Shown: in pieces, positions 1-64,000 of the stretch
Position numbering within the stretch: the first letter of the stretch is position 1
How the letters are laid out: each line of letters opens with the position of its first letter
NCBI GenBank assembly: GCA_964016885.1
Contig: OZ024742.1
Coordinates: 129,704,001-129,768,000 of the forward strand
Direction: 5' to 3'
Length of the DNA stretch: 64,000 nt
Source of the DNA: Eledone cirrhosa
Taxonomy: Eukaryota
Notes under the pieces: generated by a model
What the model was told of the DNA's origin: nothing
The model's input: the letters and a program-made list of their open reading frames with translations, nothing else
The model's database searches: none
Translations under genes and position numbers: made by a program

Positions 1-459
1 TTATCGAACCGCCTAAAAAATTTCCTGTATATTTTAAAGTGTTTATATTTATCTAAAAAGCTTCTATCATAATTCTATGTTCCAAATTCCAGATAAATAT
101 TGAGAAAGTTAGTTATATTACTAAATCCCTCCCTCCAAATTCTTAATTATCTTGAAAATGATTTGAAAATAATATGCTATGTTTTTCATTAGAAATATGA
201 TATTGAAAGAGTTAAATGCACTAAGGGCATTTAAGTTCAGTGTTCCACTATTTCTGCTAATATATCAACTGTAAGCAATATTACGGAGATTAATGCAATA
301 GTAAAGTGTAATGCAGTATTTCATATTTCCTGTATTCTCCATAACAATTCAATGAAGTCATAATATGCAGGATATGCATACTTGAATACTTAACTTGATT
401 CAGTGTGACTATATAGAGAAAGAATTTTTACTGAAGTTACATATACACCCACAGCCATG

Positions 460-614
460 AGAGAGGGGGGGGGGGGCAGAAAGAAGAGAGAGGAGAAAGA
501 GGAAAGAGAGAGAGGACAGAGGGAGAGAGGAGAAAGAGGAAAGAGAGAGGGGGGAGAGAGAGAGAGAGGAAGAGAGAGGGGACAGAGGGAGAGAGAGAGA
601 AGAGAGAGAAAGAG

Positions 615-652
<38 letters not shown>

Positions 653-738
653 GAAGAGAGAAGAAGAGAGAGAGAGAAAGAGAGAAGAAGAGAGAGAGAG
701 AGAGAAAGAGAGGAGGAGAGAGGGAGAGAGAGAAGGGA
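460..738. repeat. (GA)n-rich purine microsatellite
   Basis: Imperfect GA/GGA/GAA repeats; accounts for the low-complexity ORFs 409..750 and 457..762. Confidence 0.95.
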
Positions 739-1184
739 GTTAGGTTTCATACAAACAAATAGAGATGAAGATGATGTACATTAAGAACTTTGGAATATCC
801 CAACCTTTGCTAGCAGGGAAAACAACATTAAATGCTGCTACTACTGATGGTGATGATTCCTAAATTATCTACCATTGTCCAAGTCCATTTGAAAGCTGAC
901 CAACGAATCCACTGCTTACACAATATATAGTATTGTGGAGATATTGATTAACATTCGAAATTCTGAAGCACTAAAGCTAAAAAGTGATAAAGATCGTTAG
1001 CCACATAAACATATCATGCTTTATTCTGAGCAATCCGATTTAGATCTTGCTACAATGAAGAAAGAAAAGAGTTGGTTCTTATCAAGAAATTCTGCAACTA
1101 CTTTTGTTGATATTGACAAATGGTAATCACAAAACAATATAATATGTAAATTTTACCATTTTCCCTCCCTCTACTCCTATAATA

Positions 1185-1378
1185 ATAATTGTTTCTACTT
1201 TTTGGCACAAGGCCAGCAATTATCCCAGTGTATTACTGGTACTTTATTTTATCGACCCCGTAAGGATGAAAGGCAAAGTTAACCTCGGTGGGATTTTAAC
1301 ACAGAATGGCAAGAGCCGTAACTCTATGCGTCAAAGCATGGCGTCCGACCTTCTACCGACACTGCCAATCCACCGCCA
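1185..1378 (-). mobile_element. tRNA-derived SINE (family A), near full-length; further partial copies continue to about 2480
   Basis: On the - strand: TGGATTGGCAGTGTCGGTAG head, a B-box-like segment (GAGTTCAAATCCC in better copies), central GCCTTTCATCCTTACGGGGTCGATAAAAT, and an (ATT)n tail. More than 20 copies in the window. Confidence 0.85.
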
Positions 1379-3379
1379 TATAATAATAATAATGGTTTCT
1401 TATATAGGCACAAGGCCAGTAATTTTCGGGGAGGGGAATGTCGATTAAATCGACCCCAGTGCGTGACTGGTACTTTATTTTATCGACCCTGTAATTTAAC
1501 CTTGATGAAACTTGAACTCAGACCGTAACTTTATGCTGCAAAGCATGGTGTCCGACTCTCTACCGATACTGCCAATCCACCAATAATAATAATGGTTTCT
1601 GATTTAGGCACGAGGCCAGCAATTTCTTGGAGAAAGGAGGAAGTTGATTAAATCAACCCCAGTGAATTACTGGTACTTTATAATAATAGTTTCTGATTTA
1701 GGCACATGTCAGCAGGAGGAAGGAGAAAGTTGATTAGATCGATGCCAATGTGTTACTGGTACTTTATTTTATTGACCTTGGAAAGGTGAAAGGCAAAACT
1801 GACCCAGCAGGATTACTTTGCCTTTCAACTTTCCGAGGTTGATAAAACAAAGTAGCAATCAAGTATTAGGATCAATATAATCGACTTTCTTCTTCCCCCA
1901 AATTGCTGGCCTTTTGCCAAAGTGAAAGACCAATAATTATTTCTGGCCAACAATTTGAAGGGAAGGGGAAAGTTGATTAAATTGACCCCACTGCATTTAC
2001 TGGTCCTTTATTTTATTGAACTCATAAGGATAGAAGGCAAAGCTAACCTCAACAAGATTTGAATTCAGAATGTGAAGGGCAGAAACTATATGCCGCAAAT
2101 CATGGTGTCTGACGCCCTTCCAATACGTCAATTCACCACCTTCCACCGATCTAATAATGAATTTTTAATTTAGGCACAAGGACTATAATTGATGGGGAGG
2201 GGTAAGTCAATTATATCAACACCAATAGTTTACTGGCATGTTATTTTATCGGCCCCAGGAGGATGAAAGCTATAACTAATAACTAAATGCTGCAAAGTTG
2301 ATTTCTGTAAGTTGATTTGAATTAAAAATGCAAAGAGACATAAATACCACAAGACACTTTGTCCCACACACTAATCAAGATTTCTAATTTAAGCACAGGG
2401 CCAGCAATTTGGATGGAAGGGAATATCGATTAAATCAACTTCCAATACTTTATTTCATCAATTAAACTGGTATTTATTTGAAATGTCAACAACAAGCATT
2501 TTATGGGCTATTCCTTGCTAAAGCATGGGTTAGCTTTGCAGACCCCATCACATGCTTTATTACTCATCACAGGGTCCTTTTTGAGGCAATGTTTTCATGG
2601 CTGGATGATGTCAACCTTTTTAGTCACCTCTTATGACAAGCAGAGATGCAGTGTACATATTCTAAACCGAATACACAGTTGTTTGAAACTTCCAATATAA
2701 AGGTTTTAATATAAATATGAACACTAAATTGATTTTTTTTCATCATAGACTTAGAGATGGTCTCAGATGAGTTGGCATCAAAAAGGTTAACATAAAAATT
2801 GACAGACAGCTTCGTATTAAGTATCGAATTTGTAATGAGCGAGAGAGAGAGCATGAGCATGCGTGCATAAATGTAGCAAAATGGTAAAGGAAAAAATGAA
2901 TACAAAAGAAGAGAAGTGAAGGAAAAAGGTTACGTTGGGAGGTTAGTAGGAAATTTAGAAATCTGAATCACAAAAGAGATGAAAACCACTACCATTTCCT
3001 GACCAGCCAGAAGCTGTTTCTGAAATTTACAATTGTAAGATCCCATGAAATTTTCTTTGTGCAAATTGATCAAGTAGTAATGACACGCAGACCATAATAG
3101 AAGTGTGTGTGTGGGGGGTGGGGGGCAAATATGTAAGATTATTGATTTTGTTGTATCAAATGATAGCAGAGTTAAAGTAAAAGAAACAGAAATTAAGTAT
3201 CTGGACTTAGCAAGAGAGCTAAGAAAACTGGAAGACACGAGAATGGAGGTTATATCCCTGTTATAATAGAAAAACCAGGAATAAATCCAAAATAGCTAAG
3301 TTTATTCACTAGCTTCCCTGATGCACATATATGCATCAATGACCTAGGAGATAAGAATATTATTACTCTTCTTATTTGC

Positions 3380-3720
3380 CCACTTATTCCTGGGAGGGTC
3401 GTGAGAGCTGAGTCCTCAAACACTCCTTCCAGCAGGCAACTGTCTCCATTTGATCCACTGAAGTAGGTAGAGAGGTTCAAGTATCTTGAGGCCGTGTTCA
3501 CGAGTGATGGAAGCAGGATGCTGAATCAAGTACAAGAATTGCAGGAGTTGATACAGTAATATGCCAGCTTCCACATCCAGTAATCAGAAGAAAGCGGGTA
3601 GGTGTAAAAGCCAAACTCACTATCTTCAATTCAAGTATTCATGCCAACCCTTACCTATGGTCATGTTTCTTAGGTAATGACTGGAAGAATACAATCACAA
3701 ATATCAGCAGCCAAAATGGG
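3380..3720. mobile_element. RTE-type LINE fragments (RT C-terminal part)
   Basis: The + strand reads VERFKYLEAVFTSDG..., followed by LTYGH-like remnants; degenerate. Confidence 0.6.
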
Positions 3721-3862
3721 TAAAGTTACTCAAATTATTACTCTTAGTTTTGAAATAAAAGTTCCAAAGTTTGAATCCAATATAAAACTATTTACACATC
3801 CAGGAATAACAGATCTGATGATAATGATAGATTAATTAAACTCAATATGCAGAAAAAAATAT

Positions 3863-4260
3863 TTATTGCTCTTTGTCAGCGTATTTAAGTTGTGGGTCCT
3901 GCTTGACAGTGCTCTTTAGTGTCCTGCTCCATGTGTTTCTGTCCGCCGGTCTCACTTGGGTCAGGCCAAGCCTAGCTTGATCCCGATGGACATCCTCCAT
4001 CCAAGTTCTCACTGCGCTCAACATGGCCATACCAGCGCATGCACCTCGCGTGAAGCACATTCTCAAGTTCATTGATCAGCAGTCTTTTCAGGAGCTCAGT
4101 TGAGCTAACATAATCCTCAGTGGTCACACTGTACATCAAGCGAGCTCTCATTTCTTCTGAGTCAATTCAAACAGTCGGATGACATGGCCCAGAACTCGCT
4201 GGTGTGGAGCAACATGCTTCTCACAGGCATTGTAAATCCGCCCCTTGGTGACTAATGGCA
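3863..4260 (-). mobile_element. RTE-type LINE 3' fragment
   Basis: Minus-strand translation has ...RTWMEDVHRD..LGL....ADRNTWSR, typical of an RTE ORF C-terminus. Confidence 0.55.
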
Positions 4261-4309
4261 GCTAGTGTGAGTGTATATATATATATATATATATAAATAT
4301 ATACATATA

Positions 4310-5587
4310 CCGTATATACTCGCACTTTTTTAACGATAAATAAGTATACATTTTTGGGGTGCGACCTATCTGATCGACATCAGACTGACCAATGATTTTT
4401 CATAGACTTAATCAACGATGGATATTTATAAAAATAACTTTAATATTTTTTATTATTTAACATAATAGTTTCATATATCTACCATCTTTTACATATATTT
4501 CTTGATTTTAAATTTTTTACTAAAACTTTGTAGTGTTTACGAACCATCTGTCATTAAAATCCATAGAAATGCATACCCGGTATTTAAAATGTGATTTCAT
4601 TGTCTTAGCGTTTGCTATGAACACGTATTGTGATGTATTTACTTTAACAGGAAACAGATTATTGCACGTGGAGTTTCTTTTCAAAATTAGCAAGTGAGAA
4701 AAGTTGATAGTTGAAATCTAGCAGTTTTCCGAACAGGTGAATTAATTAAAAATGCAGATATAATCAGTACAAGGTTTTAGTCTTTCTCTACATTCCAGGC
4801 AAATATTTTCATTGAAAAAAATGTATAAAACCTTTTCACCAGTCAAAATAATATTTGCAATGTACTCTTACACAATGTATGGTGTAAATTTACGTAACAG
4901 AGTGTTTCCAATATATAAGTTCATTAACAGGTGTGAACATGTATTGGTGTTGTATCTTTCAACCACTTTGCTGTAATATTTTCAATGGTGTCCGTCAGAT
5001 CTTCGCTTTCACTTTCAAAGAAACTATCATCGTCAGAAATAAATATGTCTGATTCATTTGAAGATAAATCACTAATATTATCTTGTGTTTCTTTTTCATT
5101 TCGAATGTCGTCGCATGGAAAACCTTCAAAGTCGGTATTCGCTACTTTGGGAAGCCATGTTGATACGCTAAAAATCTGTTATACTTTCAACGTTAAAAAA
5201 CACGTGTTATTTCAAGTTGTTTCACTATATTAAGAGTTAATTTTCGCGCTTAAAGGCTTTCATCATCAGGTTTAGCGTCCGTGTTCCACGCTTGCATGGG
5301 TTTGGACGGGGGTTTTCCCACTTGAGGCAAGTAATCTCGAATTGACGAAATTTCGATGACGTTAATGTTTATTTTATAAATAAAACATGGTTTGGAGTAT
5401 ATATCGCAATGGTGAAGTAATGGAAAGCTAACAGATTACTAGTTTCAATTATCATAAAAAATAATAGTTTGATGGCCCAAATTTCAGTGCAACCTATCTG
5501 CGAGTCAATGGCAAATAGCCTATTTGTTAAATGAAAAGTGGGTATGCGACCTATCTGCCGGGACGACCTATACACGAGTATATACGG
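4310..5587. mobile_element. Non-autonomous Tc1/mariner/pogo-type DNA transposon
   Basis: Perfect terminal inverted repeat CCGTATATACTCG (4310) / CGAGTATATACGG (5587), flanked by TA on both sides; subterminal GCGACCTATCTG motifs near both ends. Confidence 0.75.
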
Positions 5588-5641
5588 TACATATATATAT
5601 ATACATATACATATATACACTCAGGCATACATAAACATGCC

Positions 5642-5688
<47 letters not shown>

Positions 5689-5962
5689 TCAGGCATACAT
5701 ATACATACCTATATATATATACATATAACCAAAGATTAATATGGTTTGTTGATTACTCAACGAATACAATATTATAATAGATTAGAAGCACTCATTGGAA
5801 TTGAATAATCAAAACCGTAGCTGTATGTCACATATCAAATCTTATATTTTGTCTGATGAAAATGTACTTAAACACCATTGTACCTTTGAAATATGCATAA
5901 TAAAATATATATTTTGATTATGAGAATATTTTTCATTTATTAACATTTTGAATAATATATAT

Positions 5963-6000
<38 letters not shown>

Positions 6001-6004
6001 CATT

Positions 6005-6338
6005 CATCATCATCATCATTAAAATTTTATGTCCGCTTTTTCCTGCTTGCAAGGGTGGGACGGGAACTGATTCTGGCTTGATTTCTACAGCTGGATGCCC
6101 TTCCTAACACCAACCTCATTTACAGTGGGTGCTTTTTTGGCGTGGCGCCTACACGTCCACTTTGCAGTGGAATAATAGGGAACCCAGTCCCTATCATCTC
6201 ATTTCTACAGCTGAGTAAACTGGAGCAATGTGAAATAAAGTGTCTTGCTCAAGGAAACAACACATCACTCGGTCTGAGAATTGAACTCACAACCTTTCGA
6301 TTGCAAGGCCAATGCTCTAGCCACTAAGCCATGTGCCT

Positions 6339-6340
<2 letters not shown>
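6005..6340 (-). mobile_element. SINE family B (tRNA-like head, (ATG)n tail)
   Basis: Highly similar copies at about 16560-16895 and 59503-59835; - strand head GGAGGCACATGGCTTAGTGG...GAGTTCAATTCTC. Confidence 0.75.
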
Positions 6341-6393
<53 letters not shown>

Positions 6394-7929
6394 TATATAC
6401 ACACACACACACCTCCTTTCTTGCTAAATAGTCCCGACATCTAGCTTCTTTTCTAGCAACTTGGTATTGTCCCCTGCTACACCCACCTTTCAGACTTTCT
6501 AAGCCTACCTCTTAGCTTTCATGGTCCTTTCTTCAACACTATTACACTACCAAATCTTCACCCTTCTGACTGGTACTTTGCATGAGCCACAAGTCTCATT
6601 TGTAGCCCTCAGTAGGTTGTACCATAGGAGTTTCTAGTTGTCCTCTATGTTATACATAAAATGTCAATTTATCCTCCTCCTTACTTGGGTTTCATCTGTC
6701 CCTAAATCTACAGTTATTCATTGGCTCTTTAAGCTTACATATCCTCCTTCTCCTGACTATTATAGGTTTGTGTATGTGTCTAGCACTTACACAGAAGTCC
6801 TTAATCATCAATCGATGCTGGGAGGTGCATTCTTCACAAAGCATTTCCAACCATGTGCTTAGCATATTTCCTGGTAAGAATAAAGTCTGTTGCTGATGGT
6901 TCTCATTTAATAACAATAATAATTGTTTCTACTTTAGGCACAAAGCCAACAATTTTTGGGGAAGGGGAAAGGTGATTAAATTTACCCCAGTGTGTTACTG
7001 GTACTTTATTTTATCAACCCCTAATAATAATTGTTTCTACTTTTGGCACAAGGCCAGCAATTACCCAGTGCATTACTGCTACTTTATTTTATCGACCCTG
7101 TAAGGAAGAAAGGCAAAGTTAACCTCGGCGGGATAATGATAATATCTTTATTTGCTGCTGGGGTCGAAAACATTAAAGTCAATACAAATAAACAAGGATA
7201 GTGAAGATTTATATAAAATGACTAAACAGAAAAAAGAACATGTAACAAAAATAATAAATAATAAATAACAGAATTCCCCAATAGCAGGGAGCACTACCCA
7301 GATCTGATCACCAAGGGTGCCATGGGCAAGTCCCCTCTCTCCTCCGTTCTTCCCAGCTTACATGCACATACTTAAAGTAGGCCCAATCAGTGGGGCTATT
7401 ATTTCTACATTCACCCACCTTTTAGCAAAAATACTGATGAGGCAACACTTTCCTCTCTATTCTCACCTTCCTTTCCAAGTAGAATGTAGGAAAGTTAAGG
7501 AGGGCTTGGCTGAATGATTCCATTAGTTTGCTACAGACACAGGCACAAGCTCTTAAATTTAAGGAGAGGAGTATAGCAGACTATCAATTTATAACAAACT
7601 ATCAATTTATACTCTGCCATTAAATCATGTAATACTTGTTAGTGCTGTTACACATTAATCATTTATATACAGCAATAGTGAATTTGTATAGATTATCAAG
7701 ATTGACTCATGTAAATCAGTACTTTGTATATCAGTGTGGATTATTAATTTTTTTAAGAAAAAAAAAAAAGAAAATGGAAAATATAAAATCATAGTCACAA
7801 CAAAGCAGGTAATTATAATAATAATTGATGTCTGCATTGAGACAACTATATTTTAAAAATTTCAAATTTCCATTCATTCATCTATTATAGTTATCTATAT
7901 TATGGTGACTATATTTTCTTCTACTTTGT

Positions 7930-8490
7930 CCACTTATTCCTGGGAGAGTTGTGGGGGAAGAGTCCTCAGATATGTCTTCCAGAGGGTCCTATCAGAAGCA
8001 ACTATCTCTAATTGATCCAGCTGGATCCCCAAGCAAGACCAACCAAGCTTATGGATGTTATCCAACCATCTTACTTGTGGTCTACCTTTGAGTCTCCTGC
8101 TGGTTGACTTTGCCTGTAAAATCTGTCCAGCAAGTCTTTCCTTGGGCATTCTAACCACATATCCAAAGTATTGAAGTTGTGATTTCTCAATTCAGAGAAG
8201 TAGTGCCCCTACCTGAAGTGTTCTCTGATTTCCGAGTTACACACTATCAAATAACGTTACTCCAAAGACCCTTCAGAGGAACCCCATTTTGTCTGCTTGT
8301 ATTCGCACCAACCTGCACTGGATAAGCTTGTCTCTGGCAGGAATGAAAATCAGTGCCACAAAGACTGAGGCAGTTGTCCTCTCAAGGAAGCCTGCATGTG
8401 AGTGGAATTCCACTGAAGCAGGTGAAGAAGTTCAAATATCTTGGAAACACTTCCATGAGTGATGAAAGGCATGAGGATGAATTAAATACT
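7930..8490. mobile_element. RTE-type LINE fragments (two orientations)
   Basis: Minus ORF 7934..8158 (GHVVRMPKERLAGQIL...GRPQVRWLD); the + strand piece reads GMKISATKTEAVV...FKYLG. Confidence 0.75.
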
Positions 8491-8996
8491 AAATTTCTGA
8501 TTTAATTAATCAATGAAGAATTTGTAGGGATTTACTGAAATTATTTCAATTATTAAGATGGTATTTGTAATGTAACAAAAAGGTATTTATATAAAATTAT
8601 GATTTAAATAGGAACCGTTTAAATGGATGGTTTTGTTCCATAGAACCAGAAGTATTTTGGGTGGACTAGTATCAAAAAGGTTAAGTGAAAAACTGCTCAA
8701 TACTAGAATAACATTATTTATTCAAAGCTGAATCTGTGTAAGTTGCTACTCAGAGTTTTTTGTCCCCAGCCCCCTCATGACTTAGAACACGGAATGTGAA
8801 ACTACTCATGTTCAGAGGAAAAAATACTAGATGACAATTAAAAACAGGGAGGGATAGAGGAAACTTGGGATTGTAATAGGAGGAATGTGTCCTGGGTGTC
8901 TGAGAATTAGGATAGAGAGGCAAAATATGGCAAACACTATAACTTGCAGAACTAAGTTACATCACTCTGGAGTTGGATTGATTATAATATTAATAA

Positions 8997-9290
8997 TTGT
9001 TTCTACTTTTGGCACAAGGCCAGCAATTATCCCAGTGTATTACTGGTACTTTATATTTTATCGACCCCGTAAGGATGAAAGGCAAAGTTAACCTCAGCGG
9101 GATTTGAACTCAGACCATAAAGGGCCGTAACTCTTTGCTGCAAAGCATGGCGTCTGACCCTCTACCGATACTGCCAATCCACTGGTTTCTAATTTCAGCA
9201 GGATTTGAATTCAGACTGCAAAGGGCCATAACTCTTTGCTCCAAAGCATGGCATCCGACCCTCTACCAATCCTGCCAATCCACTGCCCTA
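8997..9290 (-). mobile_element. SINE family A with duplicated head
   Basis: Same sequence as 1185-1378, with a second partial head segment. Confidence 0.8.
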
Positions 9291-10229
9291 CCATCATTAA
9301 TAATAATAATAATATTTTATACTCTTTTTTTTTTACTGTTTAATCAGGGAGAGATGGGCAGTACCCCTGACCCTTATCAGGGCCTTCATGATGGGTAGGA
9401 GGTGTGTAGGTAGGTACCTTCAAAACAAAGACCTAGCCAAAACACTTGCAACAATGTGGATTCCATTAAAGGCACCCAAGGGCCAGGTGGTGATATTAAA
9501 CCAGGCAACGAATTAAGTCAGCTAGCTCTGTCTTTATTTGTAAAATAATTTTAACAATAAAATGAATTTAAATATTGAATTCTTTTTAATGTAAAATAAA
9601 AATAAAATATCCACCCGGAAATTTTATTTCAAACAAAAGGAAAAAAATTTCTTTGAATAGTTTATTAAACAGTTAATTATGTCTAGTAGAAGTATAGACA
9701 ACAGTTTGTGTCAAAACAACACAGAGTTTAAATAAGCAAAAACGCATGTGAAAGAAGATAATACATGAAGCAAAAAGATTTTTAAAATATCATTCTACAA
9801 AATAATATATTCACAAAATTATTCTCTGAGAAGTAGTTTTTACAAAAAGTCATTAGAATGCAGTAAATGAATGTAAAGTATGTTGTAAATGGATGCCCTG
9901 CTGCTAATGATCGAATAATTAATTATCTGCGATCTGTAGCACTTAACTTATGAAACTAGTAAAGATAGAAATTTTTAAAGTTCTCTAACTGTTTGTTTAA
10001 ATTAAATTTTCAGATGGAAATTCTATTTTTATTTTATATCAAAAATTATTATATATTTAAAATTTTATCTTATGAAATATTTTTATAAAATTGTGTTTAA
10101 CCAAAGATATAGTAAACATGACATTTGACAACTGAATAGAGACAATGTAGGGTTTTAACCCTTTAGCATTCACATTACTCTATATATACTATTATATTTT
10201 CATGGGAAATGCTTTACCTCACATAAAAC

Positions 10230-11090
10230 AGAACCCTCTGTGTTCAGAGAACGTGAGGCCGCCTGTGAGACGTGAGACCGGCTGGGACTTAGCCCAGTAG
10301 ACGTCCCTCCTCCTTCTCTCCCTGTTGACGTCAAGTCCCCCCAATGTACTTGGGATGCCATCCAGTGCAGCCTGGCCTCAGACAGGCTCACGCGCCAGCT
10401 TGACCAGCACCGCCTTGCTTGTTTTCGTGCGGCCTCCAAACCCCACAGTGGTGCCTGGCTCCATGCCCAGACAACCATAGCCTGCGAATCGGCGTTTCCC
10501 TGAGGCTCGGCCTCCGGATCTGGCAGCCACACCAATGTCGCTGCGGTTCCACCGTGGACTCTTTCGGCCTCCACCCGCTTTCCTGTCGCCACAGTGCCGG
10601 CCGCATTCCACGCCATGCTGCCCTCAACGAGGTCATTAAGCATGGCTTGGACGTGCAGGCTTCCCTTCTCAGCTCGAGCCGGTGGGGCTGGATCGAGGGG
10701 ATGGCAAAAGGCCCGATGGCATGACCATCTTCCCGTTCCGCGGTGGCAAACCCCTTGTCTGGGATGCCACTTGCGCCGATACTTTCTGCAGCCGCAACCT
10801 GGTGCAGTCTGCGACTGACCCAGGTTCTGCTGCACGTCGGGCTGAGGGGGCCAAACTCCTCAAATACCGGTCGCTCTCCAACAGGTTTGCAGTCGTACCC
10901 CTGGCAGTGGAGACTTCTGGTGTCCTTGACCCCAGGGCTACCTCCTTACTCACCACCATAGGCGCTGAGCTGGCTAGCCGCAGGTGTGAGCCCCGCAAGT
11001 TGGAGTGGCTTTTCCAGCGCGTCTCCCTTGCCGTCCTCCGGGGAAACGCCTTCTCCATTCTGTCCGCCGGGGCTGTGGGTGGGCCCCATC
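10230..11090 (+). mobile_element. 5'-truncated CRE-clade non-LTR retrotransposon (zinc knuckle plus restriction-like endonuclease)
   Basis: GC-rich island translating to [33 protein letters not shown], then (frameshift) [45 protein letters not shown]. These are CCHC and PD-(D/E)xK RLE motifs. Confidence 0.85.
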
Positions 11091-12427
11091 GCATACCAAT
11101 ACATTAGTTAAATACCATTCTTTCATCTGATGTAACACCAATATATATTTTTACTTAATGACTAAAGTGACTTGAGTTCATTAGACTAATATTCTATTTA
11201 GGAAATTATCTCACATAATATCGAATCTATGAGATTTTGAAAGTATTTATTTTGAGAATACCTTAACATCAGTTTGATTGACCAGTTACAGCCAGTTTCA
11301 ACAGAAAAAGGTAGAGAATTCTGGCCGGTTTGAAGATTAAAGTGTTAAGAGAACTCTTTAATCTGGCCTAGCATGTGATAACCTTTCTAATGCTGGTGCC
11401 ATGGTAAAATGTACCTCATACACCTTGTAGTGTTAGTGTCATGATAAAGTGTACCTCATATACCCTGTAAAGTGTTAGTGTCATGATAAAATAAACCCAA
11501 TCCACTATGTATGTCATGACAAAGCACACAGAGTAAGGTGGTTGGCATCCTGCTATAGAAACCATGCCAAATATAGAATGTAACTAAGAAGATGAGTTGC
11601 TCCAACCTACTAGGTCTCAAATTATGAGAATCCATCCAACTCATGCTAGTGTGGAAAACGGACATATGATATGATGAAGATGAAGATGATGATGATTAAA
11701 AAATCAGATGAGAAATTGTTTGATGGAAATTTCTTGTATGAAAAGTTGTGCCACACCAGTCAACAGTCAACCCCTTCATTCTCTAGTGAAAATTGTCTTT
11801 TAAAGTTTTATATATATGTATGTGTATATATATATATACATACAGCTCTGTAGGTTTATTCCTATAACTGGCTTTTTAAATGAAGATAATGATGGTGGTA
11901 GTGGTGTAGGTGGTGGTGGCAGATTAATGGTTTTAATGGAGCTTACAATGATGACAATGGTGATGCTGATGGAGTATAATGATTATGATGTTAGAAACAG
12001 TGGCAATCACAATGGATGATGACGACAATGATGATGATGAATGAATGAATGACTGGCATTTAAACCTGTTTCCAATAAAAGCTTTTTAAAAAAATGACAA
12101 AAACAAGTTCACTATTCTACAGAACATAACAAACAGTTGTTTTGGCTAAGAAATATAAATGGTAGTGCTAGGAAACTATAGACAATTGTTTTTGTTTGTT
12201 TGTTTTTTTTGCTTTGTTGTTGTTAATGTTAAAATATAAATCAATAGTCATATATAAAAGTAGTATACCTGCTTCAGACAGAATAAAGAACCAATTCTAG
12301 TTTTCTAAAGACTAAAAGGCACATATTAGTAGTTTAGCATCTTGGTATAGATACAATTTTAAAATGTTTTTCTTTAAACTTACAAAAACTAATGATGATA
12401 ATGATGATGATTTCTTACATTGAAATA

Positions 12428-12885
12428 ATTGTTTCTACTTTTGGCACAAGGCCAGCAATTACCCATGCCTGACTGGTACTTTATTTTATCAATCCCGTAA
12501 GGATGAAAGGCAAAGTTAACTTCGGCGGGATTTGAACTCAGAATGGCAAGGACCGTAACTCAATGCGTCAAAGCATGGCGTCCGACAGACCGGCTATCTT
12601 GAGTGGAAGGAAAAGTTGATTATATCAACCCCAGTACTTGACTGGTGCTTTATTTAATAAAAATATAAAATGCTCAGTTAATAATAATAATGGTTTCAGA
12701 CTTGGACATAAGGACATGTTGGGGGAAGTTGATTAAATCGACCCCAATGAGTGACTGGTACTTTATTTTATCGACCCCATAAGCATGAAAGGCAAAGCTA
12801 ACATCGGCGAGATTTGAACTCGGAACGTAAAGGGCTGTATCGCTATGTCGCAAAGCAAAGTGTCCGACACTCTACCAATACTGAT
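12428..12885 (-). mobile_element. Cluster of SINE family A copies
   Basis: Two near full-length copies and one partial copy of the same SINE. Confidence 0.75.
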
Positions 12886-13530
12886 AATAGCTAAAACCCC
12901 AGGACTTACAAATATATACAGCATACAGAAAATAGTAGTACTGGGCACTGCATTCATATTACGAAGAGTACTCTCAATACAACAGAAACATCAAAAAGAA
13001 TACTGCACATATCGAAGGCACATAGAGCTGTGTTTGGTAATGCAGTGACAACACAGTAAAAATAAGACTAGTAATGATGATGATGGCTTATTATTATGGA
13101 GAAATTATCCGAATATGAAGATCTGAAAATAGAGATAACCTGAATGTTGGGATTGAAAACAGAAACCATCCCTATAAGAATAGGTGCATGGGGAATGATC
13201 AAAAAGCATGCGGAGTATTACATAACTAAAACTCTGGGACTTACATATATACACAACATAGAAAATAGCACTACTAGGTACTGTACATATATATGTGCAG
13301 AATACTTTGAAAACAAAAGAGACATAAAGACATAACACTACACATATCCAAAACACACAGATCTGTACTCAGTAATGTAGTGACAGCATGCAATAAAAAA
13401 TAAGACTACTGAATGATAATAATAAAAGTAAAAACAGCACTAATAATAATCAGAGCTAAAAAAAAATGCACACAAACATAATAGAAGTCATATCAGGGCT
13501 CACAAAATTACATAATATTTAAAAAACTGA
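12886..13530 (+). mobile_element. R4/Dong-like RLE non-LTR retrotransposon 3' end fragments (2-3 copies)
   Basis: IQKIVVLGTAFILRRVL and KYEDLKIEI..MLGLKTETIPIRIGAWG are typical C-termini of RLE LINEs, each followed by a similar 3' UTR. Confidence 0.65.
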
Positions 13531-14959
13531 TCCGCTTCCCCGCTAGCGAGGCTTGGATAAACCAAATCAGTACTGAAGCAGAGCTACTGATCTCCCAGGT
13601 AGGCCAGGGATCTACATCTCACTTATGTACAGTCTCACTACACTATTTAAGAAATAGCTGTGTATGGCCTAGTGGTAAGGGTGTTGGACTTACGATCATA
13701 ACTTCATGGATGTGATTGCTGGATTGGGCTGTGTGTTGTATTCTTGAGCAAAGCACCTCATTTCATGTTACTGCATTATACTCAACTAAAAATGAGCATC
13801 TGCTGGAGCTGGAATTTTAACCCTGCGATGGACTGGCTTCCTGTCTAAATGGGAGTCTTGTACTCTTAGTCGCTTAACGCCATGAAAACTGGGATAAGGA
13901 CCAGTCTGATGAGCCTGCGGGCTCATGACTTGCTTTAGACTAGGAACAGCCCACTTCCTGCACAAGACATTATCAGTTCAGTAGCACAGCTCAAATAGAA
14001 CAATCTTCACTCACAACACATACCTTATTCAATAAGCACCTAATAAAATTTAAAAAACAACACACAACATAATTGTACAAGATTTCTAATATACAATAAA
14101 ATAACACAACTTACAATACACACAACCATACACTTAAAATAGCACAAGAAACAAGTCAAACCTCATAACAAAACAAGACTGATGCTGTACACTAACTGGA
14201 GGAGTCTGTACTACCACAACCCCCACAAAAATAAGAACACACACTGCTGTATACATCAACGGAACGGGGAGATGCACCAAATAATGCTGTAGAAACTTGC
14301 ATGGAACCCAGAATTAATAACAATAATGGTATCTGGCACAAGGCCAACAATTTTGGAGGGGAAAGTCGATTAAATCGACCCCAGTGCATTACTGGTGCTT
14401 TATTTTATCAACTCCATGAAAGGATTTGAACTCAATAATAAGTTTCTACTTTTTGCACAATGCCAGCAATTATCCCAGTATATTACTGGTACTTTATTTT
14501 ATCGACCCCGTAAGGATGAAAGGCAAAGTTAACCTCGGCGGGATTTGAACTCAGTCCGTAAAGGGACGTAATTGTACTGCAAAGTATGGCGTCCGACCCT
14601 CTACCGATACTGCCAATCCACCGCCCTAATAATGAGAAGTCAAAAGGTACACTGCGAAGTTGTTGAAAATCCATCGGTTCCGATAATAATTGTTTGATGG
14701 AACAGACTTCTCATGAAATTAATAGGCAAGTTACTGAGCATTCCACAGACATATACACCTTCATTGTAGTTCTCAGGGAGATTCAGCATGACACAGTAAT
14801 GTGATAAGGCTGGTTGGTCTTTTGCATTATAGGTACTACTTGTTTTTTTCCAGCTAAGTAGACTGACACAATGTGAAATAAAGTGCCTTGCTCAAGGACA
14901 CAATATGCCACCTGGGATTAAACTCACAATCCTACAATCACAAGCCAAATACCAAAACA

Positions 14960-15560
14960 ATGAAGCTATGTGCTTTCACTGTGCAGCAAACAATAAATTA
15001 TTAGAAACACTGTTATCAACAACACATGAATTTACTACAGGAATTGTTGAGACTTGATTTGGAAAAATGCACCAAAGCAACCCTGAGAGGAGAAAAAGTT
15101 ATTTAAAAACACTAATATCATATTAGAAAAAAAACAAAACAAATAAGAGAATGAAACCAAGCTCAGACTAATAGATAATTAGGAAGCAATGAGCTAGACA
15201 GTACAACAAATGAAAGAAAGGTTAGGAAAGAATATTATAAGCACATTAAATTAATGCTTCAAACAGCTAAATGTGAAAAATAAAGCAATGGCCATTGCTA
15301 ATCTAATTGTTTCAATATGTTATAGTTACAATCTTAACTGGATGCTAAATAAATTAGCAAGACTAGACAAAAAACAGGAAATATGATTGCATTGAGAATA
15401 ATACACAACCCAAAATCTAACAAGGAAAAGTATATTTACCATGAATACAGGGAGGAAGGGATCTAATACAACTAGAAAGCTCCTATAAAATATTTAGTGC
15501 AAAAATACAAAAAACATCTAGTAAAGAACAATAAAAAAAACTAATATAATTAGCTACAAA
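14960..15560 (+). mobile_element. Highly decayed R4/Dong-like RT fragment
   Basis: Remnants reading ...RKEYYK.IKL.L.T.LN.KNKA.AI..., LD.KT, H.PKS...Y, GGRGLIQLE across frameshifts. Related pieces at about 16960-17060 and 17280-17530. Confidence 0.5.
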
Positions 15561-18512
15561 ACATACATACACACACACAAAAAAGATTTGGTCGATTTAC
15601 AAAGCATTGGGAAATTTGAAAATATAGTTGCCACAATGCAACTATATTTATATTAGTTGAATAGGGAAAAATAACCCTGGAGAAGAGGTGGCGAATTGGC
15701 AGAGTCATTAGAACATCAGATAGAATGCTTTGTGGTATTTGTTTCAGCTCTCTGAATTCAAATCACACTGAGGTCAACTTTGCCTTTCCTCCTTTTGAGG
15801 TCGATAAAAAAAAAGTACCAATCAAGTACTGGAGTCGATTCTCCCTCTATATTTTTCTCACTAAATGTGGTTGGTGTTAGGAAGGGCATCCAGCTGTAAA
15901 AAACCCTGGCCAAATTTACAGTCCTATCGGAGTAAGGTACAGTGTGGCCAATCCTGGTCAGACTTGTCTCTCGATGCGGACGACCCGTCTGACCCATGCA
16001 AGAATGGAAAGACGGATGTAAAATAATGATGATGATTCGCTCACTCTCTATTCTTCTCTGGAAGAAATCTGCTGTATCCAGACCTGGAGAGGAAATGAGC
16101 TCCACCAGGTTTAAAAAATGAAATGCCGTATTTAAATACAGCGCCCCTACAACTCCCTCGGCAATTACAGGACCATGCATGCAACCTTGGAAACGGAAGA
16201 AAGTGGACAGAGATGCCTGGAAGGAAACAAACCACACATCTCTTGTATGCCAGATGAGGGTGGTTAACAAAAGGTGCTTGGTTTGATTCCTCGCAAGTGT
16301 CTATCTACAGCTATAGAGTACTTTTACCTATTTATTCAACTAATATTTACTGTTACCGATTATCATTAGTTATCTGCATTGTGATAACTATATTTAAAAA
16401 CCAAAATAATTACTGTTTTCAAGGAAGCCAAATACAAGACAGAGGCTGAAATGATAGACAGTTGTGGGTAGAAAAGAGAGATGCAACAGTATTTTGTGAA
16501 AAAATGGAGTTACAAAATGTCGAGTTAAAACAATGGCTAGAAAGACACCTACATGGTTTCATTTCATTCATTTCATGTCCGCTTTTCCCTGCTTGCAAGG
16601 GTGGGACAGGAACTGATTCTGGCTTGATTTCTACAGCTGGATGCCCTTCCTAACACCAACCTCATTTACAGTGAGTGCTGGGTGCTTTCTTTTGCCGTGG
16701 CACCTCCACGACCACTTTGCAGTGGAATGATAGGGACCCCAGTCCCTATCATCTCATTTCTACAGCTGAGTAAACTGAAGCAATGTGAAATAAAGTGTCT
16801 TGCTCAAGGAAACAACACATCACCCGGTCTGAGAATTGAACTCACAACCTTTCGATTGCAAGGCCAATGCTCTAACCACTAAGCCATGTGCCTCCATCAT
16901 TAATACATAAAAAAAAAAAACAGAAAAAGGGCTTGAAATAGACAAAGAAAGACCACAGCACTAGCTGAGAAATGCAAGACTCAAGGCTGATTGAAGGATT
17001 TTTAATTGCAGCACAAAATTAAAATATTTCCACCAGAAACCACCAAAAGCATGTAATAAAACAGAACTCATTAACTCTTAACATAATGATTTTAGCAGAA
17101 AATATCTAAAAACTGGTTTATTAATTCAAATGTTTGTGTCCTTATTAGGAGAGATCTTTGTGAAAATTTGCAGTGTTAGAGTAACGACTTTAATTTTTAA
17201 TGTGATACAGTCATAGTGCTGTTTTGTACTTCTAAAAAAAAAAAGTCTGGCTAATGTAGTTTCATGTAGTGCAGGACGTTAAGAATATGTGGAGATTGAA
17301 AAATAACAATTAATGATATTATCTCTAGTTGTTCAGTCATAGCCAAGAGAAAATACATCTGCAGGTATGACAGAGCTGGATATGCCAATCCATACAGACA
17401 GGGAGATCAAGGCTAATTGAGCAGATATTGTTGTCAAGGACTGCCAGGAAAGGAAGTGCTTCTTAATTGAAGTATCTCTCTAAGAGACAATAATGCATCC
17501 TTCAAAGAGAGTACTTTCAATACAATACAAGAAATAGTAGTAGAAAAAAAGCCATTGTACATACTCAAAGCACACAGAGCTGTATTCAATTGTACAGTGA
17601 AAGCATGCAATAAAAATGTGACTACCGAAATGATAATGATGATAATAATAAAGATGATGGTGATGATATAGAAGAGGAGGAAGAAGGGAAGACCACAGCT
17701 GGTTTTACAACACAAACTTGTTTGTAAGAAACTTTGTTATATTCCAAACACAGCTTAATATAGAGAAAGTAAGTTACACTGTTAAATCCCTCCAAATTCT
17801 TGATTATTTTAAAAATTAACTGAAAATCATATGCAGTGTCTTTCATTAAAAATATGGTAACGAAAGGGTTAATGTGAACAATGAATCCTCATTAAAGCCA
17901 GACAACTTTTAGTTCAGTATTACAGTTTGGTCACCTGGTCGGCAAAGAAATGAAAAACCTAGTAAAATGAGAGCACCAATAATTATAATTGTTTCTACAT
18001 TTGGCACAAAGCCAGCAATTATCCCAGTGTTTATTTTATCGACCCCGTAAGGATGAAAGGCAAATAACACCTAATAATTATGCTGGAGATCTTAATGGCT
18101 CATACTCATGCAGTTGTCACCAACTTCCCTTGAGGTTGCATCATATAGGTGCTCTCTTGGTGCTTTATTTTATGTAAGAACCTTTGTTAAGTTATGTTCC
18201 TAACAGCAGCTTAAAAATGAGAAAGTTGGTTATATTACTAAACCCCATCAGATTCTTATTTTCAAAATAATTTGAAAATCATGTCTGTAACTCTTTAAAA
18301 TGTATCTCAATCATGTTGTTACAATAACAAGTCACTTTCCAATCAAAAGGTCCTGGGTTCTAATTTTACATTTGTCCAAGTAAATAACTATTTCTCCAAA
18401 GTTATTCATCCTGTATGTCATTTGTGTGGATTATATCAGGATTGAACCAGTTTTAAACTAGTTAGACCATTATTCAACAGAGTACTCAATACTTGGGATA
18501 GTAGAGTATGAC

Positions 18513-18636
18513 TATATTAGAAAAAGCCAGGGTCTGATGGCTGAGTTCTTGTCATTTCAACAGCTAGTTCCCGAGTCTAGATCTAGCTGTTGTGATGGCA
18601 AGAGCTCAGCCGTAGGGCCCCGACTCTTTCTAATAT
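18513..18636. repeat. About 124-bp imperfect palindrome (hairpin MITE or pre-miRNA-like)
   Basis: Core arms 18539-18567 and 18583-18611 pair at 28 of 29 positions (3 G-U) on the + strand; the inverted symmetry extends outward to TA-rich ends. Confidence 0.8.
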
Positions 18637-18669
18637 ATACACACACACACATACACACAAATCGGAGTA

Positions 18670-19270
18670 TCATGAGAAACCCAAAGCTCTCTGTGTAAGA
18701 GGCCTGTGTTCTTACAGCCCTCCTATTTGGATGTGAAACGCAGGCAACTTACAGGTATCACATCAGGAACCTGGAAAGGTTTCATCAGCATTGTATCCAA
18801 CACATTGTGAACATCAAATGGTCATCTTACACACCTGATACTGCTGTACTTGAGAAAGTAGGCAGACCAGTAGAGAGGATTATTATGAACTGGAGAGGAT
18901 TATAATGGGCTGGTCATGTGGTCAGGATGGAAGATGGAAGGCTGCTTAAACAGTTATTTTATGGGAAGCTGACCAGAGGAAAAAGGCCACAACATTAACC
19001 AAAGAAGTGATTCACGGATGATATAGACGATAATCTTGAAGCTATGAAGATTGATATGAAGTGGGAGTCATTGGTTGAAGGCCATACATCATGGAGAATG
19101 ACCATCAAGTATGGATGTGATGTTTTTGAGAAAAAACGAGTGGAGCATGCTGCTTTGAAGTATTCACTCGAGTGATCCAAGTGCAAATCTAGCTGGAATT
19201 GAGGTGCAAAGTATGTGGCCAATTTCTTCTATAAAGAGCTGGATTTGTCAACCATCTGAAGTCACATGAG
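18670..19270 (+). mobile_element. RTE/BovB-like LINE 3' fragment
   Basis: LLFGCET..LERFHQ..WAGHVVRMEDGRLLKQLFYGKLTRGKRP. Confidence 0.75.
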
Positions 19271-19289
19271 CGAGGGAGAAATCAAGCCA

Positions 19290-20040
19290 CTTGTGACTGA
19301 TTTTACACCCGCCAGTCCTGATACCACTTCCAACCCGGCTGTGCATGTCAATCCTGTTCATGTAAATAATGAACAGGAGAGGTGACAGTACGCACCCTTG
19401 GCAGAGTACGACCCCCGCATTGAATGGTTTCAATTTAGAACCATTTATCCAAACACAAATACTTGGGCATTCATATAGAGACATCAGGGCAGAAAGGAGC
19501 TAACCATCGATCCCATACTCCTGCAGAATCTTCCACAGCAGGTCCCGAAGAATGCAGTCATATGCCATTTCAAAGTCGACAAAACAAGAATATATCTCTT
19601 GGCAATACTCCAACGATCTCTCAAAGACCTGCCGCAGTGTTGGTCAGCTGCACTGTGTTCAAGGCAAAAACCATACTGTTTATCAATGAGCTTGGACTCA
19701 ACAATCTCCCTGCATCTCTTTGCCAGACACTTAGCATAGACTCTACTGAGGAGGCTTTCCAGTGATCCAGGCGATCCGGTACAGAAAACACCTTTTCTAT
19801 TTAAGGCTTTTAACATCTCAAGCTGGATTTCATTTTCCTCAGTGGCCTTGCCACATTTGAGCTCTTTAACTGCTCGTGACTTCAGCCTCTGAGAGATTAG
19901 TCATTGCTCTCAGATAGATACACCTCATGTACATACAAAGATGCTGTTGTGATCGGGTTTAGGAGATCAGCGAAGTATTCTCTCCACCTCGTGATGATGC
20001 ACCTCTCTGAAGAGAGAACCCCAGACACGTTCTTGATAGG
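19290..20040 (-). mobile_element. RTE-type LINE RT fragment
   Basis: Minus ORFs include KCLAKR..IVESKL.DKQYGF, FVDFEMAYD and QGCVLSPLLFIIYM (RT motifs). Confidence 0.8.
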
Positions 20041-22559
20041 TGTGGAGGAGGGCTACTTATTATCTACAACACTATACATATATGCTGAACATTTATGTAG
20101 TTATATCCAAGAAATAAATTATCAAAATATCATTCTTATCTTTAATTATGTCCATGTGTTGGTACAAAACATAAATTATAAGGTTTCTCACACGAAAACC
20201 ATCAATTTTTCAAAATGCAAATTTCCCAGTTTAAGGAAGCTGCAGCAGAGGTGGTGTGAGCTGACTTGAAATTGCTGAAACTCACAGAGGAGTTGATGAA
20301 GGAATGTGGCAAGTGGAGAGATGCTGTGCTGAGAAGGACCCCTCTAACCCATGCAAGCATGGAAAATATACATAAAAACATGATGATGATGTATGATTGT
20401 TCATATATCTAGTAATCCTGGTATACATAGCATAACCTTGAACTCCAAAAATTCAATACATTCAGCGCTATTGCCTTGTAATTATTGACAGCAGGGGTTC
20501 ACTATTTTAGAATAATGTCTAGCATAAGATTATTGACCTCATCAACTATTCTGTTCATAGTGTTTAGTTGTATTAAATGACTTTCTATACACTGAAATAT
20601 ATGACATGATATAGCAGGTTGTAGGCACATAACTTGGGAATTAATTGCCACTGTTAGACCTCAACTCTGTAGTCAAGAACATGAATTGACAAGAGATTTT
20701 AAAGTAGTTTGGGAGATTATGAAACAAAAAATCAACAAAAATAAATTATAATTATTGTAAATGGCTGATAAGGACTTTTAAATAGTATAGGTCTTTATAA
20801 CATTACTTGCTAGAGAGCAATTAGAACATAAAAAAAAAATCACAGAAACACACTTATCTAGTGTGTATGAATGTGTGTGTGTGTCTGTCTGTATGTGAGT
20901 GTCTGTGAACGTCTGGTCTGTATCTGTGTGTATGTCTGTATCTGTGTGTGTGCCTGCATATGTATGTATGTATACATTCTTTGCTAATTTTGTTGTCCTC
21001 ATAACAGAGTCTGAATATCACAGCATTACAGAAAACGCTCCAAACCTGGAAGTATGATCCAAAATGAAAAGAAAAAAAAGAACCTAAAGCTAAAGTACTA
21101 ATTAGTAACAATAGTTACTAATTAAAGATAGTCTTTATTTGATACTTATTACCTCTTCCTAGTTATTTGTCATTAACTATTTTGAGACCAGCCTGCCCAA
21201 AACTACTTCGAGTTCCATGAAACAAAACTATGCATTTTAAAAGTTCTTTTTTTAAATTAAAACCTTTCAACATGATTTTAAATTAGAAACATTTAAAAAA
21301 AATACTATTTTAACAATGAAATAATTAATAGTTTTAGTAAGCCCTTCAACATTCTTAATTATTTGAAACACAGTCTGTTATTAGAAATATGGTAATGAAA
21401 AGGTTAACCACAGGTCAGTTCTGACTAAGCAAATCTATGATCAAAAGCATTCCAACTCTAACAAATCAGTATTTTTCTATTTAGGTCTATCTATGGCTAA
21501 ATGTGTCATTTCCTTTCCTTAAGATGGAATAGTGGCATTTAAGTGGGATGCGGTAATTGTTTCTAGCAATTACAGTGACCACATGTTGGTTGAAAAGCAA
21601 TTTTCTTTGTTCTTTTACAAGGTTCAGTTAGTGTACTGTAAGGCATGCTAAATCAGCACCTTCAAAATGGTTTTAGTTGATAAAAACAGCCACAATACAT
21701 ATTTTAATTTGATAATTATGTTAACCCTGTCTATCTAATTGCAAAACTGCATTTTCAACACAATGCAGCTTGACATACCAGTAAATATTACACACACACA
21801 CGCACATATATACATATACACACATTGAATTTAATAAACATTTATTGTACTGCCTCTCTGTTCTGTCCCTGTTCAAATTTTTCATTATATATATATATAT
21901 AGAGAGAGAGAGAGGAATGAAAGAGAGACATACTGTGTGTGTGTGTATTTAAATTGCACTGGTAAATAAGTTGCACCCCCATTTTACATATAAGATTTAC
22001 AATGTGCCCTATATTTTAAATTGATGTTTTGTAGGTCAAGTAGATAAGTAGGATCCTGATTTCTTATATCATATTTTTGTAGGAAAAGGTGTGACTATAT
22101 ATACTAGCAGAGGACAGTATTTCTGCTAAAGTAGGTGGGTGTGTCTGCCTGTGTTTTGCAATATATCTATCAATTTATATAAATCCATGAAATGGGAAAA
22201 CTACATTTTTCATATGCCAATAATACAAACAGCTGCCAACATATTTCATATTGTGGTTCATTTAATTTAATACAATGTTTATTCTCTTCAAAGTAGTTAC
22301 CCTTAATTAAAAAATTATGAGATATGAACCAATAACAAGCAGAGGCATGATTGAAACAACCCAGGACCCACATTTGAAGAGGCTCAAACCAGTACCAATT
22401 TTTTAATAAAACATTTTTTTTTAACCAACTCTCGCATATTCCATAGCCTCTCAATTCTAAGAGCATGTAGTGTAGTGAATTGCTTATAAATAAAGGGCAA
22501 AACATTCTGTGACAGCAGAACAATACAAACTTGCAACAATATATATCTTTTTCTTCTTT

Positions 22560-22890
22560 GCCCACTTATTCCTGGGAGGTACATGTGGGGGCAGAGTCCT
22601 CAAACACTTCATCCAGTGAATCATGTCAGAAGCAACCATCTCTAACTGATCCGACTGGATCCTTAAGTAAGATCATGGATATTATCCAACCATCTTGCCC
22701 ATAGTATTGGAGCTGTGATCTCTCAATTCAGAGAAGTAGCAGCTGGAGTGACTCTAATTTCCAATCTACGCATTCTATTGAGTAACGTTACTCCAAAGAC
22801 CCTTCAGAGGAACACCATTCGGGCTGCTTGTATTCGCAATATTCTTTCAGTCAATTACCCAAGATTCATGATCATAGGTAAGGGTTGGTA
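22560..22890 (-). mobile_element. RTE-type LINE 3' fragment
   Basis: Same family as 7930-8300 (shared CCACTTATTCCTGGGAG end). Confidence 0.65.
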
Positions 22891-24589
22891 CCAACACCAA
22901 ATTGAATATATATATGATTTTGCAATTTATTTATTTAAATCTAAAGTACAAAACTTATATTTTCCATCATTCTTGTCAGCATGAATACACTATGTGTGGT
23001 GTGTGTATAATATATATTTATAGGAAGAGCATTCAGTCCTAGAAACCATGTTCTCAGTACAGGCTGTAAAGTGGGTGGTGTTAGGAATGACATCCAGCTG
23101 TAGAAACCAAGCCAAAACAAAGCATATAAGCAGGACTTGAGGTTGAATCAATCAACTGTAGCTCCACTTTACAAGATGATATGGAAAAGCTGCAAGCACA
23201 CGACAGACATATAACCCATGCAAGCATGGCAAATAGACGTTAAACAGTGATGATGATGATATATATGTGCAAAAAGTAAACGGAAACAACAAAGCAAACA
23301 ATACAGTATAAAGAAAAATATTAGTTTCATGTTTGATATAGTAGGAAAAGAGTCAAATGCTAGTCCTTCGTCAGAAGATAGAATGAAAAATAAAAGAAAT
23401 GAAAGATAGAGTGAAAAGAGGAAGAAATGGAAAAAAACATTCTGTGAAGAAAAAACACGTGTGTTCGGTCAGCCATTTTGGCAAATATATATATATATTT
23501 TTTTCCATGTTAACATGGGTTAGATGAGTTGTCCCATTGTGAGACAAGTCAGGTCAGATGACTGTATCTTGCTCACCACTTTACAGTGTATGTATGTCTC
23601 TATCTATTTATCTACACACACACACACACATATTGTTTTGAACTGTTTTTATTTTTACATTTGAAAAATGGCCTGTACAGGTAATCAAAGTGTGTATACA
23701 TTTTTGGAAGACACCTTGTATTTCTACTGCAGCTTTTTGAAACTTATCAGTCATTTATTACATCTCACAATGCTTCGTATTAACTATACTCTGTACATAT
23801 TATACATATACATATGGATATATGATATATATATAGGCAGATAGATGAATGTTAAGACAATACTTCACACCACGCTATTTCTGTTTGTCATAAGAAAATA
23901 TACTTCCTCAGGTATTTTTTCATCCCACTTTCATTTCATCCATGACCAATATGTTTGCTTTCTCTCCTTCTCTCACACACACACACACACACTTGGTATG
24001 CAGACTTGCATGTTCTAATGTATTAATATCTGACCATTCTCTGTTCAATCTCCCATTACAAAAAGAATCTGAATTATGGTCAGCTTTGTTTTCTTTGTTG
24101 TTCAAGCTGCTGGAAGCCTTTTGCCAAAGCTTAACTTGTCATGCTGTGCAGCATTGCAATTTTGACACATACCTCATACATTCTACCTGTTTCTATGGAA
24201 AGTGAATTGAATATCTTTTGTCATCAACACTTAGAACTATAGATCAATAGACAAAATCAAGTGTCAACAATTCAATAACATCTACTTACAAATTTACAAG
24301 CTGACAAATGTATATTCTTTTCCAAAAAAAGAAATGATCACTCTAAACCAATCCTTTTAAAATGTTTTTTTATTAGGTATAAAAGAAACAGTGGCCATAG
24401 TCTCTACAGGGCCCACCAAAACTGGTGAGACTGATGAAAATGTTCTGTTTAAACTCTTGATGCTTGTAGGAAAGGCCCCATATGTATACGCAGGAAATCC
24501 ATTACATTGTTTAACTGACCATTTAGTAAACATGTAGCCTCTTCTATACCTAAACTATTTTTTAATATCTGAGCAGAAAACTTCCCACC

Positions 24590-25010
24590 TTTTAAAATGT
24601 CTAACTACAAAGGGCAGATTGTACAATGGATGTATACGAACAGCAATGTTACATGGTAGTGAGACCTGGGCACTGTGTGCAGAAGACTTGCATAGATTGG
24701 AAAGAAATGAAGCTTGCATGTTCCGATGGATGTATAATAGTAATATATGTGAACAGCAAAGCATAAATGAACTAAGAGAGAAATTAAGCATAAGAGGGAT
24801 CAGATGCAGTATACTAGAGAGGAGATTGTGTTGGTATGGTCATGTAATGCGTATGAAGGATGACAGCTGTATAAAAAGGCGCAGGGCGATCAAAGTTGAT
24901 GGAAGCTATGGAGTAGGAAGACCTGAGATGAGGTTATAAAAACTGACCTTGCACAATTGCACCTCTTAAAGACACAGGATCGAGATATACAGTAATACAG
25001 AAGGCACACC
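24590..25010 (+). mobile_element. RTE-type LINE 3' fragment
   Basis: ORF 24619..24939 reads MLHGSETW...RRLCWYGHVMRM...GRP. Confidence 0.8.
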
Positions 25011-25124
25011 TTTCCGTGCGCACAAACTCAAACATACATCTAGTAGGCACCTCTTAACCACTATACCCTCTTCCATACACCTCCCATGCCCCAACATCCA
25101 TCTACCCACTTCTGTCAACATCAC

Positions 25125-25330
25125 CCTTACACTGTAAGGTTGTCATGTTGGTATCACAACAAAAAGCATCCAGCCCACAAAGTAAAGTTGTCGTGTAGGT
25201 GTCACAACAAAAAGTACCCAGCCCACAAAGTAAAGTTGTCGTGTAGGTGTCACAACAAAAAGTACCCAGCCCACACTGTAAAGTGACCGTGTAGCAGTCA
25301 CAACAAAAAGCACCCAGCACACACTGTAAA
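25125..25330. repeat. About 48-bp tandem repeat (internal repeat of family-B-like elements)
   Basis: Unit CAGCCCACAAAGTAAAGTTGTCGTGTAGGTGTCACAACAAAAAGTACC x about 4. An inverted array lies at about 25860-26075 and a 47-bp version at 36345-36560. Confidence 0.85.
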
Positions 25331-26947
25331 TGTGGTTGGCATTAGGAAGGGTATCCAGCCGTAGAAACCTACTTAAGATAATGGATAATATTGTCCTAGA
25401 TGTACGTGTTGGGTAAAATCAAATGATATGCTACTGATAATACTTGTTTCTTAGTTGAGCTGTTGGCCGCAATACTACACTTGAGTCTCACCCAGATAAG
25501 TGGAGAGTGGATGGGTATCTTGATAAGACAAAAAAAATCAATCACTCTCGACAAGGGTGAGTGAACTGAATAAGGAGTCAACATCTATCTATCAAACCTA
25601 CAAATGGAGCCAGTTACCCTCTCAGATGTACTGGCCTTGCCTTTTCTTCGACTCGGAGATGTCATGGCTGAAAGAAACAATTTAATATGTGAATGGACCA
25701 CTCATCATTATCATTTAACATCCATTTTTCCATGCTAGCATCAGTTAGATAAGTTGTCCCATTGCAAGAAAAGTTAGATCAGATAACTGAATCTTGCTAA
25801 TATAGAACTATTTCTGGCTTGGTTTCTATGGCTGGATGCCCTTGCTAATGCCAACCACATTTACAGTGTTGAGCGGGTGCTTTTTATCATGGCACCAAAG
25901 TGACCACTTTACAGTGAGGACTGGGTGCTTTTTGTCATGACACCAACACAAACTCTTTACAGTGTGAACTGGGTGCTTTTTGTCGTGTCACCAACACCAC
26001 CGCTTTACAGTGTGAACTGGGTGCTTTTTGTCATGTCACAAACATGACCTCCTTATAGTGTGAACTGGGAGCTTTTGCTTAAATCTGTCCTGGCTAGGAT
26101 TATCATCATCCCATCTTAACCATCACCCCGCTTCCAAGTGTTAAAATGCAACTACATGTACTGATTATTATTGAGTGATGTTGCTGTTCCAATACTGTTG
26201 GAAACGTCAGACATACGTGTGCCAATCTGGATATGCAACATGCAACAGAAAGACGAGATGATCATGACTAGAAGACCTTTGATCTCAAATGTGCTCATTT
26301 GGTGTTGATCTGGGGCTAAAGATTAACATGACTAAAACTGCATCAAATATTAGATGGCATTTACTCTTCAGTGTAGAAAGGAAAAAAAAAAAAGAATGTA
26401 CCTCAACTATGAACAGTTATTGAATTCTTCTCCAATGTTTGGCTATATTTCACTATGGAATAGTGTTTCCAATAAACAAATAAAGAAAATAAATAAGAAA
26501 CACACTTGTTTATATTGATTTCTGACATAAGGTTAAAAAAATCTGTAAGGGAAGAGTATAGTTAAATGAATTGATTCCAACACATGCCTGGAACTTATTT
26601 TATATCAAACCCTGGAGAGAGATAAAAAGGCAAAGTGAATTCTAGCAGAATATAAACCCAGAAAGTGAAACTAAATAAATACTACAGGCATTTTAGTCAG
26701 AACACACACACACACCTGTTAATTCACCACCTTACATAAATGCATTATCTTGTACCACATCAGCAAGACATTCTTAAAAAGTATAAAACAGCACTACGAC
26801 TCCATCACACTATACATTAATTTCTTTACCCTAATATTGAAATTTTTCACAACAATCTATCTATTAGAAGTGTTACTATAAACATTTGAACAGAACGTTC
26901 AGAGTCTATTAACAACCGTGGGCATGTAGCATTTTTTAGCATAAATA

Positions 26948-27128
26948 ATTGTTTCTACTTTTGGCACAAGGCCACCAATTATCCCAGTGTATTACTGGTA
27001 CTTTATTTTATCGACCTCGTAAGGATGAAAGGCAAAGTTAACCTTGGTGGGATTTGAACTCAGACCATAAAGGGCTGTAACTCTTTGCTGCAAAGCATGG
27101 CGTCTGACCCTCTACCAATACTGCCAAT
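26948..27128 (-). mobile_element. SINE family A
   Basis: Near full-length copy of the SINE at 1185-1378. Confidence 0.8.
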
Positions 27129-29155
27129 AATGGCATCCAATTAAAAATTGAAGTATTTACTGTAATATTACAAATTTTCACAATAATCTGTCCATTGGTA
27201 ATGATATTATAAACAATTGAATTAACAAACCAGTTTTTAGATTTTTTTTCTGCTAAAAAGTTAAGGTTGATTAACCATGCACATACAACATTATTTGTTG
27301 CATTTTCTGCAGGATGTTAATAGTTAAATATTGCAGTCAATTTGGTACATATAAAGTTTTGTGTGTCTGGAGGATGAGAGAGTACAGAAAAAAAAAGTAA
27401 GATTTTAGGATTTTCAGTGAAGATAGAAGACAATTAAGAAACTTCAACAGGAAAATCTCTAAGAGCAAACAAGTTGCTACTAACTTTGAATATAGAAACC
27501 CAGGACTAGCACCTGTGTATTTAGCACTTTCAGCTAGCCCTACAATGTGTCCCTTTGTCCAATAAAATAATTTCAATTTACTGTTTGGCAAGCTATCAAA
27601 CATATTTTTATACTTCTTGTTCTGACCATGCTTAAGAAAATTACCAAGTCCACATTTTTTACTACACAGTCCACACTCACATGCCAAATTATGACAGGTG
27701 ATGGTAACACCACAAGACCTTCACTGCTTTGTATATTTTTACAATGCTGCTACACAGCAAAGCTTTATTTATTGATCGCACTGGTACTGTAGAAACGTGT
27801 TCTAACCAAAAATGTCATGCTTTAACCATTTTGATACCAATCCACCCCTGGCTCTATGATACAAAACTGTTTTAAGGTGTTTATATTTGTCTAAAAACCT
27901 TCCTTATAATTTTATGTAAGAACTTGTTGAGTTGTGTTCTAAACACCAGCTTAATCCCTCCAAATTCTTGATTATTTTCAAAATTATTTGAAAATCATAG
28001 GCAGTGTATTTTGTAAGACAATTTGACATTGTGGTAAAGTCGAAAACACATTATACTTTGGACATGATACTATTTCACGCTGCTCCAGTCTGCTCAGCTG
28101 GCAAAAATTGTTTTGAATGGTCAGTTTTTTCACACACTGTCACGCTCAAACTCACAGAAAACTACGGGTCTGTGGAAATATCATTGCTTTTTTGCACATT
28201 AATTTCACGAGCAGACTCTTCAGCCATTCGAACAACCGAAACACACGCTGTAGGGAACACTACGCCAAAAGTTAAGCAGATTATGAATTAAAGATGCTAA
28301 CAATATTTTGGTAATAATATAATAGTATATAGGAAGCTGGTTTGGTGGAGTCATTTGAGCATCGGACAACATGCTTTTCGGCATAGTTACAGCCCTTTAC
28401 GTTCTGTGTTCAAATTCCGTCGAGGTTAGCTTTGCATTTCATCCTTAGAGGTCAATAAAATAATGTACCAGTAACGCACTGAGGTCTTTAATCGACACTT
28501 CCCCTTCCCTTCAAAATGTCTGGCCTTGTGCCAAAAGTAGAAATAATATTATAACAATATATATATATATAAAGAGAGGTGGTGGATTACTGGTAGTGCT
28601 GCAGACAAAATGCCATGCGGTATTAAATTACATTCCTCTGCAATCTGAGCGGAAATCCCGCCGAGGTCGGCTTTGCCTTTTAGCATTGAAGTACTAGGGG
28701 TCGATATAATCGACTCACTATACCCCCTCCCCTACAATGCGCCTCTGTGCCTATGTTTTCTTTTAAAAAAGAAATCAATATTACTAAAGTATAGAATGAA
28801 TAGAGAAAATAAAATAGACGAGGAGCAGAAAAAGAGGAGAGAAAGGGGAGGAGATAGAGATAAAGTGTATGAAGAAATGTAAACATAGAGAGAAAATATA
28901 GAGAAGCATATTAGCAAAGAATAAAACGGGGAAAATTACGGAAGATTAGAAACAAGATGAAAGGCGACTTGGAAACGGAAAAGAAACGAAATGGAAATTA
29001 TAGTAGAAGGTAATTATAAAAAAAAAAAAATCGTGAAATAAAGAGACAGGCGGATAAGAGAGATAAACAACTACGACGAAATGATTTCCCCAAAAGAAAC
29101 TTTATATATATATATATAGATATGTATATATTTATTTTTATATTTATTTATTTAG

Positions 29156-29187
<32 letters not shown>

Positions 29188-32100
29188 TCATACATAAACA
29201 CTGATCAAAATAACTTAAATGATATATATATATATATGTGTTTCTCCCTGAATATATATATCAGCTTCCCGATGATTTCTCACGAATGAAACAGTTCTAG
29301 TCCTGGAGAAGCTCTTCTATATTAAAACTTTTATACTCTGCTATGTATTGAGTACTTTACTTCCTGTGGTTACCTCCGATTCAACCCGATATATATATAA
29401 AGATTGAGAGAGTGAAGCAAGCGAGATGAAAGGCTTTAAAAAGAAAAACAATATACATGTGCAGAGGAAGTTTCTTAGTATAAGCAAATCTTAAAATGCT
29501 GAGTGTCAGTCAAAATAAGATCGACATTGCAAACACAAGCAGAAAGTCTTGTTCATTTTAGATATACATTATGATAGAGGAATTTTTAGTCGTAGAGTAG
29601 AGTGACAAAACAGCCTCATTTATTGTATTTTGTTCTTGTTTTCTCTGACAAGAAATACACAAGTTAATAATAATAATAATGTTATAAGATAACAAAAATA
29701 CACACCATATCGAATATGAGGAGCAAAAGAAGATAAATTTCTAACTAACATCGACGTTTCTTCTAAAACACTACGTTTTTGTTTTCTACCATTTTATAAT
29801 TGTATACTTATTTTATTTTCCTGAAATCAACTTTTTTTTATTCCATGTTATGAAATAAAATTCCAAATAAATCAATTCACAGTTGTATAAATAACATTAC
29901 AAATATTGATGGAAATATGAAAGAAAAAGAAATGATAAAAACAAAAGGAAGCAACGAAGAGAGGGTGGAGGGATAAAGAAGGGCAGATCTGACTGTATAG
30001 GTAAATAGGAGAAAGGGTTCCAACATAGATATTAAAATTAATCATCATTATTCCTCCTAATCTACTGAACAGAAACCGAACAAGGGTTACAGGGCCGAGT
30101 TTTTAGGTGATTTGCAAAATAATCTAGTTCAGCAGCTTTATGTTCCACTTTCAACCGTTATCCGCAAGTGGTAGTGGGTTGAAATATATAATAGCAATAT
30201 ACGTTCGTCAATTATAAACATCAAACACTTGTGAAAGAAAGAAAAAAAAAATGAATGTGTATATATATTTTAAATCTATATATATATATATATATATACT
30301 ATATAAGATGTAACAAAATAGATGTAGTATATTTATGCGCGTGTGTGTGTGTGTGGCAATGGCTATGTGGTTAAGAAGTTCGCTTTGCAAGCATGTGGTT
30401 CTGGGTTCATTCCCGCTGCACGGCACTTCGGGCAAATGTCTACTATAGCATTGGATTGACCAATACTTTTTTTTCGTGGAATTAAGTAGACGGAAAATAC
30501 AGTGTGCTTGAATGAGAGTATATTTATTTCCTGTAACTTTGCGGTTCGACAAGAAAAGATCAATAAAATAAGTCACAGACTTGAAAAAAAGTACTGGAAT
30601 CAATATGATGGACTAAATCAAGGCGGTGCCCCTGCATGACCGCAATCTAAACCCAGTAAAAGAATAAAAGAATATATAAGCACTAATTCCTTCTCACTGC
30701 GCAAAGTGGTACCAGAGGATGTTGCTTGTCATGAGTCAAATAGTATTCTTACTCACAGACTTTCATCTTCCCACTTCCAAAATGGTCAGCAGTAATTAAA
30801 AACAATAAAATTTGAGTGAGAAATCTTTTTTCTTAATGCTAAATTATCATTTTCGAAAAATTATATTTATGAACATAGTTCCGGACAGAAGAAATATTAG
30901 GAATCTGGGTGGAGATAGACTAGAGTTATTTTAAACGATGTTACTCTTGTAAACCGATTTCTGCCCCCACCCCTTTTTTTCAGGTTCTTTTTGCTTATAT
31001 AAATAAAATGTTTTCATGATTAATTTTATTGGACGCAAGCATTATATATTTCTTCTAGAACAAGTATGGAATTATGAGCGAAGTTGGATATATATAAATA
31101 TATATAATTATTTTTTTAAATTCGAAACAAGAGTTAAAGATATAGCTTTATAGAAATGAATTTTACAGAAGTAAAACTGTTTGATTCTTCATTTCTATAT
31201 AAAATAAAGATGCTTATACTATATGAACGTATTGAATACTTAAACTGTGGTCACTTCCCAACCACCTTCGGGAATCCACCCTTTGTGGACGTTCAGCAAC
31301 TTTCTCATTAATTCTCGTGAGTATTTTTGTATATCCAGCGATATATGGTATGTTTACGAATATATATATAGAGAGTCTATGGAAGGCTAACAGTTACCCA
31401 TAAATGCAGGTCTATCCTTCCCAAGCCACCGATATTGTTTAAGAGATATGCAGGACCGATGAAGCTTGACACCAGTGTCATCGCAAACATACACACACAC
31501 ATATATATATATACACACACACAACGAAACAGTTCTAGTCCTGTAGAAGTCATTTCTATATAAAACAAAGATGTATATACTCTACCAATGTCTTGAGTAC
31601 TATTCTAACTGTGGTCGCCTCCCGATACACATCGGGAATCCCCCATAATTGTATACATTTAATCGTTTAACGTCCGCTTTCCATGTCTGCACACACACTT
31701 TATATATATCATACATCGGCTTATTTTGTTATCTCCCTACATCTATTTACCTCAGCATCTGTGTCTCCGCCTGTCGTCCCAGTTAACTAAGCCCTCGGCT
31801 CACATATCAGAAAAAAATATATCTACGATTTCTCCAAATGATGAATTATTTCGTTTAATAAAATATTTGTCTAAAATGTCGAGTTTTTCTCCCCCACCTT
31901 TTTTTAGGAGGTGAGGGCCTAATTCTGTGCGAAATAAATATATATAAATCTGTTATTTTTCTCAAAGTTAACAGAGAATACAACTGAAAGCAGACACAAT
32001 TACAAATAAAGAAGGCGAGACAGGGAAGAGAATTAGATATATGGTGTTGGAGGTGGACATAACGATGGAGAGAATAATAAATAAACAACTGATCATGGGT

Positions 32101-32235
32101 GAAATAGTTCGATTGGTGTAGGGCAATAGATTAATATATAGATAAATGAAAGTATGGATAGATCGATGGATAGATATAACAACTTATACAGGAATATATT
32201 GAAATGGTTTAGATTTAAAATTTATAATTACTTAC

Positions 32236-32831
32236 TTTCTCTTGCGTTTCGATCTTTCCACTTTATCAAGGGCTTTCTCAACACATTCAGTTAGTTCCGT
32301 CCAGTCAGCATGTAGTCCACAAGCCCATCCAGTGGAAAAACGGCTAAACAACCAGTTCTTGTCAGAATGTGTTAAACAGTGACATCGCTTCCTTTTGGGG
32401 GCACACTCACAAGGTCTATCAACAACCAAATTCCTAACGAGGTGCCGACCGAAACTAGAACCACCAGTCTTTTGAATGTGCAGAAACACAATAACATCTT
32501 CCTTTTCCATATCCAACTGGAAATTTCTTCGAAGATCTGAGATGGAGAAGTTGTAAGTGTCCAACGGTAAGTGAATAATGTCACTACTCATATTAACATT
32601 ACTCACGGTGTTGTTGATAATGCGGTGAAGTAAGGCGACAGGAGGGGAATTATGTTGTAATATAAGAGTCTGGGCGCCGAAAAAACGACTCGGTGTGAAA
32701 TTGGACGGTCCTAAATAACCAAAAACGATAATGCCAAATAACACCATACATACTGTAAAGACGAATAATTTCCTGCACTTAATCGGTTGACTTGGAATAA
32801 AATTCATGTAGTTCAGATGCCGCAATGGCAT
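32236..32831 (-). CDS. HS6ST: Heparan-sulfate 6-O-sulfotransferase, first coding exon, copy 1
   Basis: ATG at 32831 (MPLRHLN); type II TM segment; DVIVFLHIQKTGGSSFGRHLVRN (5'-PSB); C-x-C...C-x-C; WLFSRFSTGWACGLHADWTELTECV. Ends AGA AA|GTAAGT, a phase-2 donor just before the expected FYYITxLR segment. Confidence 0.93.
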
Positions 32832-33514
32832 TTTACTTATGCTTCCGAGTCCTTTGCCTTCTCTATTTGTCACAATCTCTCTCCCTTTCTCTTATACACA
32901 CATACGTGATCTTTTCCTCTCAATCTCTCCTCTAGAAGTCCGAGGAAGAGATGAGAAAATATAATATACATACACACAACGCACTCATACACCAAATGAA
33001 ACTCGTTCTGAAGTCTTTCGAGGTATTCGTTTTCAAAAGAACCGTGAAAAATAATAAGATCGCAAGTACTTAAGGAACTTTTAAATAGGCGTAAGTTAGA
33101 AAAACAATAACCTGATATACTGAAAACATGAAGCACTGGGGAATATTAGAGACAACGATATTTCAACAGTGGTCCTCCAGCAGTTGCGATTTTATCTTCC
33201 AGTGTTAGTAATATGATGATGGTGGAGATGATACATAGAAGTGTTCTTCTGCCTCATCCTCTCCTTCTTTATTATTCTCTTTTCATCTCAGTAAGCTGAA
33301 ATCCACATTCTTTCCGTGTGTTCGTTTGCCGAGGCAAAATGTCCATATCTCGTCAGATTAAATCGGTTGTTTGTTCAGCGACCTTCTGCTGCGAGACACT
33401 TTAAGAATAAGAAGTACTCAGGCTGTGGAAGAAATATGAGTATTTCGTCATCAGTTTCTGGGTACATAAGTACGCTATACTTCACACGCGAGAGAGAAAC
33501 ATTGACGCTTTCAT

Positions 33515-33770
33515 TCATTCGTATTGGCTGTGTGTATATACTCCCACTCGCCTCACGCTCTCTCATTCCCTCCTTTGTCTTTCTCTCTTTCTCTATTTAC
33601 ATCCACTTTCGTTCTTCTTGTTTCTCTCAACTCAGTTACTTCCTCTCATCACCATCATTCACAGAATTATTTTTTACGATTGATTGGCTGGTTAATGCTG
33701 TTTTGCTTTTATCGTTAGTCACTACTCCGGGTCCCAAATAATAGGGAGTGGGGAATAAGCGGTGGGTTGG
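33515..33770 (-). promoter_or_regulatory. Putative promoter of HS6ST exon copy 1 (CCAAT boxes)
   Basis: AGCCAATCA on the - strand at 33681-33689 and a second CAGCCAAT at about 33523-33530; G-rich box near 33745-33770; conserved in copy 2. The TSS is not determined. Confidence 0.4.
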
Positions 33771-35094
33771 AAAATCGATAATTTTTCTGGGTTGTCTCCC
33801 TTGATTTTTTAAAAACCAGAATTAGATGTTTAGCTTACATATTGAAACTCCAACCCATCCTATTTATTTTATAACGTATAGCATTTCTTGTAATGTTCTT
33901 TTTTGTCATATATCTTTTAGAAAACCAATTTACGCAGGCATGCTACCACTTAAAATAAAATTTTGCTGGAGATAGATTAGCAAAATTTAATAAGTGGTGG
34001 CGGTGAATAAAAACGGGGGAATCTGAAAAATTAATTAGCGGGGACGTCGATTATTCGAGACCCAAGAGTACATACATGCATACACATGTACACATATACA
34101 TACACGCGCCCGTATGCACATACACACACATTAAAGCAGAGATTTGGTTCAGTACAAATAATTATTAAGTACATTTTTTTTCATTTTTTATACAAATATT
34201 TATAAATTTATCTGTATGCGTGTGTTATCATCATCATTTCATTTTACGTCCGCTTTTTCCCTGCTTGCAAGGGTATGTATATATTTCTATATAAGTGACC
34301 CAACAACGTAATAGTGGCAGTGTGTCAGCTGAGTTACCCACAGCGGTGGCAGGGCCAGATTTAATGGCACCAAAGGAAGCAATTGCCCCACCACTGACAG
34401 CCATAGCAATTTATTTGTACCCTCTGCTGGGCTTTTTATCCTTTTGTCAACAACTATATTTAAAAACAAAAAAGTATTTAATGGCCTTACTGTGGAAATT
34501 CATCAAATTTTCTCAACTTTAGAAACATCAGATTATCAGAGCAATATTCAAAACAAAAAGTACTTGATGGTCGCATCAAAATTTTTCTACATAAGTGACA
34601 TCAGATGTGGCATTGTGCATGTGTCTGTACATGCATTTGTGTACGTGTCTGTTTTCCCGAGTGTTAGCAGACAATTTGCCAAAGATAATGGACAAATTCG
34701 GATTTCTATATTTCTCTTTCTCTCTTTTCTACCACAGTCAATTATATGCTGGTATCACAAAAACAATGCACCGAGTAAACACTCTAAATAGGTTATGTTA
34801 AGAAGGGCATGCAGCCATAGAAACTATGCCAAATATGTAATGTATGAGCAAGACGAAGTCGCTCCGATATGTCTAGTCTTGGACTTTGACAATCTATTTA
34901 ATACAAGCCAGTGTGGAAAGTGGATGTAAAATGAGGCTGGTTAGATTTTTTTGAATTTAATACCTGTATCTCTAACTTTACAATTCCAATTACTTGCACC
35001 AAGCCAACTTTGATATGTAAAATTAGGAGTTTGCCATGTATTCTAATTTTTTTGTGTATCAACCCCCCAATGTCTAAATCCACCTTGAGTTTTA

Positions 35095-35745
35095 GTGGCA
35101 GTGTGTCATCTGAGTTACCCACAGTGGGGGGAAGGTCTGTATCTCAGCTGAGTTACCCACAGTGATGATGATGGTGGTGGCAGTGCGTCATCTGAGTTAC
35201 CCACAGTGGGGGGAAGGTCTGTATCTCAGCTGAGTTACCCACAGTGATGATGATGGTGGTGGCAGTGTGTCATCTGAGTTACCCACAGTGGGGGGAAGGT
35301 CTGTATCTCAGCTGAGTTACCCACAGTGATGATGATGGTGGTGGCAGTGCGTCATCTGAGTTACCCACAGTGGTGGTGGTGATGGCAGCGGTGCTGGTGG
35401 CAGTGTATCATCTGAGTTACCCACAGTGGTGGTGGTGGAAGTGTGTCATCTGACTTACCCACAGTGGGGTGGGGGGAGGTGGGGGCTGTATCTCAGCTGA
35501 GTTACCCACAGTGATGGTGGTGGTGGCAGTGCATCATCTGAGTTACCCACAGTGGGGGGGGGAGTCTGTATCTCAGCTGAGCTATCCAGTGGTGGTGGTG
35601 GTGGTAGTGGCAGTGTGTCATCTGAGTTACCCACAGTGAGGAGGAGGTCTGTATCTCAGCTGAGTTACCCACAGTGATGGTGGTGGTGGCAGTGCATCAT
35701 CTGAGTTACCCAAAGTGGAGGGAGGGGGCAGTGTGTCAGCTGTGA
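35095..35745. repeat. G-rich minisatellite with core CTGAGTTACCCACAGTG and an 82-bp dimeric higher-order unit
   Basis: About 15 cores; period 82 bp at 35099, 35181, 35263 and 35345; a single related unit at about 34315-34345. Confidence 0.92.
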
Positions 35746-36344
35746 GACCCATCGTGGGTGGGTGGGAGTGTCAATCTGTCTGTGGGATAAAATGAGCATA
35801 TGGAGGACTGCCTCCACCTACCAGTATACTCCCGACACCCTCCTACTTTTCTCCACCCTAAACCAGAATAAGCAGAGAAATGGTACAACATTCAGATTCA
35901 ATATGACAGTATATTCTCCTACCCACTTTCCTCCCCAGAGAATACTGGCAGTTCATGCTGTAAAGTGGTTGATGTTATGAAGGGAATCCAGCCATAGAAT
36001 CCCAAAAAATAAAAATTAAAACAGAGCATGCAAGCAGGATGTAATCACCTGACCTGTCTAACTTCTTGCATGTATGGAAAATAGGAAAATAAACTTTTAA
36101 CGGTGGGCACTTGGCTTAGTGATTAGAGAGTTGGATTCTCAATTGTGCGGTTGCGAGTTCAATTCTCGGACCGGGCAATGTGTTATGTCCTTGAACAAGA
36201 CATTATATTTCACATTGCTCTTTCTGCCAAGAGTTGCAACCAGCAGATAGTATCAGCAATGAAAACTTTGTTTCTTGTCCGATTGGACAAGTTCCACCCC
36301 ACACAGTAAGTGAATGAGGTCTGGGGTCTTGTTGATTGTTAAAA

Positions 36345-36560
36345 AAGCAAAAGTGTTGTGCCCACAATGTAATGTGGTCATGTAGGTGTCACAGCAAAAG
36401 TGCCGTGCCCACACTGTAAAGTGGTCATGTAGGTGTCACAGCAAAAGTGCCGTGCCCACACTGTAAAGTGGTCATGTAGGTGTCACAGCAAAAGTGCCGT
36501 GCCCACACTGTAAAGTGGTCATGTAGGTGTCATGGCAAAAAGTACCCAGTACTCACTGTA
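36345..36560. repeat. 47-bp tandem repeat
   Basis: TGTAGGTGTCACAGCAAAAGTGCCGTGCCCACACTGTAAAGTGGTCA x about 4. Confidence 0.9.
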
Positions 36561-36964
36561 AATGAGGTTGGTGCTAAGGGTATCCAGGTGTAGAACCCAA
36601 GCCAAAATCGGTTCTCTGTGAGCAATGCTAGGTCAACTGACCTAGCATTGTACACAACAGGATAACTCATCTAACCCATGCCAGCATGAAGAAATGGACA
36701 TTAAACGGTGATGATGATGATATATATATATATATATTTTTTTAAAGCCGGTACAATGCGGTAGAAAATACAAAGGGCAAATGATGACAAATGAAACAAA
36801 ACAAAACAAAATGTTTTATTCAATGTATTTTAGCAAGATATTTCAGGGTTATTACCCTCTTTTCAGATGTGAAGCTGAAACAGTCCAAGACAAAACAAAA
36901 AACAATCAGTTTTCAAAGTTTTCTTCCCTAAACTATCTATATGTTTGAAAAACACATGCATGGT

Positions 36965-37507
36965 CTAGGTCTCCTCTCATTTGTGTGGAAGAAAGGACAA
37001 AATTCAGATCCTAATTTTATATAAATGATATTCTGGAACTTATGCCTGTTTCTGCAACTAATCATTGTGGACCTTCCAACAGGATGGAGCCACCTCCCAT
37101 AAAACAAATGTCACACAAGCATGGTAAAGAGACCATCTTCTGAGGTTTTGGTCAAAAGAAATGTGGCTTCCCTGTTCACTTGATTTGAACCCTATGGACT
37201 TTTCAGTATGGTCTATCCTTGAAGAAAAAGCCTGTTTAAAAGTCCATAAGACAGTCAATGATTTAAAGACATCTTTACTGAGTGTTTGGAAAGAAATTCC
37301 CCAAGAAGTGTTGCGTGCTTCAGTGAAAGATGTTCGACGGAGGTTAGAAGATGTTATTGCTGCACGAGGGGGTCATTTTGAATAAATCCTATACATAATA
37401 TTCTGAAGATATTTAAGTATTATTACATATATGTTCCCAGTCAATAAAGTTATTAGTTCTGTTATTAAAAGCATTTTTATTTACTTCCAAACGTATGCCC
37501 CACCCAG
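36965..37507 (+). mobile_element. maT/DD37D (Tc1/mariner superfamily) transposon, 3' half with right TIR
   Basis: QQDGATSH...WLPCSLDLNPMD with 37 residues between the 2nd and 3rd Asp (one in-frame stop); GGHFE* end; TIR CTTCCAAACGTATGCCCCACCCAG followed by TA. Confidence 0.88.
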
Positions 37508-39052
37508 TACATCACAGTTGTGGAACTTCCTTACCTATTATTATACAACCATGACTTCATAACTCTTCTCGCTCCCTAAACATGCTATGAGACAAAACAT
37601 TCTTCTTCTCTAACCTCCCCATAGGACATAGAAGGCTCTTCAATTGAATCCATGACTAACAAACTTTTGATTGCTGGAACCAGGGTAAAATGTACCACGT
37701 GCACTCTGAAAAGTGGCTGGTGTTAGGAAGAGTATTCTGCTGTTAAAACCCCACCAAAAGGTTTGAGAGGACTCTTCTGTTACATCATGAATACAACAAT
37801 CTCTCTAGTACTGGTGCCACAGAAAATGCACCTGTAAAGTGGTTGGCATTAAAAAGGGCATCCGGCTGTAGAAAACTTGCCAAACAAAACGTTGAGAGGC
37901 CCCCTTCAGTTGTGTCAGGGGCATGAAAACCTTACTAGTACTGGTGCCATGATAACATGCACCCATTACACTTGGTAAAATTGATGGTGATAAGAAAGGC
38001 ATCCAGTTATAGAAAACTTGCCAAATTATGGTTGGAAGGACTCTTCAGTTGTGCCATAGATATGACAATGTGCTTAGTGTTTGAGATCATGATTAATGCA
38101 CTCAGTACACTCTAAACACACACAATGCACATCTTTAATTGTGTTAAGGGCACAACATTCTCTCTAGGGTGGGTGATACAATAAAACACACTGAATACAC
38201 TGTGTAAGGCCGTTGGTGATAGGAAGAGTATCCAGCAGTAGAAAACTTGCCAAACAAAGGGCAGAGAGGACTCTTCAGCTGTGTCAAAAATATGACAAAC
38301 TCTCTAGTGCTGGTGCCAAATACATGGTGTACTCTGTAAAGCACATGGAAAATATGTGAGTTGAAGCCCCTAGCCTATCAGTGAGATCATTGGCTTCGAT
38401 TAAGTAGTGACTTAGTCTATGATGACCTAGCCAACCCTTGATAGCAGAGAAAGTGGATGTTAAATGATGATGATAATATATAAAACATAGATCAGCTTAT
38501 TACATTATGTCTCTACATCTATTTACCTCATCTATGTCTATCCACATGTCGTCCCAATTAACTAAGCTGTGAAATCACATCAGATGAAGGAGGCTATTTT
38601 CTACATAAAAAAGCCAAAAATCATTTACAACTATTTCTTCAAATGAAGAATTACTTTGTTTAATAAAATATTTGTCTAAAAGGCCGAGTTTTTTTTACTA
38701 AATCTGCACGAATTAAATAAATATTAAAATACGAATGAATCAGTTATTTTTCTCAAAGTTAGCAGAGAATAGAGCTGAAAGCAGACTCCATCCTCACCCT
38801 AACCAGATAGTTACAATTACAAATAAAGAAGGCGAGACAGGGAAGAGAATTAGATATATGGTGTTGGAGGTGGACATAACGATGGAGAGAATAATAAATA
38901 AACAACTGATCATGAGTGAAATAGTTTGATTGGTGTAGGGCAATAGATTAATATATAGATAAATGAAAGTATGGATAGATCGATGGATAGATATAACAAC
39001 TTATACAGGAATATATTGAAATGGTTTAGATTTAAAATTTATAATTACTTAC

Positions 39053-39657
39053 TTTCTCTTGCGTTTCGATCTTTCCACTTTATCAAGGGTTTTCTCAACA
39101 CATTCAGTTAGTTCCGTCCAGTCAGCATGTAGTCCACAAGCCCATCCAGTGGAAAAACGGCTAAACAACCAGTTCTTGTCAGAATGTGTTAAACAGTGAC
39201 ATCGCTTCCTTTTGGGGGCACACTCACAAGGTCTATCAACAACCAAATTCCTAACGAGGTGCCGACCAAAGGTAGAACCACCAGTCTTTTGAATGTGCAG
39301 AAACACAATAACATCTTCCTTTTCCATATCCAACTGGAAATTTCTTCGAAGATCTGAGATGGACAAGTTGTAAGTGTCCAACGGTAAGTGAATAATGTCA
39401 CTACTCATATTAACATTACTCACGGTGTTGTTGATAATGTGGTGAAGTAAGGCGACAGGAGGGGAATTATGTTGTAATATAAGAGTCTGGGCGCCGAAAA
39501 AACGACTCGGTATGAAATTGGACGGTCCTAAGGGACTGAAATAACCTAAAACGATAATGCCAGATAACACCATACATACTGTAAAGACGAATAATTTCCT
39601 GCACTTAATCGGTTGACTTGGAATAAAATTCATGTCGTTCAGATGCCGCAATGGCAT
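39053..39657 (-). CDS. HS6ST: Heparan-sulfate 6-O-sulfotransferase, first coding exon, copy 2
   Basis: ATG at 39657; same motifs as copy 1 but with KTGGSTF and a 3-aa FSP insertion; identical phase-2 GTAAGT donor. Confidence 0.92.
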
Positions 39658-40344
39658 TTTACTTATGCTTCCGAGTCCTTTGCCTTCTCTATTTGTCACA
39701 ATCTCTCTCCCTTTCACTTATACACACATACGTGATCTTTTCCTCTCAATCTCTCCTCTAGAAGTCCGAGGAAGAGATGAGAAAATATAATATACATACA
39801 CACAACGCACTCATACACCAAATGAAACTCGTTCTGAAGTCTTTCGAGGTATTCGTTTTCAAAAGAACCGTGAAAAATAATAAGATCGCAAGTACTTAAG
39901 GAACTTTTAAATAGGCGTAAGTTAGAAAAACAATAACCTGATATACTGAAAACATGAAGCACTGGGGAATATTAGAGACAACGATATTTCAACAGTGGTC
40001 CTCCAGCAGTTGCGATTTTATCTTCCAGTGTTAGTAATATGATGATGGTGGAGATGATACATAGAAGTGTTCTTCTGCCTCATCCTCTCCTTCTTTATTA
40101 TTCTCTTTTCATCTCAGTAAGCTGAAATCCACATTCTTTCCGTGTGTTCGTTTGCCGAGGCAAAATGTCCATATCTCGTCAGATTAAATCGGTTGTTTGT
40201 TCAGCGACCTTCTGCTGCGAGACACTTTAAGAATAAGAAGTACTCAGGCTGCGGAAGAAATATGAGTATTTCGTCATCAGTTTCTGGGTACATAAGTACG
40301 CTATACTTCACACACGAGAGAGAAACATTGACGCTTTCATTCAT

Positions 40345-40575
40345 TCGTATTGGCTGTGTGTATATACTCCCACTCGCCTCACGCTCTCTCATTCCCTCCT
40401 TTGTCTTTCTCTATTTACATCCACTTTCGTTCTTCTTGTTTCTCTCAACTCAGTTACTTCCTCTCATCATCATCATTCACAGAATTATTTTTTACGATTG
40501 ATTGGCTGGTTAATGCTGTTTTGCTTTTATCGTTAGTCACTACTCCGGGTCCCAAATAATAGGGAGTGGGTTGGA
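40345..40575 (-). promoter_or_regulatory. Putative promoter of HS6ST exon copy 2
   Basis: Near-identical duplicate of 33515-33770; AGCCAATCA on the - strand at 40499-40507. Confidence 0.38.
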
Positions 40576-41520
40576 AAATCGATAATTTTTTCTGTGTTGT
40601 CTCCCTTGATTTTTAAAAACCATAATTAGTCGTTTAGTTTACATATTGCGACCCCAACCTATTTATTTTATAACGTATAGCATTTCTTGTAATGTTCTTT
40701 TTTGTCATATATCTTTTAGAAAACCAATTTACGCAGAAATGCTACCACTTAAAATAAAATTTTGCTGGAGATAGATTAGCAAAATTTAATAAGTGGTGGG
40801 GGATCTGAAAAATTAATAAGCGGGGACGACGATTATTCGAGACCCAAGAGTACATACATGCATACACATGTACACATATACACACACACATTAAAGCAAA
40901 GATTTGGTTCAGTACAAATAATTATTTAACAAGCAATCAGTTTTCAAAGTTTTCTTCCCTAACTCATCTATGTAACCATTCTACAGTAACCATTCTGCCG
41001 CAAGCATTTCTGACCTATTATTTATCTCTGGTTTTATACGGTTGATACAAATGTTGTGCTGGTGAAGTCATGCCTACCATGCTTATGAAGTGACTTGATC
41101 TGACTCATCTCCGTTTCCTTCCACATGCACACTCACCATCCACTATCACCCTATAGTAGCTACCCTCACTATATCACCACACACCCCATATTTCCATGCC
41201 TCCCCCCACACTATCATCCTACACCCCTGTACTGGCTATTTTCAATATCACTATACCCTCAACATTACTCCATGATCACTTCCACCCATTTTATATCCTA
41301 CCCCTGACCCCAATATCAAGGATCATCCTCCCTCTCTCAACTAACACAGGGTCACCCCTTTCCCCCTAAAATCTGACATACCAGTCATAAGCCTTTAGTA
41401 GTAGTTATCATAAAAGTACTTCCTACACTGAAATTCAGCCCCCCCCCCCCCTCCACACATCACCCTGTCAAATCCCACTACCAAACCACATTTTTGTAAT
41501 ATAGCTTAATATTTTCATTA

Positions 41521-41920
41521 AGTAGTGGATTGGCAGTATCGGTAGAGGGTCGGACGTCATGCTTTGCAGCGAAGAGTTACGGCCCTTTATAGTCTGAGTT
41601 CAAATCCCGCCAAGGTTAACTTTGCCTTTCATCCTTACGGGGGTCGATAAAATAAAGTACCAGTAATACACTGGAATAATTGCTGGCCTTGTGCCGAAAG
41701 TAGAAACAATTATTAAGTGGTGGATTGACAGTATCAGAAGAGCATCAAACAACATGCTTTGCAGCATAAAGTTATGTTCCTTTACATTCTGAGTTCAAAT
41801 TCTGCCGAAGTTAGCTTTGCCTTTCATCCTTATGGAGTTAATAAAATAGAGTCCAGTTAGAAACTGGGATCGATTTAATCGATTTTCCCCTCCCAAAAAA
41901 TTGTTGGCCAGAAACCATTA
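41521..41920 (+). mobile_element. Two tandem SINE family A copies
   Basis: Heads TGGATTGGCAGTATCGGTAGAG, B-box GAGTTCAAATCCC, same central domain and tail. Confidence 0.85.
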
Positions 41921-42230
41921 TTAAGCTGATATTAAACATAATTTAACATAAGATTACAATGAAAAGTATATATTATATTTTCCATTGTAATCTTGTTAAA
42001 TTATGTTTCAATTATCAGCTTAACAATTGTTTCTACTTTTGGCACAAGGCCAGCAATTACCAGTGCATTACTGGTACTTTATTTTATTGATTATCCTTAC
42101 TTTGTCGATAAAATAGAGTACCAGTAATGCACTGGTAATTGCTGGCCCTGTGCCAAAAGTAGAAACAATTATTAAGCTGATAATTGAAACACAATTTAAC
42201 ATAAGATTACAATGGAAAATATAATATATA
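41921..42230. repeat. Nested long inverted repeat
   Basis: Arms about 41967-42090 and 42105-42230 are near-perfect reverse complements; 41921-41965 is a further inverted copy of the outer part. Confidence 0.9.
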
Positions 42231-43218
42231 CAGAGTGGGGCATAACTTTGGAAGCAAACTTTTGAAATTTGATATCTAAACGTGTTGTAAGTATATCATT
42301 AATCTTCTTTCATTTTCTGGTTAATACATTAGTCTATGTAAACATATTGGACCTTGTTTGGATTTCTTAAAGAATTTGAAAATGTCATCAATAGAGAAAT
42401 GATACTCAAACTTCATTGCACAGAAGAAATCCCAAAAGGTCCATGAGAATGGCAAAAGAGGTCTGAGTAAGCCCTAGGACAATGAAAGGGATCATCAATG
42501 ATGACTTGGGAATGTCGTCCTTCACCCTTTAGAAGAGACAAACCCTTTCTGAAAAGACAAAACAAAAAGAAGCTAGAGAGAAGCAAGAATTTGCTTAAAG
42601 AAATGAAATGTGGCATGGCGGGAGAAATTGTCTGGTCAGATGAAAAAATTATCACTGTTGAGCAGACACACAACCAAAGAAATGATCAAGTCATTGAAAA
42701 ATAAGAATAAGCAATCAGTGTTGACCAAAAAATCTGTATTTCATACAATGAAACCAGCTTCTGTTATTGTCTAGGGGGCTGTTTCATCATCTTGGAGGTC
42801 TCTCCTCATTTTTGTGGAAGAAAAGACAAAAAACCGGCTCCCAATCTTACATAAATGTTATTCTGGAACTTATGCCAGTTTCTGGAACTAATCATTGTGG
42901 ACCTTCCAACAGGATGGAGCCACATCCCATAAAACAAATGTCACACAAGCTTGGTAAAGAGACCATCTTCTGAAGTTTTGGTCAAAAGAAATGTGGCTTC
43001 CCTGTTCACTTGATTTGAACCCTATAGAATTTTCAGTATGGCCTATCCTTGAAGAAAAAGCCTGTTCAAAAGTCCATAAGACAGTCGATGATTTAAAGAC
43101 ATCTTTACTGAGTGTTTGGAAAGAAATTCCCCAAGAAGTGTTGCGTGCTTCAGTGAAAGATGTTCGACGGCAGTTAGAGGATATTATTGCTGCACGAGGA
43201 GGTCATTTTGAATAAATC
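42231..43218 (+). mobile_element. maT/DD37D transposon (left TIR plus decayed transposase), interrupted by an LTR element; resumes 48688-48752
   Basis: TA then TIR CAGAGTGGGGCATAACTTTGGAAG (20/24 match to the right TIR at 37484-37507); IVWSDEKIITVE...NDQV, QQDGA, WLPCSLDLNP, GGHFE*. Confidence 0.88.
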
Positions 43219-43629
43219 TGTAGCACTCTCTAGACAAAGGGAAGTAGCTAGAGTTACTTCCCGTAGAATTTCTAGAATATTCCTTGAACTTCCGTTCCGA
43301 GTATTATAAAAGAAAGAGCAAAGGGCAATCTCCCTCTTTTGGCAGCAGGCTCTTGAACTGACCAAACCAAGCACAGATGTGTTAAGTTTTTCTAATCCTA
43401 TCTTGTATTTCAGGATTACACCATATCATGTCACGAGGTACGTTTTGTTGCTAAATTGTAATACACGCACTACAATAAATACAAGTTGTTATTGATACTC
43501 GTTTTGATATATTCGTCATGCTTCAATTATTACTTCGAATGTAGAGAGATAATTCTAACCAAGAAAAATTAATGGTTGGCATGCAGTGCTATTTACTGGA
43601 GTAAATAATCCTATGACCAATTCACTAAA
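43219..43629 (+). repeat. 5' LTR
   Basis: TGTAG...CTAAA; 10 mismatches to the 3' LTR by manual count. Confidence 0.95.
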
Positions 43630-44063
43630 TTGGTGACCTGACATGATGTGAAAATATTTGATGCAACAGTGGGCATGAATGCAGGCATAAAATACAGAAA
43701 AAAAAAGAAGAGGCAACAACACAGAAAAAAATTGTTCTCAACTCTAGAAAGTTCGTTTTTTTAGTCAGTTCGTGTGGGGCAAACAAAATAAAAAAAAATT
43801 TTTCTTGTTGAAAGCAATACATGAATGACAAAATTGAAGAAGTAAGTCACCATGTTGGCAGCGTGATAATTCACTAAAAGAATTGTCCCTCGTGTCTATG
43901 GATCAAACAAGCTTTCGTTTTTTTTTAAGTCGCCATCTTACTTGCTCGGTGCTATATTTTATTTTACTTAAGTTATTCATGGTACTACCACGTCTGCGGT
44001 AGTTGAAAAAAAAAACAAAAAAAAAACGACAAAGAAATTCTCGCTCAGCGTCTATGGTGTTAA

Positions 44064-47000
44064 TCATGAGCAATTCTTCGTTACCGGCATTTTCTGGTGA
44101 TGCCAGATTGTGGTTTGCTCAACTGGACTCGTATTTTGCTGCCCACGGTGTTCAAGCAGCACAACAGAGATTACACGTGCTTATCAGTGGAATTCCTGCT
44201 TCGCTGGCAACCTCAGTTAAAGACATAATTACAGATCCTTCACAAGGCACATCTTACGAAACCCTAAAGGCAGAAGTGCTCAGACGGAACAGCCGTTAGT
44301 CTGAGAGTAGATTTCGTTCCTTGTTGGAAGAGGAAAATCTGGGTGACAGAACTCCGTCTCAATTTTTACGGCGTATCCGCGAACTGAGCGACTCAACAGC
44401 AGAGGACAATTCCTTCGTAAAACAGCTATTCTTCTCCCGTTTGCCAACAAATGTGCAGACCATATTGGCGAATATGGTCGACACCAGTTCTTTGGAACAG
44501 ATTGCGGCCTCGGCGGACCGCATTATGGAATTTTCCTGAGAGCCTACTTCGGCAGATTCGGTCGTCGCTTCTTCTGCTTTTAAAACCCAGCCTGCTTCAC
44601 CTCGTGAGGACTCAATGTTGAGAGCCATTGATACGTTAACTCGTCAAGTAGCTAAACTTCATGAAGTCGGTCTCCTTCTTTTCATCGTCACGCCATATTC
44701 CCCGCCAACAACTCGTCTTTGTGTTGGTATCACATGCGTTTTCGTGAAAAGGCGAAACATTGTATTCAGACCTGCTCTTTCGGGGCCTCGGAAAACTAAA
44801 ATTGGAGAGTCTTGGCACGGCAGACCTCTCCCTCAATAATTCACCTAATCGTACTTTCTTCATCAGAGACCGAGTCTCAAACAGGTCATTTATGGTGGAC
44901 ACAGGGTCTAGTTGCAGTATTTGGCCTTTATGGTTCAGCTCTACCAAGCCAAATTTTTCCGGCATTTCTTTATATGCAGTGAACCAGTCTCCGATCAAAA
45001 CCTATGGTCAAATATCTTTATCGTTGGACTTAGCTTTGCGTCGAGATTTTAAACGGATTTTCGTCATTGCGGACCTACCTCATCCTATTCTCGGTGCCGA
45101 TTTTTTACACCATTATTCACTTTTGGTAGATGTCAGGAAACAGAAACTTGTGGATGGTACCACATCTTTATCTACGCCTGCTCGTAGGTCTACTGCTGCT
45201 GTTGTCAGTCCCTCGTGTTTTGTAGTTGCCTCTGGAAACCAGTTTCATTCACTTCTTGCCTCGTTTCCCGAGTTAACGGACATCTCATTTAAACCTAATC
45301 AGGTAGTCCACTCGACTACAACTGGCCCGCCTGTTTTCTCTCGTCCACGAAGGTTGGCTCCAGATAGACTAAAGAAAGCCAGAGATGAGTTCGAGCACAT
45401 GCTTCAGCTCGGTCTTATTCGACCTTCCATCAGCCCATGGGTATCTCCGCTTCACTTGGCTCGAAAGCGGATTTTAGGCCGGTGGGAGATTATCAAAGAC
45501 TTAATGCCATCACTACACCTGATCGTTATCCTTCACTAAATTTACAGGATTTTTCATCCGTTCTGCATGGATGCAAGTTATTTTCTAACATAGATATGGT
45601 ACGGGCTTACCATCAAATACCCATGAATCCAGAAGACATACCAAAAACAGCTGTGACCACCCCCTTTGGTTCATTTGAATTTCTGTCCATGCCTTTTGGT
45701 TTGTGGAATGCCTCTAGCACGTTCCAGCGTTTTATCGATGAAGTCACGCGTGGATTGGATTTTGTGTGGATGACCTCCTGATAGCCAGTGACACAGCTGA
45801 GCACCATCATCAACATCTATCCCAGTTATTTCAACATCTTCAATCGTACCAAGTCAGAATCAACCCAGCTAAATGTGTGTTTGGTACAGCTTCACTGGAA
45901 TTCCTTGGACATCTTATAGATTCGGAAGGCATTCGACCTCTGCCATCTAAGGTGGAAGCAATTCAGCGTATCGCACCCCCCCCCCCTCTCACTGAGACAG
46001 TTACGTCATTTCTTCGGATTAATTAACTTTTATCATCGTTTTATTCCCAACTGTGCTGAAAAGTTATTCCCCTTGACACAGCTGTTAAAGGATGCGAAAA
46101 AGAAAGATACACCCATTGCATTTTCTGCCGATAATTTGCAATCATTTGAATCCGTCAAGTCCGAAATAGCCGAAGCTTCTTTCCTCGCCCATCCTGTTGC
46201 AAACGCGAGGCTTTCTTTAACTGTTGATGCGTCCGATCATGCTGTTGGAGCAGTTTTGCAACATACGATCAACCACTGGCATTTTTCTCATGCCAACTTA
46301 AACCAGTGAAACAGAGATACAGCACCTTTGACAGAGAACTTTTGGCGGTCTATCTTGCCGTGAAGCACTTCCACCATTTTTTGGAAGGGCGGGAGTTCAC
46401 AATATTCATGGACCATGAACCGCTAACATTCGCTCTCCAATCCAAGTCCGACAGGTACTCTTTGAGGGCATATAGGCATTTGGATCTCATCTCCCAGTAC
46501 ACCAGTGACATTGTCATATAGCCGGAGCTGCCAACATACCCGTGGTCGCACTGTCTCGACTTTCTGTGTGTTCTCTTGCGTCTCCTGCACATATCGATTT
46601 GGTTGCCATGGCAACTGACCAACCTACTTTGGATTCGTTGGACATTTCATATGACCAGTTCTCCTGAAAATTGGAATATTTACCTCTTCCATCTTCTGAA
46701 GGGTAAATTCTCTGCGATATTTCTACTGGCTCACCCAGACCACATGTTCCAGATTTCCATCAATGTACCCGTTTTGATGCACTTCATTCCTTGTCGCATC
46801 TCGACATAGCTGCCACGGTGAAGCTCATCATGGCCCGATTTTTCTGGCCTAATATGTGTCGTTTAATCACCAGTTGGGCACGTTCTTGTTTGAAGTGTCA
46901 GCACTCTAAGATTTATTGGCATGTTCACGCTCCTCTTGGTGAATTCAGCCCGCCGGACGCCCATTTCCGTCACATTCACATGGATATTGTTGGTCCTTGG

Positions 47001-47884
47001 CTCGTTAGTCGTGGGTTCACATATATATTGACCTGTATCGATTGTTTCTCTCGGTGGCCTGAAGCCATATCCCTAGTGGACATAACAGCCAAGTCCGTTA
47101 CCCGAGCTTTCATTTCCAGTTGGGTTGCTTGCTTTGGTGTTCCACGGATCGGGGACGCCAGTTCGAGGCTTCCTTATTTTGTGATATATCACGACTTTTG
47201 GGTGCTCATCACATTCATATGATGAGCTATCACCCAGCCTCCAACGGAATGGTGGAGAGGTTTCACAGACAGTTGAAAGCTGCACTCCGCGCTACTCCTG
47301 ATCCGCAATGTTGGACCAAATTTTTGCCAATCGTGCTTCTTGGTTGTCGTTCTGCTGTTAAGACAGATTTGGGTTTCTCCTCAGCTGAACTTCTTTATGG
47401 TACCACCTTGACTCTTCTCGGTCAAATGCTAGCACCGGTTGATTCATCACATCTTGATCCAACATCATATGTCGCCAGGATTCATTTTTACTTCTCGGAT
47501 CTTCCACCAATGAACTCTCGTGAACAGTCTATTTCTTCTGCTGTTCCATTGGATATCTCTACGTGGACACACATTTTTATACAGAATGATTCCGTCAAGG
47601 GACCACTTAAGTCACCCTATAATGGACCTTTTTGTGTGCTTTTGTACACACCAAAAAATTTCACAGTGGCTGTCAATGGTCGAAAAGAGACAATATCCAT
47701 TGACAGAGCAAAGAGGGCTTTCTCTGAAAGTCTCATTACGATGCCTGATACACCTTGTACATTCACTCCCACACCAACACCTTCACCTCCACCGCAAACA
47801 CCACATACCACACAACCTTATGTCACACAAGGTGGCAGAACAGTAAAATGGCCACGTAAATTGTCAAAAACTATATACATTTAA
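44064..47884 (+). pseudogene. Frameshifted gag-pol of the Gypsy element
   Basis: Consecutive ORF fragments give the order gag, PR, RT, RH, IN (Gypsy order). Confidence 0.93.
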
Positions 47885-48272
47885 CCCTTAGTGGCATTAA
47901 CAAACTCTTTTCAGTTTCAGATAGAATTAGTGTCAGAAAAGTCTGTATACTGGTGATGTATGAACTATTTGATTCTGAAGAAACTTTGAACTTACCATTG
48001 AGCATTAATTTTTCTCTGCTCCCTTATGTTAACTTTGAGTTATCAGTTTTGTTACATTTACATTTTTTCTGCATCATCCTTGTGCAGCAAAAAATTTTTT
48101 CTTTGTCAAATGCATTTACTTGTTTTGTGCTTTTTTGCTATTTGCTTCAGTTGCGAGCTAATGTTTTATTCATGCACTTTCTTGTACCTTTCCTTTGCTC
48201 CTCATTTCTTACGGGTTCTCGCTACGATGACCTTCGGTTGGTTATTCGACTTCTCGTCTGAGAGGGGAGTCT

Positions 48273-48683
48273 TGTAGCGCTTTCTAGACAAAGGGAAGTA
48301 GCTAGAGTTACTTCCCGTAGAATTTCTAGAATATTCCTTGAACTTCTGTTCCGGGTATTATAAAAGAAAGAGCAAAGGGCAATCTCCCTCTTTTGGCAGC
48401 AGGCTCTTGAACTGACCAAACCAAGCACAGATGTGTTAAGTTTTTCTAATCCTATCTTGTATTTCAGGATTACACCATATCATGTCACGAGGTACGTTTT
48501 GTTGCCAAATTGTAATACACGCACTACAATAAATACAAGTTGTTATTGATACTCGTTTTGATATATTCGTCATGCTTCAATTATTACTCCGAGTGTAGAG
48601 AGATAATTCTAACCAAGAAAAATTAGTGGTTGGCATGCAGTGGTATTTACTGGAGTAAATAACCCTATGACCAATTCACTAAA
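48273..48683 (+). repeat. 3' LTR
   Basis: Direct repeat of 43219-43629, preceded by the PPT and followed by TSD AATC. Confidence 0.95.
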
Positions 48684-50125
48684 AATCCTATACATAATAT
48701 TCTGAAGATATTTATGTATAATTACATATGTTCCCAGTCAATAAAGTTATTAGAACCATGGTAAAATGTACCACGTGCACTCTGTAAAGTGGCTGGTGTT
48801 AGGAAGAGTATTCTGCTGTTAAAACCCCACCAAAGGTTTGAGAGGACTCTTCTGTTACATCATGAATACAACAATCTCTCTAGTACTGGTGCCACAGAAA
48901 ATGCACCTGTAAAGTGGTTGGCATTAAAAAGGGCATCCAGCTGTAGAAAACTTGCCAAACAAAACGTTGAGAGGCCCCCTTCAGTTGTGTCAGGGGCATG
49001 AAAACCTTACTAGTACTGGTGCCATGATAACATGCACCCATTACACTTGGTAAAATTGATGGTGATAAGGAAGGCATCCAGTTATAGAAAACTTGCCAAA
49101 TTATGGTTGGAAGGACTCTTCAGTTGTGCCATAGATATGACAATGTGCTTAGTGTTTGTGATCATGATTAATGCACCCAGTACACTCTAAACACATACAA
49201 TGCACATCTTTAATTGTGTTAAGGGCACAACATTCTCTCTAGGGTGGGTGATACAATAAAACACACTGAATACACTGTGTAAGGCCATTGGTGATAGGAA
49301 GAGTATCCAGCAGTAGAAAACTTGCCAAACAAAGGGCAGAGAGGACTCTTCAGCTGTGTCAAAAATATGACAAACTCTCTAGTGCTGGTGCCAAATACAT
49401 GGTGTACTCTGTAAAGCACATGGAAAATATGTGAGTTGAGGCCCCTAGCCTATCAGTGAGATCATTGGCTTCGATTAAGTAGTGACTTAGTCTATGAAGA
49501 CCTAGCCAACCCTTGCTAGCAGAGAAAGTGGATGTTAAATGATGATGATAATATATAAAACATAGATCAGCTTATTACATTATCTCTCTACATCTATTTA
49601 CCTCATGTGTCTATCCACATGTCGTCCCAGTTAACTAAGCCGTGAAATCACATCAGATGAAGGAGGCTATTTTCTAAATAAAAAAGCCAAAAATCATTTA
49701 CAACTATTTCTTCAAATGAAGAATTACTTTGTTTAATAAAATATTTGTCTAAAAGGCCGAGTTTTTTTTACTAAATCTGCACAAATGAAATAAATATTAA
49801 AATACGAATGAATCAGGTATTTTTCTCAAAGTTAGCAGAGAATAGAGCTGAAAGCAGACTCCATCCTCACCCTAACCAGATAGTTACAATTACAAATAAA
49901 GAAGGCGAGACAGGGAAGAGAATTAGATATATGGTGTTGGAGGTGGACATAACGATGGAGAGAATAATAAATAAACAACTGATCATGAGTGAAATAGTTT
50001 GATTGGTGTAGGGCAATAGATTAATATATAGATAAATGAAAGTATGGATAGATCGATGGATAGATATAACAACTTATACAGGAATATATTGAAATGGTTT
50101 AGATTTAAAATTTATAATTACTTAC

Positions 50126-50727
50126 TTTCTTTTGCGTTTTGATCCTTCCTCTCTATCAAGGGCTTTCTCAACACATTCAGTTAGTTCCGTCCAGTCAGCA
50201 TGTAGACCACAGCCCCTTTTAATGGAATAACGACTGAACAACCAATGCTTGTTAGAATGTGTTAAACAGTGACATCGGAAACTTTTGGAGGTACACACGC
50301 AAGGTCTATCAACAACCAAATTCCTAACGAGGTGCCGACCGAAACTAGAACCACCAGTCTTTTGAATGTGCAGAAACACAATAACATCTTCCTTTTCCAT
50401 ATCCAACTGGAAATTTCTTCGAAGATCTGAGATGGACAAGTTGTAAGTGTCCAACGGTAAGTGAATAATGTCACTACTCATATTAACATTACTCACGGTG
50501 TTGTTGATAATGCGGTGAAGTAAGGCGACAGGAGATGAATGATATAATATATGACTCTGGGCACCCAAAAAACGACTCGGTATGAAATTGGACTGTCCTA
50601 AGGGACTGAAATAACCAAAAACGATAATGCCAGATAACACCATACATACTGTAAAGACGAATAATTTCCTGCACTTAATCGGTTGACTTGGAATAAAATT
50701 CATGTAGTTCAGATGCCGCAATGGCAT
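50126..50727 (-). CDS. HS6ST: Heparan-sulfate 6-O-sulfotransferase, first coding exon, copy 3 (divergent)
   Basis: ATG at 50727; open frame; HIQKTGG, all Cys and GLHADWTEL retained; CVCTSKSFR and SRYSIKRGC replace CECAPKRKR and SRFSTGWAC; same phase-2 donor. Confidence 0.9.
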
Positions 50728-51492
50728 TTTACTTATGCTTCCGAGTCCTTTGCTTTCTCTATTTGTCACAATCTCTCTCCCTTTCACTTATACACACATA
50801 CGTGATCTTTTCCTCTCAATCTCTCCTCTAGAAGTCCGAGGAAGAGATGAGAAAATATAATATACATACACACAACGCACTCATACACCAAATGAAACTC
50901 GTTCTGAAGTCTTTCGAGGTATTCGTTTTCAAAAGAACCGTGAAAAATAATAAGATCGCAAGTACTTAAGGAACTTTTAAATAGGCGTAAGTTAGAAAAA
51001 CAATAACCTGATATACTGAAAACATGAAGCACTGGGGAATATTAGAGACAACGATATTTCAACAGTGGTCCTCCAGCAGTTGCGATTTTATCTTCCAGTG
51101 TTACAGATGATAGAAATTGTTCTTCTGTGACATCTACTTTCTTATCACCTCCTTTTCTCACAATAGTTCCAGCTGTTTCTCTCTTCCTTCTACCCAGTTA
51201 GCAAATAATGCCTCTTCCTCTCTAATATTTCTTATAGACACAAACACACAAATAAACACACACACAAACAAACACAAACACCAACACAGACTAACACAAA
51301 CAACACACAAACATGTGCACACATCAAGACAAGGATTCAGATCAATTCAAACAGCTAAGTAACTTTGACCATTTGTTAAAGAAATATTTATAAGCCTATA
51401 CAAATATTTACATACGCCTATATTTGTGTGCTTGTGTGTGTGCGTGTGTGCGTATCATGAACATTATTATCATTATTATCATTAATTTGAAG

Positions 51493-51800
51493 GGCGATAG
51501 ATTGGCAGTATCGGTAGAGGATCGGACGCCATGCTTTGACGCATTGAGTTACGGCCCTTGCCATTCTGAGTTCAAATCCCGCCGAGGTTAACTTTGCCTT
51601 TCATCCTTACAGGGTCGATAAAATAAAGTACCAGTAATATACTGGGATAATTACTGGCCTTGTGCCAAAAGTAGAAACAATTATTATCATTAATCCCACT
51701 GAGGTTAACTTTGCCTTTCATCATTAAGGCGTCAATAAAATAAAGTACCAGTAATGCACTGGGATAATTACTGGCCCTGTACCAAAAGTAGAAACAATTA
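51493..51800 (+). mobile_element. SINE family A, full copy plus partial tandem copy
   Basis: Same head, B-box and central domain as the other family A copies. Confidence 0.85.
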
Positions 51801-52379
51801 TTATCATTAATGTTTAACATCCATTTTCCTTCGCTTGGATGGGTTAGGCACGTTGTCATGTTATGAGACAATTCAAATGAGGTGACCATGTCTTGCTCAT
51901 ATGGATCTGTATTTTGGCTTGGTTTCTATAGATGGATGCCCTTCCTAATACCAATTACATTACAGTGTGAACTTGGTGGTTTTTTATCATGGCACCAAAA
52001 TGACCATCTAACATGGTGAACTGGGTGGTTATTATTGTGTAATCAGCACAACCACATTACTGGATGTACTATGTGGTTGTTTTGTTGTGGCACCAAATTA
52101 CCAAGCAGGGTGGAAAAAGTGCTTTTTTGTCATGGCAGCAGCATTATGGGAGGGAAGAGAACAGAAATGGAGCTTTCCGTGCTTGTATGAATAGGAGGGG
52201 TATATCAAGAGTATGGAAAGTGGGGAGGGGAATGAATATGCAAGTTTGACTTGGACAAGGTGAATGGGATATTTAGTTGGCGAGGGCAGTATACTAAGAC
52301 TGGGATGAGTGAATGCGGGTGGGATAGGGAGAAGGTTGATGCAGACAAGTATCTTCTACATGTTTACTTCATCCTGTGC

Positions 52380-53720
52380 ATGTGAGAACGTGGGTCTTCT
52401 GTAGTACAGCATAACGCCAGAGAATTCGATCTTGTGTTATCTCCTGTAAGAGATTTAATTTTTCAAGGTCAGATTTAATCATTTCATCCCAAGCTTTCCT
52501 AGCTTCCATCAACCTTGAGCACCCTGTTCATTGACACTTAGCCACTTATGTACATAACTATTACATATTCATCAAAGCATGCAAGCTTTATTTCTTTCCA
52601 ATCTTTGTAGGTCCTCTGCACACGGTGCCTAGGCCTCACTTCCATGCAGCATTGTTGTTCATACACAAGTATCATTCAATCTGCCTTTCATTTTGAGGGA
52701 AAGACCCTTTGTAGTTAGCAGTGGTAGTAGTTCCCTGAACTTTTTCCCATTACATTCATACTCTGGCTACTGTACATTCAGAACTCCCATCTCCACTGCC
52801 AATTGGTCACCCAAGTAACAGAAGCTATCAACTTCATCTATGGAGCTCTCTGAACATTTAATAGAGCTTGTTCCTAGTGAGCTCTTGCTGCTTAGTGCTC
52901 TTGTGCATCACCACATATAAAACCTATGTTCTTTGTTAGTCACATCTCTTGCGTACCTATAGTTTCCATTTAGGACATAGAATGGAATTCCTACCCAGTC
53001 TTTTTCTGCACAATGAGCAAGGCTATTTTCCTGAAGGGATCAGGACTCTGTTTTCCATTCTACTTACAAGGACTTTAATCTTTGCCAAGTTGATTTTAAG
53101 ACCTTTTTGTTCCAAGCTATGCTTCCAGGTTTGGAATTTCTCTAATTCTGAGGGTTTGATCATCAGCATATAGGCGTTCCTATGGGCAGCCAGTCTTAAA
53201 CTCTTCTATTATAGCTTGCAAGATTATAATAAGCATGAGAGGGCTAAGAACAGATCCATGATAGATCCCAACTTGCACACTAAATTCCTCACTATTGTCA
53301 TTATTAATTCTAACCTTGCTGACTGCTCCTTTGTACCTGGCTTGTAGCGTCCTCACAGACCTTTCATCTACCCCTAGTTTTCTAAGTGCCCACCAGATTA
53401 TTGAGCAGGTGACTCTGTCAAAAGCTTTCTCCAGGTTAACAAATGCCAACTAGAGAGGTTTACTTTTAGCTTGGTACTTCTCCTGACTTTGCCTAACAAG
53501 AAAGACAACATCAGTGGGACTTTTACTCAGCACACAGCCGAACAGCATCTCATCTAGTTTAATTCAGTTCATAATCAGCTGGACAATAATGCATCTTTCA
53601 ACTTGATGCCTCTATAGTTTCCTCTATCTAGTGCATCTCCTTCACCATTGTAGCAGTTGACAATGATGCTGCTATGCCAGTCATTGGGTATGATAACATT
53701 TTGCATTACTTGGTTTATGA
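52380..53720 (-). mobile_element. RTE-type LINE RT fragment
   Basis: Minus ORFs include IPNDW..SIIVNCY.G.GD..DRGNYRGIKL, AFVNLEKAFDRV and HGSVLSPL. Confidence 0.88.
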
Positions 53721-54685
53721 TACAGGTGGTTATAGTGTGACCTACTGCTCCAGCTGTAGAAAGCTTGCCACACAGGGGTTGGGAGGACACTACAGTTGTG
53801 TCAAAGACATGACAACTTCTCTTGTGCACTCAATAGAATATGAAACCATATGTAAGCAAAAAGCAGACCCTCCTGCCTGTCTGGGAGGTCAGTAGCCACA
53901 CTTCAGTACTAACTTGGTCTCCCATCCAACCTTGCTAGTAGGGAAAGCAGACAATAAATGATGTTAATCATGATGTTATATATATTTATACATAAATCAT
54001 CATCATCATCTTCGTTTAACGCCCATCTTCCACGCTAGCATAGGTTATGTTTATATATAAATATATTTATATATCACGACAAAAAGCATCTAGTACTCAG
54101 TGTAAATGAGGTTGGTATTAGGAAAGGCATCCAGCTGTAGAAACTAAGCCAAAATCAGTTCTGTATGAGCAAGACATGGTCACCCAATCTAATATTGACT
54201 ACAACAGGGCAACTCGTCTAACCCATGCCAGCGTGAAAAAATGGACGTAAAATGATGATGATGATGATATGCATATAAAATAAGAAAAGATATGTTATTA
54301 CATACGAATCATTTCAACAGTCAACCAGTTTCCAACTGATCTATTATGTAATTATAGGGTAGGACTCATGGATCGCTTCTTAAGATGTATACAGACACAG
54401 TCTAGTTCAAAGCTAGTCTGCCACAAGGAGAGAAAGATGTCATTTATATATCTTCTTCATCATCATCATCATCATTTTATGTCCGCTTTTCCCTGCTTGC
54501 AAGGGTGGGATGGGTCTTATTCAGCACAGCATCTCTCCATTTGTTATGGTCCTTCGTCATCTCCTCTGTGAGCTTCAGCAATTTGGGATCAGCTCTCACC
54601 ACCTCCGCCCATGCAAAGACAAAAATTATAACAAAAAACATTTTTAATTAAAGTGAAATCCAACAGGCCACTAGTTCAAAGCATC

Positions 54686-54945
54686 ATCATCATCATCACC
54701 GTTTTACGTCCGTTCTTCCACGCTAGCATGGGTTAGACGGGTTGTCCTGTTGTGGGCAGTGTCTGGTCGGCTGACCATGCCTTGCTCATACAGGAACTGA
54801 TTTGGCTTGATTTCTACAGCTGGATGCCCTTCCTAACACCAACCTCATTTACAGTGAGTGCTGGGTGCTTTATCGTGGTGCCTACACGTCCACTTTACAG
54901 TGTGGGCTGGGTGCTTTTTTTGCCGTGGCACCTCCACGACCACCT
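54686..54945 (-). mobile_element. SINE family B-related copy
   Basis: Shares TTTTACGTCCGTTCTTCCACGCTAGCATGGG...CTGGATGCCCTTCCTAACACC with 59503-59700. Confidence 0.7.
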
Positions 54946-55959
54946 TGCGGTGGGGGGTGTGGGGGCATATTGTCTATATGCTTCAGGAACTGTTATTCTG
55001 TGAAAGTAAATAAATAAATGGGAGAGAACCAGCTGAGTTATGGAAGGTGAAATAAAGGGGTAAAGAGAGTAATGGATAGCTTCTGAGGAGGACTAAGTAG
55101 GAAGAAGAAAAATGAAGTATCTAGTGATAGAGAAAAGGAAAAAATAAAAATAGTGGAGAAAGAAAAAGGAAGGTAAAGCAAATATAATCAGAAAGAGGAA
55201 TAGGTGTTGTAAATTCTACAGACACAGAATTAGTATTATCATTTGTTCTCAGGTAGTCTATGGTAAATGGTTTAGTCTGAGACATCTCATGTTGCAAAGC
55301 ATTGCATTCTCCAGCACCAACTTTGTCCTTTCATCCACAAACCTAGGCAGAGCTACCCATAAAGTGAAGAAGAGGAAGGTAGCTAAATAGCAGGTCTTGA
55401 TCAATCACTTTTTTCTTGTGTTGGTGTCCTTGGTCCCCTGAATTGCTGTTTTCCTCCAGAAATTTGGGAGGAGTGCATCCCATCTGAAGAAGTAGTCCTG
55501 TGAGGTGGGATGGCTGTTTTCCTCTGGAAATTTGGGAGGAGTGCATTCCATCTGAGGAAGTAGCCCTAGCTGATACAGTGGGTGTGGCTGTCTATTCTCC
55601 ATGACAATCATCATCATCTTTTAATGTCTATCTTTCCATGTTTGCATGGGTTTGACGGGTGGTCAATGTTATGAGACAAGTCTGGTCAGTTGGTCATGCC
55701 GCATCTTGCTCAAATGGAACTGTATTTATTTTGGCTGGGATTTTTACAGCTGGATGCCCTTCCTAACACCATCAAGCAATGTCTTCGTTAATTTGTCCGT
55801 GGGGCACAGCTAATATATACCCCCTAGATAGGGATATAAAATCTGCCCCTTATCTCCTTCTTTTTCCTTATGCTATTTAATTTTTTCTCTTTCTTTTTCA
55901 TTTTTTATTAAAATTATACAAAGGATGAATTGTAAATTTCTTTTATTTTTAAATATAAT

Positions 55960-56358
55960 AATTGTTTCTACTTTTGTCACAAGGCCAGCAATTACCTCAG
56001 CGCATTACTGGTGCTTTATTTTATCTACCCTGTCAGGATAAAAGTCAAAGTTAATCTCAGCGTGATTTGAACTCAGAACGTAAAGGGCTATAACTCTATG
56101 CTGCAAAGTATGGTGTCTGACTCTCTACCAATACTGCCAATGCACTGCCCATATTATTATATTTTTAAATATAATAATTGTCTCTACTTTTGGCACAAGG
56201 CCAGCAATTATTCCAGTACATTACTGGTACTTTATTTTATCGACCCCGTAAGGATGAAAGGCAAAGTTAACCTCGGCGGGATTTGAATTCAGAATGGCAA
56301 GGGCCGTAACTCTATGCGTCAAAGCATGGCGTCCGACCCTCTACCGATACTGCCAATC
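55960..56358 (-). mobile_element. Two tandem SINE family A copies
   Basis: Match to 1185-1378. Confidence 0.82.
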
Positions 56359-57869
56359 AATAATATAGTTTAGTTGGTGCCTCACGTCCACAATAGTTCA
56401 TTACCTCACATAGTGGTGGTGGTCGTTTAATTTGAATTGACTTATGCTAAAGATTAATAGGTGCAGTTGGATTATAGAGTTTAAGAAATGTTAAAGTGTT
56501 AATAGAAAACAATTATATAAGAGGTGCACAAAGGAATACGTAAGTATTGTATTAAAAATGTGTAAAAAATGCAAATATACATAAATAAAGAACACTATGT
56601 GAGGATATATGTGAAGATATGTAAAAATGTAATACGTTATGTAAAAAAATGCTTAAAATAGATAAGCAAAAAATAATGTTTAAAATGGATTGGTGAAAAA
56701 TAAGAGGTAAAATATAGAAAATGTGCCATTATATAAAAATGTACATAAATATGTAGAAAAGGGTGCAGGTGAACATATACATGATCACACACACACTGGT
56801 GCATACATCGATGTATATATACACATATATATGAAAGATTGTACACATACACACCTACAGTTATATACTGACACACCTATACATAAAGAGATTGGCATAT
56901 AAGTGTGTTTATAAATATCTATATCTGTCTATCTATATATATAATATATAAGATCAAAAGATGGTTAAAAAAGTTCCATGCATTTTATTATGCGCATTTC
57001 AAAAACAAATATCATCATGCAATGACATTTGCGTTTTCGTCAGATAAAATAGGGAGACATGATATGAAGGTTAAAAAACACTTGTGAATAGTGCAGTTTT
57101 AAATCAACATATCAATATATATATATATATATAATTGGTTTTAGATGCTTAAAACGTCCTTATGCGGTAGGCCGTATGAGCACTCGATGTCCTCATAGAG
57201 CAGAGTATGATATCGCAGAAAAAAGAGAATCAGTGTTGCGATGAAAGGAATTTATTGGACATATTACAATTGTTTCTCGGGTGACGAGAAATCTCTCTAT
57301 ATATATATATGTATATATATATATTAGTAGATGTCTGTATATTTGTATGTCTGTGCATAATGTCAATCAGGGAGTGAGAGGGGAGAGAAAGAAACAGACA
57401 TAGACTAAAAGAGAGAAAGTGTTACAGAGGGTGAGAGAGAATATGTGTGAGCGAGAGAAACACAGAATGAGAAAAAGACAGAGAGAAAAGAGAAAAAAAC
57501 ACAGAGAGAGAACAAGTTTCTATAGGAAAAGTTGAAAGAGAGGGGGAGAGAGAGAGACGCTGTGTGTTTGATACTGTTTGGAAGTTCTATAGGAGAAGTT
57601 GAAAGAAAGTCGGCACAAAGAGAGGGGGGATAGCAAGAGAGCGAGAGAGAGAGAGAGAAGATGCTATGTGTTGGATTCTGTATGTATATGTGTCAGTGTA
57701 GATACTTGTGTGTGTGATGTGTGTGGAAATAAGAGAAAAAAGTGGAGGAATTTTCTTTCTTGATGCTCCTGTTTTCTCTTGATTTCTCCTTCAATAACAT
57801 GCAAGCTTTATTACTGGGGACCAATGTGCAGAACAGTTTTCAACCCAGCTCCTCCAATTAGGAAACGAT

Positions 57870-58390
57870 TGGCTCATATTGCTATCACAGTGAATTCCCC
57901 AGCTGAATTGAAGAACAGGGTATTTCCAGACTTAAGTAGTAATTATAATTCACATAAATGGTTGTGTGAAAGGGCAATTCTTGCTCCCAAAAATGTGACA
58001 GTAGCAAGGATTGACCATGAATTAATGAATTAAATAATTAATGAATAAGATTCCAACAGTCATTAAGTACAAATCAGTTTATTCAGTCCTTGATGAAAAT
58101 CAAGCTGTCCATTACCCAACAGAGTTCCTTAATTCTCTTGAGCCACCTGGAACTCCTCCACATAAACTTTTTCTGAAGGTAGGAGTCCCAATAATGCTTC
58201 TAAGAGATTTAGATCCTCCTAAATTAAGCAATGGGACAAGGTTGATTGTGAAGAGATTATCACCTAATGTGATAGAAACTACCATCATCACTGGGTGTGC
58301 CTCTGGGGAAGATGTTTTCATTCCAAGAATTCCAATGAAACCAACAGACACGCTATTTGAGTTCAAACGAACACAATTCCCAGTGCAACT
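57870..58390 (+). mobile_element. Helitron Pif1-like helicase fragment
   Basis: WLCERAILAPKN..., [44 protein letters not shown]...VFIPRIP...FKRTQFPV are classic Helitron RepHel helicase motifs; interrupted by stops. Confidence 0.9.
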
Positions 58391-58689
58391 CCCCAGGTTA
58401 AAACACAGCCAATTTCTTCTTGGGTAAGGAAAGAGAGTGATAGAGAGGAAGTGAGAAATGAGACTCAGGCACACCCAATACACGCTGTAGAGTGGTAGTC
58501 ATAGAAATAATATCAAACATGGGATGCAATGAGCAAGATGAGGTTCCTCCAACATATCTGGCTGTGACAACCTGTCTAACCTATACTAGTATGAAAAGCA
58601 TATATAAAATGATGATGATGATGATGGCAGCTTTAATTTTTTTAAAATTTGATCTATACTTAAGGTGTATTAAATAAAGATGTTTTTCT

Positions 58690-58935
58690 TCTTCTTTGTC
58701 CACTTATTCTTGGAAGGGTTGTGGGGACAGAGCCCTTCCAGCCTGGTCCTGTCAGAATCACGCCTTCCAGCAGGTCCTGTCAGAATCAACTGTCTTCAAT
58801 TGATCCAAGTTCATGGATGTTATCCAACCAGCTTTCTCAGGGATCTACCCCTGTGACTCTTACCAGTTGGTTTTGCCCATAAAATCTGTCTAGCAATTCT
58901 TTCCTTAGACATTCTGACCACATGTCCATTGTATC
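58690..58935 (-). mobile_element. RTE-type LINE 3' fragment
   Basis: Same family as 7930-8300 and 22560-22890. Confidence 0.6.
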
Positions 58936-60289
58936 AAAGGTATTTCCTTTAAAAAGTTTTGTGGCTATGGTACTGGAGATTTAAATAAAGATGTTATACA
59001 AAATTTTCTCATTGATTGTTCTGAAATACACAATAGACTCTTTATTAATGTGCTTCATTAGGTTATGCCTGGAAGGAAGGTTGGCTGGTAAGAGAAGCAG
59101 AAGCCAGCAGCCAAAACGATGGCTTGATAATGTCAACCTATGGACTGAACTTGATCTTTGATCTTTAAACTCCTCTGTTGGTGATCAAACTTTGTGGAGA
59201 AAAATATTTCATTTTGATGTGTAGTCTGCCACTGGTGGAGTTTAGCGTCAATGTAATAAGTGGTAGTAATCATTAGTATAATTATGGTTCTTTACGTTCT
59301 GGGTTCAAATCCTGCTGAAGTTAGCTTTACCTTTTATCCTTGCGGAGTGGATAAAATAAAGTACCAGTAATGCACTGGGGTTAGCCATATACCTAAATCA
59401 GAAACTATTAATGTACCCCAATCTACTCAAAACCAAATGGTTGCAATGCAGACCTCATAACCAAACAACTATTCCTACACGCACACACACATATATATCA
59501 TTATCATCACCATTTTACGTCCGTTCTTCCACGCTAGCATGGGTTAGACGGGTTGTCCTGTTGTGGGCAGTGTCCGGTCGGCTGACCTTGTCTTGCTCAT
59601 ACGGGAACTGATTCTGGCTTGATTTCTACAGCTGGATGCCCTTCCTAACACCAACCTCATTTACAGTGAGTGCTGGGTGCTTTTTTTCCGTGGCACCTCC
59701 ACTGTACAGTAGAATGATAGGGACCCCAGTCCTATCATCTCATTTCTACAGCTGAGTAAACTGGAGCAATGGGAAATAAAGTGTCTTGCTCAAGGAAACA
59801 ACACACCACCCGGTCCGAGAATTGAACTCACAGCCTTTATATATATATATATTGCTCCAGTTTACTCAGCTGTAGAAATGAGATGATAGGGACTGGGGTC
59901 CCTATCATTCCACTGTAAAGTGGACGTGTAGGCGCCACAGAAAAAAACACCAACCACATTTACAGTGTGGGGCTGGGAGGTTTTTACCGTGTTGCCTACA
60001 CGGCCACATTACAGCGTGGACTGTCTGGCGGGTTTTCTACGGCTGGATGCCCTTCCTAACACCAACCACGTTTACAGTGTGGACTGGGAGGTTTTTACCG
60101 TGTTACCTACACGGCCACATTACAGCGTGGACTGTGTTTTTTTTTGTCGTGACACCTACACGACATCATTTGTTTCGGACTGGATGTTGTGGTACCAACA
60201 TAACTTCACATTTAAGGGGGTGGTGTGGATGGGGTGGGGTGGGGGTATTTTGTTAGAGGTGCCTACTGACTGTAGGTTTCGCTTTGTAC

Positions 60290-60845
60290 TTAGGCAAGGC
60301 GGGTCTTCTGTATGACTGTGTAGCGCCAAAGATCTCGGTCCAGTGACATTGTCTTGGAGAGGTGTAAGTGTGTGAGGTCGGAATTTATCAAGTCGTCCCA
60401 GGTTTTTCTGGGTCTGCCTACTCTGTGGCTACCATCTATTTTTATCGCCCTGCACTTTTTTATACACCTGTCGTCTTTCATGTGCATCACATGACCATAC
60501 CACATATAAAATGTATATTCTTAGTTAGCTTTCCTGTGATCCCACTACATCTTTTATGCACCCATACTTTGCATTTGGGACATAAAATGGAGTTTCTGCC
60601 TACTCCTTTCCTACACACTGAGCATGGCCATTTCCCAGATGTGACCGGTGCCCTATTTTGCTTCCTACAAACTAGAACTTTAGTCTTAGACAAGTTAACT
60701 TTAAGGTCTTTTGATTCTAGGCCATGCTTCCATGTTTGGAATTTCTTCTCTAGTTCAGCCATTGATTCAGCTATGACCGTTAGATCATCTGCAGCATATA
60801 GGAGTTCCCATGGGCAGCCGGTCTTGAACTCCTCTGTTATAGCCT
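60290..60845 (-). mobile_element. RTE-type LINE fragment
   Basis: ELLYAADDL, KVNLSKTKV, WPCSVCRKGVGRNSILC..C..WVHKRC and WYGHVM..GRPRKTW. Confidence 0.85.
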
Positions 60846-61185
60846 ATATTTAATAATTGTCTATTACCAGTTTCAGCATTTTATGCATTATCAAAGGGGG
60901 GAATTTGTATTGGTGTAAAATGTTGGTGATGTTGAACATGTTAAGGAAAAGGGGAAGAAAGAACGTTATTTTCAAACAAGGTTTTTCAAGTGAAAAGAAA
61001 AAAGAAAAAAAAGGGGGGGTAATGTGGAACATGATAAGGTAATGGGAAAGAAAAAATAATATTATTTACAGGCATAGTTCTTGAAGATAAGCAGTTCAAA
61101 ATGTGTTATGGCAAGAGTGCTTAGTTGATCCATGATATATATTCCCCTACACACCCTTTGAACTCTGTTCCCACACACTTCTCAC

Positions 61186-61214
61186 CTGAGGAAGGGCTTA
61201 TGCCCGAAACGTCG
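61186..61214 (+). other. Minimal hammerhead-ribozyme-like motif (Penelope-type)
   Basis: CTGAGGA-A-GGGC-TTAT-GCCC-GAAAC-GTC: conserved core boxes, a 4-bp stem II and a palindromic ACGT stem III. Stem I pairing is poor. Confidence 0.5.
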
Positions 61215-61305
61215 TTCCCCACCACCACCCCACTCTCCAGAGCGTGAAATTAATAAACATTCGTTGTACTGCCTCTCTGTTTTGTTCCTGTTCAAATTTT
61301 TCCAT

Positions 61306-61670
61306 TATATATATATATATATATACACATAGTATACACATGTAGGTATACATATACATACAGGTATACACACGTACACACACACTTATAGATATATACA
61401 CTCACACACATATATAGGTATACAAACGCACACACGCATATATAGGTATCCAAATGCAGACATATTGGTATACACACACACACAAACATGTATACACACA
61501 CACACACATATAGGTATGCACACACACACATGCATATCGGTATATACACATATAAATATACAAAAACATATACATATATATAGGAGTACACGCAAGTACA
61601 GCCATCCATCCATCCATACATCCATCCATCCATTCATTCATCCATTCATCCATACATACATACATACATG
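61306..61670. repeat. Compound (TA)/(CA)/(TCCA)/(TACA) microsatellite
   Basis: Direct inspection; explains the low-complexity ORFs here. Confidence 0.9.
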
Positions 61671-62914
61671 AACACCCGCACTGGTATATTTAAATACACA
61701 TATATCAGACACAGAAATGGCTTCTTTATAATTCCATCAGAAATTATCCTGAAAAAGGATGTTTGCATTCTTTGATGCTTATGGAAAAAATACCTTATAC
61801 CTGATACACAAGCACCTTATACCGTATACACAAGCACATTTGTTTAGTAATGTTTATATAATTCAATTTGTCACTTAATAATGAGTGTTTTGATTTTCCT
61901 AAGTTATCAACTAACTCACTATGTAAAGCTGGAGTAATAATATTCTTGATTAAACTCATGTATTTTCGTTGATGTAACTTAATCTTTTGAACGACACTCT
62001 AGCTTGTTATTAAATAAATTTGGTGAGCTACAGATCAAATACTGCACCATCATGCTGTTTGTAGATTATATTTAATTAAAAAATTTTTTGACTTCTGTAT
62101 TTTGAGTAGTAACACTCGTAAATATGTTTGAAATTAGATTTGTGTTTATGCAATTATTAGCCTTCTTTCTAGGTTTAACAGAGAACTCATCATCATTTGG
62201 AGTACATTTATGCATGTTAGTACACCTTTACAACACTTGTGCACTGCACATTATTATTATTATTATTATTCCACAAAAGTCACTTGAACCGATTGCCCCC
62301 TATCTTAGTTATTATCCTGTCTTTATCATTAATCTTCCCCTTCCCCATTATCAGATGCTGTTAATAAGATTAAGTGTAAGTTTACAATAGGGAGGAGATA
62401 CTGCTATTAAAACAGCTAGAGAGGAAAAAAATAAATAATTTAAGCACAGAATCCACTGAACACCAATAGATACAAGTTTAAAAACAAAATCAATATAATG
62501 AACTTCACAACAATCTTTTTTCACCCTTTTTGCAACTAAATTAGACAGTAAATTAAATTTGGTGGCATTATATCCCGTGTTAAAAAAAAAAAAACTAAGA
62601 AAAATATAATTTAAAAAAAAACATTCATGTTTGCATGCCTTAGATTTGTTGCTTTAATATAGTATAAGAATAAATTCATCTATCTATATCAGTAGTAAAA
62701 GAGAAAATTCTTCAATTTACTCATCAACATTTAACATCCATTTTCCCTGCTAGCAAAGAGTGCTTTATTGACATTACTGACCTTCAAGATAAGCAAGGGT
62801 GGTAGGGAAATCTCTTCTCATTTACATACATTACTTCAGTGCACTGGGTGTGTTTGGTTACATATTTAACTGGGTGATGTCTAAAAACATCTGACTGATA
62901 AAATGACATATTAG

Positions 62915-63210
62915 TGGCCTCCCCACAGCCCCGGCAGACAGAATGGAGAAGGTGTTTCCCCGGAGGACGGCAAGGGAGACGGGCTGGAAAAGCCATTCCA
63001 GCTCACAAGGCTCACACCTACGGCTGGCCAGCTCAGCACCTATGGTGGTGAGTAGGGAGGTAGCCCCAGGGCCAAGGACACCAGAAGTCTCTACTGCCAA
63101 GGGTACAACCACAAACCTGTCGGAGAGCGACCGGTATGTGAAGAGTTTGGCCTCCTCAGCCCGACGTGCAGCAGAACCTGGGTTAGTTGCAGACTGCACC
63201 AGGTTACAGC
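62915..63210 (-). mobile_element. CRE-clade retrotransposon 3' fragment (same family as 10230-11090)
   Basis: QSATNPGSAARRAEEAKL..YRSLSDRFVVVPLAVETSG...LRGNTF. Confidence 0.85.
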
Positions 63211-63429
63211 TGGAATTGTGGGGTCAGCAGTAGGGAGGCTGTAATGTTTTTGATACAACTGAAGAAGCCTACCAAGGTTACCATACAATATGGAGAAAGA
63301 CAGAAATAGTGAATGTCCCCTGAGAACACTCAGATGATAAGACTTTTATTTTTAACAATAGAGTTCTTTTATCAATATCTGGTCATCTGGTTCTTCCAGC
63401 GTCACAGTAACAGGTCATTATACCCTACT

Positions 63430-63620
63430 ATCTTTCTCTGTCTCTGGCAAGGTTTGGTGCTTGAAACCAGTTTGTGCCTCATTTGCACAGGTCATTTTTT
63501 AGGATGGGTCTCCAGGTCTTTCTTGGCCTACTCTTTGGTCTTTTCCCACCAGTTGGGAACCATGACATTGCAATTATTGCTGGTATATTATCCTCACATT
63601 CTTAGGACATACTTCCAGAT
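63430..63620 (-). mobile_element. RTE-type LINE 3' fragment
   Basis: The - strand has GKRP..RPRKTW-like coding remnants. Confidence 0.45.
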
Positions 63621-64000
63621 GATTTTGGTGATCCCCAGAAGGAACAAGCAGAAATATGAGGTACTCAAGTTAACTAGTGGGTTTTCACCAACTTGTTTGT
63701 GGGTAACCCAAAATGTTTTATATCATTTCTTGTGTTACTTACTGTGTTTTATAATAATTTAATATATATGTCATGTTTTATCCATCTACTGTATAACATA
63801 CATGACTGTACTCTCATTTTATATATCTTTGTTTATCATATCTCATTGCCATCATCATTTTACAACCATTTTGCGATGCTGGCAAGTATTGGAAGGGTCA
63901 TTACAGACCCAATCTGTACTTAATCTGAGCTATTATGCAGGCCAGAAGACCATGTCTCTGATTACAGTTTTGACATGGTTTCTACAGTTGGATTCCCTTC

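Follow-up and report, generated by a model that had tools for sequence, protein, structure and literature searches.

The HS6ST locus of the octopod Eledone cirrhosa is tentatively read here as a gene with its first coding exon in triplicate in front of a single shared exon 2, whereby the copy nearest to the shared exon (c1) is likely the main first exon, the middle copy (c2) likely a near-redundant start and the farthest copy (c3) likely silent or weak; a probability of roughly 0.45 is assigned to this reading. As judged from the genomic letters, the layout resembles the one of GCNT2, although in an invertebrate Golgi sulfotransferase, and several enzyme versions might possibly be derived from the locus. 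If more than one first exon is used, an invertebrate would gain isoform variety by a route so far described for other enzymes in vertebrates. Even with c2 and c3 silent, the locus would show the birth or the decay of a cluster with datable steps. Vertebrates vary 6-O-sulfation through three HS6ST genes. This modification of heparan sulfate has been described to tune growth factor and chemokine binding (PMC12834895). In the open-access literature, searched at listing level, no report of an HS6ST with such a layout or of a cephalopod HS6ST was found.

Three first exons and one shared exon

The window, the whole analysed stretch of 64,000 nucleotides, holds three N-terminal HS6ST exons, all on the minus strand: c1 (32236-32831), which encodes anchor, stem, PAPS 5'-loop, Cys loop and CGLHADW; c2 (39053-39657), a hybrid unit of c1-type upstream DNA and catalytic loops with a c3-type intron; and c3 (50126-50727), an open frame with changed near-invariant residues. 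Each copy has an ATG, encodes a hydrophobic anchor as well as the HIQKTGG loop, stays open over 596, 605 and 602 nt (c1, c2 and c3), each 2 mod 3 in length, and ends on the same donor, AGAAA|GTAAGTAATT. The constant exon is absent between the copies of this same-strand tandem array. The shared C-terminal exon with 604 coding nt is located outside of the window on the minus strand (G000:C3:129692536-129693139), its acceptor at G000:C3:129693139 preceding window position 0 by 10,861 bases. This single acceptor is phase-compatible with all three donors, leaving introns of 43,096, 49,913 and 60,986 nt for c1, c2 and c3, and the in-frame joins have 399, 402 and 401 amino acids without stops. Transcription would begin within a given unit's leader, and splicing would link the phase-2 donor of that unit to the lone acceptor at a distance of 43-61 kb, in the manner of GCNT2 or UGT1.

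Sensitive tblastn and blastn searches with exon 2 retrieved one real match and no second C-terminal exon in 264 kb, by which a downstream exon of its own for each copy was rejected. Equally, apart from the C21 paralog no further first-exon copies of the HS6ST locus were recovered genome-wide, with 9/9 candidates scored, and the search with the first exon of the C21 paralog gave 0/15 candidates at E 1e-20. A preliminary description had reported three intact same-strand first exons with an identical phase-2 donor at these positions and had noted that the C-terminal half is absent from the window, both of which are borne out; the count of C-terminal exons by tblastn that it had called for yielded exactly one exon 2 downstream. 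Its proposal of one shared downstream exon is supported by the single acceptor that fits three donors in phase, while the several isoforms it foresaw have so far not emerged, as the RNA-like run considered below has one c1-type transcript.

Family membership and protein comparison

The joined products belong to the HS6ST family (Pfam PF03567; zebrafish HS6ST3 5T03; XP_052825758.1). All three N-terminal exons exceed the cut-off of Pfam Sulfotransfer_2, which is also matched by exon 2, and c2 finds the solved zebrafish HS6ST3 chain 5t03_A with an E value of 2e-38. c1 and c2 keep 45/45 near-invariant HS6ST columns and show the Sulfotransfer_2 domain, the HIQKTGG PAPS loop, the Cys loop, STGWxCGLHADW and the type II anchor, the helix of which comprises residues 18-40 in the predicted structure of the Octopus bimaculoides ortholog (pLDDT 79.9). 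Joined to exon 2, c1, c2 and c3 are identical to the O. bimaculoides protein XP_052825758.1 at 342/398, 344/401 and 330/400 positions, and the N-terminal half of this protein ends at the same residues as the Eledone first exons. c2 differs from c1 by eight residues and a three-residue indel; with 2 of 88 catalytic-core residues different, the two would give rise to near-identical enzymes.

One full-length HS6ST protein each is present in O. vulgaris, O. sinensis, O. bimaculoides and Argonauta, none labelled as isoform, and protein searches found no c3-like protein in another octopod. Exact matches to the three first exons and exon 2 were absent from the protein collection (0/4).

Leaders, upstream regions and the RNA-like run

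The leader and upstream region of c1 (32832..34166, minus strand), a likely promoter, is apart from indels about 98% identical to its copy at c2 (39658..40926, minus strand), and these are the two occurrences of the c1-type upstream region in the genome. At c3, a leader part (50728..51103, minus strand) is near-identical to c1 and c2 with 1-2 differences in 370 nt, and is followed by DNA (51104..51560, minus strand) with old, decayed likeness to the c1 upstream DNA at both ends only, without a counterpart for roughly 33290-34050 of c1; the ends reach local scores of 44 and 72, attained by 0-1 of 500 shuffles, compared with 73/500 for the middle part. By sequence comparison, an upstream region is thus at hand for c1 and c2 and is mostly missing at c3, which lacks most of the region in which the RNA-covered leader begins.

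Transcript evidence comes from X4, a run of unrecorded kind with a depth of 4-8, which is taken to be RNA-like because of its size and because it covers exons only. Record 25 has 1175 nt, part of which aligns to the exon from base 39053, the donor, while another 723 letters fall off the stretch; this length would suit exon 2, in which 604 coding nt are followed by a T-rich run that ends about 113 nt behind the stop. An X4 contig of c1 type halts exactly at the donor and no depth is recorded over the intron bins 38554-39015. X4 agrees with c1 at 8/12 covered c1/c2 differences including 5/5 c1-private ones, and its four c2-type letters, in codons H73, T129 and F130, encode the residues of all nine octopod comparison sequences. 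As X4 contigs merge similar copies, which the DNA runs demonstrate, a mosaic of c1 and c2 or a c1 allele is possible; the c1-type contig and the 5/5 match speak for c1 as the likely main working first exon. The c2-private letters are found, for example, at 39090, 39547 and 39636; c3 departs from both other copies at 6 and 15 nt ahead of the donor, and c1 from c2 at 38 nt ahead of it.

In X4, contigs extend over the shared leader as far as about 550 nt upstream of the ATG, interrupted by a single 75-nt gap. Within this leader, which contains nine upstream ATGs, an acceptor-like site of pyrimidine tract and TAG (32932..32956 in c1, minus strand) ends 101 nt above the ATG in all three copies, and these features would agree with copies that are internal, mutually exclusive exons, entered through this site, behind a shared non-coding first exon farther upstream. 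This layout is most improbable, though, as record 26 reads through the site without a joint to 39838, with all 341 letters aligning, and record 27 covers 39914-40205, DNA that is mostly missing from c3.

On the other hand, acceptor-like sites in the leader could divert transcripts that begin at c2 into c1 in a wrong frame, which argues against the preferred reading with c2 as an additional start. The leader holds three such sites, all with early stops in phase 2; use of the site 101 nt above the ATG by an upstream donor would give a stop after 13 codons. They fit a rather unlikely alternative, in which c1 is the sole working exon and c2 and c3 are silent, or are spliced into the leader of the next copy and then destroyed, so that they would remain as relics and as donors of conversion. 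Equally in line with c1 as the sole working exon are the c1-type contig as the only one in X4, the lack of c3-specific letters at the listed sites (0/8; weak at a depth of 4-8, as contigs drop rarer variants), the lack of derived c2 letters (again at depth 4-8) and a c1-c2 dN/dS of 1.08 on 10 differences. However, contigs show presence and not absence, c2 matches the expressed copy almost perfectly in leader, upstream 1.3 kb and donor, and it breaks 0/45 conserved columns. The intact sequence of c2 is what makes its use as a first exon likely.

Probable history of duplication and gene conversion

The spacers, previously described to contain only repeats and transposable elements, are in fact colinear duplicates of each other with copied leader, upstream and intron DNA, their blocks having diverged by 1.3-6.4%. 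The start of the c2 intron (37677..39052, minus strand) is 98.4% identical to the one of c3 (48753-50125), and, once about 225 nt from the donor are passed, the DNA in common with c1 deviates from it at about 13-14% of the aligned sites. The spacer between c3 and c2 harbours an LTR retrotransposon (43219..48683, plus strand) with reverse transcriptase, RNase H and integrase pieces in several frames and 411-nt LTRs with 10 differences, and the empty site is found around 37387 in the spacer between c2 and c1. Derived residues common to c1 and c3 (Y8, F37, R73 and S129) alternate with those common to c2 and c3 (S32, I49 and L98), which is a mark of gene conversion. This patchwork of shared derived changes, together with the colinear spacers and the hybrid c2, would be accounted for by an old duplication that gave rise to c1 and c3 (about 14% divergence in the distal intron), an unequal crossing-over between c1 and c3 that would have created c2 and the doubled spacer, the subsequent entry of the LTR element into one spacer and short conversion tracts that may preserve near-identity over about 1.2 kb in and near the exons except for two c3 islands.

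The hybrid build of c2 also matches exactly what would be expected if two haplotypes, each with c3 and c1, had been joined through a near-identical exon, and the DNA runs X1-X3 derive from one sample with no listed piece spanning the stretch. Such an artefactual middle copy is highly improbable, though. Contig depth ratios of two-copy to three-copy DNA are 0.59-0.66 (13.1/22.3, 15.5/25.8, 9.6/14.5, 18/28 and 12.1/18.8), where 0.67 is expected for three copies and 0.5 for a false join, depth not being a copy number. Furthermore, one spacer block is diverged by 6.4% and no N is found in 264 kb. Even with such a join, c1 and c3 stay a real pair. A pure haplotype mis-assembly of the array, considered earlier, is thus unlikely in view of colinear spacers and contig depths.

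Divergence of c3

The three copies, previously taken to be equivalent, are not so, as c3 keeps high-identity DNA over only about 376 nt above the ATG and has changed near-invariant residues. The substitutions K151F, T170I, G171K and W172R (c2 numbering) break 4/45 near-invariant columns, a loss displayed by 0/197 fully covering homologs. While invariant acceptor-side residues have thereby been lost, the PAPS loop, the six cysteines of the Cys loop and the histidine of CGLHADW are retained. Because most of the upstream region is missing and these four columns are broken, c3 is likely silent or weak as a 6-O-sulfotransferase.

The differences of c3 are concentrated in two islands: the catalytic loops (50131..50299, minus strand), with 18 non-synonymous and 8 synonymous differences to c1 in 59 codons, and the stem region (50535..50594, minus strand), with an in-frame 3-nt deletion. 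Between c2 and c3, the exon holds 42 differences, compared with a single one over 590 bases of flank (Fisher p 5e-12), and they are clustered beyond all shuffles (0/300 and 0/2000). The location of the islands in the coding region, the open frame and the kept cysteines argue against c3 being simply dead, and islands between near-identical flanks hint at selection. Peaks of this type have been described as a signature of selected divergence in the presence of conversion (PMC3924837, PMC2588116).

These observations favour an alternative in which all three copies are used as a variable-first-exon cluster, with c3 providing an enzyme with an altered acceptor site that is shielded from conversion by selection. 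Equally pointing in this direction, an open c3 with six cysteines and histidine occurred in 0.9% of 20,000 random trials, with the residues picked post hoc (19% for the absence of a stop alone), and the changes in c3 tend to spare conserved columns (4/28 versus 11/31, p 0.08), at a dN/dS of 0.55 (p 0.2). Use of all three copies is nevertheless unlikely, considering the largely missing upstream region, the absence of c3 letters from X4, the invariance of G171 and W172 in 250/250 homologs and of K151 in 249, and the lack of a c3-like protein from other octopods. When a neutral c3 was simulated, the islands appeared in 0/720 runs with 50% of the conversion running one way from c3, in 6/720 with 90% and in 18/720 with 99%, the first value favouring a selected c3 and the last c1 as sole working exon; a control with five selected c3 sites likewise gave 0/720, so the simulation separates no readings.

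Quite unlikely is the further-reaching view of an independently built GCNT2-like HS6ST locus, in which c3 would be a swapped acceptor-binding half (KRKR to KSFR, STGWAC to SIKRGC) shielded by selection from conversion; if true, promoter choice would switch one gene between a normal HS 6-O-sulfotransferase and a second form that either modifies a new sugar or has a dampening role. If more than one first exon is in use, c3 would offer a natural substitution at positions that almost never vary, which lends itself to testing in vitro.

Relation to known systems

In the vertebrate GCNT2 (IGnT) cluster, first exons are arranged in tandem before shared constant exons (PMC1885805). As in Eledone, the source describes a Golgi type II glycan-modifying enzyme with three similar tandem first exons, each of which encodes the membrane anchor together with conserved cysteines and a portion of the catalytic domain; unlike in Eledone, these exons are old and orthologous among eutherians, with own promoters, separate splicing and little conversion, and the layout is considered vertebrate-specific in that paper (PMC1885805). 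The Eledone copies, in comparison, are young or homogenised, come from one genome, are under conversion and are represented by only one copy in the RNA-like run. A layout of variable first exons before a constant region is shared with UGT1/UGT2A and the clustered protocadherins, the latter with frequent conversion, but those arrays are described as conserved and established by RNA, and the variable UGT exon encodes an acceptor domain in full (PMC1885805). The intron of HS6ST, in contrast, divides a single catalytic fold.

Drosophila hydra resembles the locus in that its exon 1 was recently duplicated in tandem among transposons, in a lineage-specific manner, with at least 4 of 9 copies described to act as starts (PMC1904467); hydra is, however, a young orphan gene and the HS6ST exon one half of an old conserved enzyme. 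Exon 5 of the red and green opsins equally has coding islands of high divergence between near-identical flanks in tandem copies (PMC3924837, PMC2588116), but the opsin copies are expressed whole genes of known function, c3 is part of a gene, and the formal test uses orthologs of a sister species. Four exon-only proteins of another octopus (P0124-P0127) give a slight hint of an array elsewhere.

First-exon array and shared second exon

Three N-terminal HS6ST exons lie on the minus strand, c1 at 32236-32831 (open frame 596 nt), c2 at 39053-39657 (605 nt) and c3 at 50126-50727 (602 nt), at the positions stated in the preliminary description; they are transcribed in the order c3, c2, c1, and all have an ATG, hydrophobic anchor, HIQKTGG loop and open frame. 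All three match Pfam Sulfotransfer_2 and end in AGAAA followed by the donor GTAAGTAATT. Octopod HS6ST proteins are the closest named relatives of c2, at 88% for Octopus vulgaris and 76% for Argonauta. Because the donor GTAA contains a TAA in frame (32232-32235, 39049-39052 and 50122-50125), an unspliced transcript would yield an anchored half-enzyme of 199-202 aa; exon-only database proteins of related species have a like ending.

A family search of the species' own genome located the C-terminal HS6ST exon (exon 2; 604 coding nt) 11 kb past window position 1, at G000:C3:129692536-129693139. Queried with exon 2, this genome gave two matches, exon 2 itself and a paralog on contig C21 (5/5 candidates scored), and queried with c2 it gave the three array exons and that paralog's first exon (9/9 candidates). 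No extra copy of either half was found in the 264 kb around the window. Introns of 43,096, 49,913 and 60,986 nt separate c1, c2 and c3 from exon 2, and the in-silico joins (399, 402 and 401 aa) are stop-free and share 82-86% identity with the protein of O. bimaculoides. The single exon 2 and the three stop-free joins bear out the layout predicted earlier, an array of first exons with one shared downstream exon.

In layout the locus resembles that of the Golgi enzyme GCNT2, which also has three variable first exons and whose arrangement is described as vertebrate-specific and only slightly affected by conversion (PMC1885805). Sharing the structural features of this class, the HS6ST locus is, judged by sequence, a candidate variable-first-exon cluster, whose first exons may have promoters of their own and be spliced separately. 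In its youth the array resembles Drosophila hydra (PMC1904467). No report of an HS6ST with such a first-exon layout was found among the open-access papers listed.

Copy number and use of the first exons

Contigs from three DNA-like runs of one sample (X1-X3) contain letters of the c1, c2 and c3 types, and depth ratios of 0.59-0.66, depth being no measure of copy number, lie closer to three copies than to a false join of two haplotypes. An origin of c2 as such an assembly artefact is regarded as quite improbable.

We tentatively favour, at a probability of about 0.45, c1 as the main first exon, c2 as a near-redundant second start and c3 as silent or weak. The run X4 (88 million letters, from a sample other than that of X1-X3) is called RNA-like from its behaviour, no listed run carrying an RNA label on record. 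Its depth is zero across the intron bins 38554-39015, and in a contig of 1175 nt the exon match starts precisely at the donor base, the 723 letters left over fitting exon 2 in number (604 coding nt, then ~113 nt up to where a T-run stops). Since runs were aligned at 80% likeness to the c2 unit only, all copy types land there. At the covered c1/c2 differences X4 is of c1 type at 8/12 sites, including 5/5 c1-private sites, and of c2 type at 4/12 (three displayed directly, one deduced from the contig's difference count), all four in codons where c2 carries the outgroup residue. On the simplest reading, X4 carries a c1 allele that lacks two c3-like tracts; a mosaic of c1 and c2 is possible, as contigs in the DNA runs blend copies by majority. 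The c3 letter occurs at 0/8 listed c3-specific sites in X4, a single run of depth 4-8 that says little about absence, whereas a c3 island survives as a separate contig in the DNA runs.

The X4 contigs extend over the leader to 40205, ~550 nt upstream of the start codon, and continue across an acceptor-like site lying 101 nt from that codon, which argues for first exons with long leaders and leaves internal, mutually exclusive exons highly implausible. Acceptor-like sites in the leader would throw upstream-started transcripts out of frame, a point in favour of the use of c1 alone, the second most likely reading but still a rather unlikely one. Nine upstream ATGs occur within the 548 nt of leader at 39658-40205 (same in c1) that the RNA-like contigs cover, which may hint at translational control.

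Divergence of c3

Between c1 and c2 there are 8 residue differences, 2 of them within the 88-residue core, and a 3-residue indel, and both retain 45/45 near-invariant columns (at least 95% conserved; from 250/251 proteins). An upstream stretch, 33210-33720, is found at c1 and c2 only; beyond -376, c3 has two decayed patches of likeness and no counterpart of roughly c1 33290-34050. Four of the 45 columns are broken in c3 (K151F, T170I, G171K and W172R; c2 numbering), while among 197 homologs covering all 45, a set collected by shared words and therefore leaning to conserved sequences, 159 keep every column, 29 lose a single one, 8 lose two and 1 loses three, with no homolog losing four. From alignment to the zebrafish HS6ST3 chain 5t03_A, W172 is presumably zebrafish W153, an acceptor-sugar contact, and K151 presumably adjoins K132. 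The latter is reported to have been mutated in the structure study (PMC12834895).

The c3 differences are concentrated in two coding islands (50131..50299 and 50535..50594), their clustering exceeding every shuffle, and c2 and c3 differ at 42 exon sites against 1 in 590 flanking nt (p 5e-12). Such divergence peaks are described as a sign of selection opposing conversion (PMC3924837; PMC2588116), with a caution on false positives in the latter. Signs of constraint on c3 are mild: a stop-free frame has a chance expectation of 19%, or 0.9% with retention of the six cysteines and the histidine, residues picked post hoc; changes affect 4/28 conserved columns versus 11/31 others (p 0.08), and dN/dS is 0.55 (p 0.2). 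Two-copy simulations with a neutral c3, 720 runs per setting, produced the pattern 0 times when conversion was 50% one-way, 6 times at 90% and 18 times at 99%, but the control with five selected sites in c3 likewise gave 0/720. The island divergence (26/177 nt) is near the distal-intron level, so that the island may date from the first duplication and have escaped conversion. A cluster in which every variable exon is used, c3 encoding an altered but working enzyme, is viewed as unlikely, somewhat more so than the use of c1 alone.

Origin of the array

The 1.3 kb upstream of c2 matches that of c1, and the initial 1.4 kb of its intron matches that of c3. The c3-c2 and c2-c1 spacers are colinear, and a broken LTR retrotransposon (43219-48683; two 411-nt LTRs, short target duplication) in the c3-c2 spacer has its empty site kept in the other spacer, near 37387. 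Had the array once consisted of c1 and c3 only, unequal crossing-over between them would have generated a hybrid c2 and a duplicated spacer, and the hybrid build, colinear spacers and empty site are the remains that such an event might be expected to leave. Three age layers are seen: the distal intron of c1 differs from c2 and c3 at 36/267 and 38/266 sites, spacer blocks are diverged by 1.3%, 3.5% and 6.4% and the LTR pair by 2.4%, while the exon surroundings are far closer between copies (1-4 differences in 590 flanking nt). Polarised by nine octopod sequences, derived residues common to c1 and c3 (Y8, F37, R73, S129) are interspersed in the exon with those common to c2 and c3 (S32, I49, L98), a pattern that probably needs repeated short gene-conversion tracts. 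The c2-c1 spacer alone holds a G+C-rich minisatellite (35095-35780; units of 82-88 nt from two ~40-nt halves).

Related and mobile sequences

The C21 paralog (G000:C21:16080467-16083776) is an HS6ST-like gene that has diverged strongly, with 44% identity to the gene described here, and is likewise split into two exons, whose open frames span 134 and 184 aa; HIQKTAGKLFDHH replaces HIQKTGGxxFGRH, TSNWICGVHPSW replaces STGWxCGLHADW, and a search of longer proteins at E 1e-20 returned no homolog. Another octopus has four exon-only HS6ST frames of 202 aa (P0124-P0127; contigs of 1589-1593 nt). They differ from one another at several positions, among them the WxCGxH loop (TGWICGL versus TGWMCGV) and the R/G site separating c1/c2 from c3, and may represent alleles or the merged copies of an array like this one. 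Ten more Sulfotransfer_2 matches occur in long open frames (307-437 aa) on C1, C3, C4, C8, C9 and C15, two on C3 standing 30 kb apart. Within the window, a Pif1 helicase 2B fragment (58038-58427) is probably a Helitron remnant, and two further fragments resembling mobile elements (10789-11085 and 62916-63212) share 90% of their sequence.

Follow-up and report, generated by a model that had tools for sequence, protein, structure and literature searches.

Three tandem first exons of a heparan sulfate 6-O-sulfotransferase in Eledone cirrhosa, one with a divergent patch between homogenised tracts

Enzyme loci with tandem, similar coding first exons before shared constant exons are exemplified by vertebrate GCNT2 (IGnT) and UGT1 (PMC1885805). 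In the excerpted text of that paper, these first exons encode the anchor plus a portion of the catalytic domain, GCNT2 has three of them in many mammals, and both organisations are called vertebrate-specific, with little gene conversion. A different set of systems, the red/green opsins, Drosophila CG18281/CG17637 and copepod GOT1p1/p2, combines more than 15% divergence in fewer than 200 coding bases with converted flanks (excerpts of PMC3924837, PMC2588116 and PMC3728101). According to the same excerpts, a peak of this kind, bordered by converted sequence, is a mark of selection opposing conversion (PMC3924837, PMC2588116), and clustered divergence can by itself suppress conversion (PMC3728101). 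Here, we report a locus of heparan sulfate 6-O-sulfotransferase (HS6ST) that resembles both. It lies within a 64,000-nucleotide stretch of the Eledone cirrhosa assembly GCA_964016885.1 (contig OZ024742.1, positions 129,704,001 to 129,768,000; hereafter, the window). Among the literature matches listed, which covered openly accessible text, neither titles nor opening lines of abstracts mention an octopus HS6ST duplication or the present locus.

The copies of exon 1 and the sequence upstream of them are as follows.

32236..32831, minus strand: HS6ST coding exon 1, copy 1; STGW loop canonical; stem shortened in frame by 9 bases; closest of the three to exon 2
39053..39657, minus strand: HS6ST coding exon 1, copy 2; a mosaic of copy-1-like upstream sequence and patch with a copy-3-like intron
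50126..50727, minus strand: HS6ST coding exon 1, copy 3; 200 codons with anchor, stem, KTGG, Cys loop and His loop
33208..34166, paired with 40034-40926, minus strand: upstream sequence that copies 1 and 2 share (17 substitutions in 892) and copy 3 lacks
51105..51180, minus strand: old, weak homology of copy 3 to the copy 1/2 upstream sequence, fading after about 75 bases

All three copies run in an open frame from an ATG to a phase-2 GT donor; donor and phase are intact in copy 3, which is free of stops and frameshifts, as a first-pass annotation of this DNA had said. A genome search placed one exon 2 on this chromosome (G000:C3:129692569-129693141), some 11 kb beyond the left end of the window and 43, 50 and 61 kb from the three candidate first exons. 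No exon 2 was found between the exon-1 copies, and neither an extra exon 2 nor further exon-1 relics were found in the window, 10 kb to its left or 20 kb to its right. Exon 2 encodes the C-terminal half of the domain, and its junction with exon 1 was observed for an exon of copy 1/2 type: in a spliced contig of run X4 (data type not on record), exon 1 ends at the donor, the first letters of exon 2 follow, and the patch has the copy 1/2 form. The three X4 contigs examined were of copy 1/2 type and none was of copy-3 type; rare forms drop out of contigs, so this count is silent on copy 3. The spliced contig combines copy-2 letters (a Thr codon) with copy-1 letters and may represent an allele, a recombinant or a merger of two transcripts. 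The three exon-1 copies, the single exon 2 and the join between a copy 1/2-type exon and exon 2 are direct observations.

Tandem similar coding first exons thus lie upstream of a shared constant exon. By analogy, the layout is GCNT2/UGT1-like, and the locus is a candidate, not an established, variable-first-exon cluster. It differs from GCNT2 and UGT1 in encoding an invertebrate sulfotransferase, in being lineage specific and in its heavy conversion; the promoter and splicing of copy 3 are putative. Copies 1 and 2 have a common upstream region, into which a low-depth X4 contig extends 172 letters past the block shared by all copies (the 30 letters shown are of copy 1/2 type). Copy 3 lacks its homologue, with none detected past 51180 and up to 56000, and a scan for promoter motifs and CpG was uninformative. 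The 9 bases absent from copy 1 (near 32714, three codons after the membrane anchor) are present in copies 2 and 3 and in octopod outgroups; nearby, copies 2 and 3 have Ser where those outgroups have Cys. Between copies 1 and 2, at 35093-35780, units of about 82-85 bases are repeated in tandem.

The copy 3 exon corresponds to the N-terminal half of HS6ST and matches zebrafish 6-OST-3 (PDB 5T03) at E 2e-31, its closest proteins being from Octopus and Argonauta. The fold was checked on the O. vulgaris orthologue only, whose modelled structure fits 5T05/5T03 with an rmsd of 1.5-1.9; together, sequence match and fold bear out the HS6ST identity proposed in the first pass. Like other HS6STs (zebrafish 6-OST-3, PDB 5T03/5T05/5T0A; octopod P0002, P0122 and P0003), the locus has the two-exon split of the octopod models, KTGG, the cysteines and HADW. 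Unlike them, it sets three first exons on one second exon, and in copy 3 SIKRG replaces STGWx and a conserved Lys is Phe. Homologues were gathered by similarity to these exons, and 349 of 350 proteins were aligned. Copy 3 retains both the 5'-phosphosulfate loop KTGG and the conserved His of CGLHADW, found in 349/349 homologues. We take this His to be the catalytic base. The conserved loop SR[FY]STGW is present in copies 1 and 2; copy 3 reads SRYSIKR.

A separate two-exon HS6ST-like gene lies on C21 (G000:C21:16080467-16083656; L004, L009, L014), 44-48% identical and carrying KTAG and SRLTSNWICGVH; a word-based, weak search returned no relatives of it at E 1e-12. Four further proteins (P0124-P0127) consist of exon 1 only on contigs of about 1.6 kb, two of them with WMCGVHADW, and possibly represent alleles or duplicates in another octopod.

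Around copy 3, diverged and homogenised segments alternate.

43219..48683, plus strand (antisense to the gene): LTR retrotransposon in the copy 3 intron; broken coding frames; LTRs differing at 10/411 (2.4%); 5-base target duplication
48684..49885, minus strand: distal intron, 1.4-2.4% from copy 2; within it, 49552-49885 is 25% (70/278) from copy 1
49886..50125, minus strand: proximal intron, equal to copy 2, with 2 differences from copy 1 (2/245)
50131..50153, minus strand: divergence sub-island B, 5 differences (DREEGS)
50154..50205, minus strand: identical tract carrying LHADWTELTECVEKALD, 52 bases equal to copy 1, probably converted
50206..50299, minus strand: divergence sub-island A, 21 differences, with CVCTSKSFRC and SRYSIKRGC; K-to-F, T-to-I, G-to-K and W-to-R at conserved sites
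50302..50529, minus strand: homogenised mid-exon with KTGG, 1/228 from copy 1 and 4/228 from copy 2; derived Ser codon common to copy 1
50530..50599, minus strand: second divergence island, in the stem; 10/70 bases and a 3-base in-frame deletion
50728..51103, minus strand: upstream block, homogenised; any two of the three copies differ at 1-2 of 376 positions (copy 1 versus copy 3, 2/376)

Recounting reproduced the patch as first annotated: copy 3 at 50131-50300 differs from copy 1 at 32241-32410 in 26 of 170 bases, amounting to 15 amino-acid replacements and 6 codons altered silently, and the listed replacements (CECAPKRKR to CVCTSKSFR, DKN to NKH, SRFSTGWAC to SRYSIKRGC, DKVERS to DREEGS) are all correct. 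Its flanks are nearly unchanged, as noted then, with 1 and 2 differences in the 200 bases on each side (3/400, against 26/171 for the patch block; Fisher P 9e-12), so that a local peak above 15% stands between converted flanks. The 52-base identical run that separates sub-islands A and B has a probability of 0.0015 under even scatter. The stem island is new to this analysis. Essential residues had been described as kept, which applies to the cysteines, KTGG and GLHADWTEL; three near-invariant residues are replaced, namely a Gly present in 349/349 homologues, a Trp in 347/349 and a Lys in 326/349 (Arg in 11). The Gly is kept even in divergent relatives, Lys stands in its place in 0/349 homologues, and no copy-3-like protein was found among the 120 or the 150 matches listed. 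The patch was also placed around the catalytic His loop. It adjoins the His, and sub-island A stops two codons before it, leaving the His flanked, not covered. The four adjacent changes at 50278-50281 could be one small inversion, which could account for R-to-S together with K-to-F provided that the ancestral Lys codon was AAA.

The suggestion that the Cys loop belongs with the substrate site held up: zebrafish K132, a mutated site in a review, aligns to an Arg kept in copy 3, and the K-to-F change adjoins that Arg. As excerpted, two reviews (PMC8190904 among the sources) name R112, R116 and K132 as substrate-site or mutated residues, and the literature matches on residue roles add R206 and R329; changes at the substrate site shifted the selectivity of 6-OST-3 (PMC8190904, in part). 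The positions of R112, R116 and K132 fit one alignment offset, and all three are basic in copy 3. Modelling of the O. vulgaris protein predicts one loop that carries both the STGW segment and the conserved His.

The relationship among the copies changes along the locus. Copy 2 differs from copy 1 at 17/892 positions upstream and 1/171 in the patch; its intron differs from that of copy 3 at 8/334, 11/799 and, further out, 27/422 positions (1.4-6.4%). A copy 1-like upstream region and patch joined to a copy 3-like intron is the shape expected of unequal crossover. The LTR retrotransposon is absent from the matching site of copy 2, which sets a minimum age for the split of copies 2 and 3. Within 600 bases of exon, all three pairings (tree topologies) of the copies occur; copies 1 and 3 differ at 1/119 positions in the anchor and have in common a derived Ser, absent from copy 2 and from the octopod outgroups. 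This switching of topologies and the derived Ser point to gene conversion. The islands and the switching topologies are observed directly. A His in the Cys loop of copies 1 and 3, not seen in other octopod proteins, suggests duplication within this lineage.

Taken in sequence, exon 1 would have been duplicated within this lineage long ago (about 25% intron divergence), copy 2 would have formed as a hybrid, probably through unequal crossing-over, taking its upstream part and exon from copy 1 and its intron from copy 3, and conversion would then have overwritten the upstream block and the proximal intron and, within the exon, the anchor, the KTGG segment and the HADWTEL helix. We regard these three steps as likely, and hold with equally good confidence the overall history of an old duplicate, a hybrid copy 2, conversion and islands that were left unconverted. 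In two further proposed steps, conversion tracts covering the Cys and STGW loops and some of the stem would have failed to reach fixation in copy 3, and copy 3 would be read from its own promoter, with splicing to exon 2 across 61 kb. We put these two steps forward tentatively, in the sense of selection acting on a functional copy 3 isoform.

The patch could be a misassembly, a tandemly placed allele or sequence transferred from another locus. Contigs of runs X1-X3 match 50176-50329 without a difference, a second contig alongside carries the 21 differences of copy 1/2 type, and exact contigs also exist for 50505-50632 and for the copy-3 upstream junction. These runs are one sample, possibly the source of the assembly itself, and hence are not independent; for the five differences at 50131-50153, the copy-3 form is in none of the contigs listed, and contigs drop variants, which leaves these five unconfirmed by reads. 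Each copy has its own flanks, however, and the loop of the C21 paralogue differs. No donor locus elsewhere emerged from the genome search, which places patch DNA at the three copies alone. We consider an artefact extremely improbable. Copy 3 could instead be a duplicate only a few percent old, its patch the product of a burst of positive selection, which is how the term "hyper-divergent" in the first pass would be understood. The copy 2/3 intron, only 1.4-6.4% diverged, and the concentration of changes on copy 3 agree with this. Against it, the patch has a dS of 0.20-0.26, close to the 0.25 of the distal intron (70/278), and 8 synonymous changes compared with the 0.5-2.9 expected for a duplicate of 1.4-6.4% (P 8e-8 to 0.011). 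Silent-site divergence in the patch is on a par with that of the old intron, so what marks the patch is age and not a fast rate of change. The copy 3 residues N, Y and G, three of the 15 differences, are probably ancestral and changed in copies 1 and 2; the upstream homology is old, and the topologies switch. The recent burst is thus very improbable, and the reading of the patch that suits the sequence best is an old divergence missed by gene conversion.

Whether selection or decay kept the patch was assessed against neutral expectations. The absence of stops in the patch has a probability of 0.37-0.43 given the number of changes, and four multi-base codon changes have one of 0.20-0.48 at this density; the first-pass arguments from these features do not separate neofunctionalisation from decay, since both are expected by chance. 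The profile score of the patch changes is not distinct from neutral or random change (P 0.10-0.20), so the neutral model is not rejected, and the copy 3 patch scores below all 204 full-patch homologues. Patch dN/dS is 0.57-0.80 (Fisher P 0.3-0.6); on the copy 3 lineage, it is about 1.0-1.4 with silent changes split evenly and 0.5-0.7 with all of them on copy 3. The 15 amino-acid differences are spread unevenly, copy 3 accounting for 10-12 and copy 1 for 3 (P 0.09 to 0.035). Retention of all cysteines has a neutral probability of 0.04-0.13 (chosen post hoc), and an open frame over both islands with an in-frame deletion has one of 0.02-0.18 (a rough product). Kept cysteines, CGLHADWTEL and open frame give a joint P of 0.0003-0.003, which overstates the case because HADWTEL sits in the 52-base identical run and is explicable by conversion. 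Both islands are coding, and the noncoding blocks beside the exon (upstream block and proximal intron) are homogenised, at 0-0.8% divergence.

Our tentative preference is for copy 3 as a selected variant isoform with a remodelled substrate loop, a putative enzyme with altered or weakened recognition of heparan sulfate. An island between converted flanks, the asymmetry toward copy 3, the kept cysteines, the open frame and the basic residues matching R112, R116 and K132 point this way; the loss of Gly, Trp and Lys, the lowest profile score, the neutral-like changes and the lack of a copy 1/2 upstream homologue point the other. Of the earlier proposal of a neofunctionalised enzyme, the HS6ST identity, the open frame and the Cys-loop link stand, while the arguments offered for it fit decay equally. 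It is also a serious possibility that copy 3 survives as a relic whose promoter is missing or whose expression is very low, with selection relaxed and most of its sequence repainted by conversion from copies 1 and 2. Its islands would then be DNA that was not hit or was too diverged to convert, with purifying selection on copies 1 and 2 blocking the reverse transfer. A copy-3-lineage dN/dS near 1, neutral-like profile damage, the loss of the invariant Gly and Trp, and upstream homology that stops after about 75 bases are consistent with a relic, as is the location of the catalytic motifs within converted tracts, where their retention needs no selection. The freedom of both islands from stops and frameshifts with an in-frame deletion, the sparing of the cysteines and the converted tracts directly flanking sub-island A on both sides argue against one. 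Copy 3 might also be expressed and selected yet lack catalytic activity, serving in the Golgi as a decoy or partner that dampens 6-O-sulfation by binding PAPS or other enzymes. The intact anchor, KTGG and shared exon 2, with a loop altered at invariant sites before the His, would suit this role, but the His and its helix are kept, and we consider it quite improbable. In the opsin, Drosophila and copepod cases, as excerpted, orthologues in a second species or population separate selection from relaxation; the present comparison of copies covers a single genome.

Extending the selected-isoform reading, this octopod could have independently evolved a GCNT2/UGT1-like HS6ST cluster in which copy 3, held by selection, works without the Gly-Trp loop on a new glycan sequence or acceptor; we judge this unlikely. 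An active copy 3 would be a natural HS6ST with a rebuilt loop seen in 0/349 homologues, informative for acceptor choice and chemoenzymatic glycan synthesis, and an invertebrate parallel of variable-first-exon enzyme clusters. As a relic, it would be a clear example of gene conversion making a decaying exon look neofunctionalised.

Elsewhere in the window, a repeat with an open frame occurs in two copies about 90% alike (10640-11107 and 62916-63212; no Pfam match), and 58038-58427 holds a fragment of a Pif1 helicase 2B domain that is probably transposon derived.
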